A DNA stretch of 64,000 nucleotides from an uncultured Pseudomonadota bacterium (GTDB lineage: Bacteria; Pseudomonadota; Alphaproteobacteria; RF32; CAG-239). A model generated the notes under the pieces. That model had not been told where the DNA came from and made no database searches. It saw nothing but the letters and a program-made list of their open reading frames with translations. The position numbers and the translations under genes are program-made. The stretch lies in the NCBI GenBank assembly GCA_947054505.1, contig CAMRWU010000002.1:70214-134213 (forward strand), read 5' to 3'. Positions 1-64,000 of the stretch are shown here, in pieces; the first letter of the stretch is position 1; every line of letters begins with the position of its first letter.

Positions 1-626
1 GTTGCCAAAATCAAGTTAATACCGTCATGGCTCATCAAATGTTGTGTTGCGTCGATAGACGGTTCATCAATCCAACCGATGATGTTTTCGGGAGCACCGG
101 CGGCAACTGCGGCTTCCAAAAGTTTTTTAGCCGTATAAACCGTGCATTTCTTAGCGCGCGGATGCGGTGAAAAGATAATGCCGTTACGTGTTTTCAAAGA
201 AATTAAAGTTTTGAAAATAACGGTAGATGTCGGATTTGTTGTCGGAATAACACCGGCAATCACACCAATCGGCTCAGCAATCTTGGTCAAACCGTTTGTT
301 GTATCGCGTTCAATCACACCGCAAGTTTTAACATGGCGATATTTATTGGAAATTTCTTCTGCGGCAAAGTGGTTTTTAATCACTTTATCTTCGACAATAC
401 CCATACCCGTTTCCTCAACGGCCATCTTAGCCAAAGGAATACGCATGCTGTTTGCCGCGGTAGCCACTGCTTCAAAAATCTTATCAACCTGTTCTTGTGA
501 ATAAGTCGCAAAAACCTTCTGCGCTTCTTTGACACGGGAAATAACCCCGTTCAAATCATCAATCGTCGTCACCGGCACATCGGCATTACGAACTGGCACA
601 ACTGCGTTCTTCTTGTCTTGTTTCAA
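1..626 (-). CDS. adhE: Bifunctional aldehyde-alcohol dehydrogenase AdhE, N-terminal aldehyde-dehydrogenase portion; the gene continues beyond the window start
   Basis: Reverse-complement translation from TTG at 626 (GGAG 6 nt upstream) reads LKQDKKNAVVPVRNADVPVTTIDDLNGVISRVKEAQKVFATYSQEQVDKIFEAVATAANSMRIPLAKMAVEETGMGIVEDKVIKNHFAAEEI...GIIFSPHPRAKK...APENIIGWIDEPSIDATQHLM...ILATGG. This is co-linear with the AdhE N-terminus as I remember it. The + strand track ORF 142..504 is its antisense shadow. Confidence 0.8.
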   Translation of the reverse strand, partial: MKQDKKNAVVPVRNADVPVTTIDDLNGVISRVKEAQKVFATYSQEQVDKIFEAVATAANSMRIPLAKMAVEETGMGIVEDKVIKNHFAAEEISNKYRHVKTCGVIERDTTNGLTKIAEPIGVIAGVIPTTNPTSTVIFKTLISLKTRNGIIFSPHPRAKKCTVYTAKKLLEAAVAAGAPENIIGWIDEPSIDATQHLMSHDGINLILA

Positions 627-772
627 CTTTAATCTCCTTATATTAAGGGTTTCCGATTCTAATTTTACTCAGGCTACAATATATAGAATAATTTACAAAA
701 GTTTAGTTAACACCCCTGTTTTACCAACAAAAAAAGCGAGGTTTAATCCTCACTTTTTGTTGCAAAATATTA

Positions 773-1267
773 TCATCCGCGACGACGATTGCGGCGTTCC
801 AATTTTTCCCGATATTTTTTTTCACGCTCCAATTGCCGCCGTTTTGCTTTTTCACCAAAACGAGAAACCTTTTTCTCCACCACTTTTTCCTTATAGGCGG
901 CATCTCGCTCCTGCGCTCTTTCCAGAGCTTTTTTTCGAAAGGAAGTGTGAGCCTCATTCTGTTTATTTATAAGTTCCTGCTGACGAGCTTCTCTTTCTTC
1001 CGCTCTTTGCATGGCCTTACTCTTAAAACGATTGGTGTTTTCCTGACGCTCGGATTGAATAGCCTCCTGTCGTTCACGGCGTTGCCGCTCACCTTTCGAT
1101 TCTTCCACCGCCCCAACACTTTCTTCGCTGTTTATTTTGCCGTTTTCTCCGCCGTCAACATCCTGTTGTTGATTTTCCTCAGCAACAACATTTTCATCAG
1201 GAACGATATTTTCCTGAGCAACAGCTGTTCCCGAAACCAGCAACGCCATCATCAAAAATTTATACAT
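773..1267 (-). CDS. Secreted, highly charged (E/R/K-rich) coiled-coil protein of unknown function
   Basis: Signal peptide MYKFLMMALLVSGTAVAQE. GGAGGA RBS before the ATG at 1267. ER-rich low-complexity C-terminal half. No family recognised. Confidence 0.55.
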   Translation of the reverse strand: MYKFLMMALLVSGTAVAQENIVPDENVVAEENQQQDVDGGENGKINSEESVGAVEESKGERQRRERQEAIQSERQENTNRFKSKAMQRAEEREARQQELINKQNEAHTSFRKKALERAQERDAAYKEKVVEKKVSRFGEKAKRRQLEREKKYREKLERRNRRRG

Positions 1268-1300
1268 GCTTCCTCCTCTGTTCTTATCAAGAGTTATTCA

Positions 1301-1318
1301 TTGACAAACAATTGTCAA
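1301..1318. promoter_or_regulatory. Perfect inverted repeat TTGACAA-ACAA-TTGTCAA overlapping a TTGACA -35-like hexamer upstream of the NUDIX gene; candidate operator/promoter
   Basis: Read directly: ttgacaaacaattgtcaa, about 40 bp upstream of the ATG at 1356. Confidence 0.3.
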
Positions 1319-1355
1319 TATTTTATGAGAGAAAAAACACACAAGGAGAAAAAAT

Positions 1356-1748
1356 ATGAAAGTTGTTGCCGGAGCCATCCTCACTCATAACGGAAAAATT
1401 TTTATCGCCAAACGCCCCGAAGGAAAAACCCTCGCCCACCATTGGGAATTCCCCGGCGGCAAACAAGAAGCCGGAGAAACATTGCAACAATGCCTGAAAC
1501 GTGAATTGCGAGAAGAATTGAACATTGATGCAACAATCGGTGACTTTTTCATGACCAGTGAATACAAATATGAATTCGGCATCATTCAACTTAACACTTT
1601 TTTTGCATCACTATCCGCCGATTGTGACATCCACTCCAATGAACACGAGAACATCGCTTGGGTTACACCGGAAGAACTCAAAAACTATACATTTGCTCCG
1701 GCAGACATCCCCATCGTTACCGAACTGGAAAAACTGAAACTGGCGTAA
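1356..1748 (+). CDS. mutT: NUDIX hydrolase (MutT-like nucleoside triphosphate pyrophosphohydrolase)
   Basis: Nudix box GGKQEAGETLQQCLKRELREELNI. AAGGAG RBS. Length 130 aa. Confidence 0.8.
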   Translation: MKVVAGAILTHNGKIFIAKRPEGKTLAHHWEFPGGKQEAGETLQQCLKRELREELNIDATIGDFFMTSEYKYEFGIIQLNTFFASLSADCDIHSNEHENIAWVTPEELKNYTFAPADIPIVTELEKLKLA

Positions 1749-1761
1749 CCGCCATCTCCAT

Positions 1762-1791
1762 AAAAAAGCTCCGGAAAACCGGAGCTTTTTT
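1762..1791. terminator. Bidirectional rho-independent terminator shared by mutT (+) and tRNA-His (-)
   Basis: aaaaaaGCTCCGGaaaaCCGGAGCtttttt: a 7-bp GC stem flanked by A and T runs. Confidence 0.6.
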
Positions 1792-1792
1792 A

Positions 1793-1870
1793 TGGGGCGA
1801 ATGAAGAGATTCGAACTCTCGACATCTGGTACCACAAACCAGCGCTCTAACCAACTGAGCTACATTCGCC
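1793..1870 (-). tRNA. tRNA-His (anticodon GUG) with encoded CCA and the extra 5' G(-1)
   Basis: The reverse complement folds as a cloverleaf: G-1 plus GCGAATG acceptor, anticodon stem CTGGT/ACCAG with loop TTGTGGT (GTG), T-arm GAGAGTTCGAATCTCTC, and 3' CATTCGC-C-CCA. Confidence 0.85.
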
Positions 1871-2026
1871 ATCAAACGTGTCTATCTTCTACAAACAATC
1901 GAGCATAAAGTCAAGACCAAAATACCAATTCAGACAAATTATTTTTTCTCGGCGTTAAAAATTAACATTTTATTTTCTTTTTACCGATAAACTTAAATAA
2001 ATTGGGTTCATCACAAGAGAAAATAA

Positions 2027-3232
2027 ATGAATAAAAAACTTAAGCCTGTGACTTGGTTAAATATATTGTTTGCCTCAGCTTTGTTTTTTTCCACAACAAG
2101 CAAAGCATCAGCGGCGCACGGCCCCTCTTCATCAATATTAATTGATGCGGAAAGCGGCAAAGTTCTTTCCTCATCAAACGCCGATTTACGCCGTTATCCC
2201 GCTTCTCTTACCAAGCTAATGACCCTTTACATCACCTTCAATGCTTTAGAAAGCGGTTCACTCAAAATGGAAGACCAACTTCCAGTATCCAGAAACGCGG
2301 CCAACCGTTCACCTTCAAAATTAGGGCTCCGCGCCGGAGAAAAAATCTCTGTCCGTGATGCCATAATGGCTCTGATCGTCAAATCAGCCAATGACTGCGC
2401 AACCGTATTGGCCGAAGGATTGGGATACACTGAAGAAAACTTCGCCCAAACAATGACCGAAATCGCCAAAGCTCTGGGTATGAAAAACACAACCTTCAAA
2501 AATGCATCCGGTCTGCCCAATCGCGAACAAAAAACCACAGCGCGCGATATGGCAACTTTAGCGGCCGCCATGTACCATCATTTTCCGCAATACTACAAAC
2601 TTTTCTCAACCCAAAAATTTGTTTACAAAGGGCACACCTACTACACCCACAACCACCTGTTGAAAACATTCAAAGGTGCCGACGGCATGAAAACCGGCTT
2701 CACCAATGCTGCCGGATATAATATTGTCACCTCCGCCAAGCGTGACGGTCATCGGGTCATTGCTGTTACCATGGGGCATAACAACATCAAAGCCCGCGAT
2801 CAAAAAGTAGCCAGCCTGATGAATCAGGGATTGCAAAAACTAACCAGAAACGATACGAAAAAAGCTCCGATAATTTATGATGATATCAATACGCAAGCTC
2901 TTCCGACGCTCATTGCCGAAAATGACAACAAAAATAATGAAGTCTGGGGCATTCAAATCGGCGCCTTTTCAAATTATGCCAAAGCCCGCAACTATGCGCT
3001 TGATATAAAAAGAATGATAAAGAAACAACTCAACTATGCCTCAAAAGCTCAGGTTAATATTGAACCGGCTCACAAGGGTTCCGCCGTCATTTATCGCTCA
3101 AAACTCATCGGCTTTGCAAAAAATGAAGCGGATAAAACTTGCTCGAACTTGAAAAAAGCAAACAAGTCATGTATCGTGATTGCATCAACATCTTCACAAC
3201 AACTGGTCATGGCTGAGGTTAACAATGACTGA
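2027..3232 (+). CDS. D-alanyl-D-alanine carboxypeptidase (PBP5/6 class) with C-terminal SPOR domain
   Basis: Signal peptide. SxxK (SLTK), SxN (SAN) and KTG motifs. C-terminal WGIQIGAFSNYAKARNYALDIK is SPOR-like. Confidence 0.8.
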   Translation: MNKKLKPVTWLNILFASALFFSTTSKASAAHGPSSSILIDAESGKVLSSSNADLRRYPASLTKLMTLYITFNALESGSLKMEDQLPVSRNAANRSPSKLGLRAGEKISVRDAIMALIVKSANDCATVLAEGLGYTEENFAQTMTEIAKALGMKNTTFKNASGLPNREQKTTARDMATLAAAMYHHFPQYYKLFSTQKFVYKGHTYYTHNHLLKTFKGADGMKTGFTNAAGYNIVTSAKRDGHRVIAVTMGHNNIKARDQKVASLMNQGLQKLTRNDTKKAPIIYDDINTQALPTLIAENDNKNNEVWGIQIGAFSNYAKARNYALDIKRMIKKQLNYASKAQVNIEPAHKGSAVIYRSKLIGFAKNEADKTCSNLKKANKSCIVIASTSSQQLVMAEVNND

Positions 3233-4031
3233 CGAACCCAACAAAAAAGCACACATCATCGTTGTTAGCAATGAAAAAGGTGGCACCGGCAAATCCACAT
3301 TAAGCATGCATTTGGCGGTAAAACTTCTGCAAGAAGGCTTCAAAATTGCCACCATTGATCTGGATGGACGCCAAGGCAGTCTGACCAAATATATCGAAAA
3401 CCGCAAAAACTTCTGTGAAAAAAAGGAAATCGAACTTCCGATTCCCACACACTATAGCTTTGCTCCGGAGACCAACACCTACCTTATTCCGGCCGCCAGA
3501 GAAAAAGTTGCCCACCAGATTTATGAACTGCTTCCCCAATTTGATGCCATCATTATCGACACCCCCGGCACAAAAAACTACCTGTTTGAAGAAGCGCACA
3601 AATACGCAGATACGGTCATTACCCCGATTTCAGACAGCCTGATTGACCTAAACGTCATCGCCGATATTGATTACACAACCGGCAAAGTAAAAATGCCGGG
3701 ACACTACGCCGAATACATTTGGGATACAAAAAAATATCTCGCCTCGCAAGGCAAAGCTTATTTGAACTGGATAATCAGCGGAAACAAAATTTCCGCATCC
3801 CGTTCAAAAAACAAAGCCCTTGTGTTCAACTATCTGGAAAAGCTTTCTAAACTTTACGGCTTCCGTCTCATTGACGGCATGAAAGACCGTGTCATCTATC
3901 GCGAACTCTTTCTCGAAGGCCTTACCGTTCTGGATATGCAACATCCCAACCTAAAACTGCGCATGTCCATGTCTCATCTGGCTGCCAAACTTGAAATCAA
4001 CAATCTGGCCGCATTCATCAGCCCCGAATAA
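3225..4031 (+). CDS. mipZ: MipZ-like ParA/MinD-family ATPase (division-plane regulator)
   Basis: Deviant Walker A VVSNEKGGTGKST. Co-linear similarity to Caulobacter MipZ as I remember it: IDLDxRQ...IELP..., DRVIYRELF..GLT, SxSHLAA. The ATG at 3225 overlaps the upstream stop. Confidence 0.7.
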   Translation: MTDEPNKKAHIIVVSNEKGGTGKSTLSMHLAVKLLQEGFKIATIDLDGRQGSLTKYIENRKNFCEKKEIELPIPTHYSFAPETNTYLIPAAREKVAHQIYELLPQFDAIIIDTPGTKNYLFEEAHKYADTVITPISDSLIDLNVIADIDYTTGKVKMPGHYAEYIWDTKKYLASQGKAYLNWIISGNKISASRSKNKALVFNYLEKLSKLYGFRLIDGMKDRVIYRELFLEGLTVLDMQHPNLKLRMSMSHLAAKLEINNLAAFISPE

Positions 4032-4119
4032 TAGCTAACAACTTTTTCTTTCCGCTTGTCATTACCGCCTAAAGTGATAAAATCTCACCATTAATATAAG
4101 ATATTAACGAGGAGAAATT

Positions 4120-5739
4120 ATGATTAAAACAATCGCAACCCAACCTTACAGCGACCAAAAGATGGGAACCGGCGGCCTGCGTAAAAAAACAAAAGTTGTT
4201 ATGCAACCCAATTACTTTGAAAACTTCATGCAAAGTATCTTCAACACAATCGGCGACTCAAGCGGCAAAACCTTTGTTGTCGGTGGTGACGGGCGTTTTT
4301 ACAATGCCATTGCGATTCAAAAACTCATAAAAATGGCGGCGGCTAACGGTGTTGCCAAATTGATTGTTGGTCAAAACGGCTTATTGTCAACCCCTGCATC
4401 CTCCAACATCCTTCTCAAAAACAAAACTGACGGGGGCTTTGTTCTGTCTGCATCGCACAATCCCGGTGGCGGAAACGGTGACTTCGGAATTAAATATGCC
4501 AATGAAACAGGCGGACAAATTCCGACCTCCATCAGTGATAAAATATTCGAAACATCCAAACAAATTTCCGAATACAAAATTTTTGATGCTCCGGACATTG
4601 ACTTGTCTCGCTTAGGCACCCAAAAACTGGGTGATATGGAAATTGAAGTTATCGATTCCGTTAAAGATTACGTCGAAATGATGGAACGTATTTTTGACTT
4701 TTCCGCCATCAAAAAATTATTTGCCAACGGCTTCTCTATGCGCTTTGATGCGATGAACGCCGTTACCGGCCCTTATGCCATTCGGATTTTTGAAGAAGTT
4801 CTCGGTGCGACCAAAGGCTCTGTCGTTCATGCGATTCCATTGCCGGACTTTGGCGGACTTCACCCAGACCCCAACTTGGTTTATGCCAAAGAACTGGTGG
4901 ACTTCATGTTCTCCGAACACGCGGCTGATTTTGCCGCGGCTAATGACGGTGACGGTGACCGCAATATGATTCTCGGCAAAAAATTCTTTGTCACCCCCAG
5001 CGACAGTCTGGCAATCTTAACCGACAATTTCAAACTTATTCCAGCCTACAAAAACGGAATTTTCGGTGTCGGTAAATCAGCCGCAACGTCATCAGCCGTT
5101 TCCCGTGTAGCCCAAGCCCACAACATAGGCTATTACGAAGTTCCCACCGGCTGGAAATATTTCGTCAACCTCATGGATTCGAACAGAATCACTTTTTGCG
5201 GTGAAGAAAGCTTCGGCACCGGTTCGTCGCATATCCGTGAAAAAGACGGCATCTGGGCTGTTTTGTTCTGGTTAAACATCATAGCCGCAACCGGAAAATC
5301 CGTTGAAGAAATCACTCGAGAACACTGGCAAAAATACGGACGCAGCTACTATATGCGCTTTGACTTTGAGGGAATTACAACCGATATTGCCGACAAACTG
5401 ATGGCTGATTTGGAAAACAAACTCCCATTACTCAACGGCAAAGAAATAAACGGCTTCAAAATCGCCAATGCCGCACCGTTTGTCTACAACGATCCCGTAG
5501 ACCACAGCACCACGAAAAACGGTTTAATTATCACATTTGAAGATGGTTCGCGCATCGTCTACCGCTTGTCCGGAACCGGCTCCAGCGGAGCAACCATTCG
5601 TGTTTATCTTGAGCGTTACAGCAAAGACAACTTAAACGCAGAACCTCTGGCAATGCTGACCGAATTGTTGCGCATCGCCCTTGATGTCGCTGAAATCCCT
5701 GAAAGGACTGGAAAACACCAAGCCGATGTTGTCACTTAA
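4120..5739 (+). CDS. pgm: Phosphoglucomutase (alpha-D-phosphohexomutase family)
   Basis: Phosphoserine loop SASHNPGG. Metal loop DGDGDR. GAGGAG RBS. 539 aa. Confidence 0.85.
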   Translation: MIKTIATQPYSDQKMGTGGLRKKTKVVMQPNYFENFMQSIFNTIGDSSGKTFVVGGDGRFYNAIAIQKLIKMAAANGVAKLIVGQNGLLSTPASSNILLKNKTDGGFVLSASHNPGGGNGDFGIKYANETGGQIPTSISDKIFETSKQISEYKIFDAPDIDLSRLGTQKLGDMEIEVIDSVKDYVEMMERIFDFSAIKKLFANGFSMRFDAMNAVTGPYAIRIFEEVLGATKGSVVHAIPLPDFGGLHPDPNLVYAKELVDFMFSEHAADFAAANDGDGDRNMILGKKFFVTPSDSLAILTDNFKLIPAYKNGIFGVGKSAATSSAVSRVAQAHNIGYYEVPTGWKYFVNLMDSNRITFCGEESFGTGSSHIREKDGIWAVLFWLNIIAATGKSVEEITREHWQKYGRSYYMRFDFEGITTDIADKLMADLENKLPLLNGKEINGFKIANAAPFVYNDPVDHSTTKNGLIITFEDGSRIVYRLSGTGSSGATIRVYLERYSKDNLNAEPLAMLTELLRIALDVAEIPERTGKHQADVVT

Positions 5740-6844
5740 AAAACATATCGTTTTAAGTACTCTGATAGCCTCTCTGGCCTTTTCAACAAAGGCCGGAGCA
5801 GGTTTATACGGCTTTACGGAACCCAATCCCTACACGCACGAAGAAACATTGCTCGGCATGCAGGAACCTCCGGAACAAATCATCAACTATCGGGATAACA
5901 TGCGCGCCAACATCCTAATGCTCGCAGATTATGCCAAAAAACAACGACCGAATTTTCAAATTATCGCTCACGAAGGGCAACAACTCCTAGGTAAAAGCCT
6001 TTGGGACAGTCACCTCTCCGGATATAACAACGCGCGTCTTTTGGAAATCAACGCCGTAGACCCGTCTTTTCTGACAAACCAATATAAAAATAGCACCTTA
6101 ACGGAACCGGAAATCGGTTCACTGGCTCGCCGCTACCTGTCAACGCTCGATGCCATCGCTCTTAATAACATCTATTGCGGCAACCAACCTCTTCAAGAGG
6201 CTTTCTGGAACAAACATGACGTTTCAACCATCGCAATCGAAAATTGTCCGGATGAAAATACCTTTGATCAGGCAATCATTCGCTCAGCTTTTGACAAACG
6301 CCTGTTTTATGGATTTGACAATCCGCAGTATGCCTTTAATGACATTGCGCACCAACCGTTGATTAACGAAACGGCAAAAAATGTCACGGCAATCAAAAAT
6401 GCCAAAAATATTTTGCTTTTGTTGGATGACGGCAAATTCGCCCAAAAAGCGGATTTAATCAAAGCCCTGCGCAATACCAACTATGATATTGTGATAATCA
6501 ATCCGTTATTTCATGAACATACTCCTTACACACCGGAAGAAGTACGCTCGTTACAATTCAAGAAAAACGGCACTCGCCGCCTACTGATTGCCGAAATGAA
6601 TATGTCCGAAGCCACCGCCAATACTTATTATTGGCATCCGGAATGGAAAATCGGTAGTCCGGTATGGCTGAACAGAATATCCTTTGTCAACGATAACGCG
6701 GTCATTACCAGCTATTGGCATCCGGAATGGAAAAAAATAATTTCACGCCATTTTAAGGAAATCGTCAGCAGTGGTTTCGACGGCGCTTTCTTAACCGGCC
6801 TTGAAAATTATCGTTATTTTGAAAAATTAACCCCGCTTGAGTAA
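5726..6844 (+). CDS. Secreted TIM-barrel glycoside-hydrolase-like protein (GH114/PelA-hydrolase-like), tentative
   Basis: Signal peptide MLSLKKHIVLSTLIASLAFS. GFDGAFLTGLE resembles the GFDGvFLDxvD motif of GH114 from memory. Internal YYWHPEWK duplication. Confidence 0.4.
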   Translation: MLSLKKHIVLSTLIASLAFSTKAGAGLYGFTEPNPYTHEETLLGMQEPPEQIINYRDNMRANILMLADYAKKQRPNFQIIAHEGQQLLGKSLWDSHLSGYNNARLLEINAVDPSFLTNQYKNSTLTEPEIGSLARRYLSTLDAIALNNIYCGNQPLQEAFWNKHDVSTIAIENCPDENTFDQAIIRSAFDKRLFYGFDNPQYAFNDIAHQPLINETAKNVTAIKNAKNILLLLDDGKFAQKADLIKALRNTNYDIVIINPLFHEHTPYTPEEVRSLQFKKNGTRRLLIAEMNMSEATANTYYWHPEWKIGSPVWLNRISFVNDNAVITSYWHPEWKKIISRHFKEIVSSGFDGAFLTGLENYRYFEKLTPLE

Positions 6845-6849
6845 CGCCC

Positions 6850-7116
6850 ATGAACGAAGTTGAAGTTTTAGACATTTCCCGTGATGCCATTTTCACCCTG
6901 TTAAAAGTCGTCACGCCGGTTTTACTGGTTGCCTTGGCAATCGGTCTGTTTATCGGTATCTTTCAGGCTTTAACCCAAATTCAGGAAATGACACTGGCGT
7001 TCGTCCCCAAAATTATCGGCGTTTTTATTACCCTGATTCTGCTCTTCCCGTTTATGCTCAGTCAAATGCGTACTCTGGCAGAAGGATTATTTGATAAAAT
7101 TGCCGCAGGCGGATAA
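6850..7116 (+). CDS. fliQ: Flagellar export apparatus protein FliQ
   Basis: 88 aa with 2 TM. Sits immediately upstream of fliR and flhB. Confidence 0.85.
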   Translation: MNEVEVLDISRDAIFTLLKVVTPVLLVALAIGLFIGIFQALTQIQEMTLAFVPKIIGVFITLILLFPFMLSQMRTLAEGLFDKIAAGG

Positions 7117-7119
7117 TCA

Positions 7120-7875
7120 ATGACCGAACTCCTCAACCTAAATCTATATCAATTTTTGATGGTTTTCCTGCGTATGGGATCCGCCTTAATGTTGCTTCCG
7201 GGCTTCACGGCTTCCTATGTCAGCACCCAGATTCGCTTGTCGATAGCTTTGGCTCTGGCGATTATCTTAATGCCCGTTGTAACACGTTTTCTGCCTCCGG
7301 CTCCAGATAGATTTGACATATTATTGCAATATATTTTGCGAGAAATAACCATCGGTATTTTTCTGGCTGTCATTATACAAACCATATTTTCATCTTTGAG
7401 CCTTGCCGGCAACATCGCTGGTCAGGCAATTGGTTTTTCTAATGCCCAAAACTTCAACCCCGCCACTCAAAACCAATCCATCATCATCGAATCCTTTTTA
7501 GGCGTAACCGCACTCACCGTCATCTTTATGGCCAACCTTCACCATATCATGCTAAACGCCATCATCGACACTTACCACTTGTTTCCGGTCGGACAAGCTC
7601 TGCCTTGGGGCGATTTTGCCAACCAGATGAGTCAGACTGTTAACGGAGCATTCATTGCCGGCTTCAAACTTGGGGCTCCGTTTATTGCTTTCAATATTGT
7701 TTTTTATACCGGAATGGGATTGGTTTCCCGCCTGATGCCGCAACTTAACATCTTCTTTTTGTCTTTACCGTTGCAAATATATTTAGGCGCCGGCCTTTTG
7801 TTTATTACAATGCCGATAATGATTTTATGGTTCATGCGTTATTTTGACGACAGCATGCAACTTTACTTGCACTAA
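7120..7875 (+). CDS. fliR: Flagellar export apparatus protein FliR
   Basis: 251-aa polytopic membrane protein in the fliQ-fliR-flhB arrangement. Confidence 0.85.
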   Translation: MTELLNLNLYQFLMVFLRMGSALMLLPGFTASYVSTQIRLSIALALAIILMPVVTRFLPPAPDRFDILLQYILREITIGIFLAVIIQTIFSSLSLAGNIAGQAIGFSNAQNFNPATQNQSIIIESFLGVTALTVIFMANLHHIMLNAIIDTYHLFPVGQALPWGDFANQMSQTVNGAFIAGFKLGAPFIAFNIVFYTGMGLVSRLMPQLNIFFLSLPLQIYLGAGLLFITMPIMILWFMRYFDDSMQLYLH

Positions 7876-7887
7876 GAAAGGAGGAAC

Positions 7888-8967
7888 ATGGTCGCACCCG
7901 AAGATGATGATGACGCCTCCAAAACCGAAGAGCCGTCCGAACGAAAGCTAACCAAGGCCAAAGAAGAAGGCGACGTTGCTGTATCTCAAGACGCCAAAAG
8001 CTTTATTATGCTTTTGGGAATGTTATTTGTCGTTTGGCTGGTTATCCCATTGATTTTTAAATGGTTTTATCTGATGTCGGTACGCTATATTGAAAACGCC
8101 GGACAAATTCCCCTCGGTGATTATGAGTTTGAAGTCCTGTTGCAACAAAGCGGCATCGGTTTGCTAAAACTTCTGGCCATTCCATTTTCTGTTTTTATCG
8201 TTCTGGGCGTTTTTGCCAACATCGCCCAAACAGGGTTCATCTACGCCCCAAAAAAACTGGAGCCCAACTGGAATAAACTGAATATTTTCGCCGCCCTACC
8301 CAACTTCATCAATATGAAAAAAGTTGTTGAAAGCTTAAAAGGTATCCTCAAAATCACAGTCATTGCTTTTATCGCCATCTGGGTTGTTCGTCCTTATGTT
8401 GAAAAAGCCAATTTATTACCGGAAATGGAAACCATAACAATTTTAAGATTTATTCATAAAGTTGTGGTATTATTACTATTCACGGTGGTTATCGCCGTTC
8501 TGATTATCGCCTTGGGGGACTATGCGTACCAAAAATACGTCCACTTAAAAAAATTGCGGATGACCAAGCAAGAACTCAAAGACGAATTCAAGCAGATGGA
8601 AGGTGATCCGATGGTCAAATCCCGCATACGCCAAATCAGAATGGAACGTGCCCGCCACCGTATGATGGAAAACGTGCCCAAAGCAGATGTGGTTATTGTC
8701 AACCCGACCCACTATGCCGTAGCACTGGAATATAAAATGGAACAGATGGATGCTCCAAAAGTAACCGCAAAAGGTGTCGATAACGCCGCTCTGCGCATCA
8801 AAGCTCTGGCCGAAGAAAATGATGTGCCGATCGTCGAAAATCCGCCGTTAGCCCGTGCCCTTTTTGCATCAACTGAACTGGACCAAACTATTCCTGAAGA
8901 ACACTTTAAAGCTGTCGCAGAGGTAATTGGATATGTTATGCAACTCAAAAACCAACAAACGCCCTGA
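7888..8967 (+). CDS. flhB: Flagellar export switch protein FlhB
   Basis: 359 aa with 4 TM. NPTH autocleavage motif (VIVNPTHYAVAL). AAGGAGG RBS. Confidence 0.85.
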   Translation: MVAPEDDDDASKTEEPSERKLTKAKEEGDVAVSQDAKSFIMLLGMLFVVWLVIPLIFKWFYLMSVRYIENAGQIPLGDYEFEVLLQQSGIGLLKLLAIPFSVFIVLGVFANIAQTGFIYAPKKLEPNWNKLNIFAALPNFINMKKVVESLKGILKITVIAFIAIWVVRPYVEKANLLPEMETITILRFIHKVVVLLLFTVVIAVLIIALGDYAYQKYVHLKKLRMTKQELKDEFKQMEGDPMVKSRIRQIRMERARHRMMENVPKADVVIVNPTHYAVALEYKMEQMDAPKVTAKGVDNAALRIKALAEENDVPIVENPPLARALFASTELDQTIPEEHFKAVAEVIGYVMQLKNQQTP

Positions 8968-11584
8968 TAAGCTCTTACAATCAAAACTGATTAAGCTGGC
9001 TTTCTCGCTCGTGCTTTTAAGCGTAACGGTCGTTCTCTTTTTTGTGTATCCGGAATACTATCTACAATTGTTTGCCCTGACAATAGTCATAACATCCTAT
9101 TGTCTTATGTCGGCAATCAAAACCCTTGATGCCGGAGAAGAAGCTATCACCTACGGCGGTTTTGCTCAGGAATTGTTAAAACATGATTTTCGCGCCCACC
9201 GGATTGAAAATTCACTGAGAGAAAGCATCTTGCAAAACGAACCGGCTAAAGAATTGCTCAAACATAATAATGTCTTGCAATTTCTGGAACAACATCTGGC
9301 TGAAAACCTGCAAAACAAATCCGCTTTTTACCGTTTGCTCACCGCCGCTCAAAATCTGACAACCGAAAAAGCGACATTGTCACTTAAATTGCATAAAGAA
9401 AACGACAAAGTCTTTAATGACATCGAATGGTTTAATGTTTCCATCCGTCCTATTTACCTAAAACGTGCGGATATTTTTGAAAACAAATTCTCCATCAAAA
9501 AAATCCAAAGAGACACCTATCTTTTCTGGACACTGGACAACATCACCGCCGAAAAGAATATGGAACACATTTTCCTCACTGAAAAAAAATCTCTGCACGA
9601 CTTCTTAGACTACCTCCCCGTCGGCCTTTATACCATTGATAAAGATTATGTCATTGAATACGCCAACCATAATCTTGCCAACATGCTGGGGCTCCCAATA
9701 GAGGATATCACCGGTCATAAACTAAGTGATTTTCTGACGACAAACAGCCCTCTTCCCCCCAGATTGGACTATTGGCAAGGAAGCCTGCATTTTTCTCGCA
9801 AGGATGACGATCCGATTGAAAATTTTGTAATGCAGACCAGCTGTCGAGAAGAACAAAACTATAAAATGCGCGGTGTCGTGGTTTCCGGCCTCCCCGGAAC
9901 CGATGACCTGCAACACAAAATGGAAGAAGCCTACGACAAAATCAGCTGGTTGTTTAACAATGCTCCTGTCGGCATCATCTTTATCAGTCAACAAGGACGT
10001 ATTCTGGAATGCAATCCCGTTGCTTGCAAATTTTTCAACTGTGAACACGATTCTCTTTTAAACACCAGCCTCTTTGACTTTACCAAAGCCGAAGAAAATC
10101 CGACATTACTCAAAGGCTTGGAATTTATTCGTTCCCATCCGCTTGAGACATCAAATATAGACATCCACCTAAACACAACGGATAAAGACGCCGTCGCTTC
10201 ACTGTTCATCAGTTCCATGCAACGTTTTTATGCCTCGGAAACAACCACATCGACAGGCTTTGTCCTCTATCTGATTGACGCAACCAAACAAAAAACGCTG
10301 GAACTGCAATTTGCTCAAGCTCAAAAAATGCAAGCTGTAGGACAACTTGCCGGCGGTGTCGCCCATGATTTCAACAACCTTTTGACCGCCATGATTGGCT
10401 TCACCGACCTGTTATTACAACGTCATGGCGTCGGCGATCCTTCTTTTGCCGACCTCATTCAAATCAAACAAAATGCCAACCGCGCCGCCGGACTGGTTCG
10501 TCAGCTTTTGGCATTTTCACGCAAACAACCCTTGCAACCGAAACTGATTGATGTAACGGACAATTTCGCCGAACTCAGCCACATGTTAAAAAGAATTCTC
10601 GGCGAACAAATCGTTCTCAACTTCCATTACGGACGAGATTTGGGCTTCATCAAAGTTGATCCGGTTCAGTTCTCACAAGTTATCATCAATCTGGCGGTTA
10701 ATGCCAAAGATGCCATGAACGGCAGTGGTACGCTGGATATTTCCACCCGTACCGAATTTCTCAACGAAAACTACCAATTCGGCGACGACATCATCAAACC
10801 GGGAGAATTTGTGGTGATTGATGTGAAAGACAACGGTTGTGGCATCCCTCAAGAAAATATGAACCGTATTTTCGATCCGTTTTTCTCCACCAAACAAAAC
10901 GTTGTCGGTTCCGGAACCGGATTGGGACTGGCAATGGTTTACGGCATTGTCCGCCAAACAGAAGGTTTTATCAAAGTCGCCAGCGAAGTTGGCATCGGCA
11001 CCACTTTTTCTATCCACCTTCCTCGCTTTGAAACCAATACCGAAGAAGAAATTCATATCGACAATAAAGAGATCATCACCCGCAAAGACGGAACCGCCGT
11101 TCTGACCGTACAAGAAAAAATATCCGCTCCGGTAAACATCAATCAAAAAATATTGCTCGGTCTGAATGTTTCTAACGCCATTGACCGAAGCCATACTCCG
11201 ACGGCAGCCACGGCAGAAAGCACCAGAATTTTGTTTGTTGAGGATGAAGATTCCGTCCGCACATTCGGCACCAGAGCCCTAAAGAAAAAAGGCTATGATG
11301 TCATTGGTTGCAACTCGGCAGAAAACGCCCTCGAATATATTGAAAGAGATTCCGGCTTCAACCTGCTGGTAACGGATATGGTTATGCCGGGGATGAGCGG
11401 CGCCGAACTCACAAAAGTTATCAAGGAAAAACTGCCGGATATTAAAGTAATCTTAGCCTCCGGATACTCAGAAGAAATCGTCCGCCAAGAGCTGGATAAC
11501 TTTGATGATTTTGACTTTATCACCAAACCTTACAGCCTTGGTGACTTGACAGCAAAAGTTTTTGATGTCTTAAATAAAGAATAA
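8933..11584 (+). CDS. cckA: Hybrid sensor histidine kinase/response regulator with 2 TM, 2 PAS, HisKA, HATPase and C-terminal REC; CckA-like architecture
   Basis: H-box AGGVAHDFNNLLTAM. G-boxes GSGTGLGLAMV. REC with DMVMPGMSG. The domain order matches CckA. Start taken at the ATG at 8933, since 8927 is TTG. Confidence 0.6.
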   Translation: MLCNSKTNKRPDKLLQSKLIKLAFSLVLLSVTVVLFFVYPEYYLQLFALTIVITSYCLMSAIKTLDAGEEAITYGGFAQELLKHDFRAHRIENSLRESILQNEPAKELLKHNNVLQFLEQHLAENLQNKSAFYRLLTAAQNLTTEKATLSLKLHKENDKVFNDIEWFNVSIRPIYLKRADIFENKFSIKKIQRDTYLFWTLDNITAEKNMEHIFLTEKKSLHDFLDYLPVGLYTIDKDYVIEYANHNLANMLGLPIEDITGHKLSDFLTTNSPLPPRLDYWQGSLHFSRKDDDPIENFVMQTSCREEQNYKMRGVVVSGLPGTDDLQHKMEEAYDKISWLFNNAPVGIIFISQQGRILECNPVACKFFNCEHDSLLNTSLFDFTKAEENPTLLKGLEFIRSHPLETSNIDIHLNTTDKDAVASLFISSMQRFYASETTTSTGFVLYLIDATKQKTLELQFAQAQKMQAVGQLAGGVAHDFNNLLTAMIGFTDLLLQRHGVGDPSFADLIQIKQNANRAAGLVRQLLAFSRKQPLQPKLIDVTDNFAELSHMLKRILGEQIVLNFHYGRDLGFIKVDPVQFSQVIINLAVNAKDAMNGSGTLDISTRTEFLNENYQFGDDIIKPGEFVVIDVKDNGCGIPQENMNRIFDPFFSTKQNVVGSGTGLGLAMVYGIVRQTEGFIKVASEVGIGTTFSIHLPRFETNTEEEIHIDNKEIITRKDGTAVLTVQEKISAPVNINQKILLGLNVSNAIDRSHTPTAATAESTRILFVEDEDSVRTFGTRALKKKGYDVIGCNSAENALEYIERDSGFNLLVTDMVMPGMSGAELTKVIKEKLPDIKVILASGYSEEIVRQELDNFDDFDFITKPYSLGDLTAKVFDVLNKE

Positions 11585-11597
11585 CAAGGTTAAACAG

Positions 11598-12332
11598 ATG
11601 TCAAAAACAACAAACGTCAATAGTCAGCTCACGCTGGATTTTCCACACCGTCCAAGCCTCAGCAGGGAGGATTATCTGGTTGCCTCCTGCAATCGTGAAG
11701 CCGTTGCCTTAATAGACAACTGGCCCGATTGGCCTTATTTTGCAGCCTGCATCTATGGACCGGAAGGGTGTGGCAAAACTCACTTGGCAAATGTGTTTGC
11801 CAACAAAGTTTCCAACCTGACCAACTTCCCTTATAAGATCCCGTTTGTCAAAGCGCGACAAATTCAAACACAAAATTTTCGAGACTTATTTGCCCGCCAC
11901 AATTGTCTGGTTATTGAAGAACTGGATGATGCCATAGATCAGGAAGCCTTGTTCCATCTCTATAACCTATACAGGGATGAAGGCGGAAATATTCTGTTTA
12001 CTTCCTCTTTGGCTCCGGCCCGTCTCAACTTCTCACTACCGGACTTGCGTTCTCGGATGAATATCGTTCCGGCGGTTGAAATCCAAGAGCCGGATGACGA
12101 CTTGTTAGCCGCCCTTTTGGTAAAGCTGTTCAACGATCGGCAAATCATCCCCACACCGGAACTCATCAATTACATCCTTCACAACATGCAACGTTCGTTT
12201 TCCTATGCTCGCAAACTTGTTGCCGAAATTGATGCTGTTTCGCTGTCCCGCAAACGAGCGGTATCCGTTCCCATTATAAAAGAAGCCATCCAAACGCTGA
12301 ACGACACATCTCAAGGTGACTTATTCGACTAG
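11598..12332 (+). CDS. hdaA: DnaA-homologous regulatory inactivator (Hda/HdaA)
   Basis: 244 aa. Walker A GPEGCGKTHL. DnaA domain III-like AAA region without DNA-binding domain IV. Confidence 0.7.
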   Translation: MSKTTNVNSQLTLDFPHRPSLSREDYLVASCNREAVALIDNWPDWPYFAACIYGPEGCGKTHLANVFANKVSNLTNFPYKIPFVKARQIQTQNFRDLFARHNCLVIEELDDAIDQEALFHLYNLYRDEGGNILFTSSLAPARLNFSLPDLRSRMNIVPAVEIQEPDDDLLAALLVKLFNDRQIIPTPELINYILHNMQRSFSYARKLVAEIDAVSLSRKRAVSVPIIKEAIQTLNDTSQGDLFD

Positions 12333-12340
12333 GAGAAAAT

Positions 12341-12895
12341 ATGAAAAAATTAATCCTGCCAGAAACACTGAGCAACGAAACAATTACACTCAAACGCCAC
12401 AATCACCTGTATGATGAGCAACTTTTCAAATACATTGATGCCAACCGTGCCCATTTACACCCTTGGCTCTTTTGGGTTGATGGCACAAAAACCATCGAAA
12501 ACACCAGTAAAACAACAGATTTCTTTATAGAGCAATGGCAAGCGGGAAATAACTTTGCCTATGTCTTGCTCGATAATCACAATGACGTTCTGGGAACAAT
12601 TGATTTTCATGATATTAACAATGAAGACCGTTGCGGAGCCATAGGCTATTGGCTACGTAAAGACAAAACCGGACACGGCTATGTAAGCTCAGCACTTAAA
12701 CTTTTGGAAAACGAGATTTTCAAGCAAGACTTTGTTCGTATTACCATTACTTGTGACAGTCTAAACACGGCCTCCTCCGCAGTCGCCGTCCGCAACCAAT
12801 ATGATTATGAAGGTTGCAACAAAAAAGCCCTCAATGCCTATGGCGAATTACACGACAGATTACTTTACGCAAAAATAAATCCGAACCACAAATAA
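12341..12895 (+). CDS. GNAT family N-acetyltransferase (RimJ/RimL-like)
   Basis: 184 aa. Acetyl-CoA binding region RCGAIGYWLRKDKTGHGY. Confidence 0.65.
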   Translation: MKKLILPETLSNETITLKRHNHLYDEQLFKYIDANRAHLHPWLFWVDGTKTIENTSKTTDFFIEQWQAGNNFAYVLLDNHNDVLGTIDFHDINNEDRCGAIGYWLRKDKTGHGYVSSALKLLENEIFKQDFVRITITCDSLNTASSAVAVRNQYDYEGCNKKALNAYGELHDRLLYAKINPNHK

Positions 12896-12935
12896 CACAT
12901 TTTTATAAAAAACAATAGAGAAAGGACAAAAATAA

Positions 12936-12966
12936 TAAAAAAGCCTCCTCATTTGAGGAGGCTTTT
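12936..12966. terminator. Bidirectional rho-independent terminator between the convergent GNAT and ackA genes
   Basis: aaaaaaGCCTCCTCatttGAGGAGGCtttt. Confidence 0.6.
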
Positions 12967-12984
12967 GAGCAACCAAGCTAATTC

Positions 12985-14169
12985 TTATTTTGTCAGAGCT
13001 AATGTATCTCTGGCAATGGCAAGTTCTTCATTCGTCGGAATAACAAAAGCACGAACTTTTGAATCTGATTTGGTAATCTCGACAATATCACCACGTTTGG
13101 CATTGGCGTCTTCATCAACCTCAATACCAAGATAGCTCAGGCGTTCCAAAACCAACTGACGAACCAAAGGAGAGTTTTCGCCAACGCCGGCTGTAAATAC
13201 AATCGCATCAACACCGCCCAAAGCCGCAATATAACTGCCGATACATTTAACAATACTGTAAATATAAGCTTTCATTGCATTCTTCACATCTTCTTCACCA
13301 CGCAAATAAGCCGCTTCAAAATCGCGAGAGTCGCTGTATCCGGTCAAACCGACCTTACCGCTTTTCTTATTCAGCATTTCAGTGACCTCATCGGGTGTCA
13401 TCTTTTGTGTTTTCATAATGTAAAGCGGAATACTGGGATCAATATCACCGCAACGAGTATCCATCACAATCCCAGCCAACGGTGTCATACCCATCGATGT
13501 ATCAATACACTTACCGTCTTTGACCGCGGTAATTGAGGCGCCGCTACCAATATGACAAGTAATAATCTTGCTGTTGGCACCTACCAATTTTGCCGCTTCC
13601 TCAGCCACAAATTTATGCGATGTGCCATGCGCTCCGTAACGACGAATTTTGTAGCGAGCGATTTGCTCTTTCGGCAAAGCATAGGTATAAGCCTCATACG
13701 GCATAGTCTGATGAAACGCCGTATCAAACACAGCTACCTGCGGCATCTTGGGATAATCTTTCTTCACAGCACGAATAACCAAAGCGGCCGGTCCATTATG
13801 CAACGGAGCCAAAGCAGCCAACTCTTCAATCTGTTCAATTACTTTTTCATCAATCAGTGTTGACGATTTGAAAATATCGCCTCCCTGAACCACGCGATGA
13901 CCAATAGCCTGAATCTCATCAAGACTGCTGACCACTCCGTCCAACAACAGCTTCAAAACCTCACGCAAAGCCGTTTCATGATTCGGTAACTCAACCGTCA
14001 CTTCTTTTTTACGACCATCGGCATATTTGATGCTAACGGTAGACGGGCTACGATTGATACGATCGGCATTTCCTTTTGCGACAACATCATATGTGTCACC
14101 ATTAATGTCAAACAATTGATATTTTAAGGTCGAAGACCCTGAATTCAAAACCAAAATTTTCATATTCAT
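12985..14169 (-). CDS. ackA: Acetate kinase
   Basis: 394 aa. N-terminal KILVLNSGSSTLKYQL and typical acetokinase motifs. Confidence 0.9.
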   Translation of the reverse strand: MNMKILVLNSGSSTLKYQLFDINGDTYDVVAKGNADRINRSPSTVSIKYADGRKKEVTVELPNHETALREVLKLLLDGVVSSLDEIQAIGHRVVQGGDIFKSSTLIDEKVIEQIEELAALAPLHNGPAALVIRAVKKDYPKMPQVAVFDTAFHQTMPYEAYTYALPKEQIARYKIRRYGAHGTSHKFVAEEAAKLVGANSKIITCHIGSGASITAVKDGKCIDTSMGMTPLAGIVMDTRCGDIDPSIPLYIMKTQKMTPDEVTEMLNKKSGKVGLTGYSDSRDFEAAYLRGEEDVKNAMKAYIYSIVKCIGSYIAALGGVDAIVFTAGVGENSPLVRQLVLERLSYLGIEVDEDANAKRGDIVEITKSDSKVRAFVIPTNEELAIARDTLALTK

Positions 14170-14177
14170 TCCTTAAA

Positions 14178-15179
14178 TTACTTTTGAGACTGTAAAACCG
14201 TCAATGCCACCAAACCGACAATATCCTCGGTAGAACAACCGCGGGACAAATCATTAACCGGCGCATTCAACCCCTGCAACATCGGACCGTAAAGCTCGGC
14301 CCCGCCCAAACGTTGTACCAATTTATAACCGATGTTACCGGCATCAATATTTGGAAAGATCAAAGTATTCGCATGACCGGCAACATTTGACTCCGGCGCT
14401 TTTTTTGCGGCAACAATGCCGTCTAAAGCAGCATCAACCTGCAACTCGCCATCCAACAAAACATCTTTTCCGGCAAACTCAGAAACCAAAACCTCTTTCG
14501 CCAACTTGGTTGCTTCACGAACCTTGTCAACGCTCTCGCCTTTTCCGGAACCATAGGTAGAATACGACAACATGGCAATTCGCGGCGTATCTCCCAATTG
14601 CAAAACCGATTCGGCTGTCTGCATGGCAATATCAGACAACTCTTTGGCGCTCGGATTAATATTAATGGCACAGTCCGAAAAATAAAACATCTTGCCGTTG
14701 CAAACAACGATAAACACAGAAGAAACGCCCCTGTCCTTGCGAGCAGATTTAATAATCTGCAGAGCCGGACGAACCGTATCAGCCGTTGAGTGATTAGCAC
14801 CGGAAACCATACCATCGGCTTCACCGGCCTTAATCATCAATGTACCGAAATAATTGGCGTTCAAAGCTGTTTCACCAGCTTTGTCTTTTGTCATTCCTTT
14901 ATCTTTACGCAATTCGTATAATAAATCAGCGTATTGTCCGAGTTTTTCAGACTTCGCCGGATTAATCAACTGAATCCCCTCAAGCGACCATCCCTTATTT
15001 TTATAATATTCGCTGATTTCTTCACAATTACCCAACAAAACAATCTTGGCCACCTTTTCTTCAGCACAAATATGGGCGGCTTCCAAAACACGCTCGTCCT
15101 CACCTTCCGGTAATACGATTGTTTTGCCTAATTTTTTGGCTTGAACAATAATTTTATTGATATAATCGCTTTTCAACAT
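14178..15179 (-). CDS. pta: Phosphate acetyltransferase (short form)
   Basis: Pta family, with an AGGAG RBS before the ATG at 15179. It lies directly upstream of ackA in the pta-ackA order. Confidence 0.85.
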
Positions 15180-15345
15180 TGTATCTCCTAACCTCACGCA
15201 ATATATTAACCACAGTTTTCTTACTGTTTATAACAATTTTTCTAATGTTTACACTTATCGGAATCAAAAGTCAAAATATCTTTTGATTATTTGTTCAAAG
15301 TATACTATCATCGCCTCAACAAAATTTTATGTTAAGGAGCATACT

Positions 15346-15762
15346 ATGGAAAAAACCCTTTCAATTATTAAACCAGACGCGGTTGAACGTAACATTACCG
15401 GTCAAATTAACGCCATGATAGAAAGAGCCGGTCTGCGTATCGTCGCCCAAAAACGCATGCACTTAAGTCGTACTCAGGCTGAAGAATTTTACGCTGAACA
15501 CGCCGGCAAAGCATTTTTTGCCAACTTGGTTGACTTTATGACCTCTGCTCCGGTTGTGGTTCAAGTTTTAAAAGGTGAAAACGCCATTTCTCATTATCGA
15601 GAAATCATGGGGGCTACCAATCCTGCTGTTGCCGAAGAAGGAACAATCCGCAAAACCTTTGCCCTCTCCATTGATAAAAACTCAGTACACGGCTCAGATT
15701 CTCCGGAAAGCGCCGCCAGAGAAATCAATTTCTTTTTCAGTAATATTGAGATTTTTGAATAA
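15346..15762 (+). CDS. ndk: Nucleoside diphosphate kinase
   Basis: [15 protein letters not shown]... and the NxxHGSD active-site region (VHGSDS). AAGGAG RBS. Confidence 0.9.
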
Positions 15763-16821
15763 ATGTTAAAAAAGCTGTTGGTCATATCGGCATTTCTGTT
15801 AGGAACATACGCAATTTCCTCATCGGCACACGCGGCTGACGAGCGTTTTGCCGTTGATGTCAATGTTGACGTGACCGACAGCAATGCGTCTCTGGCTCGT
15901 GAACGAGCAATGAACGAAGCCAACCGCGCCGCCATTGTTGAAGTCGCTAAACGCATTACTACCACCGAGGGGGCAATCCGTTTAGGCTCAATGACAGACG
16001 AACAGCTGATCAACTTCATCAAAGAAGTCTCCGTTAACAGCGAAAAATCATCCAATATCCGCTACATAGCCAGTCTGCGAGTCGTCCTACATGAGAACAT
16101 GCTCCGCCAATATATGGAAGAACGGCAAATCCCCTTACTGGCCGACAATGACAGCCGCATACTGATTATCCCCATATTCCGCGAATTTGAAAATGACAAA
16201 CCCTTGTTGTGGGAGGGAGGCAACCTCTGGCGTCTGGCTTGGGAAAATTCTTCAGGCAACAACAGCGTAAAATTCATTCCTCTTGCCGCAAGCGGCACCA
16301 ACTACATGTTGATTGATGCCAACAAAGCCGCCGCCGCCGATGGAGAAGCACTCAACAAACTGATGATGGTCAATGGTACTGATGATGTCTATGTTCTCGA
16401 TGCCGTTTATGACGGAATAGAGGGGTTAATTATTCAAGCCACCTCATATAAAGGCAATCACCAAACAATCAAGGTTGCCGGCGACAGAAGTTCCGGCATC
16501 GAACTATTCAAGAATGCCGTTGCGGAAACAAAACTAAAGCTTGAGCAACAATATCAGGAACAAAACCTGCAGGAAAATAATAAAGAAAATGTTCAAACCG
16601 TTGTCTTTGACTTTCACACCTTGTCAGAATGGATAAGAACAGAACAGTTGTTGCGTAAACTCCCCGGAGTTCAAGATATTGAAACCCAAGCAATGGGCAC
16701 CAACAGAATTCAGTTTAATCTTGTTTTTAACGGTTCTCTGGATAAACTTCTTTATGCCTTACGTGAAAAATCCTATACGCTGACAGACACCGGAAGCTAC
16801 GCCGTTCTTGAAAAACTTTAG
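15763..16821 (+). CDS. Secreted/periplasmic protein of unknown function
   Basis: Signal peptide MLKKLLVISAFLLGTYAISSSAHA. ATG overlaps the ndk stop. No family recognised. Confidence 0.5.
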   Translation: MLKKLLVISAFLLGTYAISSSAHAADERFAVDVNVDVTDSNASLARERAMNEANRAAIVEVAKRITTTEGAIRLGSMTDEQLINFIKEVSVNSEKSSNIRYIASLRVVLHENMLRQYMEERQIPLLADNDSRILIIPIFREFENDKPLLWEGGNLWRLAWENSSGNNSVKFIPLAASGTNYMLIDANKAAAADGEALNKLMMVNGTDDVYVLDAVYDGIEGLIIQATSYKGNHQTIKVAGDRSSGIELFKNAVAETKLKLEQQYQEQNLQENNKENVQTVVFDFHTLSEWIRTEQLLRKLPGVQDIETQAMGTNRIQFNLVFNGSLDKLLYALREKSYTLTDTGSYAVLEKL

Positions 16822-16830
16822 GAGACACTC

Positions 16831-17895
16831 ATGGTCACGGAAAAAAAAGCAAACAACAATTGGGTTATTTGGCTATCAGTTTTTGTTTTCTTTTGCATAG
16901 CTGTCTACACGTTGCGTTCCGTCCTCCTGCCCTTTGTCGCAGGCATTGTCATCGGCTATCTGCTTGACCCTTGGGCTGACAAATTCGAAAAAATCGGCAT
17001 CAACCGCACCATCGCGACCATTCTGGTAATGTTGCTGGTCGTTATCATTCTCATACCGGCACTCATTATGCTGTTTAGCATTATTGACAACCAACTTGGA
17101 CATTTCATCAAAGCCGTCCCCAATTACTTAAATTCACTATCCGTCAAACTCGAGCCTCTTTTCGCAGAACTGCAAGACAACTTCCCAGGTTTGCAACCGG
17201 AAAAAATACGCGAATACCTCAGAAGCAATATGACCAACGGCTTAAAGATATTAGGAAACATTTTCCGTAGCCTCATCAGTGGCGGCTTTGCTTTTGTAAA
17301 CATTATGTCGCTGATTTTGATTACACCTGTCGTTGCTTTCTACATGTTGCGCGACTGGGATAAATTCATTGCCAACATGGATAACCTGTTACCCAAACAT
17401 TCTAAAAAAACAATCAAAACCCAAGCTCGTGAAATTGACAGAATATTAGCGTCGTTTATTCGCGGACAACTGTCTGTTTGCGTTCTGCTCGGCACATTCT
17501 ACGGCATCGGACTTTATCTTGTCGGCTTAGATTTAGGTGTGCTGGTCGGATTTTTAGCCGGCATCATCTCTTTTATTCCCTATGTGGGATCAATCTTCGG
17601 CTTTGTTGTCAGCGTCACCATCGCCTGCGCTCAGTTTGATACCTTGTTGCCGATTATAAAAGTTATCTCCGTCTTTGCCATCGGACAATTCATTGAAGGA
17701 AACTTCCTCACTCCCAAACTCGTCGGCGATTCGGTAGGATTACATCCCGTATGGATTATGTTTGCCTTACTCGCCGGCGGTGTCTTACTGGGTTTTTTAG
17801 GTTTAATGATAGCAGTACCCGTCGCCGCTATTATCGGCGTCTTGGTTCGTCACGCAATCATCAATTACAAAAAAAGTACATTATACAAAGGCTAG
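16831..17895 (+). CDS. AI-2E family transporter (PerM/UPF0118)
   Basis: 354 aa with 7-8 TM. N-terminal region typical of the family. Confidence 0.65.
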   Translation: MVTEKKANNNWVIWLSVFVFFCIAVYTLRSVLLPFVAGIVIGYLLDPWADKFEKIGINRTIATILVMLLVVIILIPALIMLFSIIDNQLGHFIKAVPNYLNSLSVKLEPLFAELQDNFPGLQPEKIREYLRSNMTNGLKILGNIFRSLISGGFAFVNIMSLILITPVVAFYMLRDWDKFIANMDNLLPKHSKKTIKTQAREIDRILASFIRGQLSVCVLLGTFYGIGLYLVGLDLGVLVGFLAGIISFIPYVGSIFGFVVSVTIACAQFDTLLPIIKVISVFAIGQFIEGNFLTPKLVGDSVGLHPVWIMFALLAGGVLLGFLGLMIAVPVAAIIGVLVRHAIINYKKSTLYKG

Positions 17896-18599
17896 GGTTT
17901 ACGAAATCCTTGAGCCACCAAATACGTTTCCGGAGAAGATTGTCGACTGGCATCCGGTTTAAAATGTCCGACTTTGGCAAAATGCTTTTTTGCATCAGCT
18001 AACAAACTTCCCTCGGCTCCGCCCTGAAATACCTTGGCGATAAAAATCCCGCCGGAAGCGAGAACCTCCTTAGCAAATTCGTATGCGACCTCGACCAAAC
18101 CAATTGTCCGTAAATGATCCGTTTGTTGATGTCCGGTTGTATTAGCGGCCATATCACTCATAACAATGTCCGCGTCTCCCTGTAAAAGTTCCTTTAATTT
18201 ATCGACCGCGTCTTCAGATGTAAAATCCTGACAAATCAACGTCGCACCCGCAATTGGTTCCGTCTCAAGAATATCAATCCCGACAACCTGACCGCTCCCT
18301 TTATTGCGCAGAACCGCAATTTGCGTCCAACCGCCTGGGGCACACCCAAGATCAACAATCGTCTTTCCCTTACCGAGAAATTTATATTTTTCATCCAACT
18401 GAATAAGCTTAAATGCCGCACGAGAACGATAGCCCAAACGCTTAGACTCTGCAACATACGGATCATTTAACTGTCGCTCAAGCCATTGGTTGGAAGACTT
18501 TTTACGATATTTCGACGTCTTGACCCGCACCGCCAGATTATGACGTCCCGTAATCTCTTTTGCTGATTTGGTAAGCTTAGCCATTGGTATCCTTTTCAA
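17892..18599 (-). CDS. rlmE: 23S rRNA (uridine-2'-O)-methyltransferase RlmE/FtsJ
   Basis: SAM motif DLGCAPGGWTQ, then K...D...K catalytic residues. Confidence 0.85.
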   Translation of the reverse strand: MKRIPMAKLTKSAKEITGRHNLAVRVKTSKYRKKSSNQWLERQLNDPYVAESKRLGYRSRAAFKLIQLDEKYKFLGKGKTIVDLGCAPGGWTQIAVLRNKGSGQVVGIDILETEPIAGATLICQDFTSEDAVDKLKELLQGDADIVMSDMAANTTGHQQTDHLRTIGLVEVAYEFAKEVLASGGIFIAKVFQGGAEGSLLADAKKHFAKVGHFKPDASRQSSPETYLVAQGFRKP

Positions 18600-19521
18600 T
18601 TAATTCTGCCACAATTCCGTCGACAGCACTCTTTAATGAAGCCGTAAGTTGAGGAAGTTGCAAACCATCATAAATCGTTTTAAAAATAACGCTTCCGGCA
18701 ATAAAAATATGTGAACGCGCTTCACCTATATACGGACTGAGCGCCAACTCTGCCTGTGGCGTCTGACAAATTTTATTAATCTGCTCATCCATTTGTTCTC
18801 GAGTTATCACCAAACCATCCGCCTTATCTCGGTCATATCTGGGAAACTGATTAATCATCGCCGCCAATCTCAGAGGCGTGCTTGACGTTGCCAAAAACAA
18901 GACATCCTGACGAATATCATCCAGCTTAGAAACAACAACAAAATCATCAACATATTTTTTTATTTCTTTCCGCAGACGTGTCATTCCTTCTTCATTGGGA
19001 TTTTTCAGTTCAAAAGCCTCCGAAGCATTTCTTGCGCCCCAAGGAATAGAAACTGTATGAATAATTTTAGCCTCCGGAGTATTCTCCGCTAATGTAATCT
19101 CTGTTGAGCCCCCCCCCAAATCATACAGCACCACATAACGGCTTTTACCTCTGGCATGCTCTAAAGAGCCTTTCAAATTCAGACGAGCTTCTTCATATCC
19201 GTCCACCACTTCTATCGGAATCAAAGATTCTCCATAAACCTGACGAATAAATTCCGAACCGTTCTTTGCCATACGACAACTGGCTGTCGCAATCGCCCGC
19301 AACTTAACTTTTTCATACTTATCAATAATTTTTTTAAAATTATAAAAACATTTAACGCCACGCTCTATTGCCTCGGGAGTAAAACGCATTTCCGGATACA
19401 TTCCTTCCCCCAGTTTTGTCTGAGTGCTTTCCTTGCACAAACGTTTTCCTTTTTCATCGCAAATCAACAACCGACAAGAATTCGTCCCTAAATCAATTGC
19501 CGCATAACAAGACCTATTCAT
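18577..19521 (-). CDS. Ppx/GppA family phosphatase, paralog 2 (contains the G9 tract)
   Basis: N-terminal AAIDLGTNSCRLLIC and DLGGGSTEI actin-like ATPase motifs. 314 aa. Confidence 0.7.
   Translation of the reverse strand: MNRSCYAAIDLGTNSCRLLICDEKGKRLCKESTQTKLGEGMYPEMRFTPEAIERGVKCFYNFKKIIDKYEKVKLRAIATASCRMAKNGSEFIRQVYGESLIPIEVVDGYEEARLNLKGSLEHARGKSRYVVLYDLGGGSTEITLAENTPEAKIIHTVSIPWGARNASEAFELKNPNEEGMTRLRKEIKKYVDDFVVVSKLDDIRQDVLFLATSSTPLRLAAMINQFPRYDRDKADGLVITREQMDEQINKICQTPQAELALSPYIGEARSHIFIAGSVIFKTIYDGLQLPQLTASLKSAVDGIVAELIEKDTNG
19109..19117. repeat. Homopolymeric C9 (G9 on the coding strand) tract inside the Ppx/GppA paralog 2 CDS
   Basis: Read directly: gagcccccccccaaa. It encodes the GGG of the DLGGGSTE motif. 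Confidence 0.9.
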
Positions 19522-20665
19522 TCACCGCCTCCTTTTTCTTTTCTCCGGAATAAGAATAATGATTGCCGTTCCGTTTCCGGTTAAAAGGATAGCGGCGTTT
19601 GTGTTTCTTGGAATATGATTTTTTCTTAGCGTGCATCATATCCAACAAAATTCCCTCGCGAATACCCCTGTCGGCCACGGTCACTTCTGAAATCGGCCAA
19701 AAAGACGTCAACCCGTCAATAATCGCACAACCGGCCATCGTCAAATCAGCCTTTTGCGCACCGATACAAGGATGTTTTTTGCGTCCATCATCACCCAAGC
19801 GCTTAATCTTGGCAATCGTCCGTTCAATCTCCTGCTTTGACATGGCAATACCGTCAACTGCCGAACGATTATAACGAGGAAGATTAAGGTGCACAGCCCC
19901 CAAAACCGTCACTGTTCCGGAAGTGCCGATAACCTGAATTTCCTGATTGGCAATAGCGTCACGAATATGGTGTTTATCTTCAAACTCGGATAAAATCTTA
20001 TGTGTTCGCTCCACAATCGTATTATAAGCCAGATTTGTCATATCTTGCGATGGAAAAGCTTCGGAAATCGTTACCACACCATACGGCAGAGAAACAAAAC
20101 CCTCAATAAACATATTACCGTTATCAGTGGTTCGGGCCAGAGAAATCTCCGTCGAACCACCACCGATATCAAACACCAATGCCCGTTTAATATTCCGGCT
20201 TAACAATGGCAAACACCCAACCACCGCCAAACGAGATTCCTCTTTTGAGGAAATGGTTTCAATCACCAAACCGGTTTCCCGTTTAACAATTTCCAAAAAC
20301 TGCGGGCAATTCACCGCTCGTCGACAAGCTGCCGTCGCCACAAAACGCGAACGACATATCGGCGCATATTCAGCCAAAACACCGGCACAAACCTTCAAAG
20401 CATTAACTGTTCGCCTGATAGCATTTCGAGACAACTCGTTGTTATTGATAATCCCCTCGCCCAAACGTGTAATCTTAGAAAATGTTTCCACAATACGAAA
20501 AGACGTCGGGGTCGGAGTTGCAATCACCAACCGGCAGGAATTGGTTCCCAAATCTATTGCGGCGTAGTTAGAACCCGCAGAACCAAGACTTCCCCCTGCT
20601 TGAATAGCCTTAACCGGTGGCTTGATATTTGTTTTTTTTCGCCACTTTTGCATTATTTTTTTCAA
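19514..20665 (-). CDS. ppx: Ppx/GppA family exopolyphosphatase/guanosine pentaphosphate phosphohydrolase, paralog 1
   Basis: AAIDLGTNSCRLVIA and DIGGGSTEI motifs. 383 aa. Confidence 0.7.
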   Translation of the reverse strand: MKKIMQKWRKKTNIKPPVKAIQAGGSLGSAGSNYAAIDLGTNSCRLVIATPTPTSFRIVETFSKITRLGEGIINNNELSRNAIRRTVNALKVCAGVLAEYAPICRSRFVATAACRRAVNCPQFLEIVKRETGLVIETISSKEESRLAVVGCLPLLSRNIKRALVFDIGGGSTEISLARTTDNGNMFIEGFVSLPYGVVTISEAFPSQDMTNLAYNTIVERTHKILSEFEDKHHIRDAIANQEIQVIGTSGTVTVLGAVHLNLPRYNRSAVDGIAMSKQEIERTIAKIKRLGDDGRKKHPCIGAQKADLTMAGCAIIDGLTSFWPISEVTVADRGIREGILLDMMHAKKKSYSKKHKRRYPFNRKRNGNHYSYSGEKKKEAVNE

Positions 20666-20784
20666 TCAAAACGTATAATATAAATTTACTTGAGGACAAT
20701 ATAACCTATAAATCTGTGTCATACAATCTTTTTTATGTGCACCCACAAAAAAAATCAGAAGTCATCCTCTGCCCCCTTGACTAC

Positions 20785-20818
20785 AAAAAATGCCGTTTCA
20801 AGAAAGAAACGGCATTTT
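20785..20818. terminator. Rho-independent, bidirectional terminator downstream of the CcrM-like gene
   Basis: aaaaaaTGCCGTTTCaagaaaGAAACGGCAtttt. Confidence 0.6.
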
Positions 20819-20830
20819 GCTCTAATTCCC

Positions 20831-21952
<1,122 letters not shown>

Positions 21953-22032
21953 TTAAATTTCAACAGCACCAGTATGAACGTAATTTAGTTAATAATTATT
22001 AAAAGGTCGGCAAAAAAATTTTCGCCCCACTC

Positions 22033-22665
22033 TCAGCCGGCATCCGCCAATAAAAACTCCTTTATCGGACGATATGATTTGCGATGTTCGGCAATCACAC
22101 CATATTTTTTCAGTCCGTCAATATGAAGTTTAGTCCCATAACCAGCATTTTTTTCAAACCCATAATAAGGATATTGTTGCGCCAAATCTGCCATTAACCG
22201 ATCCCGATAAACCTTCGCCACAATTGACGCCGCCGCAACAGAATAGGACTTCCCGTCCCCTTTAACAACCGTTTGGCACGCACAGGGAAAATCCTTAGGC
22301 GTTCGATTACCGTCAACCAAAGCCGCTAATGGTTTTTCAGCCAAAGCCTCATACGCCCGCCGCATAGCCATAAATGTTGCTTGCAAAATATTATAGCGGT
22401 CAATTTCCTCTACACTGGCTTGACCGATACCGATGCAAAGCTTCCCCTGCTCTTGAGCCTCAAACAAACGCTCATACAAAGCTTCTCTTTTAGCGGCCGT
22501 CAGTTTTTTTGAGTCATTAAGACCGGCAAGCAAAAAATCATCCAGATTTTGATCTTTGATCACCACCGCTCCGGCCACCACCGGACCGGCCCAAGGCCCT
22601 CTTCCGGCTTCATCAATTCCTGCCACCGGAAATGAATATGTCTTTTCCAATTCAAAATCAGGCAT
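22033..22665 (-). CDS. rnhB: Ribonuclease HII
   Basis: GIDEAGRGPWAGPVVAGAVV metal-binding motif. 210 aa. Confidence 0.85.
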   Translation of the reverse strand: MPDFELEKTYSFPVAGIDEAGRGPWAGPVVAGAVVIKDQNLDDFLLAGLNDSKKLTAAKREALYERLFEAQEQGKLCIGIGQASVEEIDRYNILQATFMAMRRAYEALAEKPLAALVDGNRTPKDFPCACQTVVKGDGKSYSVAAASIVAKVYRDRLMADLAQQYPYYGFEKNAGYGTKLHIDGLKKYGVIAEHRKSYRPIKEFLLADAG

Positions 22666-22669
22666 TTTT

Positions 22670-23698
22670 TTAATCCTTATTCACACTGAGTATGATATTC
22701 CCACCAACAATTCGGCAATATCCGCCAATCGGCAATGTTGCCATCGGTGTCGTGTGCCCAAAATCAACATTGGCAATAACCGGAAGCCCCTTCAATTGCG
22801 GAATGGAGTGAACAATATACTCCAGTTTTTCACGCGTAATACCGGAAGCCTTTTGAAAACGCCCGATGACCACTGCCTTCACATTGGCAAAATCCGCTTG
22901 ATAGGCCATCGCTTGCAACTCGCGAAGAAAAGCGGCATCATCCCCGCCGGAAGTATAACAATCTTCAACAAACAAAATCGTATCCCTATCAAACACCGGA
23001 CGATAAACAGAACCGTTTAACAACGTTAATGTTCCGAGATTTCCGCCAACAACAACACCTTCAGCATCACCACTCTGAATGTTCCAATACCCTTCATTAG
23101 CCTCAAACGTACGATTTTGCTGATCAATAAACCACAAATCATCGCTCCACTCAGCAGAAGGCGTCAGCTGATATTGGCCTCCCTCCAACAACATATCTTT
23201 CATACATTTCCACGTATAATCAAAGCCTTTCAACATTCCGAAAGAACTGTAATGCGGTCCGCTGAATGTCACCAAACCGCTACGGGCATAAATACCGTTC
23301 AATAAAGCCGTTATATCCGAAAAACCGCAAAAGATTTTCGGATTTTTCCGGATGATATCATAATCCAAAAACGGCAGAAGTTGATTGGAATTAAAACCAC
23401 CGATAATTGTAAAAATTGCTTTAACATTGGAATCCTCAAACGCATCCATAATATCTGCCGCCCGCTGTTCTATAGCCGATGTTCCCATCAAATCCCAGTT
23501 ATCATCCGTGGTATAACGCCCCAAAGAAACCTTAAGCCCCATTTGGGCAAAACGTTGAGCTGCCAACTCTCTGCTGTCGACACCAATAATCTTAATCCCT
23601 CTTGACGGCGCAACAATTCTGATTTCATCTCCGGCCGATAATAATGGCGGTACAATTTTCTGCATATCCAACCTCCTTTTTTGCAATGCCTGCATCAT
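22670..23698 (-). CDS. ldcA: LD-carboxypeptidase (peptidase S66; LdcA/MccF family)
   Basis: IRIVAPSRG N-terminal motif and a Ser/His/Glu triad region. 342 aa. Confidence 0.7.
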   Translation of the reverse strand: MMQALQKRRLDMQKIVPPLLSAGDEIRIVAPSRGIKIIGVDSRELAAQRFAQMGLKVSLGRYTTDDNWDLMGTSAIEQRAADIMDAFEDSNVKAIFTIIGGFNSNQLLPFLDYDIIRKNPKIFCGFSDITALLNGIYARSGLVTFSGPHYSSFGMLKGFDYTWKCMKDMLLEGGQYQLTPSAEWSDDLWFIDQQNRTFEANEGYWNIQSGDAEGVVVGGNLGTLTLLNGSVYRPVFDRDTILFVEDCYTSGGDDAAFLRELQAMAYQADFANVKAVVIGRFQKASGITREKLEYIVHSIPQLKGLPVIANVDFGHTTPMATLPIGGYCRIVGGNIILSVNKD

Positions 23699-23830
23699 AA
23701 CCCGCCTTTTACGTTTTTTCTAGCATTATATCCATTTTATAACGAAAATTTAATCATTAAAAATCTATAAGAGGCATAGAAAATTAACATAAAAAAACTA
23801 TATCAGATTTGAAAGAATAAGGATTACCTC

Positions 23831-25102
23831 ATGAATATTGACATTTATTTTGCTATCGCGGGCTTTTTATTATTGCTGTGCGTTTTTGCCAATAAAGTGT
23901 CCGACCGTTTCGGTATTCCGTCCCTGCTGTTATTTTTGGGACTGGGAATGCTGACCGGCGTTGACGGCATCGGCAAAATAAATTTTCAAGATTCACGTCT
24001 GACCAATTATGTCGGCACTCTTGCATTAATTTTCATTCTTTTCAATGGCGGATTAATAACCAAATGGAACAATGTCCGTCCCATCTTAATCCGCGGCAGT
24101 ATCTTGGCAACCGTCGGTGTTTTTCTGACGGCATTATTCTTGTTCATCGGCGCATACTACATTATCCAACTTCCGTTTGAAATCGCTCTTTTACTGAGTG
24201 TCATCGTTTCATCAACCGATGCTCCCGCCGTTTTTTCCGCCCTTCGTTCTTCTGGCATCTGTATAAGCACCAAAGACAAATCTCTTATCGAATTTGAATC
24301 CGCCAGTAATGACCCCATGGCCGTATTTTTAACGATGGCGGCTCTTGCCGCAATCACCGAACCGCAAATATCCGGTAGCTTCTTTATCGGATTTTTCCTC
24401 CGCCAAATGTTTATTGGCATCATTTTGGGAATTGCCTTGGGACGCTTGGCGGCTTATACTTTGCAAAAAGCCAGAATCCCGTATCCGGGGCTATATCCCG
24501 TTTACGGTATCAGCATCGCCTTTCTGATTTACAGTCTGACACAATTATCCGGCGGTAGCGGTATTATGGCTGTTTATATTGGCGGAATAGTTGTCGGCAA
24601 CAACGCCTTTCTGTACCGCAGACATTTAATGCGCTTTAACGATTCTCTGGCTTGGATTATGCAAATCTGTATGTTCCTGATGTTAGGCCTGCTCGTCAAT
24701 CCTCATGAACTGACATCCGTCATGCCGGCCGGTTTTGCTTGTTCACTATTTTTGATGATTGTCGCCAGACCCGCCGCCGTTTTCACTTGCCTATTCCGAA
24801 GCGAATACACAATAAAAGATCAATTGATTATCAGTTGCGCCGGCCTCAAAGGGGCTGTTCCGGTCATCTTGGCAACCTACCCGTTGATGCGAGGTGTTGA
24901 TAATGCCGTATACATCTTCAACCTGATTTTCTTTTTAGTCATCATATCTGTTTTATTCCAAGGCAAAACCCTGCCTCTGTTGGTTAATTATCTGGAGAAA
25001 AAGAACCCGACACTGGAAGAAACCCCACCGCCTCAACCGGAACAACCGGAGAAAAAAAGCTGGTTTTCACTCAACATCTTCAAAAAATCAGCTGATAACT
25101 AA
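23831..25102 (+). CDS. Monovalent cation:proton antiporter (CPA1, NhaP-type)
   Basis: 423 aa with about 11-12 TM. Na+/H+ exchanger-like N-terminal half. Confidence 0.6.
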   Translation: MNIDIYFAIAGFLLLLCVFANKVSDRFGIPSLLLFLGLGMLTGVDGIGKINFQDSRLTNYVGTLALIFILFNGGLITKWNNVRPILIRGSILATVGVFLTALFLFIGAYYIIQLPFEIALLLSVIVSSTDAPAVFSALRSSGICISTKDKSLIEFESASNDPMAVFLTMAALAAITEPQISGSFFIGFFLRQMFIGIILGIALGRLAAYTLQKARIPYPGLYPVYGISIAFLIYSLTQLSGGSGIMAVYIGGIVVGNNAFLYRRHLMRFNDSLAWIMQICMFLMLGLLVNPHELTSVMPAGFACSLFLMIVARPAAVFTCLFRSEYTIKDQLIISCAGLKGAVPVILATYPLMRGVDNAVYIFNLIFFLVIISVLFQGKTLPLLVNYLEKKNPTLEETPPPQPEQPEKKSWFSLNIFKKSADN

Positions 25103-26613
25103 TCCAGAATTATTCTGCTCAGATTAAAACTGCGTTGTTCTTGCCGTTGAACACAAAACGCCAGCAAATTTTCCCCCTTAACACGCAGGGGAATAATCTG
25201 CCGTCGCGACAAACTACCGTCGACTTTCTTATAGGTAATATCAATTTTACGGCGGTCTTGTACGGCTTGATTAATAAAAGCCAGCTTTTCTTCCATCGAC
25301 CAATTTTGCTTTGGAGCATATTCCCGCATAAACGTCAATACACGCGCATCCGTCAACACGTGGCGCAAAGAAAGCGGTTTGACCAAACGCAACCCGTCAA
25401 ATGAAGAGCAACGACTGAGAGCGACATACAATTGTCCGGTAGCAAAAGTCCCGTTTCCGATATCGATATCAACTTTTCTAAACGTTTTTCCCTGACTTTT
25501 ATGAATTGTCACCGCCCACGCCGGACGAAAAGGAAACTGCGTGAACGAACCGGCCACCTCGGCAACCAATTCCTTGTCTTGCAATGTATATTTATAAATC
25601 TCCCACGTATAAGAAAAAACATCAACCAACTTTTGTTCTTCATGCAAACGAACACGAAGATAGCGGAGTTCTCCATCTCGCAAACAAATATTTTCAATAT
25701 GACCGATACTGCCGTTAACCCAACGATTTTTGCTGTCATTATTCAAAAACATAATCTGCGCGCCGAGTTTAAACTCCAAAACTTCGGAGGTCGGATAATA
25801 ATCCGCACCGAAATTGCCGTCAACAACTGCTTGTGAAGAATAAAGCTGACCGTCCAAAGCCTCCATCCGCTTACGATTAATCTCATCGGCAAGCTGATTA
25901 ACCGTCGTCAGACTGATGCGAAAATCATCTTTATCTGCCACAACTTCCGTTCCGATAACACGACTGTTCAACAATTTGATATCCTCACCGGTAACCGTAT
26001 TGGAACGAATACGATTCAGCAACCCGATAAAACGCTCATCCTTTTGCCGATAAATTTTATTGAGTTCAACCACTTTCAAGGAAATCGCACGAAACACATC
26101 CGCACTAAAAAAATAAGGAGTACTGTATTTTTGCCTGAAAAAAGGTTCTTCATGACGAGACAAAACCGGAGGCAACTGATATAAATCCCCCACAAAAACC
26201 ATCTGCACTCCACCGAAAGGCACATCTTCCCGAGGTCCGTAAAGTTGCAAAAAGGCATCAATACAATCCAAAATATCGGCTCGCAACATAGAAACTTCAT
26301 CAATAATCAGCGTTTCCAGTTTTTTATAAATACGTTTTGCCCGCGGAACAAAATCCTTTGAAGTAATTTTTTCCACACTAATATTGACCGGAAAACCAAA
26401 AAAACGATGAACTGTCTGCCCGTGAACATTCAAAGCTGCAACACCGGTCGGCGCCAAAACCACAATATTTTTCGCACTCTTCCGCCGACAATAATCCAAC
26501 CATGTCGACTTGCCGGCACCGGCTTTGCCGGTCACGAATAAATGCGTCTTTTCATTTTCCAATAAATCAAAAGCCTGTTGAAATTCAGGCGATATATCAA
26601 GTAATGTATCCAT
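25099..26613 (-). CDS. Pif1/RecD-family AAA helicase with a C-terminal WYL-like domain
   Basis: Walker A GKAGAGKST, DEVSM, VGDLYQLPPV, and TIHKSQG helicase motifs. C-terminal IDITYKKVDGSLSRRQIIPLRV...SFNLSRI is WYL-like. Confidence 0.65.
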   Translation of the reverse strand: MDTLLDISPEFQQAFDLLENEKTHLFVTGKAGAGKSTWLDYCRRKSAKNIVVLAPTGVAALNVHGQTVHRFFGFPVNISVEKITSKDFVPRAKRIYKKLETLIIDEVSMLRADILDCIDAFLQLYGPREDVPFGGVQMVFVGDLYQLPPVLSRHEEPFFRQKYSTPYFFSADVFRAISLKVVELNKIYRQKDERFIGLLNRIRSNTVTGEDIKLLNSRVIGTEVVADKDDFRISLTTVNQLADEINRKRMEALDGQLYSSQAVVDGNFGADYYPTSEVLEFKLGAQIMFLNNDSKNRWVNGSIGHIENICLRDGELRYLRVRLHEEQKLVDVFSYTWEIYKYTLQDKELVAEVAGSFTQFPFRPAWAVTIHKSQGKTFRKVDIDIGNGTFATGQLYVALSRCSSFDGLRLVKPLSLRHVLTDARVLTFMREYAPKQNWSMEEKLAFINQAVQDRRKIDITYKKVDGSLSRRQIIPLRVKGENLLAFCVQRQEQRSFNLSRIILD

Positions 26614-26684
26614 CGTTTTCCGATTGCTAAAAGTTATTTTTATGATAACATACTTCGTATGATGAACAAGAGGATTTTAGAACA

Positions 26685-26888
26685 ATGCTGGAAATTGAGG
26701 ACAGATTAATACAAATTGAAACGATTTTGGCCGAACAGGAACGAATTTTAGAAGATCTTAATCAAATCATCATCGAACAAGGCAAAAACATCGACCGTCT
26801 TGCCGCTCAAAACCAATACCTGTTAAGCCTGACAAAAGAAGATACTGTCAAACCTCTGAGCGAAGAAACACCACCACCGCACTATTAA
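26685..26888 (+). CDS. slyX: SlyX family coiled-coil protein
   Basis: 67 aa. MLEIEDRLIQIETILAEQERILEDLN... Confidence 0.55.
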   Translation: MLEIEDRLIQIETILAEQERILEDLNQIIIEQGKNIDRLAAQNQYLLSLTKEDTVKPLSEETPPPHY

Positions 26889-26951
26889 TATTCATTCGCA
26901 CCACTTGTCAAATATCAAACATTAATTATATCTGTTTTGAGAGGTGTCAAA

Positions 26952-27599
26952 ATGGATATGAACGCACTATATAAATTGACGCACGGACTTTACGTTCTCG
27001 GCGCGTCAGATAACGGAAAAATGGTCGGTAGCATCGTTGATGCCGTTATGCAAGTGGCCAACAAACCGATGGCAATCGCTTTGTCTTGCACAAACACCAG
27101 TTATACAAAGGAATGCATTGATCGCACCGGCGAATTTTCCCTATCCGTCTTATGCAAAGATATTCCTCCCTTTATTGTGGCTAACTTTGGTTACCAAAGT
27201 AGTCGGACGACAGACAAATGGTCCGCCGTCAAACATTATATCAACAACGGCTTACCCTATCTTCAAGACAATCTGGCTGTCTTTCGTTGCAAGGTTTTGC
27301 ATAGCTATAAGCTTGAAAGCAACACCCTTTTTGTTGCGGAAGTAACTGATGCCGTTGATAACAAAAGCGGAGAACCTCTGACATATTTGGACTACCGGTC
27401 ATATTTCAGACAAGAAGTAATGACAAGTTTTCAAAATTTTCAAAAGGAGAATAAAACAATGGCTGAAGAAAGCGGAAAAAAATGGGTCTGCACCGTATGC
27501 GGTTATGTATATGACGGTGATATCCCCTTTGAAGACCTGCCTGATGACTACGTTTGCCCTCTGTGCGGCGTCGGCAAAGATTTGTTCGAACTGCAATAA
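26952..27599 (+). CDS. Flavin reductase-like domain fused to a C-terminal rubredoxin
   Basis: C-terminal [12 protein letters not shown]...[14 protein letters not shown] rubredoxin with two CxxCG knuckles. N-terminal flavin-reductase-like (FMN-binding split barrel) region. GAGGTG RBS before the ATG at 26952. Confidence 0.75.
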
Positions 27600-27616
27600 A
27601 CAATCCCACAAAAATC

Positions 27617-27660
27617 AAGCAGGACAGAAAGTTTTTACACTTTCTGCCCTGCTGTTTTTT
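27617..27660. terminator. Bidirectional rho-independent terminator between convergent genes
   Basis: GCAGGACAGAAAGTttttaCACTTTCTGCCCTGCtgtttttt. Confidence 0.6.
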
Positions 27661-28498
27661 ACGGCATAATCTGAGCCACTGTTTTTTCCCTGCCTTTAGG
27701 AGCGTTCATCCTAAAAAAAGTGTTGATTGTGATGCTGTCATACCGAAGTCGATAAAAACCGTCCACCTCAATAAGATTCCGCTTGGCATCAAGTTCGTAG
27801 TAATTTCCCAAATTTTTCGTTTGGTAGAACTTGGCCGGCGTCAACGCCAGAACATTCTCGGAAGTGAGAATTCCCATATAAACGGCCCCTTGAACCCAAC
27901 GCACTTTCAAAAGTCCCTTGGCAAGTTTTCGACCTGACCTGCGAAAACCGGTCATACAGTTGACAACATCCTGAGCATCATCACCGACATTAATGGCTTG
28001 TAAAACACTGGATGGATTACCCACCACTCGTCCGTCGAGACTGCAACCGGAGAAATTTTCGCCTCCGACATTATAGATGAAAAGAAGGGTTCCGAGAATC
28101 TCCCGATCTTCCATCTTACGCGTCGTATACATCAAGAAAGGAGCCACACGATTGCAAACATGATAACGGCAATACTCCTTGGCTTCAATCAAAGAGCAAC
28201 AGTCCCCTTTTTTGACGCGCCGTCCGTCCGGATAAACAGTCACACCATAAGCAAGCGTCCAACGAGCACCGCAGTGATAGGCTTCTTCACCCTTGCTGTC
28301 TTCGCAGAAGGCAATAAGAGGAAAAAGCTCGTCAAAGAGCTCGCAGGCACGATTAACATTGTAAGTAGCAACATCTTCGGGCGTATTGTCTTGACACTCC
28401 TCCTCGTTGGAAGGCGAACACTTCTTAGCACCCAATGCGGCAAAAAGAAGAACCACAACACCCCAGAAAAGCCTTTTGACATTCTTAACATTTTTCAT
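27659..28498 (-). CDS. Secreted cysteine-rich protein with a phage-type lysozyme (GH24)-like motif, tentative
   Basis: Signal peptide. E...G....Y......WTLAYGVT resembles the GH24 E-x8-D/C...TIGYG core. Many Cys. 279 aa. Confidence 0.4.
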   Translation of the reverse strand: MKNVKNVKRLFWGVVVLLFAALGAKKCSPSNEEECQDNTPEDVATYNVNRACELFDELFPLIAFCEDSKGEEAYHCGARWTLAYGVTVYPDGRRVKKGDCCSLIEAKEYCRYHVCNRVAPFLMYTTRKMEDREILGTLLFIYNVGGENFSGCSLDGRVVGNPSSVLQAINVGDDAQDVVNCMTGFRRSGRKLAKGLLKVRWVQGAVYMGILTSENVLALTPAKFYQTKNLGNYYELDAKRNLIEVDGFYRLRYDSITINTFFRMNAPKGREKTVAQIMP

Positions 28499-28759
28499 GG
28501 TTAAAAAGCATTTTTAGAGAGATTTGACTTAATGAAAATGATAAAGCACATCCATCTCATCCCAAGTTTCTCAAACGTTAAACGCCAAAAACCAACGAAT
28601 GTCATCCATAGTAGTAAACCAGAATAATAAATGTGCATAAAAAAAATATACCATATTGTTCCCTATTCGTCAACAACCGGATTTTGTCAAACTTTTACAA
28701 GCAAATAAAAAAAGCCCCACCCGAAAGAGTGGAGCTTTGAAAAGAGAGACCGGAGAGCA

Positions 28760-29263
28760 TCACTGGCGATACTTTATCTCACCGGCAGGCAGATTTCGGT
28801 AGGAATTCGGCTTGACTTTGGTACCGTTGTACTTGGGATTGCCGAAGAAAACAAACTCATGGAACTTGCCTGATTTTGTTTGACCTTGGAGCCACACAGT
28901 ACATTCAGCGTCGGAGATGACGCGGAAACGACCGGCCGAGTTTTTCCAGAGACCGAACTCTGCGGGGATCGTATACACGAAAGTGTCACCGTTGGCGTAG
29001 CTGTAGACGACTTCGATGGGCTTGGCGTAGGGAGCTTTCTGGTCGTAGTTGACGGCGACAGAAGTAGCCGGTGCGTCAAGCGGGGCGTTGAAGTAAGCGT
29101 ACTTGCGAGCGGTGCTGAGATCTACGGTTGAGGACTGATGCTGAGGCTGATAGACTTCCTGTTTGGGAGTTTCGGGCACGACATTGGTTTCAACCGCTTC
29201 TTGTTTCTTACTGCAGGATGCGAGCATGCTCACAACTGCAAACATAGCAATGATTCTTTTCAT
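28760..29263 (-). CDS. Lipoprotein of unknown function
   Basis: Signal peptide plus lipobox MLASC. 167 aa. Confidence 0.55.
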   Translation of the reverse strand: MKRIIAMFAVVSMLASCSKKQEAVETNVVPETPKQEVYQPQHQSSTVDLSTARKYAYFNAPLDAPATSVAVNYDQKAPYAKPIEVVYSYANGDTFVYTIPAEFGLWKNSAGRFRVISDAECTVWLQGQTKSGKFHEFVFFGNPKYNGTKVKPNSYRNLPAGEIKYRQ

Positions 29264-29439
29264 GATACAAAATTTAAAATTATAGAAATAAAAGTAGTGG
29301 TAATGAACAGCATATTAACGCAACAATTTTTTTTGTCAATAATTTTCTATATCAAAGAAATTATTTTACAAACAACGGATTGAAAAGACTAAATTAATAA
29401 CAATATTAGCAATATCGTCCACCTTGTTGAAGAAAAAAC

Positions 29440-30168
29440 ATGCAAAACACCACATCCTTAAAAGAAATATTCATCAGAGAGTTTAACCTTTGTTTTTTTA
29501 TCAGCCTCATGCTCCTATCTCTACACCCCGAAACAAACCAATATCAATATTGGTTTTTATACGCTATTCAACCGACATTAAACGGAGCTCTGACCACCGT
29601 TATTATCCTTGCGCTGAATTATTATTTCGGCAAAAAAACATCCTTCAGACATTATAACACTGCGGATATCGGCAAACTGGTTGTTGTAGCGTTCTCGGCC
29701 GGATTTCTGTCATTATACGTCACTTTAATAAACATCGGAACATATGTTATCAGCATATTCATTATTTATATCGCGATTATAAACATTCACAGATTCGCCG
29801 ACAAAATATCACAATTATTAAAACCCAACACAATGGCCACACCAAACGATTTGGGGGAATTTGCCGCCTTTTTCATTAACTTGGTCATTACATTCACAAT
29901 CATAAACCTGTGCGCCAATACCATCCATAACGATTTCAACCTTGAATCGGCTTTCAACTTTGGTCATGGATTGATTGCCATTATCGATGCAGTCTATTTT
30001 AGCATTATTACCATGACAACCGTCGGTTACGGTCAAATTGTCCCGCATACGGCCATCGCTCGTATTATTGTCAGCGTCGAATGCCTGACCAGTTATCTGA
30101 TGTTGGGAATGATGATCGGCATCATCAACCGCGGCATCAACTTCCCCTCTTCCCACCCCAATAAATAA
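29440..30168 (+). CDS. Potassium channel (pore-forming subunit)
   Basis: Selectivity filter TMTTVGYGQIVP, with the pore helix flanked by TM helices. 242 aa. Confidence 0.7.
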   Translation: MQNTTSLKEIFIREFNLCFFISLMLLSLHPETNQYQYWFLYAIQPTLNGALTTVIILALNYYFGKKTSFRHYNTADIGKLVVVAFSAGFLSLYVTLINIGTYVISIFIIYIAIINIHRFADKISQLLKPNTMATPNDLGEFAAFFINLVITFTIINLCANTIHNDFNLESAFNFGHGLIAIIDAVYFSIITMTTVGYGQIVPHTAIARIIVSVECLTSYLMLGMMIGIINRGINFPSSHPNK

Positions 30169-30325
30169 AATTCCACTTCCCAATAACAAAAACACCCCAC
30201 ACCTGCAAGTTGTTATTTTATTAAAATTATCCTTGCTTTTTGCTTGCTGATATAATATTGTTGAACCTGTGTAAACAAAAAAACGACAAATAAAGCTCTT
30301 CTTACCAACTAACGGAAGCAAATCA

Positions 30326-31840
30326 ATGAAATACATTATAATTCAAGCGGGTGGACGAGGTTCCAGATTAGAAACATTAACCGCCAATAAACCTAAGGCC
30401 TTAGTCCCTGTTGACAATCTGCCAATGATTTTCCACTTATTCAAAAAATATCCGGAAGCTCATTTCAAAATAATCGCAGATTATCAAAAAGATACATTCA
30501 AACGCTACCTAAAAGTGTTTGCCGACGTAAATTATGAAGTTATTGAATCTAATGAAAAAGGAACATGCGCCGGTATCGGAGAGAGTCTAAATAAAATCCC
30601 TTCCGATACTCCTTTTATGTTGGTATGGTGCGACTTAGTCCTTTCAAACATTGCCCACATCCCTGAAAAAACACATAAGAATTACTTAGGAATATCCAAA
30701 GATTTCCCTTGCCGTTGGTCATATATCGACAATAAATTTGAGGAAATATCATCAACAGAAAACGGTGTCGCCGGCTTATTTATATTTAAAGACAAAAATC
30801 AGATTGCCGATATCCCCTCAAATGGAGAATTTGTTCGTTATCTATCTACAAAAAAATTAACCTTTGACAGACTAGATATGTATGGCGGACTAGAAATCGG
30901 CACAATGTTATCGTACTTTCAAAATGAATTAAACAAACCTAAATGCCGCCCTTTTAATAAAATGGAATTCAAAGGAGATATTGTCTTAAAATATCCCCTA
31001 AACGAACAAGGTCAAAAACTGGCAGATGCAGAAATAGCTTGGTATAGAAAAATAAATGATTTAGCTTACACCAATATTCCTAAAATATATGGCTATGATC
31101 CCTTGGTCATGGAAAAAATTAAAGGTCAAAACATCTTCGAATACGCCTTTTTGACCTCCGGATTTAAAAAAGCAATTTTAAATAAAATTGTTAGCGCATT
31201 AAACGAATTGCACAATCTTTTACCGGCAAAAGAAGCAGACATGGAAAGTTGCGAAAACAATTATATCACTAAAACATTTGCTCGATTAGAAACAATACGC
31301 GAACTGGTTCCTTTTGCTAACAATAAATATATCACCATTAATGAAAAAAAATGCACCAATATTTTCGCTATTAAAGATAAAATCATTTCAGACATCCGCG
31401 CCATGTACCCCAAAGAATTCAAAATAATACATGGTGATTGTACATTTCACAATATGATGATTGAAACAGACAATGTCCGCCCGATACTGATTGACCCTCG
31501 TGGATATTTTGGCAAAACAAAATTTTATGGCGACATTGATTATGATTGGGCAAAACTTTATTATAGTCTTGTTGGCAATTATGACCAGTTTAATCGTAAA
31601 AATTTTTCCTTAGAAATAAAAGATAATAAAGTCGACCTAATGATTGTTTCTAATAATTGGGAAGCTTTAGAAGACTATTTCTTTGAAATCACCAAAACAA
31701 ACAGAAAAAAAATAAAACTTTTACATGCTATTATCTGGCTATCCCTAACGACGTATGCATGGGAAGACTATGATGCAATTTGTGGAGCATTTTATAAAGG
31801 ATTACTTGAACTTCAGGAGTATCTGGACAATGCTGAGTAA
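30326..31840 (+). CDS. Fusion of a LicC-like nucleotidyltransferase (N-terminal) and a LicA-like choline-kinase/APH-fold kinase (C-terminal)
   Basis: N-terminal MKYIIIQAGGRGSRL (NTP-transferase G-x-G-x-R). C-terminal HGDCTFHNMMI plus IDPRGYFG (APH/ChoK catalytic loop and DxxG). Confidence 0.65.
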   Translation: MKYIIIQAGGRGSRLETLTANKPKALVPVDNLPMIFHLFKKYPEAHFKIIADYQKDTFKRYLKVFADVNYEVIESNEKGTCAGIGESLNKIPSDTPFMLVWCDLVLSNIAHIPEKTHKNYLGISKDFPCRWSYIDNKFEEISSTENGVAGLFIFKDKNQIADIPSNGEFVRYLSTKKLTFDRLDMYGGLEIGTMLSYFQNELNKPKCRPFNKMEFKGDIVLKYPLNEQGQKLADAEIAWYRKINDLAYTNIPKIYGYDPLVMEKIKGQNIFEYAFLTSGFKKAILNKIVSALNELHNLLPAKEADMESCENNYITKTFARLETIRELVPFANNKYITINEKKCTNIFAIKDKIISDIRAMYPKEFKIIHGDCTFHNMMIETDNVRPILIDPRGYFGKTKFYGDIDYDWAKLYYSLVGNYDQFNRKNFSLEIKDNKVDLMIVSNNWEALEDYFFEITKTNRKKIKLLHAIIWLSLTTYAWEDYDAICGAFYKGLLELQEYLDNAE

Positions 31841-32207
31841 ACTCACTTTATCAACTCTCCCTCATACATGGATATTGGATTTTGATGGCACACTTGTCAA
31901 ACATAACGGCTATAAAATTGATGGTTATGACACCATACTTAATGGTGTTCAAGAGTTGTTCTCTCAAATTCCTACCTCTGATATGATCATACTTTTAACC
32001 TCCCGTGGAGAACAATATCGTCAAGATATTGAAAAATTCATGCAACAAAAAAAATTGCGTTACAACCATATCATTTGTAATGCCCCTATGGGAGAAAGAA
32101 TTTTAGTCAATGACGATAAACCTAGTGGTCTGCGCATGGCATACGCTATTAACAAAACAAGAGACAGTAACTTCATAACATCTATACAAATAGATAAGGA
32201 GATATAA
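31830..32207 (+). CDS. HAD-superfamily hydrolase (small)
   Basis: Motif I ILDFDGTLV. AGGAG 10 nt upstream. The ATG overlaps the upstream stop. Confidence 0.55.
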   Translation: MLSKLTLSTLPHTWILDFDGTLVKHNGYKIDGYDTILNGVQELFSQIPTSDMIILLTSRGEQYRQDIEKFMQQKKLRYNHIICNAPMGERILVNDDKPSGLRMAYAINKTRDSNFITSIQIDKEI

Positions 32208-32211
32208 AACA

Positions 32212-33153
32212 ATGCAACGCGAATTTTCCCTTTGTGGCATCCCTATAATTAAAATAAAAAAAAGTGAAAATTATGAAAAACGTTATTTTTTAGGCATTCA
32301 GTACAAAACAAAAAAATATGCCCCTCGTTACCATAGCTTTATTGATGCTTTTGCCAATAACACCTCTTTCATTACAAATCGCAACATAAAAGTGATTCTC
32401 AATAATCTGGGAGAAGCTGTTATCTATGCTCGTACAGCCAAATTTTGGCACAACCCCAATGACTTAATCTTCGGAACCCACCTTCAGCACTCTGACATAT
32501 TTAAAATGTTTGCTCCGGAAATACCGATTTTTTATTGTGGTGAAGCAAATTTAATTAAACCGGAAGACTATAACACCAACCACTTTGAAGCCATTTTATT
32601 TGATGATAAATTAATTGAAATGAACAATAACAAAAAATCATTTTTAACATCATGGGCTGAATATCTAAATGCCGATTTTTCTACCATATCATATAAACCG
32701 GCTCACATTTCCGAAGAAACCAAACAATGTGCCCTAAACAAAGCTAAATCTTTACACATAAACATAAACAATTTCGTTTTCCTTATGCCTTTTGCCCGTT
32801 CAATGGAATTACTCCCCAAAGAATTTTGGAATGATTTGGAAAGAGATTTTCGAGCTAAAGGATTCGATATTGTCTACAACTCAAAAATGTTTTCAATTGC
32901 CGAAGCTTATGTTTTAGCAAGCCTGTCAAAATCTATCGTAGCATTACGTTCAGGTTTTTGTGATACGTTATGTGAATTAAAAGTTCCTCAACACATAATT
33001 TACACGCACAATGAATATCATGGCGATTTACAACCAATGTATAGTTTCTATGACTTTCCATGGGCCGCTAAAGAATTTATTACTGAATATAATACCAATA
33101 ACCAACCATTATGTAAAATTCAGCAAGACATTTTAACAAGTTCAACAAAATAA
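32212..33153 (+). CDS. Hypothetical protein, possible GT-B-fold transferase belonging to the lic locus
   Basis: 313 aa. The only possible match is ALRSGFCDTL, resembling the GT9 xDSGxxHLA region. Weak. Confidence 0.35.
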   Translation: MQREFSLCGIPIIKIKKSENYEKRYFLGIQYKTKKYAPRYHSFIDAFANNTSFITNRNIKVILNNLGEAVIYARTAKFWHNPNDLIFGTHLQHSDIFKMFAPEIPIFYCGEANLIKPEDYNTNHFEAILFDDKLIEMNNNKKSFLTSWAEYLNADFSTISYKPAHISEETKQCALNKAKSLHININNFVFLMPFARSMELLPKEFWNDLERDFRAKGFDIVYNSKMFSIAEAYVLASLSKSIVALRSGFCDTLCELKVPQHIIYTHNEYHGDLQPMYSFYDFPWAAKEFITEYNTNNQPLCKIQQDILTSSTK

Positions 33154-33275
33154 ATCACTCTCATTCGGGGTGTCTTACCAATGTCCAGAAACTGAATAAG
33201 TTTTAAAAAGTAAGAGGTATGCTATTGCATCATACTTTCGACCACCCCGAACACACATTTCCTCCCTTGCATTAG

Positions 33276-33340
33276 CCTATTTAAACCATAAAAAAACACC
33301 CTACAATAGGGTGTTTTTTTATGGTCGGAATGACTGGACT
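33276..33340. repeat. Direct repeat copy 1: terminator hairpin plus the last 19 nt of tRNA-Pro (partial tRNA 3' end)
   Basis: cctatttaaaccataaaaaaaCACCCtacaatAGGGTGtttttttatggtcggaatgactggact. About 90% identical to 33448..33515. Confidence 0.8.
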
Positions 33341-33447
33341 ACTCTTCGCCACGCTTGAGTTGCACTGGCGCTCATCGTCTGTGCCGACCGCGATACTTCC
33401 GTATCGCTTTCGCTGGTAGTCAAACCAGCTCCCTCGCTGGTTCGAGC

Positions 33448-33515
33448 ACCTATTTAAACCATAAAAAAAACACCCACAATGGGGTGCTTTTTTTATGGTC
33501 GGAATGACTGGACTC
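33448..33515. repeat. Direct repeat copy 2: terminator hairpin plus the genuine 3' end of tRNA-Pro
   Basis: acctatttaaaccataaaaaaaaCACCCacaatGGGGTGctttttttatggtcggaatgactggact. Confidence 0.8.
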
Positions 33516-33572
33516 GAACCAGCGACCTCTTCGTCCCGAACGAAGCGTTCTACCAGGCTGAACTACATTCCG
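33496..33572 (-). tRNA. tRNA-Pro (anticodon CGG), CCA encoded
   Basis: The reverse complement CGGAATGTAGTTCAGCCTGGTAGAACGCTTCGTTCGGGACGAAGAGGTCGCTGGTTCGAGTCCAGTCATTCCGACCA folds as a cloverleaf: acceptor CGGAATG/CATTCCG and anticodon loop TTCGGGA. Confidence 0.85.
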
Positions 33573-33639
33573 TTCATCAGCAGGCATATTCATACCACAA
33601 AAAAAAAATTAGACAAGTCATTTTTTACATTTTTTTACG

Positions 33640-34383
33640 ATGTTATGGACTTTTTATGCAAATTATGTTAATTCTGCAAGCCAATGGCAACTTTTCAATG
33701 GAATAACAATGCTCATCTCAACACTCATTCCTCAGGTTTCATCCCTAATTCCTCAAGACTATCAAGAAATCAAACAACCACAATTTGATAAACTCATATC
33801 TGACTATCTACAAACGGCACCAACAAACGACAACCCCACACTTTATCATATGTTCGGCATCCCCAGCGCCGGAAAAACAACATTTTACAGCTCTCACCAT
33901 TGGCCACAACACGTATTAGTCAGTTTTGACGCCATCATGGAAGACCTGCCAGCCTATCAAGAAGATGTCAAAAAAACAGATCCTGTCACCGCCTTTCAAA
34001 AATGGGAACTCACTGCCCGCATCATCGGTTACGAACTTTTGCGTCAAGCTGTCCAAGAACGTAAAAACATCTTTTTTGATCACGGAGGTTCATTTCCTGC
34101 CCATCTTGATTTACTGAAAAATCTACACCACTTGGGATACAATATTGAAGTTTGCTATATTTATTGCGATATGAACGAAGCTCTCAAACGAGCGAAAGAA
34201 CGCGAAAAACAAACTCATCGCCACACACCGCCGCAAATGATACAACACCGCAATGAAATGATTGCCAAACTCATCGATGAATATAAAAAAGCCGCTGATG
34301 TTTTTTATGCCTATAACAGCACATCAGACGGCTTTATTTTTAACAAAGCGCTTAGTTCAGCGCCTCAACCACCGAAAAGCTAA
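33640..34383 (+). CDS. P-loop kinase of the zeta-toxin/AAA_33 type
   Basis: Walker A GIPSAGKTT. About 250 aa. The start codon is uncertain; an internal ATG near 33709 is possible. Confidence 0.5.
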   Translation: MLWTFYANYVNSASQWQLFNGITMLISTLIPQVSSLIPQDYQEIKQPQFDKLISDYLQTAPTNDNPTLYHMFGIPSAGKTTFYSSHHWPQHVLVSFDAIMEDLPAYQEDVKKTDPVTAFQKWELTARIIGYELLRQAVQERKNIFFDHGGSFPAHLDLLKNLHHLGYNIEVCYIYCDMNEALKRAKEREKQTHRHTPPQMIQHRNEMIAKLIDEYKKAADVFYAYNSTSDGFIFNKALSSAPQPPKS

Positions 34384-35684
34384 AATTTCTTTCCGATTCG
34401 GCTATACTCAAACCCCTGCTCTTTTACCTCTTCCGGACACAACATATTCCGCAAATCAACAATTTTAGGCGTATTCATTAACCCTTTGAGTTTTGCCAAA
34501 TCAAGATGCTTAAAATCACTCCACTCCGTTAAAACCACTAAAACATCAGCGCCGTTCGCCGCCTCATATTCATCGCGGGCATACGCAATTTTATCTCCCA
34601 AAATTTTACGGGCATTATCCATTGCTTTCGGATCATACGCCATAATTTTAGCTTGTTTCAGCAACAAATTTTCAACAATCTGCATCGCCGGAGATTCGCG
34701 GCAATCATCCGTTCCATCCTTAAACGCCAACCCCAGAACCGCTATTTTAGCACCGGCATTATCACCCACAGCTTCCCAAATTCTGTCCGCCATAGCATGC
34801 TTGCGCGCATCATTACCGTCAATCGCCGCTTGTATCAATGACAAGTTGACGCCATTTTGCCGTCCCATATAGGCCATTGCATTGGTATCTTTCGGAAAAC
34901 AAGAACCGCCATACCCAGGCCCCGGATTCAAAAAACGCGGCCCAATTCTGCTATCCAATCCCATCCCTTTGGCAACCTCATATACATCAGCACCTGCTTT
35001 TTCACAAAAGTCCGCCATTTCATTAATGTAATGAATTTTAATTGCCAAAAACGCATTGGAAGCATATTTAATCGTTTCGGAAGAACGACGCTTAACAAAC
35101 AACATTTGCGTCTTTCCCTCAAACGGCCGATACAATGCCTTTAACACATCTGCTGCTTTTTCCGTATTAGCACCGACCACAATTCTGTCCGGATGAAAGA
35201 AATCATGAATAGCAAAACCTTCGCGCAAAAATTCCGGCAATGACACAACATCAAAATCCGCCTGCGGATTGGTCTTGCGAATCAATCCCTCAATATCATC
35301 CCCTGTCCCGACCGGAACCGTAGATTTTGTTGCAATAACGGTATAACCGGATAAACAAGGAGCCAATTCAGCCGCGGCAGCGTGAATATACTTCATATCC
35401 GCTTCTTTAGTTACCGGATGCGGAGGCGTTCCGACCGCAATCATCACCAAATCAGCACCCTCCACGCCTTCGCGCATCGAACGAGTAAAACGCAGATGTC
35501 CTTCCGCCACGTTTTTCTTGAACAATTCCTCAAGCCCATCTTCAAACAATGTCAATTTTCCGCTTTGCAAAGCAGCAATTTTTTCTTCATCACGATCAAT
35601 GCAAACGACTTCATTTCCGAGTTCAGCCAATCCGACACCCGTTGGCAAACCGACATATCCCGTTCCTATAATTCCGATTTTCAT
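34380..35684 (-). CDS. ugd: UDP-glucose 6-dehydrogenase / nucleotide-sugar dehydrogenase
   Basis: N-terminal MKIGIIGTGYVGLPTG Rossmann region. Catalytic Cys region GGSCFPKD. 434 aa. Confidence 0.85.
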   Translation of the reverse strand: MKIGIIGTGYVGLPTGVGLAELGNEVVCIDRDEEKIAALQSGKLTLFEDGLEELFKKNVAEGHLRFTRSMREGVEGADLVMIAVGTPPHPVTKEADMKYIHAAAAELAPCLSGYTVIATKSTVPVGTGDDIEGLIRKTNPQADFDVVSLPEFLREGFAIHDFFHPDRIVVGANTEKAADVLKALYRPFEGKTQMLFVKRRSSETIKYASNAFLAIKIHYINEMADFCEKAGADVYEVAKGMGLDSRIGPRFLNPGPGYGGSCFPKDTNAMAYMGRQNGVNLSLIQAAIDGNDARKHAMADRIWEAVGDNAGAKIAVLGLAFKDGTDDCRESPAMQIVENLLLKQAKIMAYDPKAMDNARKILGDKIAYARDEYEAANGADVLVVLTEWSDFKHLDLAKLKGLMNTPKIVDLRNMLCPEEVKEQGFEYSRIGKKF

Positions 35685-35701
35685 CTTCCCCTCTGCCTTT
35701 A

Positions 35702-36631
35702 TTATTTTTTAACCCGCAACACACCGGAAGCTTTCAAAAACTCTTCAGCCCACCTATCTAACAACTTCAAATTAGGTTGAACAGAGAAAGTCTTTGCCCC
35801 CAGATAATACCACAAAGTCTTGGTCAAATAGGGAAATCTTTTGATTTTACGCACATATTTCCAATACGCCGAAACAGCACGCATATTTAACTTGCCCAAA
35901 ACATCCTTATCCAACTGCGGATGATCCTTGATAAAATAGTAGTATGCCAAATAGCGATCATGATCAAGTTGAACTTTTTGTCCGGACAAATTACCGTTTT
36001 CTTTCGGCACCAAAACCACATCCGCCTGCATTTTAACAATACCGTGAGCCAAAGCTGCACAACGCAGAGGAATGGTTTCATCTTGAATAAACACGCGCTC
36101 ATCCGCACCCTCTGCTTTTTTCAAAACTTCAGACTTAATCAACTGCCCCATCCGAGTAAAACGGGCTTCAAAAATCGCCCGCATTGCATCGGCATAAAAC
36201 TTATATGAAAACCCTTCCGGCAAATAAGCTTCTGTCAATTCCTCCGGTTCTTTACCGGTTTTCACAAAAGTACCGTAAACCATATCAGCCTGAAACTTCT
36301 CAGCCAACGACAGCATTTTTTCCGTCGAATCAAGCGGAAAAATATCATCGCTGTCCAACATTCTGATATATTTTCCTTCCGCCGCGGCAATTCCCTGATT
36401 GATTCTAACGCTGATACCCTGATTTTTAGTATTCTTAAAAATCTTCACGTTCGGCACGCCTTTGGTCATCTCCTCAATAATCTCTACCGAGCGATCAGAC
36501 GAAACATCATCGCAAAAAATGAACTCCGGATTTTTAAGTCCTGTCTGATTTAACAGAGCTTTTAACACGGACGGCAAATATCTTTCTTTATTATACACCG
36601 TCATTACAAATGAAACGTCTATATCGCTCAT
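35702..36631 (-). CDS. Glycosyltransferase family 2
   Basis: VSFVMTVYNKERYLPSVLKALLNQT with DxD motif (LDSDD). Confidence 0.75.
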   Translation of the reverse strand: MSDIDVSFVMTVYNKERYLPSVLKALLNQTGLKNPEFIFCDDVSSDRSVEIIEEMTKGVPNVKIFKNTKNQGISVRINQGIAAAEGKYIRMLDSDDIFPLDSTEKMLSLAEKFQADMVYGTFVKTGKEPEELTEAYLPEGFSYKFYADAMRAIFEARFTRMGQLIKSEVLKKAEGADERVFIQDETIPLRCAALAHGIVKMQADVVLVPKENGNLSGQKVQLDHDRYLAYYYFIKDHPQLDKDVLGKLNMRAVSAYWKYVRKIKRFPYLTKTLWYYLGAKTFSVQPNLKLLDRWAEEFLKASGVLRVKK

Positions 36632-36639
36632 CTTGCCTC

Positions 36640-37425
36640 CTACACATTGTTGTGATGATATAATCTGAAATTCGGTTTATCGGCTTTAATTGCCTTCTTC
36701 AGCAGAAAAGTCATCTGCTGATTATTCTTCCACAAGACATAAAATAAACTTAATTGATCTCGGCGTGAATAACGCTCGAGCATCTCCCACCATTCCGACA
36801 TAATTTTGATACACAACGGATGATGATGCTTGCGATAAATAACATTATTTTCAGTCAATCCCCAATGACGAGGATAATTTTCTTGCTCTAAAAATGCTTT
36901 GTGCCGCAACAAAACATCTTCTTTATCTTTTTTGTGAATTAAACATTCATCCAACTCATCATAAATACAATCTCGACGCCTATGTGGCGGAATAGCTAAA
37001 AACACATCCTTCTGAGAAGACAAAGCCTCTGCGGCCTCAAACAAAAGATTAGTCTTAAAAACAACATTGGCATCCACATAAATACTTTCTTGATATTCCG
37101 GAAAAAGCACATGCGGATGCAACTTTGGATATCGACTGTTGCGACTAACATCAAGTTTAGTAAACGGAAGCGGTCTAACCTCCCAAGGCCCGACCACCTT
37201 GCGACGAAGATACCACTGATTATCCGTAAAACAAACATACCGATAATCAGGGTTAAGATAAACATGCAAATTCAAACAATCATAATTATTAGAAATCGTC
37301 GTATAAATAACCTTCTTCGGTGGAACGGCGGCAATCGCTTCACGATATTTCCTAAATTTTTTACGATAAACAAAAGAATACAAAAAATCCCTTGATATAC
37401 CTATCAACAAACGTTTGCCCAACAT
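36640..37425 (-). CDS. Hypothetical protein, possible capsule-synthesis GT-A-like transferase
   Basis: 261 aa. YVDANV DxD-like. No firm family call. Confidence 0.4.
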   Translation of the reverse strand: MLGKRLLIGISRDFLYSFVYRKKFRKYREAIAAVPPKKVIYTTISNNYDCLNLHVYLNPDYRYVCFTDNQWYLRRKVVGPWEVRPLPFTKLDVSRNSRYPKLHPHVLFPEYQESIYVDANVVFKTNLLFEAAEALSSQKDVFLAIPPHRRRDCIYDELDECLIHKKDKEDVLLRHKAFLEQENYPRHWGLTENNVIYRKHHHPLCIKIMSEWWEMLERYSRRDQLSLFYVLWKNNQQMTFLLKKAIKADKPNFRLYHHNNV

Positions 37426-38417
37426 TATGCCGCTCCCGTCGTCTTTGACTTATTCGCCTTATACCAAGCAACAAACTTGGCAATTCCGGAAGAAAAGTTT
37501 GTTTTAGGAGCATACCCCAATAAATGTTTAGCCTTGTCAATTCCCGCAACTGTTTTGATAACATCGCCTTGTTGCATGGGTTGATAATCGATTATCGCTT
37601 TTTTACCCAAAGCTTGCTCAATCTCAGAAATCATCCGCTTCAGAGTTACCGGTTCACCACCACCCAAATTAATAATCTCATAAGACGTTTGGTCATACAC
37701 AAGTGCAGAAACAACACCACTGATAATATCATCAATATATGTATAATCTCGCATAGTCTGCCCATCACCAAACATAGGAACAGGCTTTCCCTCATCAATC
37801 AATCTGGTAAATTTGTGAATGGCTAAATCCTGACGTTGGCGCGGTCCATATACAGTAAAAAAGCGAAGACAAACCGTCTTAATGTCATATAATTTATAAT
37901 ATGTATAACAAAACTGCTCCATTGCCGACTTTGTTGCGGCATATTGCGAAATTGGTTCCGTCACTTTCAAATCTTCGGTAAAGACCTGAGCATCACAATT
38001 ACCATATACCGAACTTGAAGAAGCAAACACCAACTTTTTAACACCATGTAAGCGCATTTCTTCCAGCAAAATCAAACTGGCAACAATGTTACTCTGACAA
38101 TAATCCAACGGACGCTCAATCGATGGACGTACACCGGCTCTCGCGGCCAAATGAACAACCGCATCAATCTTTTGTTCGTCAAAAATACGTTTCACAGCGT
38201 CCTTATTACTCAAATCATCCTCATACAACTTAAAATTCGGATGAGAACAACAACAAGACAAATTATCTTCTTTTATTTCACGAGCATAATAATCATTAAA
38301 ATTATCAACGCCGATAACTTTACATCCCTGAGATAACAACGCTTCCGAAAGAGATGAACCTATAAAACCAGCCGCACCGGTAACCAAAACCGTATAAGTA
38401 TTATCAAAATGTATCAT
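37425..38417 (-). CDS. NAD-dependent epimerase/dehydratase (UDP-glucuronate 4-epimerase-like)
   Basis: VLVTGAAGFIGSSL Rossmann region. YAATK catalytic motif. Confidence 0.75.
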   Translation of the reverse strand: MIHFDNTYTVLVTGAAGFIGSSLSEALLSQGCKVIGVDNFNDYYAREIKEDNLSCCCSHPNFKLYEDDLSNKDAVKRIFDEQKIDAVVHLAARAGVRPSIERPLDYCQSNIVASLILLEEMRLHGVKKLVFASSSSVYGNCDAQVFTEDLKVTEPISQYAATKSAMEQFCYTYYKLYDIKTVCLRFFTVYGPRQRQDLAIHKFTRLIDEGKPVPMFGDGQTMRDYTYIDDIISGVVSALVYDQTSYEIINLGGGEPVTLKRMISEIEQALGKKAIIDYQPMQQGDVIKTVAGIDKAKHLLGYAPKTNFSSGIAKFVAWYKANKSKTTGAA

Positions 38418-38629
38418 TAAAATTCTTCTTCCTAATTAAATTTACCTTATCACAGCTGTAACTCTAACAGAACAAAACAATAAAGTAAATAATCAATCAC
38501 ATCGGTGCGACAAAATATTACGTAAGATTTTATACAATAGAATTTTCCAAACTGCAATTCACCTCTTTACAAAGCTGTGTAAAACAGATTAGAATAAACA
38601 CCACAATAAATACATTTAAAGGCATAAAA

Positions 38630-39757
38630 ATGAAACTGATGATTGTCAAAGACCGTAATGTCCTAAACACCAAATTCCTCGCCCAGTTTGTCAATTCTCT
38701 GGCCCGCCTCGGACATGACGTTCATGTCGTTTGTGACACATACAAAAAACAGGGAAGCGGTGTCACTTTGGATGACAACATTAGCTTCACCAACCTCAAC
38801 GGCAAAACGAAAAATCATCTGAAAAACGCTTACCGCTTCTTGCGCCAAAATCTATCACTACCTTGTTTTAGATTCTCAAAATTCATAAAAAAAGAAAAAC
38901 CGGATGTCATCATCTGCTATTTTCCGATAGACTTGTTCAATGTCACTTTCTTACAAAAACACAACATTCCGGTAATCATGATGATGCACTGTTACCCGCC
39001 AATAATTTTTAACCGTATTCAAAAAAAGTCATGGTTAAAGCGCTTAGCATATAAACACTGTCTAAAAAAAGTTAGTGTATTCCAAGTCTTGGTAAAATCT
39101 TTTGAAAAAACACTCAAATTATCCTCAGGCAAACAAAAAATCATAACTATTCCCAACGCTGTGGTACAAATACCAGCTAATAAGCAAACAGATCTCTCTA
39201 TCGAAAAGAAAAAAATAATATATGTAGCACGTATTGAAAAAGAAGGAAAACGACAACACCTTCTTGTTGAAGCTTTTGGCCGGATAGCCAAAGATTTCCC
39301 TGACTGGCACGTCGAATTTTGGGGATTGGAAAAATACCAAAAATACAATCAGGAACTCCTAAATTTGGCAACACAATACGGTGTGGAGGACCGAGTTCAT
39401 ATCTGCGGATATCATCCCTGCATTCAAGAAGTTTATCTCGAAGCTGATATTCATGCATTTCCCAGTCTTCACGAAGGTTTTGGACTAGCCTTAGCAGATA
39501 GTATGGCTATGGGTATTCCTGCATTAGGCTTCACAGAAACCCCATCCGTCAATGAACTGATTATTGATGGCCACAATGGTTTCTTGGGAGAAAATATAGA
39601 CGACTTCACCAACAAACTAAAAATGCTTATGGAAAGCAAAGAATTGCGGCAAAAACTGGGACACAATGCAGCCGAAGATATGAAAGCCTATACACCAGAA
39701 ATCGTTATCAACATGTGGGATAAACTGATTAAAGAAACTATCGCAGAAAAAAATTAA
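38630..39757 (+). CDS. Glycosyltransferase family 1 (GT4-type)
   Basis: C-terminal E-x7-E region FPSLHEGFGLALADSMAMGIP. Confidence 0.75.
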   Translation: MKLMIVKDRNVLNTKFLAQFVNSLARLGHDVHVVCDTYKKQGSGVTLDDNISFTNLNGKTKNHLKNAYRFLRQNLSLPCFRFSKFIKKEKPDVIICYFPIDLFNVTFLQKHNIPVIMMMHCYPPIIFNRIQKKSWLKRLAYKHCLKKVSVFQVLVKSFEKTLKLSSGKQKIITIPNAVVQIPANKQTDLSIEKKKIIYVARIEKEGKRQHLLVEAFGRIAKDFPDWHVEFWGLEKYQKYNQELLNLATQYGVEDRVHICGYHPCIQEVYLEADIHAFPSLHEGFGLALADSMAMGIPALGFTETPSVNELIIDGHNGFLGENIDDFTNKLKMLMESKELRQKLGHNAAEDMKAYTPEIVINMWDKLIKETIAEKN

Positions 39758-39785
39758 GCAAACCAACACCAACAGCACACAAAAT

Positions 39786-39820
39786 TAAAAACACCAGATT
39801 CTTTTAAGGGTCTGGTGTTT
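39786..39820. terminator. Rho-independent terminator of the GT1 gene
   Basis: aaaaaCACCAGAttcttttaagggTCTGGTGtttt. Confidence 0.6.
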
Positions 39821-39842
39821 TATTATAGCAGTATTTTATGTT

Positions 39843-39939
39843 ACCTCTGCGGCGCTTCGGCGAAGCCTCAGCGGCATACTAACGTCTGCCTGCGCCTGGT
39901 AGTGAACCTACTTTCTCGTAGGTTCAACTCTAGCCGCGC
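39843..39939 (+). ncRNA. GC-rich structured element with partial 5S-rRNA-like motifs (degenerate 5S fragment or small RNA), tentative
   Basis: About 58% GC inside an AT-rich genome. GCGCC-TGGTAGTG followed by the hairpin AACCTAC-TTTCTCG-TAGGTT resembles the 5S helix IV/V region (GCGCCGATGGTAGTG plus hairpin) from memory. GCTTCGGCGAAGC is a perfect palindrome. It sits between two terminators. Confidence 0.25.
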
Positions 39940-39949
39940 AATACAATAA

Positions 39950-39980
39950 CAAAAAACCAGCCCTTAGGCTGGTTATTTGT
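39950..39980. terminator. Bidirectional rho-independent terminator at the start of the accessory region
   Basis: aaaaaaCCAGCCcttaGGCTGGttatttgtt. Confidence 0.6.
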
Positions 39981-40084
39981 TATTGGTTGTGCAAAAGGAT
40001 AAATATGAGGAAAAATATACAAAATAACGTCTTGATTTTACATAATATTTAAAAATATCAAACCTTTACCAAAAATCCGACATC

Positions 40085-40309
40085 TCAGACCTTCAAAAAC
40101 TTCCCAGTACCCGCCTCTGTCCGGCCCAATAGGCGAATAAGCCCTTTTTCTTTCATCTGGCGCATATTTTTTTCTATGCCGGCAATACTTAAACCGACTA
40201 GCTCTGGTAATTCTCTGGTGGTAACATAAGGATTATTTGCAATAATCTGCAAAATTTTCTCTTTACTTTTTAACGCATCATTTGCTTCAAAGATAGTTTT
40301 TATCTGCAT
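40085..40309 (-). CDS. Winged-helix DNA-binding protein, possibly the C-terminal remnant of a larger regulator
   Basis: 74 aa. KILQIIANNPYVTTRELPELVGLSIAGIEKNMRQMKEKGLIRLLGRTEAGTGKFL looks like a wHTH C-terminal domain. No upstream in-frame extension. Confidence 0.4.
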   Translation of the reverse strand: MQIKTIFEANDALKSKEKILQIIANNPYVTTRELPELVGLSIAGIEKNMRQMKEKGLIRLLGRTEAGTGKFLKV

Positions 40310-40368
40310 TTCACGATTATCAAGCAGATTTTTTTTTCGCCCAACAACAGATTTCCGAAAAACTTATT

Positions 40369-40395
40369 AAGCAATTTCAGCCCGCAAGCCTATTT
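40369..40395. repeat. 27-bp direct repeat, copy 1 (24/27 identical to 42320..42346)
   Basis: aagcaatttcagCCCgcaagcctattt. Confidence 0.8.
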
Positions 40396-40511
40396 ATTTG
40401 TATTTCAAAAACTCCAGTTTCATTTTAATTATAGATTTCAAAAAACTTGAGATAAAGCAAAATATATTATACATTAAAGCTATTAGAGTAAAATAAAAGG
40501 ATGGTACATAA

Positions 40512-40910
40512 ATGACAGAAAATAATCAGATTGACATTAATTTGGAAAATAAAAAAACAGACGATATTTACACGGCCATACATGAAATACTTAAAAATGC
40601 TCGTCGTATAGCTAAGGTGCAAATTGCCGCAAAAGAGGTAACGGACACGATTAAAAACTATGAAAGAGAAAAAGCAATTGTTTTGATTGCTCAATATATT
40701 AATAAGTATAAAAATATTTTAAATTTTCTCTCCAAATTTACCGGACGCTACATTATTTATGAACCAAATTTTTACGATAATAAATCTGACGACATTATTC
40801 TATGTGATTTGAAATACATAAGAAATGTTATTTATGCAGACGAAATAAAAAATGCCGGACTTGAATATACCCTTGAGAAAGCATTAAAAAAATTAAATTT
40901 AGTTCCTTAA
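40512..40910 (+). CDS. Hypothetical protein
   Basis: 132-aa ORF with a GGA RBS region. No family recognised. Confidence 0.4.
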   Translation: MTENNQIDINLENKKTDDIYTAIHEILKNARRIAKVQIAAKEVTDTIKNYEREKAIVLIAQYINKYKNILNFLSKFTGRYIIYEPNFYDNKSDDIILCDLKYIRNVIYADEIKNAGLEYTLEKALKKLNLVP

Positions 40911-40923
40911 ATAAGTTTGGTAT

Positions 40924-41727
40924 TTATTGTAATCTTTTTACAAAATTATCATTTGTAAATATTATGTTCCATTTACAAAGATATACATCCTCGAAATTTA
41001 AATGAAATTTATGATTATTTAGCTCATCTGTAAAATGGCAATAGTTCCCCATGGAAACATCCGGAAGATATATCAGAAGAAAACATTTATCGCATTTTTT
41101 CAAATAATTGTTGATTTTATCATTCTTTCTATCAATTTTTTCTTGAAGTTCATCAAAAGGATTTTCTTTACTGTAGCATTCATTATTAACATGACAATTG
41201 AATTTACCATCCATATTTTCGAAACCGCTGATCGAAATATTAAAATATTCACCTTGTACAAAAATACTTTCTTTGACGAAACATGGCCACTGCTTCAACT
41301 TTTCGACATTTTTATCAACAATTTGTTCTATCCCTGATTTTATAGCCTGTTTATTATAAATATCCCAAAAGCCCGGATTATAGACAGCCTCCATCATTTC
41401 TTTATAAGTTCGTGCCTGACTTGCTCGCCGATTCCATTGATCAATCAGAATAGAGATATTTAGCCCATATTGCTTTTGAGTATATTTACACACTTGGTTT
41501 CCTATAGACATTAAGTGTTGAAGAGCTCTCCCATGACGGCTTTTAACGATAAATTTAGTAATTTCTAATCCGATTTTTTTATTATTCTCTGTAATAAAAA
41601 CAAAATCTGGTGCCTCATCATCGCGGTAAGATACTATTTTATTTTGCTGATACCACTTTTTACCCTCATCCGAAGATAAAAAATATTGTAAATATTCCCG
41701 TTCTTCTGCTTTTTTATCTTGGGACAT
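40924..41727 (-). CDS. Putative PD-(D/E)xK nuclease-fold protein
   Basis: N-terminal DEAPDFVFITENNKKIGLEITK has the PD...(D/E)xK signature spacing. The remaining 200 aa are unassigned. Confidence 0.45.
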   Translation of the reverse strand: MSQDKKAEEREYLQYFLSSDEGKKWYQQNKIVSYRDDEAPDFVFITENNKKIGLEITKFIVKSRHGRALQHLMSIGNQVCKYTQKQYGLNISILIDQWNRRASQARTYKEMMEAVYNPGFWDIYNKQAIKSGIEQIVDKNVEKLKQWPCFVKESIFVQGEYFNISISGFENMDGKFNCHVNNECYSKENPFDELQEKIDRKNDKINNYLKKCDKCFLLIYLPDVSMGNYCHFTDELNNHKFHLNFEDVYLCKWNIIFTNDNFVKRLQ

Positions 41728-41732
41728 GATAT

Positions 41733-42206
41733 TTAATCCATTGCCTCATCTAAATGCTCAAGAAACGCCTGACAACCCTCAACAATATCCCAATAAGTCT
41801 CATCAAAATTGCCTGTATACCACGGATCTTTAATATTGCGTGGATTCTGTGCAAAATCTAAAAGACGATAAATCTTATGCTCGGTATCCACACCAACCAA
41901 CGATTGAATATCCTCAATGTTGCTGTCATCCATCGCCAAAATATAATCAAAATACGCATAGTCATGTGGACGGATACGCCGGGAATAATGCTCTTCAAAC
42001 GGCACATGCATGGATTTCAGCATTTCTCTGGTTCCATGATGAATGCCCGCGTGGCACATCTCATTGTAACTTTCCGTAGCCGCTGAACCTATTTCAAAAT
42101 TATCCGCCAGTCCTTTTTCCGCAACCATCTGCTTCAGAACAAACTCCGCCATCGGTGACCGACAAATATTTCCCAGACAAACAAATAAAACTTTAATCTT
42201 GGCCAA
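41733..42206 (-). CDS. Low-molecular-weight protein-tyrosine phosphatase (LMW-PTP/ArsC fold)
   Basis: P-loop VLFVCLGNICRSPMAEF (C-x5-R) and a downstream DP motif. 157 aa. It is 5 bp upstream of the PD-(D/E)xK ORF. Confidence 0.75.
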   Translation of the reverse strand: MAKIKVLFVCLGNICRSPMAEFVLKQMVAEKGLADNFEIGSAATESYNEMCHAGIHHGTREMLKSMHVPFEEHYSRRIRPHDYAYFDYILAMDDSNIEDIQSLVGVDTEHKIYRLLDFAQNPRNIKDPWYTGNFDETYWDIVEGCQAFLEHLDEAMD

Positions 42207-42319
42207 TGTCTATCTACCTTTTGTACATCAATTATCTCTAATATTATTAGTAATCCGCATTTTTTTATTATCAAGGAGATTTTCTTCCAACAGCAGCTTT
42301 TTGAAGAATTTAATAAGAT

Positions 42320-42346
42320 AAGCAATTTCAGTCAGCAAGCCTATTT
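42320..42346. repeat. 27-bp direct repeat, copy 2 (overlaps the last 7 codons of the 240-aa ORF)
   Basis: aagcaatttcagTCAgcaagcctattt. Confidence 0.8.
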
Positions 42347-43050
42347 GTCAGCGTATCATACATTATTTCATCCATATTATTCCAATTTGGTTGTTCAGAT
42401 AGGTCAACATAGTATTTTTTACTCAGTTCTCGCAAATCATACTCTCCTTGATCCCAAATGACAGGATAGCCCAATTTTCTGAGCCGTATAAATGCACGCA
42501 TGGCATAGACAGTATTGCGGTGACACCGAGAAAAATAGAAAACCCATTTGTTAGAGGCATACTGCTCATAATTTTTTTTATCATAGCCTACATTTTTGTA
42601 GTTATAGCCTTGCTTCCATAAAAAGCCCGGATTAAAATTGCCTACAGACGTTTCCCAAGGATGCCCTAAGTGGACATAGTTAAACAACCACCACCTAAAA
42701 TCTTCAGCACTGTCGTGATTGCGGTCAGCTAAAATGCCTTCCGGATGTTCATAGTCTGAATGAAACATTTGCCGACCATCCATTGTCCTTTGAGCAACTT
42801 CCTCTGCTTTCATATCCCTGAAATTGACTAATCTATCCTCATACCCGAAACGCTTGGAAAAACCATTTTCATCACAAAAAGCCAGTTCTATTTCTTTAAT
42901 CAATTCAAAATACTTGTTTAAGGTTAAATCTTTGATGGGTTGTGGAAGTAGACCACGCAATTGCATCTTTAAATATTTATGGGCTTCTTTCCGTTCTTCA
43001 TCTGATAGGCAAAAGCTACCTAAACCAAACACTCTCTTTTTTCTTCCCAT
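42328..43050 (-). CDS. Hypothetical protein
   Basis: 240-aa ORF. Aromatic-rich. No family recognised. Confidence 0.45.
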   Translation of the reverse strand: MGRKKRVFGLGSFCLSDEERKEAHKYLKMQLRGLLPQPIKDLTLNKYFELIKEIELAFCDENGFSKRFGYEDRLVNFRDMKAEEVAQRTMDGRQMFHSDYEHPEGILADRNHDSAEDFRWWLFNYVHLGHPWETSVGNFNPGFLWKQGYNYKNVGYDKKNYEQYASNKWVFYFSRCHRNTVYAMRAFIRLRKLGYPVIWDQGEYDLRELSKKYYVDLSEQPNWNNMDEIMYDTLTNRLAD

Positions 43051-43080
43051 TTTATTTCCGCCTTTACATTATGATTCTTC

Positions 43081-43410
43081 TTATTTTTTGTTTAACGTAT
43101 ATTTTTCATAATAGCTGTATAAATCTTCCACCGTGCTCATCAGTATATTTTTTCCCGATTCGTCCATCATAGAACCTTGAGTTGCCTTTTTGCCAAAATC
43201 CATTTCATAAATCCACCAATCAAGCGTACCCGTGTCATTATATGTTTGCTTTAATACGTCAATCAGGGCATTTTCCAAAACATTATTATATATCGGCACA
43301 AAACGACCATCAAACATCTCATCAAATGTTTTTTGCCATCTATCCATTTGCTTGTGTGCCTCTTTAATTGCAGCAATGCCTGTTTTAAGAGGCTCAATTG
43401 TTACTTCCAT
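43081..43410 (-). CDS. Hypothetical small acidic protein
   Basis: 109-aa ORF, 30 bp upstream of the 240-aa ORF. Confidence 0.4.
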   Translation of the reverse strand: MEVTIEPLKTGIAAIKEAHKQMDRWQKTFDEMFDGRFVPIYNNVLENALIDVLKQTYNDTGTLDWWIYEMDFGKKATQGSMMDESGKNILMSTVEDLYSYYEKYTLNKK

Positions 43411-43770
43411 TTTTTCTTCTCCGTTTTTTTACATCAACTCACATATAAAAAAAGAAAAACCACCTTTTAATTAAGGTGGCCGGAGAGTTCAAAAATCATC
43501 CTTATGAGTTGATCCTTTTAGCCTTTTGAAGTCAGAAAACTCCTGTTGCATACACTAAAAGCTCCCCGACCAAAACTAGGTTTTAATCGGGGATATATTC
43601 ATCATTACCTACAAATGCAGATAACAAATCTCACGGCGTACATCCAACGCCGCATAAGGAAAGGCTTTTGAAGACCTCCGCACCACTTTTTCTGGTGCTA
43701 AGCATAGGAATATTTCCCATACCTGTTGTTACTATAGAATAATAATCTTAAAATTCAATAAAGATATTTT

Positions 43771-44286
43771 TTATCTCCGGACCAGCCATTTTCCGTTTTT
43801 AGTGGCTCCCATCCGATGAATTTTCTTTTCCTTAACCAACTGGTATATTCGCCATTCTGCTGATTTAGGAGTTATTTCCAAGGCTAGTGCCACCTCTTTA
43901 ATCGTTAGTTTAGGATTTTCGGATAAAAGTTGCAAAAGTTTTTTGCGCACTTCATTCCTGTTTTTCTTTCCTGTTAGCCGGTTGTTAATGGTAATTTTCT
44001 TAAAGCCAAGCATTTCTCTTACAAACTCGTAGTTATCAAGGAGTTTAAGTAAGTCATAGGCTTTTAATCCGGTCTTTTTATTAAACCAGTTACGAACCGT
44101 ATAAAGATTCAGATCCAGATCATGAGCAACATGCTTGGAAACATTATGTTTGTAATGTTCAATCAATTGCTCTTTTAATGCTTCAGATAGCTCTTTGTTG
44201 TTTGAAAAAACAACAACGTCAAGTTCTTTTTTGTACCAGTTTTGGTGCTTTTTAATGTTAGACATTTGATTTCCTTTCGTTAACAA
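43771..44286 (-). CDS. HTH DNA-binding regulator, divergent from the serine recombinase gene
   Basis: C-terminal LSENPKLTIKEVALALEITPKSAEWRIYQLVKEKKI is wHTH-like. Confidence 0.5.
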   Translation of the reverse strand: MLTKGNQMSNIKKHQNWYKKELDVVVFSNNKELSEALKEQLIEHYKHNVSKHVAHDLDLNLYTVRNWFNKKTGLKAYDLLKLLDNYEFVREMLGFKKITINNRLTGKKNRNEVRKKLLQLLSENPKLTIKEVALALEITPKSAEWRIYQLVKEKKIHRMGATKNGKWLVRR

Positions 44287-44341
44287 TTAAAAGGAAATGG
44301 TATCGTGCCATGGGATATTTTGATATTAAGAAGAGAACGAT

Positions 44342-45895
44342 ATGCTATTTAATTATACGAAACCAGAGGAGAAAATAAAAGCAGCGGCGTATGTGCGAAT
44401 GTCCACAGAACACCAAAAATACTCGCCGGAAAACCAGATGGCGGCAATCCGTGAGTATGCCAATAAACACAATTACGAAATCATCCAAACCTATTCGGAC
44501 GAAGGTAAAAGCGGACTTAACATCGCCGGCCGAGCATCGCTACAGAGGATGATTAACGATGTAGAAAGCCGCAGCATTCAATTCAAAGCCATATTGGTGT
44601 TGGACGTTACCCGTTGGGGACGTTTCCAAGATGCTGACGAAAGCGCCTACTATGAATTCATCTGCAAACGTGCCGGTGTTCGCGTCCAATATTGCGCAGA
44701 GCAATTTGAAAATGACGACAGCCCGATTTCGACCATCGTTAAAGGTGTAAAACGTACCATGGCAGCCGAATACAGCCGCGAGCTGTCCGGGAAAGTGTTT
44801 ACAGGACAGTCTCGACTGATTACTCTTGGTTATAAGCAAGGAGGCCCAGCCGGATATGGATTGCGGCGTATGCTGATTGATGAACATGGCAATCATAAAG
44901 GGATTTTGCTACGCGGCGAACATAAAAGCATTGCGACCGATCGTGTTATTCTTGTACCGGGACCAGAGGAAGAACAAGAAACTGTTCGTTGGATGTATAA
45001 AGCCTTTGTTTATGAGGGAAAAAGCGAGGGAACAATTGCCGATGAACTCAATCGGCGCGGAATTAGAACAGATCTTGACAGGGAATGGACACGGTCAACT
45101 GTCCGAGAGGTTCTAAGCAACGAAAAGTATATCGGGAATAACATATTTAACCGCATCTCCTATAAATTAAAGATTAGGCGTGTCCGCAATCCAGAAGATA
45201 TGTGGATTAGAAAAGACAATGCTTTTGAGGGAATTGTCGATTCGAGCTTGTTTTTCATGGCTAAGGGCATTTTTGCCGCCCGTTGCCGAAAGCTCACAGA
45301 TGAAGAAATGTTACAAAAACTTAAGGAATTGCAGGATAAACGCGGTTATTTATCCGCTATGATTATTGATGAAGCTGAAGATATGCCCTCCAGCGCCGCT
45401 TATTCTGGACGTTTTGGCGGATTAGTCCGAGCTTACCGATTAATAGGTTTTGATCCCGGCCGAGATTTTCGTTATATTGAAATTAACAAATATCTGCGGG
45501 AATTGCACGAAGACACAATCGAAAATACCATTCAACGGCTTATGAGCTGTGGTGCTGATATTCAGCTGAATGAGACTAAAAACCTTTTGATGGTTAATAA
45601 TATGTTTTCGGCATCATTGGTGATCAGTCGATGCAATTCCTTAAATAATGGAAAATACCGCTGGAAAGTACGGTTTGATACGGTTCTTAATCCTGATGTA
45701 ACCATCGCCATAAGGATGAAAGCCGATAATTCTACAGTTATGGACTATTATCTTCTGCCATCACTTGATTTTAGAATTCCCAATATCCGTTTGGAAGAGC
45801 AAAACACCGATCTACTTGATTCATACCGTTTTGACAATTTGGATTATCTTTATGAAATGGCAAAATGTATTTCTATCAGGGGGCTTTTACAATGA
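44342..45895 (+). CDS. Large serine recombinase (resolvase catalytic domain plus recombinase domain)
   Basis: N-terminal AAYVRMSTEHQKYSPENQ (catalytic Ser). Then the recombinase-domain region ...VKRTMAAEYSRELSGKV... 517 aa. Confidence 0.8.
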   Translation: MLFNYTKPEEKIKAAAYVRMSTEHQKYSPENQMAAIREYANKHNYEIIQTYSDEGKSGLNIAGRASLQRMINDVESRSIQFKAILVLDVTRWGRFQDADESAYYEFICKRAGVRVQYCAEQFENDDSPISTIVKGVKRTMAAEYSRELSGKVFTGQSRLITLGYKQGGPAGYGLRRMLIDEHGNHKGILLRGEHKSIATDRVILVPGPEEEQETVRWMYKAFVYEGKSEGTIADELNRRGIRTDLDREWTRSTVREVLSNEKYIGNNIFNRISYKLKIRRVRNPEDMWIRKDNAFEGIVDSSLFFMAKGIFAARCRKLTDEEMLQKLKELQDKRGYLSAMIIDEAEDMPSSAAYSGRFGGLVRAYRLIGFDPGRDFRYIEINKYLRELHEDTIENTIQRLMSCGADIQLNETKNLLMVNNMFSASLVISRCNSLNNGKYRWKVRFDTVLNPDVTIAIRMKADNSTVMDYYLLPSLDFRIPNIRLEEQNTDLLDSYRFDNLDYLYEMAKCISIRGLLQ

Positions 45896-46386
45896 ATGAA
45901 CAGTTATGCGAAGTTGAAATCAGTAAGATTTTTGTGTTGAATCCACGAGAACGCAACAAACAAATCGCCGGAGAAATCAAGAAAAACATCGAAGATGTCG
46001 GTTTAAAACGGCCAATTACAGTAACACGCAAACAATTCCCGCAAGATGGATACGAGTACGATCTAGTCTGTGGTCAAGGACGTTTAGAAGCATATATAGC
46101 CAATAATCAAACCACAATTCCGGCCATTATTATAAACGTTAGCGAGGAAGATTCTCTGATTATGAGCCTCGTAGAAAATATTGCCCGTAAAAACTACCAA
46201 CCCTATGAACTTTTCAAAAATGTCAAGAAACTCTACGATTCGGGATACACATCAGTGGATATTGCTCAAAAAACCGGATTGGGCAAAGAATATATGAGCC
46301 AAATCATTAAACTACTTAATAAAGGAGAAGACCGACTGCTAAATGCCGTTGAGTGCAACCGCATCCCATTAAATGTAGCGATCTAA
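45892..46386 (+). CDS. ParB/Srx-like nuclease-domain protein
   Basis: ParB box region DLVCGQGRLEA. The ATG overlaps the recombinase stop (ATGA). Confidence 0.55.
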   Translation: MNEQLCEVEISKIFVLNPRERNKQIAGEIKKNIEDVGLKRPITVTRKQFPQDGYEYDLVCGQGRLEAYIANNQTTIPAIIINVSEEDSLIMSLVENIARKNYQPYELFKNVKKLYDSGYTSVDIAQKTGLGKEYMSQIIKLLNKGEDRLLNAVECNRIPLNVAI

Positions 46387-46410
46387 ATTGTAGAAACCCC
46401 GGATAGCGAG

Positions 46411-46761
46411 ATGCAGCGGGTTCTTCAGGAAGCTTACGAACAAAATCTAATCAAAGGCAACAAAATCGGTTATGTAAAGAAGCTAATCGAAGTAAGAAAA
46501 AAGAGCGGCAAGAATTTTCACAGCGGGTTAAAAGCTCATAAACAACTGTCTCCTACTGACCTTAATAAAATATACGAACAGGAAATCAGCAAGAAAATGC
46601 TGCTGATCCGCAAGGCCGACAAAGTAGAAAGCACCCTCATCTTCTTGGTGGAAAGTTTTAAAAAGTTACTCTCCGACAATAATTTCACCAATCTTCTAAA
46701 AGCAGAAAATTTAGAAAAAGTGCCGCAATTTATCTCAGAAAAGGTTAATCCAGATGACTAA
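46411..46761 (+). CDS. Hypothetical protein
   Basis: 116-aa ORF between the two ParB-like genes. Confidence 0.4.
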   Translation: MQRVLQEAYEQNLIKGNKIGYVKKLIEVRKKSGKNFHSGLKAHKQLSPTDLNKIYEQEISKKMLLIRKADKVESTLIFLVESFKKLLSDNNFTNLLKAENLEKVPQFISEKVNPDD

Positions 46762-47644
46762 TCACCAATTATCGCAAGCTTTTGAAAACCACATAGTAAC
46801 GCTGGATGTAAATAGCATCACGTTCTCAAAGGAAATTAACCCGCAGGTACTTGCCTGCAAAAAATTTCAGGTTATTGTCTCTTCTATTAAGGAAGTCGGC
46901 ATCATCGAACCTCCTGTTGTAACCACTAAAAACGGCGGATATTTACTCTTAGATGGCCATTTGCGAATTTCTGCCCTAAAAAAGTTAAATATTCCACAAG
47001 TCAGTTGCCTCTTATCAACCGATGATGAAGGTTTTACCTATAACAAGCACGTCAACCGTTTATCAAATGTCCAAGAGCATAAAATGATTGTTAAAGCGAT
47101 TGAGCGCGGCGTACCTATCGAAAGGCTTGCCAAAGTTTTAGATATGGATCCAGCTAACGTCATCCGTAAAAAAAACTTGTTAGACGGTATTGATCCTGAG
47201 GCATCAGAATTGCTCAAAGATAAAATTATCTCCGGCGGTGTTTTTACATATTTGAAAAAGATGAGACCACAACGACAGGTGGAAGCAGCTAATTTAATGA
47301 ATGATATGGGCAACTATACCGCAAAATTTGCCCGTTCAATCTGGTTGGCAAGCTCAGATAAGCAACTGTTAAATCCGCTAAAACGAGCAAATACCTTGGA
47401 TGTTGAGAAGTTAGGACGGCTGGAAAGCGAAGTATCCAAGGTTCAGGGCGAATATAAAATCATGGAAGACAAATACGGAATCGATGTTTTAAACCTTACT
47501 CTTGTGAAAGGTTATATTCGGAGCATTTTTGCAAACCAGCACGTCTGCGATTATCTAAAAGCCTATGAACCAGACATTTACCGCCAGTTTGAAACAATTG
47601 TGGAGTTGGAAAATGTTAATGCACTAAATGACAGACCATTTTAA
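46754..47644 (+). CDS. ParB-like N-terminal domain protein (second copy)
   Basis: GIIEPPVVTTKNGGYLLLDGHLRISALKKL resembles the ParB N-domain box. Confidence 0.55.
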   Translation: MTNHQLSQAFENHIVTLDVNSITFSKEINPQVLACKKFQVIVSSIKEVGIIEPPVVTTKNGGYLLLDGHLRISALKKLNIPQVSCLLSTDDEGFTYNKHVNRLSNVQEHKMIVKAIERGVPIERLAKVLDMDPANVIRKKNLLDGIDPEASELLKDKIISGGVFTYLKKMRPQRQVEAANLMNDMGNYTAKFARSIWLASSDKQLLNPLKRANTLDVEKLGRLESEVSKVQGEYKIMEDKYGIDVLNLTLVKGYIRSIFANQHVCDYLKAYEPDIYRQFETIVELENVNALNDRPF

Positions 47645-47671
47645 CGCTTACATATTATATAAGGCTTAAAT

Positions 47672-48466
47672 ATGAAAATACGCATTTTATCTGACTTGCA
47701 TCTAGACATTAACAAGAATCATCCATTTTCATTAATCGATACGGAAACCTTTACCATTTTGTGTGGAGATATTTCCGGCAATCCGCAACAAACAATAGAA
47801 TGGATAAATAACAATATCAAACAAGGGGTTTTTGTGGAAGGCAACCATATTGGTTACGATTCTCAGCACTCAATCCAGTATATAGAAAACCTTCTAGCCT
47901 CCCGTTATCCCACCACTGCTCCAATAGCATACCTTAAAAATTCTTACAAAATTGTGGATGATATTGTCTTTGTCGGCGGTATCTTATGGACAGACTTTAA
48001 CCTATATGGAAATGCCGTGCAACCTTTAGCTGAATTCTATGCTTTGCAACTAATGAATGACTTTCGCTATAACTATACCAATACCAATCATATAAAAGAT
48101 GAAACAGAAAACAATTTTGAAAAATTGGTCGCCAAAGAATGGATTCGCAAGCTTAGTCCCGGCGACACCGAAAAAATGTTTGCATCTACTCTGAAGTGCA
48201 TTGACACAGTTTGTCGCAAATTTCCAAACAAAAAAATCGTAGTCGTTACCCATCATGCACCAAGTAGTAAATCTATTCCGGAAATTTATCTAACGGATAA
48301 ATCAACACCAGCATTTGCGAGCAATTTAGAACAATTTATTCTAGATCACCCCAATATCAAACTTTGGTGTCACGGTCATATTCACTCTGCTTGCGATTAC
48401 CAAATCGGAAACTGCCGCGTAATATGTAATCCACGAGGATATGTGCAGTTGGGAGAAACAAATTAA
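47672..48466 (+). CDS. Metallophosphoesterase (calcineurin-like)
   Basis: Motifs GDISGNP, GNHIGYD, VTHHAP, and GHIH. Confidence 0.65.
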   Translation: MKIRILSDLHLDINKNHPFSLIDTETFTILCGDISGNPQQTIEWINNNIKQGVFVEGNHIGYDSQHSIQYIENLLASRYPTTAPIAYLKNSYKIVDDIVFVGGILWTDFNLYGNAVQPLAEFYALQLMNDFRYNYTNTNHIKDETENNFEKLVAKEWIRKLSPGDTEKMFASTLKCIDTVCRKFPNKKIVVVTHHAPSSKSIPEIYLTDKSTPAFASNLEQFILDHPNIKLWCHGHIHSACDYQIGNCRVICNPRGYVQLGETN

Positions 48467-48556
48467 AAACAATTACATAATGGAAATATAAAGAGTTCAT
48501 ATTTCCCAAAACGCAATTTTAATAATTTAGCTCCAACTTTACTAAAATAAATTCTT

Positions 48557-49732
48557 CTATACTGCCTGCAAATAAGAATTTTGACTGTACTCGATTAAAA
48601 GAGAAATAGCTTTTCTAATCTGAGAACGAACAGAAGAGGATAAGCATTGAAATTCTACGCATCGCTCAAGTTGATATAAATAAAAATCATCAATAGATTT
48701 AGATGGTTGTAATATTTTAAATGCCCTCTGAACTCTTGAATAGGTATCACTTAACGTTCGTTCTGAATAATGATATTTTTGCTCTACCCATGATAAAAAA
48801 ATAGATTTACCAACACTGTACTGTGAAAGATTTACCATAGCATCATCTTTAATAAACGACATTAAAATTTTAGCAACAAATTCCGCCAATTTTACTGGAA
48901 CAGCATTTCCTATCATTTGTTCTATTTCTGTTTTAGAACCTTCCCATTTGAAATCAACAGGAAATGTTTGAATTAAAGCCCTTTCTAAAAGAGTTAGTGC
49001 CCTAATTTCTTCATTCAGAGCACATGCATCATTGGGATGTCCAGGATATCCTTTGGGAACCGGGCGATTTACACCTCTAATTGTTGGAGATGGTTCATCA
49101 ATAGAAAAAATACCCCGTCTATCATAATTCCGAGGATGCCTATAGTAATACTCAAAACCTAAAGAATTTCCAAAATAATCACGAAGCGTCATTTCTTTTG
49201 TATATAGATTTTGAGAAATCAAATCTAAAGCAAAACCATCATCTTTTCCTTTTATCCCCATACAAAAAAAACGCTTCCTTTTTTGAGGGACACCACAAAA
49301 ACTTGCATCCAACACAATTTCCGTCAAACCATATCCTGCTTCCTTAAAAATCTTTCTTGCAATACCATAAGCATGACTTTTTTGTGCTCGATCAACATTT
49401 TCCATCAAAAAATACTTAGGATTGATTTCTTTAATTATATTGGCATAAGCCTCCGTTAAGTTGGCTCTATCCGCTTCGACCCTCTTCCCTGCATGCGAAA
49501 AATCTTGGCAAGGCGGTCCACCGATAATTACCTCAGGCTTTAATGTTGATATTTCTTTCACAGCTTTGCTAATTTGAGACAGATCAGTCGAAAATACAGG
49601 ATGCCTGAAATTTTTTCTGTAACATTTTGCAGCAACCTCCCAAAATTCAAAGGCTCCAACAAGCTGGAAACCAGCATTTTCAAAACCTTTAGATAATCCC
49701 CCACATCCTGCAAATAAATCAACAACTTTCAT
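48557..49732 (-). CDS. DNA (cytosine-5)-methyltransferase
   Basis: Motif I DLFAGCGG, IV GGPPCQDFS, VI FLMENV, VIII QKRKRFF, X IGNAVP. Confidence 0.85.
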   Translation of the reverse strand: MKVVDLFAGCGGLSKGFENAGFQLVGAFEFWEVAAKCYRKNFRHPVFSTDLSQISKAVKEISTLKPEVIIGGPPCQDFSHAGKRVEADRANLTEAYANIIKEINPKYFLMENVDRAQKSHAYGIARKIFKEAGYGLTEIVLDASFCGVPQKRKRFFCMGIKGKDDGFALDLISQNLYTKEMTLRDYFGNSLGFEYYYRHPRNYDRRGIFSIDEPSPTIRGVNRPVPKGYPGHPNDACALNEEIRALTLLERALIQTFPVDFKWEGSKTEIEQMIGNAVPVKLAEFVAKILMSFIKDDAMVNLSQYSVGKSIFLSWVEQKYHYSERTLSDTYSRVQRAFKILQPSKSIDDFYLYQLERCVEFQCLSSSVRSQIRKAISLLIEYSQNSYLQAV

Positions 49733-49791
49733 TTTTTCCCTTTGCATTTTAAAATATTTAGATATAGGCTCATAATAGATTTAATTTTAAA

Positions 49792-49811
49792 GACGTCAAG
49801 TTGTTGACGTC
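49792..49811. promoter_or_regulatory. 20-bp perfect palindrome GACGTCAAGTTGTTGACGTC in the divergent M/R promoter region; candidate operator
   Basis: Read directly. It lies 27 bp upstream of the ATG of the 351-aa gene. Confidence 0.45.
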
Positions 49812-49837
49812 CATTGTGCAAAACTATGAGGTAATAA

Positions 49838-50893
49838 ATGTCAACAGGACTATTTGGAATAGAACATTCGAATCGAATGCCTCAGGACCACTGGGGAAAG
49901 AATTGTTTCAATTCAAGTTTTCCTACTGCTATGGCTTGTTATATGATGAAGAATAATATACCAGCCGTTTATAATAAAGTAGTTATGGATGAAACAGGAA
50001 ACCTAAAAGTGGTTTCAACCGAAATTCCTATTCAAAACGTTTTTAACTGTAACACTGTTGATTTTTGCGAACTTGATTTCCATTTTGAGACAATCTACAA
50101 AGATTATCAGAATTTTTCTTTTGATCCAATTGACGGGATTGATCTTGTTGTAAAAAACACAAAAGGTGAGTACCTATCACCTTTAGAAGTTAAATTAACC
50201 GTTTTACCCACAGATTCTACAAGCCGAAAACCTGAAGACAAGTGGGGATGCGAATTAGTTATAAGATCCGCAACCACCTCATATTGTGCTTTAGGTATGT
50301 TTGATGCAGTAAAAAAAGAAACTATGTCTGTGCGAGAAATTTTTGAAGATAATTGTGCTTCCATTCAAAATTGGGATAATGATTTTGAAATGACACATAA
50401 AACACCAAATTTAAGCCAATGCTTGGATACTTTTCAGAAAAAATATTATTTACGCCAAAAACCCCTTTTACTGCAAGCTATATGGAAAACTCAAGGTAAA
50501 TCTCCACTTTTAGCAGAACAAGCCTTTGACATTGTGGTATGGAGCGATTACGCTTTTTCTCGCTTATTTATAGATAGCTCCTATAATACAGAAGATACTA
50601 TGAGTAGGCCGATGCGTGCGACCGCACGTTTAGCGAGATGTTTGTGGGAATTGAGTAAATCAAATAAAATTAGATTAATGGATATTTACCGCCAGATGGC
50701 ATTTGGAAATCAAACAGATAAGGAGTTTGCAATTAATGGCTCAAAATGGAGAAAATACGTAACATCAGACAGGATACTTAGCCCTAAATTATCAAAAGAT
50801 GTCATTCAAGAAATTATAGAACCTGGATATATTGAGCGGTTAAGTCCTGAAAGACGATTTGATCAGTCACTATATTTTACTTATAGAACATAA
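49838..50893 (+). CDS. Putative type II restriction endonuclease cognate to the C5-MTase
   Basis: Divergently paired with the MTase. DGIDLVV...PLEVKL fits a PD-(D/E)xK pattern. No specific enzyme recognised. Confidence 0.45.
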   Translation: MSTGLFGIEHSNRMPQDHWGKNCFNSSFPTAMACYMMKNNIPAVYNKVVMDETGNLKVVSTEIPIQNVFNCNTVDFCELDFHFETIYKDYQNFSFDPIDGIDLVVKNTKGEYLSPLEVKLTVLPTDSTSRKPEDKWGCELVIRSATTSYCALGMFDAVKKETMSVREIFEDNCASIQNWDNDFEMTHKTPNLSQCLDTFQKKYYLRQKPLLLQAIWKTQGKSPLLAEQAFDIVVWSDYAFSRLFIDSSYNTEDTMSRPMRATARLARCLWELSKSNKIRLMDIYRQMAFGNQTDKEFAINGSKWRKYVTSDRILSPKLSKDVIQEIIEPGYIERLSPERRFDQSLYFTYRT

Positions 50894-50896
50894 ATA

Positions 50897-51307
50897 TTAA
50901 AAATGTTTGAGGACACCTTTAATTGCAGAAGAACTAATATTAGGTGTTCTTTGTAGTTGGACGACTTTTTTACCATTTCTGTAACAATATTCTATTGCAT
51001 TGAGAAAGCCAGAATGATTTTGGTCTGCACCAACGGCAAAAATGTCAAAATCAGTACACTTTATTATTTCATTAACATCCGTATAAGGAATAACTTCATC
51101 TACACAACGCAGTGCCCTGACCAATTCACATCGAACATCTGTCGAATAAAAAACATCCGCCTCTGGTTTATATTTTTTGATGAATTCTGATTTTTGCACA
51201 GCTACAATCAAATATCCATCAGAAACAATATTTTTTGCCTGTTCAAAAAGTTTTAAATGCCCATAATGAAAATAATCAAAAACACCTACTGTCAAAATTA
51301 TAGTCAA
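50897..51307 (-). CDS. Cytidylyltransferase of the TagD/CCT family (CDP-glycerol, CDP-choline or related CDP-alcohol synthesis)
   Basis: GVFDYFHYGHLKLFEQAK (HxGH motif). 136 aa. Confidence 0.7.
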   Translation of the reverse strand: MTIILTVGVFDYFHYGHLKLFEQAKNIVSDGYLIVAVQKSEFIKKYKPEADVFYSTDVRCELVRALRCVDEVIPYTDVNEIIKCTDFDIFAVGADQNHSGFLNAIEYCYRNGKKVVQLQRTPNISSSAIKGVLKHF

Positions 51308-51308
51308 A

Positions 51309-52286
51309 TTATTTCTCCACAGACAAACTAAAATTATTTATTAATTCTTGATGTTGCTGTAATAAGTCTATGCGAATGCTTGGAGAAAAAACACCATGAG
51401 CAGCACAAAAATTATCTGGCCATCCCATATAGTCACCATAGAATGCTGTTAAATAATAATCAGGATGACTAGGAATATAAACCTCAACCCCCATCCACAT
51501 TGATTTTTTCAATGGAAACACCCAATCATAATCTATCAAACAACGATTTCTGACACTAGTTTCAACACCCAAAAACAGAAAACCGTCTTTAGCTTTCTGA
51601 GGAACAAGTTTTTCATCACGTAATTTCAAAGCTGTTTGAATATACTCTTTCGAAACAGGAGCTTCATGATGTAGCCATTTATCATGATTAAAATCGCTTA
51701 ATGATTTAATGTAGTTAAGTGTTTCCACAAAATTTTCATATTCTTCTCCCCTCAAAGAGGCTCTTTTTCCTCCTTGGTCAATGGGAAATACATCTACCCA
51801 TATATGCAATTCTTTATAATAAAGACGTATAATATCTCCAACTGTAAAGAAAAAACCACCAGAGGTAAATTCGGCTAATAAAATTTCAGGAAGTTTTTCA
51901 TAATCTTCTCTCATTACACAGATATCAATATCATCATCCCATGGAATAAAACCATTATGCCTAATATACCCAATTAATGTTCCTGAATCTATCCACCATC
52001 TCAATTTATGTTGTTTTATTACTTCTGAAAAACGTTTTAATATCGCAACTTCTGACTTTTGAACAAGCTCTAAAACACCCGAAGCAGGAGGTATATCACT
52101 AACGCATACCGTTGTTTTTATCAATTTCTCTAAAAAATTTAACCGGTCAAGGCAAATATCTAATTTTGACTGAAGAATGGCATAATCAAGAGAATTGTTT
52201 TTTTTCAAGAGCTTAGATCTAATATTATGCCTTATACCTTTGAATGGAACAAATGAACAAATAAAGTTAACCCAAAATTTTTTCAT
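51309..52286 (-). CDS. LicD-family phosphotransferase (transfers phosphocholine or another phospho-alcohol from a CDP donor to a glycan)
   Basis: IPWDDDIDICVMREDY conserved LicD aspartate cluster. 325 aa. Confidence 0.7.
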   Translation of the reverse strand: MKKFWVNFICSFVPFKGIRHNIRSKLLKKNNSLDYAILQSKLDICLDRLNFLEKLIKTTVCVSDIPPASGVLELVQKSEVAILKRFSEVIKQHKLRWWIDSGTLIGYIRHNGFIPWDDDIDICVMREDYEKLPEILLAEFTSGGFFFTVGDIIRLYYKELHIWVDVFPIDQGGKRASLRGEEYENFVETLNYIKSLSDFNHDKWLHHEAPVSKEYIQTALKLRDEKLVPQKAKDGFLFLGVETSVRNRCLIDYDWVFPLKKSMWMGVEVYIPSHPDYYLTAFYGDYMGWPDNFCAAHGVFSPSIRIDLLQQHQELINNFSLSVEK

Positions 52287-54118
52287 TATTCACTATCCTT
52301 TGCTTCAGGAGAAAAATTTCCTCTGATTTCTTTTAATTTTTCAATACAGGCATCTATATTGTTAAAAGGAAGTTTTGCTATTTCAGTATCCGGAAGCTCC
52401 CACCATTTAAGAGCCATCAGTTCTGAAATAATTTGAGGAGAAAATCTGTAACGAATAACTCTTGCAGGCACTCCTGCTAATACAGCATATGGAGGAGTGT
52501 TGTGCGTTACAACGGCATTAGATGCTATTATGCATCCATCTGCAACAGAAACGCCATCTTTAATAATAGTATTATTACCAATCCAAACATCATTTCCTAT
52601 GTGTGTAGGATCGTTCGAATATGGATAAATAACCTGATCTTCTGTGATTTTTTTCAATTCAACATATTGGAAAGGCGAAGTTGATAGCCAATTGGTTGGA
52701 TGTTGTGACGGACCAACAGCCACATTTTGTCCGATGGAACAAAAAGCTCCTACCGTACTTTCCGGATGCATCCGAATAAAATTAGCTCCGTAATAAGAAT
52801 GCCTTCCAAGCCAATATTCTTTTATAGTTCCTATTTTTTGCTTAATTTTGTTTTTGATAATATTGTGTTTAATTTTATGGCGCAATTTTCTGGATGGAAT
52901 AAACGCACATAGCAAACTGACTAAGAACTTTTTTAAACTTAGATATTTATTATAGCGTTTAGTACGATAGGGATAAACAGTTTCCTTAATCAGAGAGTCT
53001 AACTCTGGTAAAACCAGATTTGCATCAAATCTGCTAATGTTAGCAAATCCAGTTTTAATCATATCTTGAATGGGAATTTTATTTTCCCAGACTTTGGTCA
53101 TTAAATGGCATAAATCATCACTATCACCAACCGAAAACAACAAGCCAGCATTTCCGTTAAGTAAAATTTCTTTAGCACCATCTGGTGCATCACTAGCAAT
53201 ATTAAGGGTCTTAAGTAATGCCCCTTCGATTAAAACAATGCTTAACCCTTCACTTGGAGATGATAATATATTGCCAGTTGCATATTTAATATACCCTAAG
53301 GGATTATCTAAAATCCCTGTAAAAATAATGTTTTTATCTAATTTATATTTTTTTACGATTTGTTCGTATTCTGCTCGTTTTTTACCATCACCAATAAAAT
53401 ATATCTTTGCATCGGTATGTTTTTTTGAAAATTTACGAAAAGCCTCTATTACCGTTAAATGATCTTTATCTTCATGCATCCGTCCGACAAAAACAAAATA
53501 CTTTTCACTTGCTGGAGGATGGGGGGCATCATTTGCCAGCATTTTTATTTCTTCAGTATCAATTAAATTATACATCCATATAATTTTATCAGAATACTGA
53601 GGTGCTGACTTTAACAATTTTTCTTTGAAAGAATCTATTAAACAAACAAATTTATCATAACAAGTTAAAAATCTTTTATTATTTTTATCTAATTTCTCAC
53701 TATATGGAACAAAACTAGAATGATACCAACCAATCTTTGGAAGATTTAATTTTTTTAATATTGGATAGAAAGAACAGTTAAAATAATCTACTATTAAATC
53801 TTGATTTGATAAATATTTATGGATCAAAAATCTGTGCTTTATCCTAAAAAAGAAACGTCTAATTTTCCATATTTTTTTAGCTAAAAAATTGCGTGGTTTT
53901 TCGCCCAATGCATCAAATTCATTAGAAATTTCTATTAAAGGAATCCCCGTTTTTGCAAAAAAATCCAAAAAATATTTTTCATAAACAGGATTATTTACTA
54001 AAACTGTAAACTCATATTCGGACATATGGCACATTTTATCTAAAATTCGGACTAAACATTTTTCAATGCCTCCGGTTATAATTTGTTGCATACAAAATGT
54101 AACTCTAATTTTTTTCAT
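52286..54118 (-). CDS. Fusion of a glycosyltransferase family 1 domain with a hexapeptide-repeat (left-handed beta-helix) acetyltransferase domain
   Basis: GT4 E-x7-E region SSPSEGLSIVLIEGA. C-terminal VGAFCSIGQNVAVG...NDVWIGNNTII hexapeptide repeats. Confidence 0.65.
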   Translation of the reverse strand: MKKIRVTFCMQQIITGGIEKCLVRILDKMCHMSEYEFTVLVNNPVYEKYFLDFFAKTGIPLIEISNEFDALGEKPRNFLAKKIWKIRRFFFRIKHRFLIHKYLSNQDLIVDYFNCSFYPILKKLNLPKIGWYHSSFVPYSEKLDKNNKRFLTCYDKFVCLIDSFKEKLLKSAPQYSDKIIWMYNLIDTEEIKMLANDAPHPPASEKYFVFVGRMHEDKDHLTVIEAFRKFSKKHTDAKIYFIGDGKKRAEYEQIVKKYKLDKNIIFTGILDNPLGYIKYATGNILSSPSEGLSIVLIEGALLKTLNIASDAPDGAKEILLNGNAGLLFSVGDSDDLCHLMTKVWENKIPIQDMIKTGFANISRFDANLVLPELDSLIKETVYPYRTKRYNKYLSLKKFLVSLLCAFIPSRKLRHKIKHNIIKNKIKQKIGTIKEYWLGRHSYYGANFIRMHPESTVGAFCSIGQNVAVGPSQHPTNWLSTSPFQYVELKKITEDQVIYPYSNDPTHIGNDVWIGNNTIIKDGVSVADGCIIASNAVVTHNTPPYAVLAGVPARVIRYRFSPQIISELMALKWWELPDTEIAKLPFNNIDACIEKLKEIRGNFSPEAKDSE

Positions 54119-54122
54119 AAGT

Positions 54123-55961
54123 TTAGTACCCGACTTTTATTCGAAACGCATTAAGAAACGACAATTCAAATATTTTGTGTTTTAAATAAGGGAAAAAATT
54201 AATTTCAATTTTTTTCAAACCTCTAGTTTTTATTGATAATGGTTTTGAAATGATTAACCCCAATCGTTGGGCTGGAGTTAACCATGCAAGTTTCTTTATT
54301 GATCCAACTTTCCAAAATGGAATTGGTGCAGAAAAGAGAGGAACATAAATGCTATTATCTGCATATGGAGATTTTTTTACTGAAAACATTTCCATAATAT
54401 CTTGTTTTGCAGGCTTATTTACATAGATATCCAAAAGTATCAGTGAATTTAATGGAGAAAAATAAATATCTTTGCCACCAAATTTATTAAAGACATCTTG
54501 AACAAAATCCATCACGCCTTTTTCTATTTTTTGATAAATTTTTTGACGGAATAACTCTGCTTCAGAAACGGATGTCTTTCGCACCGGCTTCCCATAGTGT
54601 AATGTAATAATAGGATTCTCAGGAGACGAAAAAATAAGTTCTATTAAGTCACATTTATAATCTTTTACAAAAAGATCTCTTATTTCAGCTGAAAAATAAT
54701 CACGGTGTTCTGCATCATACACACATTTTTGACCAGAAAGAGTTAATACATAAAATCCAATTGTTTTCGTGTGAGACTCTTTTTCAATAAGGCGTTGCCC
54801 TGATAATTGACCGCTAATACTATCTACAACTCCAATTATGTTAGAATGAGATGTTAATTTTTTAATATATTCTCCATAACCTGTTCGTTCTTTTTCCTCT
54901 CGAGCCAATTTTCTAAATTCATCTACATTCTTTTCGATAAATTTCTGGTATGATAAATTTCCGGGATTTTTATGAAAATACTCACAAACAATTTTAGGTT
55001 GTTCTTTTGATAATGGATTATAATCCAAATTCGCTGTATAATTCAGTATACGGGGAGCATATACATAGCTCGATTTGATATCCTTACTAAACATCTTAAA
55101 AACTTTTTCCATAAGATATCCATCGCGAGCTATAAATAAAATATTGTCTAATCCGTTACAACGAGCAGTTTCATATATCCAACGAACATAACTATATACA
55201 ACCGGACCTGCATATTTATACCCAAAATCTTCCCAATAATCACCCGTTGTTTGTTTCTGCGAGGCTAATGCCGTAGTTATTGACGCACCCAAATAACTCT
55301 TTTGGTGTTTATAAAATTTTGCAAATTTTTTGTTTTGATGCAGAAAAGTTTCCGAAACCTTAGAATAGAAACAGGCTTTAATACCATGCTTTTTGGCTTG
55401 ATAAAAATCAGATTTCTTATTATCTCCGATGTGTAGTATTTGATGAGGCTTTACATTTAAATCCTGAACCATATAGCTATACATATCGCCTCTATCTTTA
55501 CGCAGATTTAATAAATTAGATAAATAAATTTTGGAATAATCTGCAATTTTGTTCTTTTTAAGTACTTTTTCAATAAATTGAATAGGCAGATACATATCAC
55601 TGCAAATAACAACTTTTTTTCCCGAGTTGAGTGCATAATCATAAATTTGTTTTATTTCAGGATTAATTACAAGCGATTGAAATTCCATATCCATCTCGGC
55701 TTGTTTTATATTATCAAATTCCGGAAGCATTTTGTATATATCATCAATATTCGCCTCTTTTTTTGTTCCATATTTCTGATAGAACAAAGTTTCCGCATTT
55801 TTCCGTTGTTCAGAAAATCCCGGACAATCGTATATCTTTTCCAAATGCAAAAATAAATCTTCAGGTTTCATATATGGTCGCAACAAAAGTGTATCAAAAA
55901 TATCAAATGATACGATAGAAACCTTATCTACATATCTATAAATATTATGCAATTTCATCAA
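54123..55961 (-). CDS. HAD-superfamily domain protein of a polysaccharide-synthesis cluster, function unclear
   Basis: Motif I VSFDIFDTLLLRP and motif IIIb HIGDNKKSD. A second HAD-like segment around FIARDGYL. Confidence 0.5.
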   Translation of the reverse strand: MMKLHNIYRYVDKVSIVSFDIFDTLLLRPYMKPEDLFLHLEKIYDCPGFSEQRKNAETLFYQKYGTKKEANIDDIYKMLPEFDNIKQAEMDMEFQSLVINPEIKQIYDYALNSGKKVVICSDMYLPIQFIEKVLKKNKIADYSKIYLSNLLNLRKDRGDMYSYMVQDLNVKPHQILHIGDNKKSDFYQAKKHGIKACFYSKVSETFLHQNKKFAKFYKHQKSYLGASITTALASQKQTTGDYWEDFGYKYAGPVVYSYVRWIYETARCNGLDNILFIARDGYLMEKVFKMFSKDIKSSYVYAPRILNYTANLDYNPLSKEQPKIVCEYFHKNPGNLSYQKFIEKNVDEFRKLAREEKERTGYGEYIKKLTSHSNIIGVVDSISGQLSGQRLIEKESHTKTIGFYVLTLSGQKCVYDAEHRDYFSAEIRDLFVKDYKCDLIELIFSSPENPIITLHYGKPVRKTSVSEAELFRQKIYQKIEKGVMDFVQDVFNKFGGKDIYFSPLNSLILLDIYVNKPAKQDIMEMFSVKKSPYADNSIYVPLFSAPIPFWKVGSIKKLAWLTPAQRLGLIISKPLSIKTRGLKKIEINFFPYLKHKIFELSFLNAFRIKVGY

Positions 55962-55962
55962 G

Positions 55963-56802
55963 TTAAGCTTTCATTGAATATAATGGAATAAAACCAAACA
56001 AATACACTTTGGACTTATTGGGCATTTTTTTTATTTTTATCAAAGGAATAAAACCAAACAGCTTGAGCCAGAGTCGCCTCTTACAAAGCGGTTGTTTTAT
56101 TTGTTGATATAAATAAGGATATTCTTTAGCCGCAAAACATCTACATAATGCATCAGCATTAATCATTTTCTCTTTTTGGAGATGTGATGTGTTTCCATCA
56201 AAATTGCGATATTTTACCAAAACTTCCTGAATATTGTGAAACATTGTATATTTCAGCAATTGCAAAACAATCTTATAATCTTCAGCCGGAGAATATTCTT
56301 CTTCATACCGGATTCCATACTTATTTAAAACTGATGCGCGCACCATCATCGCAGTATGAGCAATAACATCTGCCTGCATTAAGGAAACTTTAATGTCCAA
56401 ATTGTTTTCTGGGTGAGTAGTTACTTTCTTTTTAGGAAAATGTTCAAGTTGACCACTGATAACACCTACCTCAGAATGGGTTTCTAAAAATGAAACTTGC
56501 TTTTCTAGTCTTGTTGGTACAGAAATATCATCGTGGTCAAAAACAGCTAAATACTCACCTTGAGCCATATCAATCAGTTTATTGCGGCTAGCAGAAATAC
56601 CCAATTTTTTTTCATTTTTAAAATACTTAATCCGTTTATCATTGTAAGATTTAACAATCTTCTCTCTATCATCTTCGGGACAATCATCTAAAATCAAAAA
56701 CTCGAAATCTAAAAAAGTCTGCTTCAAAATGCTTTCAATAGCTTCACGCAGATAAATTTCCTGAGTTTTATAAATCGGCATTAACACAGACACCTTAAAC
56801 AT
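55963..56802 (-). CDS. Glycosyltransferase family 2; first gene of the 5-gene operon
   Basis: VSVLMPIYKTQEIYLREAIESILKQT and DDCPEDD. The start could be the ATG at 56802 or 56808, or the TTG at 56814. Confidence 0.7.
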   Translation of the reverse strand: MFKVSVLMPIYKTQEIYLREAIESILKQTFLDFEFLILDDCPEDDREKIVKSYNDKRIKYFKNEKKLGISASRNKLIDMAQGEYLAVFDHDDISVPTRLEKQVSFLETHSEVGVISGQLEHFPKKKVTTHPENNLDIKVSLMQADVIAHTAMMVRASVLNKYGIRYEEEYSPAEDYKIVLQLLKYTMFHNIQEVLVKYRNFDGNTSHLQKEKMINADALCRCFAAKEYPYLYQQIKQPLCKRRLWLKLFGFIPLIKIKKMPNKSKVYLFGFIPLYSMKA

Positions 56803-56837
56803 AGCCATCCCCAATATTCGTCCAAAATTTAAAACAA

Positions 56838-57005
56838 CGAACGTTAAATAGAGTCAAGAGAGGTTCTTAAGTGTTATGTACCTACCGTCTTGGAAAATAA
56901 AAGTTTTTTTGAGTACAGATTAATAAAATACTTGATATATATTTTTTATTTAGATATACAAAAAACTAACGTTCATTAAATGCAATCATTTAACGTTCGA
57001 TAAAT
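56838..57005. promoter_or_regulatory. Candidate invertible promoter segment (inverton) bounded by 12-bp perfect inverted repeats
   Basis: IR-L is CGAACGTTAAAT (56838..56849). IR-R is ATTTAACGTTCG (56988..56999), within the 18-bp palindrome-like ATTTAACGTTCGATAAAT. A tandem half-site CTAACGTTCATT lies at 56966..56977. Inside, TTGATA-17 bp-TATACA (56932..56960) currently points away from the operon. A serine invertase gene is adjacent. Confidence 0.45.
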
Positions 57006-57053
57006 TTTTAGGGTAAAAAATAAAGAATACCCCTTTGATAAATAGAGATTTTT

Positions 57054-57644
57054 TTATTTTCTTTTCAGAAAATTATAGATTGTTGTAATGCTAACTCCTA
57101 AAATTTTTGCAACTTGTGTTTTGGGAACACCTTTGTGTAATAAGTTAATAACTTCTTGTTCTTTACCATCAAGAATATGCTTTTTATTTTGACTACCAAA
57201 TTCTCGACCTAATTTCCGACCTGTAGCTCTGATTCTGTGCAAAGCCTCTTTAGTCCTTTGACTGATAAGATTTCTTTCTATTTCCGCTGACAACGAAAAA
57301 GCAAAAGCCAAAACTTTGCTTTGAATATCTGCCCCGAGCCGGTAATTATCTTTAATCGTCCAAACTTGAGCCTCTTTTTTCATGCAAAGATTGAGAATTG
57401 TCATTATTTGCAAAAGGTTTCTGCCGAGGCGAGAAATTTCCGAGCAAATCAAAATATCATCTTTCTTGAGTTTTTTTAAGATTTTGCCTAATTTTCGCTT
57501 TTCAAAATCTTTAGTGCCGCTAATGGTTTCTGTTATCCATCTATCAATCTTAATTTGTTCTTTCTCACAAAAGTTATTGATTTCAAATTCTTGATTTTCA
57601 AGAGTTTGTTTGTCTGTCGATACGCGAACATATCCGTAAATCAT
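57054..57644 (-). CDS. Serine site-specific DNA invertase/resolvase (Hin/Gin/Mpi type) with a C-terminal HTH
   Basis: MIYGYVRVSTDKQTLENQ catalytic-Ser motif. C-terminal GVPKTQVAKILGVSITTIYNFLK is an HTH. AAGGAG RBS before the ATG at 57644. Confidence 0.8.
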   Translation of the reverse strand: MIYGYVRVSTDKQTLENQEFEINNFCEKEQIKIDRWITETISGTKDFEKRKLGKILKKLKKDDILICSEISRLGRNLLQIMTILNLCMKKEAQVWTIKDNYRLGADIQSKVLAFAFSLSAEIERNLISQRTKEALHRIRATGRKLGREFGSQNKKHILDGKEQEVINLLHKGVPKTQVAKILGVSITTIYNFLKRK

Positions 57645-57745
57645 AGTGTTCTCCTTAAAATTTGATACAAAAAAAGGCCTCTCGTTAGTCATAACGAGAG
57701 GCACACATTTCATCATATATTATGTTATTGCAGTCAATTGGCCTT

Positions 57746-57979
57746 TTATTTACCAGTTTTTTCACTTCTGACAATTTCTACAATGCCGAATGCAGAAACT
57801 GCCAGCGCGACAATATGTTCCACCAATTCAGGACTGATTGCCACGCCAAGACCGGATAACAGACCGATTAAACCACGCCACGTGGATGGTTGGTTGAGTT
57901 TTAAGAGTTCAATAAGTTTAAGCATTTTCATTCCTTTCATAAAAAAGCCCTGTTCGGGCGGGTTAACAAGCAAGCTCAA
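57746..57979 (-). CDS. Small membrane protein, holin-like
   Basis: 77 aa, two hydrophobic helices (WRGLIGLLSGLGVAI and HIVALAVSAFGIVEIV), charged C-terminus. Confidence 0.45.
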   Translation of the reverse strand: MSLLVNPPEQGFFMKGMKMLKLIELLKLNQPSTWRGLIGLLSGLGVAISPELVEHIVALAVSAFGIVEIVRSEKTGK

Positions 57980-58376
57980 TCCCTCGCTGAATTATTTCGT
58001 CAGAATATGGCTGAATACCATTTTCCATACGGATGACGGCTTTAATAAACACAGTCAGCACACCACGCTCCTCAATATCTATTATTGTGTCCGGATAAAC
58101 ACCGAATTGTTTAGCAACCGACTGGATATAGGCGGTGGTCTGGTTTTCATTCGGTGGTGCGTAACGGCTGATAATCTGTCGAACCGTGTTTAAACCGTGA
58201 ATTTTCTTATAATTGACAAGAACCTTTGCCAATGCTCGGATGCCGTAAATCGAATCTGTAAAAACACAAAAGGCAGGATCTATTTTCCTGCCATCTGGGT
58301 TTAAGCCATGCCAATTTGCACCGTGCCGGATATTTCCGGGATTATTGTTTCTTATGCCTCTTGGTCGTTGATCCAT
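57963..58376 (-). CDS. Phage protein, possible endolysin by position
   Basis: 137 aa between two small TM proteins. Conserved-looking RNNNPGNIRHG...W.G motif. Family not identified. Confidence 0.35.
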   Translation of the reverse strand: MDQRPRGIRNNNPGNIRHGANWHGLNPDGRKIDPAFCVFTDSIYGIRALAKVLVNYKKIHGLNTVRQIISRYAPPNENQTTAYIQSVAKQFGVYPDTIIDIEERGVLTVFIKAVIRMENGIQPYSDEIIQRGIELAC

Positions 58377-58569
58377 TGTGTATCTCCCATATCATTTCCC
58401 TTAAATCGTCAATTTTAAGTTCAAGCCGGTTGATGTGCACCTGTGTCGCATATTCCCGAGCAACCTGAACTTTAAAATCGCTGAGTTCCTTGCGTATTTC
58501 GCCAAACTTATAAACCAGCCAAACGAAAGCCGGAACGCAGACTATCTGTAAAAACTGCAACCAATCCAT
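58342..58569 (-). CDS. Small N-terminal-TM/coiled-coil protein (holin or spanin-like)
   Basis: 75 aa. The TM helix is FLQIVCVPAFVWLVYKF, followed by a charged coiled coil. Confidence 0.4.
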   Translation of the reverse strand: MDWLQFLQIVCVPAFVWLVYKFGEIRKELSDFKVQVAREYATQVHINRLELKIDDLREMIWEIHNGSTTKRHKKQ

Positions 58570-60806
58570 TATGTTTTGTAAACCTCCTCACTTTCATTAA
58601 CACAAGATATTTCCACGGTATCGCCACGTGGGCGTACTCCGATGACCTTTGCCATCATTGACATCTTGCCCTTTGTGCCAAAAGCAAAATGCGTTCGTTC
58701 TTTGGCTGTGCCGGTGTAAATTTCAAAATCCGGCGTTGTTTGCAGAACGGCCTCGCTATCCACCGCACCTCGGACGACTTGATAAACATCGCTCATAGAA
58801 CCATCAAGCAACCTAAAACTGATAAAATGCTCTTCGTCTGGTTTCCAAATCAGGCTTTCCGAGAGCTTCAGCATATTGCCGGAGATTGACAACACTTCGC
58901 CGCCTTGTCCCCATTCGCACATATCGTGAGTTATGCTGATTAAATCGCCGTATGTCGGTATCAGCCCCTCAAGCTCTGTGCTAAATGTGATGTATTTTCG
59001 CCGATAACGGTTGCAGGCGCACATATAATAGCCTTCTCGTTCAGCGTGAGCTTTATCTGTGCAACCGAACAAATCCACATTGGCGGGATTTTCTTCGGTG
59101 CTGTCAGGAAGTTTGGTTACGACATCGTCATATTTCCAGTATTTATTTGAGAAATATTGCACTTTGACACTATCCGCCGTATCTTCAGACGGCATGACAT
59201 ATTCTATTGAAAAGCTGTCTTTAATAATGTTTCTCGGTGTAAACATTGCGGTAGGTATGGTTTTCGGCTCATCACGGATAATCCGTACCATCCCGGATTG
59301 CAAAATAGGCAAAGCTCTGCCACACCGCGCAACTTTTGACACTGCCTCCCAAATTGTGGTCGCGCTATCAAAAATCCCGTCAAAATAATCGCCGCGGCTT
59401 TCCCAAACCTTGTCCAACTGTTCCAATTCCGCTAGATGTATGCGTTCATCGGGCAGTTTGCCGCCATATTGGGCTTTTAAGATGTCGGCAATGCTCCAAG
59501 CTATGGAACGACAAGCAACCGGCTCGCTCCAACCGGTTGCGTTGTTCCATTTCTTAACCTTGCGAGTAATAATGGCGTTGATTTTTCGGCTGGAATTGGA
59601 TGACAAATTGTTGGTTGCCCGCATTTTGATTGCTAAAAGCGCCATTTCACCAAAAGTTGTGGGCTTTTCCATATAGCCTTTGAGACTTTCCCAATAGATA
59701 GCGTGAGCCGCGCGGGCGCTGGTATCTTTAGTATCAAGGCGAGTAGCTCGGACTTCATAACGTCCCATTGCGACACTATAATTATATGTAAGGCGAATTG
59801 GCTTGTTTTGTGCCGCCGAATAAGTCTCCGAACCAAGCACAAACCAGTCTCCCAGCGGATTACCGGAATCATCAACGGTTCTGGCTTCCACTTTCCATTG
59901 AATGGTTTTAGAAGAGAGTCCGCCGCTGTCATTGGCATAATACAAACCAGCGCTCATCACTATATCAACGCCGATTTTATCAATTTTTGTATCTTCAGGA
60001 TTGACTATGAAACCGCCGGTATATTCATCTTTCATTAGTTCTTGGCCGGCAATTTCCGCCGCCATAACAACATTCGGATTAAAAAGCGTAACCTCTTGGT
60101 TAGGTTCGACAATCTCGTATTCCACCTCTGCAAAACTACTGATTGGCGTATCATCAATGCGAAGTTGCTCTACCTCACAATAACCTTGGGTCAAGACATG
60201 GAGCTGGTGCAGATACTGCTCGTTATTTTTATATTCGGTATAAGGTTTAGCGGCAAAATCAGGGTAAATAATATGCCGACCATATAAAACCGGAATGACA
60301 CCGCCGAGTTTGGCTTGATTACCGCGTGCATTTAAGGAATAAGTCGGGCTTGTTTCCATAGATGACGAAGCGTAAGACGAACTCAAGCTACTGGATGGCG
60401 AGGGAATAACTGCGTTAACCAACATTGAGCCACCCACACTGACAGCGGTTGCCGCGGCGGCTCCAGCCAAAGTTCCATAAGCACCGGCGGCAATTCCGCC
60501 GGTGTAATATGCAGCCACCATAACGGCCACTGACAACACGACTTTTAACGGATTAGAACCACCACCGCCGCCACCTTGCGGCAAACAAAGAAAAGCAAGA
60601 TGGTCTGTCATTTTGGGGCAGAAGTTCCAATATCGCCGTAATAATGGTTCACCGTTTAAAAAACAGATAAATGGCAAGTTTTGCGGATTGATGTTATATT
60701 CAGCAACAATTTCCGCCACGTTCATTTGTTTCAGGCAATAAAAAACCTCGCTTTGCACGAGGTTGAAAGGATTTTGTATTTTAACTATTTGCATTTTAAA
60801 TTCCAA
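58569..60806 (-). CDS. Phage tail protein (host-specificity / central tail fibre J-like), tentative
   Basis: 745 aa, downstream of an NlpC/P60 tail-assembly-like gene. Gly run GGGGGG. Confidence 0.5.
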   Translation of the reverse strand: MEFKMQIVKIQNPFNLVQSEVFYCLKQMNVAEIVAEYNINPQNLPFICFLNGEPLLRRYWNFCPKMTDHLAFLCLPQGGGGGGSNPLKVVLSVAVMVAAYYTGGIAAGAYGTLAGAAAATAVSVGGSMLVNAVIPSPSSSLSSSYASSSMETSPTYSLNARGNQAKLGGVIPVLYGRHIIYPDFAAKPYTEYKNNEQYLHQLHVLTQGYCEVEQLRIDDTPISSFAEVEYEIVEPNQEVTLFNPNVVMAAEIAGQELMKDEYTGGFIVNPEDTKIDKIGVDIVMSAGLYYANDSGGLSSKTIQWKVEARTVDDSGNPLGDWFVLGSETYSAAQNKPIRLTYNYSVAMGRYEVRATRLDTKDTSARAAHAIYWESLKGYMEKPTTFGEMALLAIKMRATNNLSSNSSRKINAIITRKVKKWNNATGWSEPVACRSIAWSIADILKAQYGGKLPDERIHLAELEQLDKVWESRGDYFDGIFDSATTIWEAVSKVARCGRALPILQSGMVRIIRDEPKTIPTAMFTPRNIIKDSFSIEYVMPSEDTADSVKVQYFSNKYWKYDDVVTKLPDSTEENPANVDLFGCTDKAHAEREGYYMCACNRYRRKYITFSTELEGLIPTYGDLISITHDMCEWGQGGEVLSISGNMLKLSESLIWKPDEEHFISFRLLDGSMSDVYQVVRGAVDSEAVLQTTPDFEIYTGTAKERTHFAFGTKGKMSMMAKVIGVRPRGDTVEISCVNESEEVYKT

Positions 60807-61287
60807 ATAAATCAGGTTGGTCTTCTTTTAAGATAGCTAAAAGATTATAATAAGCCCATGAAACTAAGGAAACATCAATATCTGAATAAGGTGTCTTATC
60901 CCCATGAAACAAATTACAACGAACCTGATAAACAGCATTCAAAAAGTCATATAGTGTATCATGTTGTTCATCAAATATAGCATCTTTAGCCCTACAAGAA
61001 ACACGCATATCTTTTACAAATGTTCTAGGAAAACAGTATTCACTTTTGAGATGAGAAAAATCAGATAAAATTTGTTGTTTTTTTGTATCATAGATTCCCT
61101 GAGTCCTTGTATCACTCGCCAATAAAGTTAAACAAGAACGGTCAAGCTCTTCAGGAAATTTATTTGAATAATATGAATTATAGCTCATCCACAAGATAAT
61201 AAATCTAAAAAATATATCAGATGAAGCAGTTCTATCACAACTAGATATGCCTTCTAAATAATGCAACCATTTTCCAAAATTACTCAT
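60796..61287 (-). CDS. Hypothetical protein inserted in the tail module (moron candidate)
   Basis: 163 aa. No resemblance to tail assembly proteins. Confidence 0.4.
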   Translation of the reverse strand: MSNFGKWLHYLEGISSCDRTASSDIFFRFIILWMSYNSYYSNKFPEELDRSCLTLLASDTRTQGIYDTKKQQILSDFSHLKSEYCFPRTFVKDMRVSCRAKDAIFDEQHDTLYDFLNAVYQVRCNLFHGDKTPYSDIDVSLVSWAYYNLLAILKEDQPDLFGI

Positions 61288-61663
61288 ATTCTAAAATCTC
61301 CATAATCTGCCAGCCATTCATTTTAAGTTCGGGCAATTTTTGAAACACCACGCCAACGCCCTGCATATTATGCAAGACACCACCGCCGTCAGCATCGCAA
61401 TAAACACCGACATGACAAGGATATTTGTTCTGTGTTAAAATAACAATGTTTTTATCCTTAAAATCAGAAGTTTCTTGTAAATGGTTATAATTAGACGATT
61501 TTCTGAACTCAGATAAAACATCTCTCAGGCTTGTCGCGTCTGTTACAATCGGCGATAGCTCTATCTGCAGCTCATTTTTGTAAATGTCCCGAACCAATCC
61601 CCAACAATCGTATTCGCCGTTAATCCACGGCTTTCCAATATATTTAACTGCCCAATGTATCAT
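61280..61663 (-). CDS. NlpC/P60-family peptidase (phage tail assembly protein K-like)
   Basis: EYDCWGLV (catalytic Cys) then PCHVGVY...GGGVLHN (His residues). 127 aa. Confidence 0.6.
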   Translation of the reverse strand: MIHWAVKYIGKPWINGEYDCWGLVRDIYKNELQIELSPIVTDATSLRDVLSEFRKSSNYNHLQETSDFKDKNIVILTQNKYPCHVGVYCDADGGGVLHNMQGVGVVFQKLPELKMNGWQIMEILEYE

Positions 61664-61664
61664 T

Positions 61665-62189
61665 TTAGCTCACTAACCCCATAAATTTTGACAACCGATA
61701 AGTTTCATTTGGAAATGTTTTGTTTCCTATGTCGGTCATTCTGGCCTTAGCCGTGATTTTGTAAACATCGCCGCTGACTTCCGTAACGGTCAAGCTGACC
61801 GGTGGTATCATTTGGGGCGTTTCCAAATCCGTTGACAGATACGGTCGATAAATAAGCTCGGTTTTGTGTTGAGAGGAAGCAGCGTTGTCTAAATGCTTGA
61901 TAATCTCTCGGCTGACATTATCAATCTCGATTGATATTTCCGGAACGGCGGATGTATCAACCGGTGGCAACTCCAAATCAAAACACATTGCTAAAAACTC
62001 AACATCTTCACCGGTTTCTAATTTTGCCGTGATATTATGAAAGCCCTGAACCAATCGAATTGTGGTTGGATTTCCGTTATCATCCATAAAATCCGGATGT
62101 TTTATCTCCAAAGTATGATAAATAAAAACATCGCTAGGACTTGAAGCATACGCCTCAATAATCGCCTCTTGTAAAACATCATTGGGCAT
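61665..62189 (-). CDS. Phage minor tail protein (L-like position), tentative
   Basis: 174 aa. The call rests on position only. Confidence 0.35.
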   Translation of the reverse strand: MPNDVLQEAIIEAYASSPSDVFIYHTLEIKHPDFMDDNGNPTTIRLVQGFHNITAKLETGEDVEFLAMCFDLELPPVDTSAVPEISIEIDNVSREIIKHLDNAASSQHKTELIYRPYLSTDLETPQMIPPVSLTVTEVSGDVYKITAKARMTDIGNKTFPNETYRLSKFMGLVS

Positions 62190-62190
62190 T

Positions 62191-63690
62191 TTAGCTTCCT
62201 TTACACGGCATAAAAGTCAATTCTCCCCCCGTTAATTTGACAACATCACCGATATTCACAAGAAAAGACAAACTATTATATTCTTCCCAGCTACCGTATG
62301 CGCCATATTGCCTAAAAACGGTATATCCGTTAATCGTGCCAGTGATATTGCTGTTATACACGGTGTTTCTCATTAGAATCCAACCTGTTTGAGAAATTGT
62401 AACATCTGTATTTAAGGCCAATACCTGTCGTCTAGTCCAATCTGGACAAAGCCATTTTATTATTTTGGAAATGGCGGTTGCGGATAAATTGGAAATATCC
62501 GTATTGAGCTTATTCGCTAAACCACTTCGCATTTCCACCGTTTCTTCTTCTGACAGAGGTCGGCTTATATCGGCACACTTTATATATACCAGCTCATAAT
62601 AAGATTTAGGGCGAGTTTCATTGCCAAAACGAGGATTGCCATTAGAACTGTCTGTAATGGGAGTGACTGCACACAACCAGTCAGATGTTCTGGAACCGCG
62701 TAATTGCATATATTCATCTGTTCCGTTTGTTGCTGATGGATTACCTGTATAGCCATCATTGCCAAAAATATCCGCACGATAACCTGAAGATGTCGAATCC
62801 TGTCTGTAAACCATTTCGTGCCAATGTCCCTGAAATTGGTCGTTTAAGACATTACCGACATTATCTAACGTGCCGCTTCGGGCATAATTGGCAAGCAAAG
62901 GCAAAATAACGGTGTCATTATCAACTTTGACATAACTGGCACACATTCCATAGTTGCTAACTTGGTTGTCATAAGTGTCCTCGTCAACAAAGACCAAATA
63001 ATCGGTATCAACCAGTTGCGTAAAAAAATCAGGGTATCTGGTTCTGGTAATGGTATTTTTGAACCATACAGGCTCATATCCGTCCGGCACTTTTTTGTTT
63101 GCCGGTACAGACAACCTTGATCCTAATGGTGCCGGTGCTGCGGATTCAGCGTAATATCTCGCCTGATTTGCCTGAGCTTCCGCCCGCTCAATTTGTTTTT
63201 GCCCCTCGGCTTGCACATCGGCGATTTGTGTGTTTCCGGCGGAATTAATGGAATTGATTTGTGTTACACCGCTGTTTTGAATCGCCGAAATCTGTGCCGA
63301 ACTTTCGGTTTGGATTGTTGAAACGGCTGTATCGGTCGCAGATGAAATATTATTAAAAATCTGGTTTGCCTGATTCTTTATATTTAAAGTGTCGGTTTTA
63401 AGCTGTTCTGTATCTGATTTTATAATATTTGTATCATTTTTGAGCTGATTTGTGGCATTTCTAGCCGCAATCGCCTCATCTCTGGCACTTTCAGCCTCCG
63501 CCACCACATCAGAAACGCCGCCGGTTATCGCCTCACGGATGTCTTTTAATTGTTTGGCAACCGTTGGCACATCGCCGTTTTCAGTCTCAATCGTGCTGTT
63601 TTCATCACCATGGACAATTGTGTGCCATTTTGAACCGTCTGTCTCCGCACTCGCTACAACGGCTTCCAGTCTTTCTTCCATATTGGCCAT
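62191..63690 (-). CDS. Phage tail fibre-like protein
   Basis: 499 aa. The N-terminal third has coiled-coil/repetitive T-, Q- and N-rich segments (TDTLNIKNQANQIFNNISSATDTAVSTIQTESSAQISAIQNSGVTQINS). The C-terminal half is globular and aromatic-rich. An AGGAG RBS overlaps the upstream stop. Confidence 0.5.
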   Translation of the reverse strand: MANMEERLEAVVASAETDGSKWHTIVHGDENSTIETENGDVPTVAKQLKDIREAITGGVSDVVAEAESARDEAIAARNATNQLKNDTNIIKSDTEQLKTDTLNIKNQANQIFNNISSATDTAVSTIQTESSAQISAIQNSGVTQINSINSAGNTQIADVQAEGQKQIERAEAQANQARYYAESAAPAPLGSRLSVPANKKVPDGYEPVWFKNTITRTRYPDFFTQLVDTDYLVFVDEDTYDNQVSNYGMCASYVKVDNDTVILPLLANYARSGTLDNVGNVLNDQFQGHWHEMVYRQDSTSSGYRADIFGNDGYTGNPSATNGTDEYMQLRGSRTSDWLCAVTPITDSSNGNPRFGNETRPKSYYELVYIKCADISRPLSEEETVEMRSGLANKLNTDISNLSATAISKIIKWLCPDWTRRQVLALNTDVTISQTGWILMRNTVYNSNITGTINGYTVFRQYGAYGSWEEYNSLSFLVNIGDVVKLTGGELTFMPCKGS

Positions 63691-63699
63691 AATAAACTC

Positions 63700-64000
63700 C
63701 TAATATCCACAAGCATACCAAGATTTTTGTTGGCTGGAACTTCCACCATTATTATAGATTTTCATTTCTGTTCCTGATGTTTTGGTTATACATTGGGCGT
63801 AAATTTGTGAATTTGTTCCCAAAGTTGTCGCAACAACTGTATAATTAGTATCTCTGAATGCTTTGGGAAAAATAATGGTAACCGTCCCGCCAGCATTAGC
63901 AACACCACCTTGTTCAATCCAACCATCTGGCCAGACCCTATACCATGATGAACCATCACTATAGGTGGTAAATAATTTAGCAAACAGTGTTTCTTTTGAT
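63700..64000 (-). CDS. C-terminal part of a tail fibre protein; the gene starts beyond the window end
   Basis: The reverse-complement frame reads ...YSDGSSWYRVWPDGWIEQGGVANAGG...KIYNNGGSSSQQKSWYACGY-stop. The WxxWxDGWIEQGG motif is typical of phage tail-fibre C-terminal domains, from memory. Confidence 0.5.
   Translation of the reverse strand, partial: SKETLFAKLFTTYSDGSSWYRVWPDGWIEQGGVANAGGTVTIIFPKAFRDTNYTVVATTLGTNSQIYAQCITKTSGTEMKIYNNGGSSSQQKSWYACGY

Follow-up and report, generated by a model that had tools for sequence, protein, structure and literature searches.

Does the 239-bp gap that separates a small serine invertase gene from a run of glycan genes, in a 64,000-nucleotide stretch of DNA from an uncultured bacterium (hereafter the window), hold a promoter that the invertase turns towards or away from those genes? 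Here, we follow up the first-pass annotation of this stretch, which had proposed such an invertible promoter, by examining the genes, the repeats in the gap and the arrangements of the same switch in other assemblies. The locus is a real Mpi-type inverton, and we consider it likely that it forms a self-contained phase-variation module at a prophage end, in which a three-site invertase switch controls a glycan cassette. The genes on the two sides of the gap and the hairpin that lies among them are the following.

57963..60806, minus strand: prophage genes upstream of the invertase (gpJ-like central tail fibre at 58569-60806, a 75-aa ORF and a 137-aa endolysin-like gene at 57963-58376)
57677..57702, minus strand: terminator-like hairpin of 11 pairs plus a T-run, at the end of the phage lysis/tail operon and a short way 5' of the invertase gene
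57054..57644, minus strand: Mpi-family small serine DNA invertase of 196 aa, with the motif YVRVSTDKQ and a C-terminal HTH
55963..56802, minus strand: family 2 glycosyltransferase (GT2; Pfam PF00535), first gene of the cassette
54123..55961, minus strand: 612-aa protein with an N-terminal HAD phosphatase domain, from the domain search
52286..54118, minus strand: fusion protein, a group 1 glycosyltransferase (Pfam Glycos_transf_1) joined to a hexapeptide-repeat acetyltransferase
51309..52286, minus strand: LicD-family phosphotransferase (Pfam PF04991, 112.6 bits)
50897..51307, minus strand: small cytidylyltransferase, closest to glycerol-3-phosphate cytidylyltransferase (NCBIfam match below cutoff)

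The recombinase reaches 311.4 bits, at a cutoff of 272, against the curated equivalog model of the Mpi family (NCBIfam NF009949; residues 1-195 of the 203-position profile), which bears out its earlier description as a Hin/Mpi-type serine invertase. Pfam places a Resolvase domain at residues 2-143 and HTH_7 at 163-190, the motifs YVRVSTDKQ and SRLGR are present with the catalytic serine and arginines intact, and the protein matches PHROG 125 ('DNA invertase'). Its alignment with Mu Gin (4m6f, 3uj3) runs end to end over residues 1-191 (E=7e-14) and is remote (55 bits), and the gamma-delta/Tn3 resolvases align almost as well (~1e-11). The ORF is uninterrupted from an ATG at 57644 with an AAGGAG ribosome-binding site 5' of it; a longer, 220-aa version is unlikely because the terminator hairpin at 57702-57677 would then fall inside it. 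As only ~30 nt lie between this hairpin and the ATG, expression of the invertase probably depends on read-through or on a weak promoter. The identical protein occurs in 506 blocks of the metagenome assembly collection, and exactly the same invertase is found in 'Caudoviricetes sp.' records and in one IMG/VR contig, while Bacteroidota homologues show 64-67% identity. The 208-aa proteins listed in the 90% cluster of the invertase are unrelated ParB-like proteins.

The invertase is part of a prophage. The gene order tail fibre, 75-aa ORF, endolysin-like gene and invertase is kept in L001-L007, L011, L015, L027 and L114-L123, and the prophage also carries ParB/RepB-type partition genes. A Brucella-type CckA match and other chromosomal genes on the same contig support the alphaproteobacterial host that the first-pass annotation had named; the 'mobile island' in which it had placed the locus is more precisely the end of a prophage, after the tail and lysis genes. 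On the other side of the gap, the named domains were found in all five genes of the proposed GT2-HAD-GT1/acetyltransferase-LicD-cytidylyltransferase operon. The GT2 product additionally has a weak match to a GtrB-like O-antigen conversion PHROG and an EpsE/TuaG-like NCBIfam match below cutoff. The cassette probably decorates a surface glycan with a phospho-alcohol or an acetylated sugar.

The gap contains a perfect 12-bp inverted repeat, CGAACGTTAAAT at 56838-56849 and ATTTAACGTTCG at 56988-56999, whose arms lie 138 bp apart exactly as first described; a perfect inverted repeat of at least 12 bp arose in 1.3% of 2000 dinucleotide shuffles of this 239-bp, 25% GC sequence. The right arm does extend into a palindrome-like 18-mer (56988-57005), which is palindromic at 7/9 pairs. 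Together with CTAACGTTCATT at 56966-56977, these repeats resolve into three crossover sites, and the elements of the switch are as follows.

56984..57009, no strand assigned: crossover site 1 (right repeat), a 26-bp dyad AATCATTTAACG-TT-CGATAAATTTTT with the 8-bp shared core TAACGTTC at 56991-56998
56960..56985, no strand assigned: crossover site 2 (the 'tandem half-site'), AAAAAACTAACG-TT-CATTAAATGCAA, core at 56967-56974
56828..56853, no strand assigned: crossover site 3 (left repeat), in minus-strand reading CTCTATTTAACG-TT-CGTTGTTTTAAA, core GAACGTTA at 56839-56846
56847..56966, no strand assigned: large invertible segment of 120 bp, promoter-bearing, found in both orientations in assemblies
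56975..56990, no strand assigned: small segment of 16 nt separating the site 1 core from that of site 2; its position marks the rarer whole-switch inversion
56932..56960, plus strand: predicted sigma-70-like promoter TTGATA-N17-TATACA, facing the 3' end of the invertase gene
56851..56856, minus strand: -35-like hexamer TTGACT at the opposite end of the large segment, operon-facing in the window orientation

Sites 1 and 2 have the same orientation, with their centres 24 bp apart, and site 3 is inverted relative to both; the P0022 lineage, too, has a tandem site at a 24-bp spacing. Each of the three sites can be set out as 12 + TT + 12, with six half-sites near ATTTAACG, and we propose the three dyads as putative binding sites of the invertase. 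The crossover itself is narrowed to the 8-bp shared core. Within the GAACGTTA core the crossover dinucleotide is probably AA/TT, which is preferred only for its better dyad symmetry. Against ARACGTWCGT, the consensus cited in the first-pass annotation, site 3 matches at 9/10 positions and site 1 at 8/10, and the repeat core presumably resembles the one reported for Mpi of Bacteroides fragilis. Exact copies of TAACGTTC number four in the 64-kb window, three of them within 160 bp at the switch. The fourth (48752-48759) lies in a methylase gene, within an 11/12 repeat match at 48749-48760, and was rejected as an extra site, being a single good half-site in a number of matches that chance predicts; beyond this chance-level match, no further crossover sites were found in the window. 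The adjacent, cis-linked layout suggests that the invertase acts locally.

Inversion at these sites can be read from the arrangements of related sequences. A state census was made of 14 sequences encoding the identical invertase, comprising the window and 13 fetched loci; of the four arrangements that nested inversions are predicted to give, it contains three: state 1 in the window, L009 and L102, state 4 in 10 loci and state 3 in L003. State 2 was not observed among the 14, and every junction in them falls within the shared core GAACGTTA. The census is small, as scanning the conserved 29-mer flank against metagenome and viral contigs gave only three more loci, and a look-up of the endolysin-like gene added one (L102) and revealed an assembly break 5' of the invertase.

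The large segment is reversed between assemblies of several lineages. Between L003 and L008 it agrees at 117/120 positions as reverse complement and at 67/120 when compared directly, with corresponding values in sister lineages of 99/123 and 66/123 for L014 and L015 and of 100/125 and 70/125 for L013 and L011. In a sister lineage, the homologous segments of L119 and L122 are exact reverse complements (120/120) between matching flanks (60/60 and 150/150), and the upstream 2 kb agrees at 2096/2097 positions. The 16-nt segment moves as well: in the window, L009 and L102 it is on the side of the invertase, and in L001-L008 and L090-L092 it is on the side of the operon, reverse-complemented. In 10 assemblies it is found, reverse-complemented, beyond the large segment, which shows that site 2 has been used as a crossover site. 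The 'tandem half-site' of the first-pass annotation was thus rightly placed and wrongly halved, being a full third crossover site that is used in other assemblies. Further, inverting the window in silico at the proposed crossover points yields the common arrangement, bar a few SNPs, and contig L125 terminates exactly within the first crossover core, the base at which the N-run of scaffold L124 also begins. The inter-repeat segment thus occurs in both orientations in independent assemblies with identical or near-identical invertases, as the proposed inverton would. The adjacency of the gene and the covariation of the repeat sequence with the invertase lineage point to this invertase as the probable catalyst of the flips.

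Whether the switch still works is a separate matter. The position of the 16-nt segment follows sub-lineage (state 1 in 3/3 window-type sequences, state 4 in 10/10 of the L002 type), for which reason we call the whole-switch inversion rare; it could be a historical event instead of an ongoing one. This pattern, and the single orientation seen in 11/11 assemblies of the abundant P0126 lineage and in 9/10 of the P0022 lineage, would also fit an alternative in which the inversions, though real, happen rarely and are in essence fixed, as relics of a barely active invertase, leaving a constitutive OFF (or ON) strain polymorphism and no working switch. We consider this improbable. Save for the flip, L119 and L122 match each other over more than 2.3 kb, which makes that flip younger than any point mutation; across hundreds of contigs the invertase ORF is unbroken and its sequence the same, and assemblies break exactly at the crossover site. 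A mostly-OFF switch would, moreover, give the same strong bias towards one orientation in consensus assemblies. The differences between samples and the assembly breaks are consistent with flipping within one population, and a working switch remains the preferred reading.

What the large segment would switch depends on the promoter that it is predicted to carry. TTGATA-N17-TATACA at 56932-56960 lies on the plus strand and points away from the operon, towards the invertase, as had been claimed. A simple consensus promoter scan returned nothing in the switch because the -10 hexamer TATACA is without the usually invariant final T, and what supports the promoter call is conservation rather than a strong consensus: in all the related switches examined, a block TTGAYW-N17/18-TATAAG/TATACA recurs at 5-8 nt from a crossover core. 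The block is turned towards the operon in L003, L010, L011, L012, L015, L026 and L124, and L122 has an equivalent TTGAGA-N16-TATAAA, read from its sequence, in the same direction; in the other related switches checked it faces the invertase. Since the block points away from the operon in the window, this copy is probably OFF, and the constant position of the block in all related switches checked makes the OFF state assigned in the first-pass annotation the best-supported reading of the sequence. The hybrid -35 that it had also considered, TTGACT at 56856-56851 on the minus strand, exists and recurs in the type-2 switch that L008 and L003 carry; it could form a weak hybrid promoter, of uncertain function since no good -10 follows it in any switch state. 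A Bacteroides-type promoter (TAnnTTTG) was rejected as well, given only a 7/8 match by eye, no properly spaced -33 and a conserved block that is sigma-70-like.

On this evidence, transcription of the operon would be controlled by the invertible segment. It is very improbable that the segment instead holds no operon promoter and serves antisense autoregulation of the invertase, or brings a terminator or other element into the leader, with the operon transcribed from elsewhere. Such a role would suit the imperfect -10, the block facing the invertase gene in 33/35 sampled sequences of the three best-sampled lineages, and the finding of no strong terminator between the invertase gene and the operon, which means that read-through could make operon expression independent of orientation. 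However, the block does face the glycan genes in the eight loci named above, the consensus scan found no other promoter between the switch and the operon start, and the layout is that of classical invertible promoters. Hardly credible, finally, is a mainly regulatory or resolution function of the three sites, as a res-like array or operator for repression or for phage or plasmid multimer resolution with inversion as a side reaction, since, although the three dyads sit side by side like the three subsites of a Tn3/gamma-delta res, two of them (sites 1 and 2) are closely spaced direct repeats, the protein aligns with those resolvases and the prophage carries partition genes, a res has direct subsites 5' of its gene and gives a deletion product, whereas here the sites lie 3' of the recombinase gene and outside its own promoter, one points the opposite way from the other two, the rearrangements seen are inversions, the protein scores above the Mpi cutoff with Gin as its best alignment, and the flipped segment holds a conserved promoter-like block.

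The mechanism that we propose for the three-site switch is therefore one of nested inversions. The Mpi-family invertase would bind three 26-bp hix-like dyads with the half-site consensus given above, located in the gap 3' of its own gene. The inversions themselves are shown by the comparison of assemblies: recombination between sites 3 and 2 flips the 120-bp promoter segment alone, and recombination between sites 3 and 1 turns the whole switch over, so that the 16-nt spacer ends up on the opposite side. Since the promoter is reversed by every single inversion, the four arrangements form a cycle, two OFF and two ON. With TTGATA-N17-TATACA facing the operon, the five-gene glycan cassette would be transcribed; with the promoter facing the invertase gene, as in the window, the cassette would be OFF. 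A lysogen population would then be heterogeneous for a phage-encoded surface modification, and this heterogeneity may affect superinfection, immune recognition, or both.

Comparison among related elements indicates how the module is built and spread. Related loci share one design, in which a repeat pair around ~80-130 bp begins ~50-70 nt past the invertase stop and glycan genes come next, with a repeat sequence that is lineage-specific. Strong repeats directly 3' of the invertase are found in proteobacterial relatives and not in the sampled Bacteroidota loci. An arrangement of invertase, switch and glycan genes like this one is frequently seen among gut Alphaproteobacteria and is not rare in nature. 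The novelty claimed for it consequently stands in one respect, as no description was found in the literature searched, and falls in another, as the layout is widespread in that group. Glycan cassettes of at least two kinds accompany the same invertase, and between the two types identity is ~98-100% up to site 1, ~80% in the switch (19-27 of 30 per alignment window) and lost past site 3. A more far-reaching version of the model would make the locus a mobile phage-borne 'plug-in' in three respects at once: a true four-state device, in which both ON and both OFF states differ in leader or antisense context; crossover sites that act as seams for cassette exchange between elements; and, as the first ON-state product in many versions, a catalytically dead invertase paralogue, such as the one at L003:4858-5451, that would bind the sites and lock or bias the switch. 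That all of this holds jointly seems doubtful to us, and the simpler three-site switch is the reading that we retain.

Known systems resemble this switch in different parts. One is Mpi (FinA) of Bacteroides fragilis with its PSA-PSH loci, which has an enzyme of the same family by curated HMM and short inverted repeats around a promoter segment of ~100-200 bp upstream of glycan biosynthesis genes. The Mpi gene of B. fragilis is chromosomal, and its product works in trans as a 'master' invertase on 13 dispersed regions, of which seven are polysaccharide promoters (PMC4747536, PMC5903667). The invertase described here, in contrast, adjoins its target, is carried on a prophage and resides in an alphaproteobacterial host. 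Also unlike the B. fragilis capsule loci, the switch has a sigma-70-like promoter instead of the Bacteroides TAnnTTTG, no UpxY/UpxZ and three crossover sites.

Hin, Gin, Cin and Pin are likewise small serine invertases with the gene beside the invertible DNA, and in Mu and P1 that gene is phage-borne and lies beside tail genes. Our sites can be set out, as hix and gix are, in 26-bp dyads around an asymmetric core of 2 bp. Gin, Cin and Pin flip tail-fibre coding segments and so change phage host range, whereas the DNA flipped here is a predicted promoter for glycan genes; a tail-fibre inversion as in Mu/P1 was rejected, since the stretch from the invertase to the tail genes contains no meaningful inverted repeats. 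The gtr operons of P22 and Shigella phages offer a further parallel, namely temperate phages carrying glycosyltransferase 'moron' genes near late or integration genes, with heterogeneous expression among lysogens, which here would be the predicted outcome. Phase variation of P22 gtr is epigenetic (Dam/OxyR) and is not known to involve DNA inversion, and the present cassette is larger than gtr and holds other enzyme types (LicD, cytidylyltransferase, HAD, acetyltransferase). Nested inversions among more than two crossover sites, giving more than two states, are shared with Min of p15B and the R64 shufflon, and for the B. fragilis large-capsule switch an invertible promoter bounded by duplicated inverted repeats is reported (PMC3090145). 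Min and the shufflon shuffle coding segments, and Tsr19 and Rci are tyrosine recombinases, whereas the present switch pairs a serine invertase with three sites within 180 bp and rearranges only the promoter and a 16-nt spacer.

The switch type is thus a known one, and what is new is the host, the prophage as carrier and the presence of three crossover sites instead of two. The four state-specific junction sequences can serve as markers for surface variation in existing metagenomes, and at ~180 bp, with three sites and an enzyme of 196 aa, the switch is small enough to be a candidate building block for engineered multi-state switches. Surface-glycan promoters that invert are a hallmark of the gut Bacteroidales. 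The present locus places the same enzyme family in what appears to be the same role in prevalent, uncultured human-gut Alphaproteobacteria, and as a compact module of invertase, switch and cassette on a temperate phage it would tie lysogenic conversion to stochastic ON/OFF inversion of DNA.

Both orientations of the DNA segment between the invertase gene and the glycan operon are present across independent assemblies, so that the invertibility proposed in the first-pass annotation is borne out and rearrangement at this 239-bp gap can be regarded as established. The sequence features described there were all found again:

57054-57644, minus strand: invertase, a small serine recombinase of 196 aa (Pfam Resolvase and HTH_7)
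56838-56849 and 56988-56999: perfect 12-bp inverted repeat, 138 bp between the arms
56966-56977: additional copy, CTAACGTTCATT
56932-56960, plus strand: TTGATA-N17-TATACA
56856-56851, minus strand: TTGACT

The gap is strongly AT-rich (25% GC), and a perfect inverted repeat of at least 12 bp arose in 1.3% of 2000 dinucleotide shuffles of it. Exact TAACGTTC octamers occur four times in the 64-kb window, three of them inside 160 bp at the switch. Taken alone, these statistics are suggestive of a switch; the comparative data decide.

We compared the switch in 13 loci fetched from other assemblies and in the window, all encoding an identical invertase, in a small census de-duplicated by gene neighbourhood. 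Arrangements are written in the direction in which the invertase is read, with F1 and F2 for the invertase-side and operon-side flanks, X for the 8-bp core GAACGTTA, X' for its complement, s for a 16-nt spacer and BIG for a 120-bp promoter segment.

Arrangements of the switch among 13 loci and the window
State 1, F1-X-s-X-BIG-X'-F2: window, L009, L102
State 2, F1-X-s-X-BIG'-X'-F2: none
State 3, F1-X-BIG'-X'-s'-X'-F2 (BIG flipped): L003
State 4, F1-X-BIG-X'-s'-X'-F2: L001, L002, L004-L008, L090-L092 (10 loci)

Recombination of the inverted site with either of the other two would be expected to give four arrangements, of which three are seen; all junctions lie within the shared core, and in-silico inversions of the window sequence give the common arrangement, a few SNPs aside. 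What had been called a tandem half-site is thus correct in sequence and position but behaves as a third crossover site, the spacer being found on either side. BIG of L003 matches that of L008 (identical invertase) at 117/120 positions as reverse complement and 67/120 directly. For L119 and L122 (invertases 88% identical) the values are 120/120 and 70/120, with identical flanks (60/60 and 150/150) and 2096/2097 matches in the upstream 2 kb. More divergent segments behave likewise (L014 against L015, 99/123 and 66/123; L013 against L011, 100/125 and 70/125). In another lineage, the end of a 91-kb contig lies precisely inside the first crossover core, and the N-gap of a scaffold begins at the same base, which is how an assembler behaves when one sample has both orientations. 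To judge from assembled sequence, inversion very probably continues inside single populations. Since spacer position follows sub-lineage while sequences that are otherwise identical can differ in the orientation of the large segment, promoter-only inversion is probably frequent and whole-switch inversion rare.

The three sites each have a central TT: site 1 (56984-57009) reads AATCATTTAACG-TT-CGATAAATTTTT, site 2 (56960-56985) AAAAAACTAACG-TT-CATTAAATGCAA and site 3 (56828-56853), on the minus strand, CTCTATTTAACG-TT-CGTTGTTTTAAA. All six half-sites are close to ATTTAACG, and the sites would have the 12+2+12 layout of hix and gix sites; the data narrow the crossover position to the 8-bp shared core as a whole, within which the crossover dinucleotide is presumed. 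Sites 1 and 2 repeat in direct orientation, 24 bp apart centre to centre, and the P0022 lineage again has a tandem site with identical spacing (24 bp). The outer half-site of site 1 occurs in three versions, ATTTATCG, ACCTAACG and ATCTAACG, in otherwise identical flanks (window 57000-57004; L001-L009, L090-L092), with two to three substitutions clustered in 5 nt for which inversions do not account. Elsewhere, ACTTAACGTTCG at 48749-48760 (plus strand), in a C5 methylase gene, matches the repeat at 11/12 positions and shares TAACGTTCGT with site 3, forming one good half-site only; such repeat-like matches occur at chance level.

The invertase is of the Hin/Mpi type, as first annotated: its score against NCBIfam NF009949 ('master DNA invertase Mpi family serine-type recombinase'; curated cutoff 272; match spanning 1-195 of 203) is 311.4 bits, its alignment with Gin of phage Mu (4m6f, E=7e-14) runs end to end, and it retains both YVRVSTDKQ and SRLGR. 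It is the presumed catalyst of the inversions. The identical protein occurs in 506 blocks of a public assembly collection, with sample names resembling human-gut cohorts, as well as in 'Caudoviricetes sp.' viral MAG records and an IMG/VR contig. The NCBI viral MAG records call it 'integrase', making its public annotation unreliable; its 90% cluster also lists unrelated 208-aa proteins that are actually ParB-like.

All related switches checked have a block, TTGAYW-N17/18-TATAAG or TATACA, at 5-8 nt from a crossover core (in L122 its counterpart is TTGAGA-N16-TATAAA). Its direction varies among assemblies, some having it aimed at the glycan genes and others at the invertase. As it resembles sigma-70 promoters rather than those of Bacteroides, the switch suits a proteobacterial host. 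The window copy points towards the invertase and is therefore most likely OFF, the reading first proposed with reservation and now supported by the conserved block. The same orientation is seen in 33 of 35 sampled sequences from the three best-sampled lineages. The window's -10 hexamer lacks the final T, a consensus scan of the switch called no promoter, and no strong terminator shields the operon from invertase read-through. When OFF, the promoter would drive antisense transcription of the invertase gene, and this, speculatively, might stabilise that state.

The surroundings of the switch comprise the following:

Upstream of the invertase, same strand: phage tail genes (DUF1833, NlpC/P60, gpJ-like central fibre)
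Between these and the invertase: 75-aa ORF and 137-aa endolysin-like protein
57702-57677: strong terminator hairpin just ahead of the invertase
Downstream of the invertase, same strand: five glycan genes (GT2, HAD-domain protein, GT1/hexapeptide acetyltransferase fusion, LicD, small cytidylyltransferase)
49838-50893, plus strand: HindVP-type restriction endonuclease
48557-49747, minus strand: C5 cytosine methylase
44342-47644: large serine recombinase (517 aa, PHROG 'integrase'), then ParB_N/RepB-type partition proteins
33496-33572: tRNA-Pro

All domains assigned to the five-gene operon are present, and its product is presumed to be a glycan. The window's first 43 kb are unremarkable chromosomal DNA of an alphaproteobacterium, with a Brucella-type CckA match among the genes; GC is 30-35% in the invertase and cassette versus about 43% in the chromosome and 45% in the tail genes. 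Gene order and GC contrast thus identify the module as the distal 'moron' end of an integrated prophage, with 44342-47644 probably its integration and maintenance end. The supposed mobile island is more exactly a prophage end, by tail genes, GC and the viral records. The restriction-modification pair (48557-50893) lies in a low-GC stretch between the cassette and the ParB/RepB-integrase end, and GC skew changes sign at about 44-46 kb. Two independent assemblies, L008 and L009, begin, and L103 (from the sample of L009) ends, within 57891-57945, a 55-bp stretch lying past the endolysin-like gene and before the invertase; the assembly graph branches in this stretch, suggesting that the module is attached to more than one upstream context in one sample. 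A second low-GC region (30000-42500, 31-38% GC), containing the tRNA-Pro, encodes glycan biosynthesis (nucleotidyltransferase, UDP-glucose 6-dehydrogenase, GT4-type glycosyltransferase); no Mpi-type site was found there.

Cassettes can differ behind an identical invertase. L002 and L008 (about window 56800-57950) are some 98-100% identical up to site 1, roughly 80% inside the invertible segment (19-27/30 per alignment window) and unrelated beyond site 3, which places the seams of cassette exchange at the recombination sites. In many related switches, and also at loci with the identical invertase but an alternative cassette, the first gene past the inverton is an invertase paralogue of about 200 aa (22-31% identical), as in these loci outside the window:

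L003:4858-5451
L011:4785-5387
L015:5269-5871
L017:6873-7451
L026:6937-7704

The paralogue lacks the catalytic arginines and, in three of five, the serine (for example YINTKGRYAS for YVRVSTDKQ) and retains the C-terminal HTH. It might serve as a site-binding regulator expressed in the ON state or as a switch lock.

Gut Alphaproteobacteria MAGs contain abundant relatives of the invertase (65-90% identity); after these come very many from Bacteroidota, Treponema, Akkermansia and others at about 64-67%. Strong repeats of 15-29 bp around 100-130 bp directly past the invertase stop occur in the proteobacterial loci L012, L015, L017, L026, L027, L043 and L051. The Bacteroidota loci showed no strong repeats in this position, which fits the published account of B. 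fragilis Mpi as acting in trans on 13 scattered regions (PMC4747536, PMC5903667). Related switches have glycan genes downstream, and in several lineages (L011, L015, L027, L114-L123), though not all, the invertase comes after a gpJ-like tail gene.

In function the switch resembles the Bacteroides Mpi-type invertible promoters of surface-glycan loci; it differs in its alphaproteobacterial host, carriage on a temperate phage, invertase linked in cis to the target, promoter type and three crossover sites. Unlike Gin/Cin/Pin, which act on tail fibres, it would act on host glycan genes, and it also differs from phage gtr modules, which phase-vary epigenetically. A literature search of incomplete coverage returned neither a module of this kind from gut Alphaproteobacteria nor a prophage-borne inverton controlling glycan genes. 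The principle is familiar, the packaging and host are new, and the element is widespread among human gut metagenomes.
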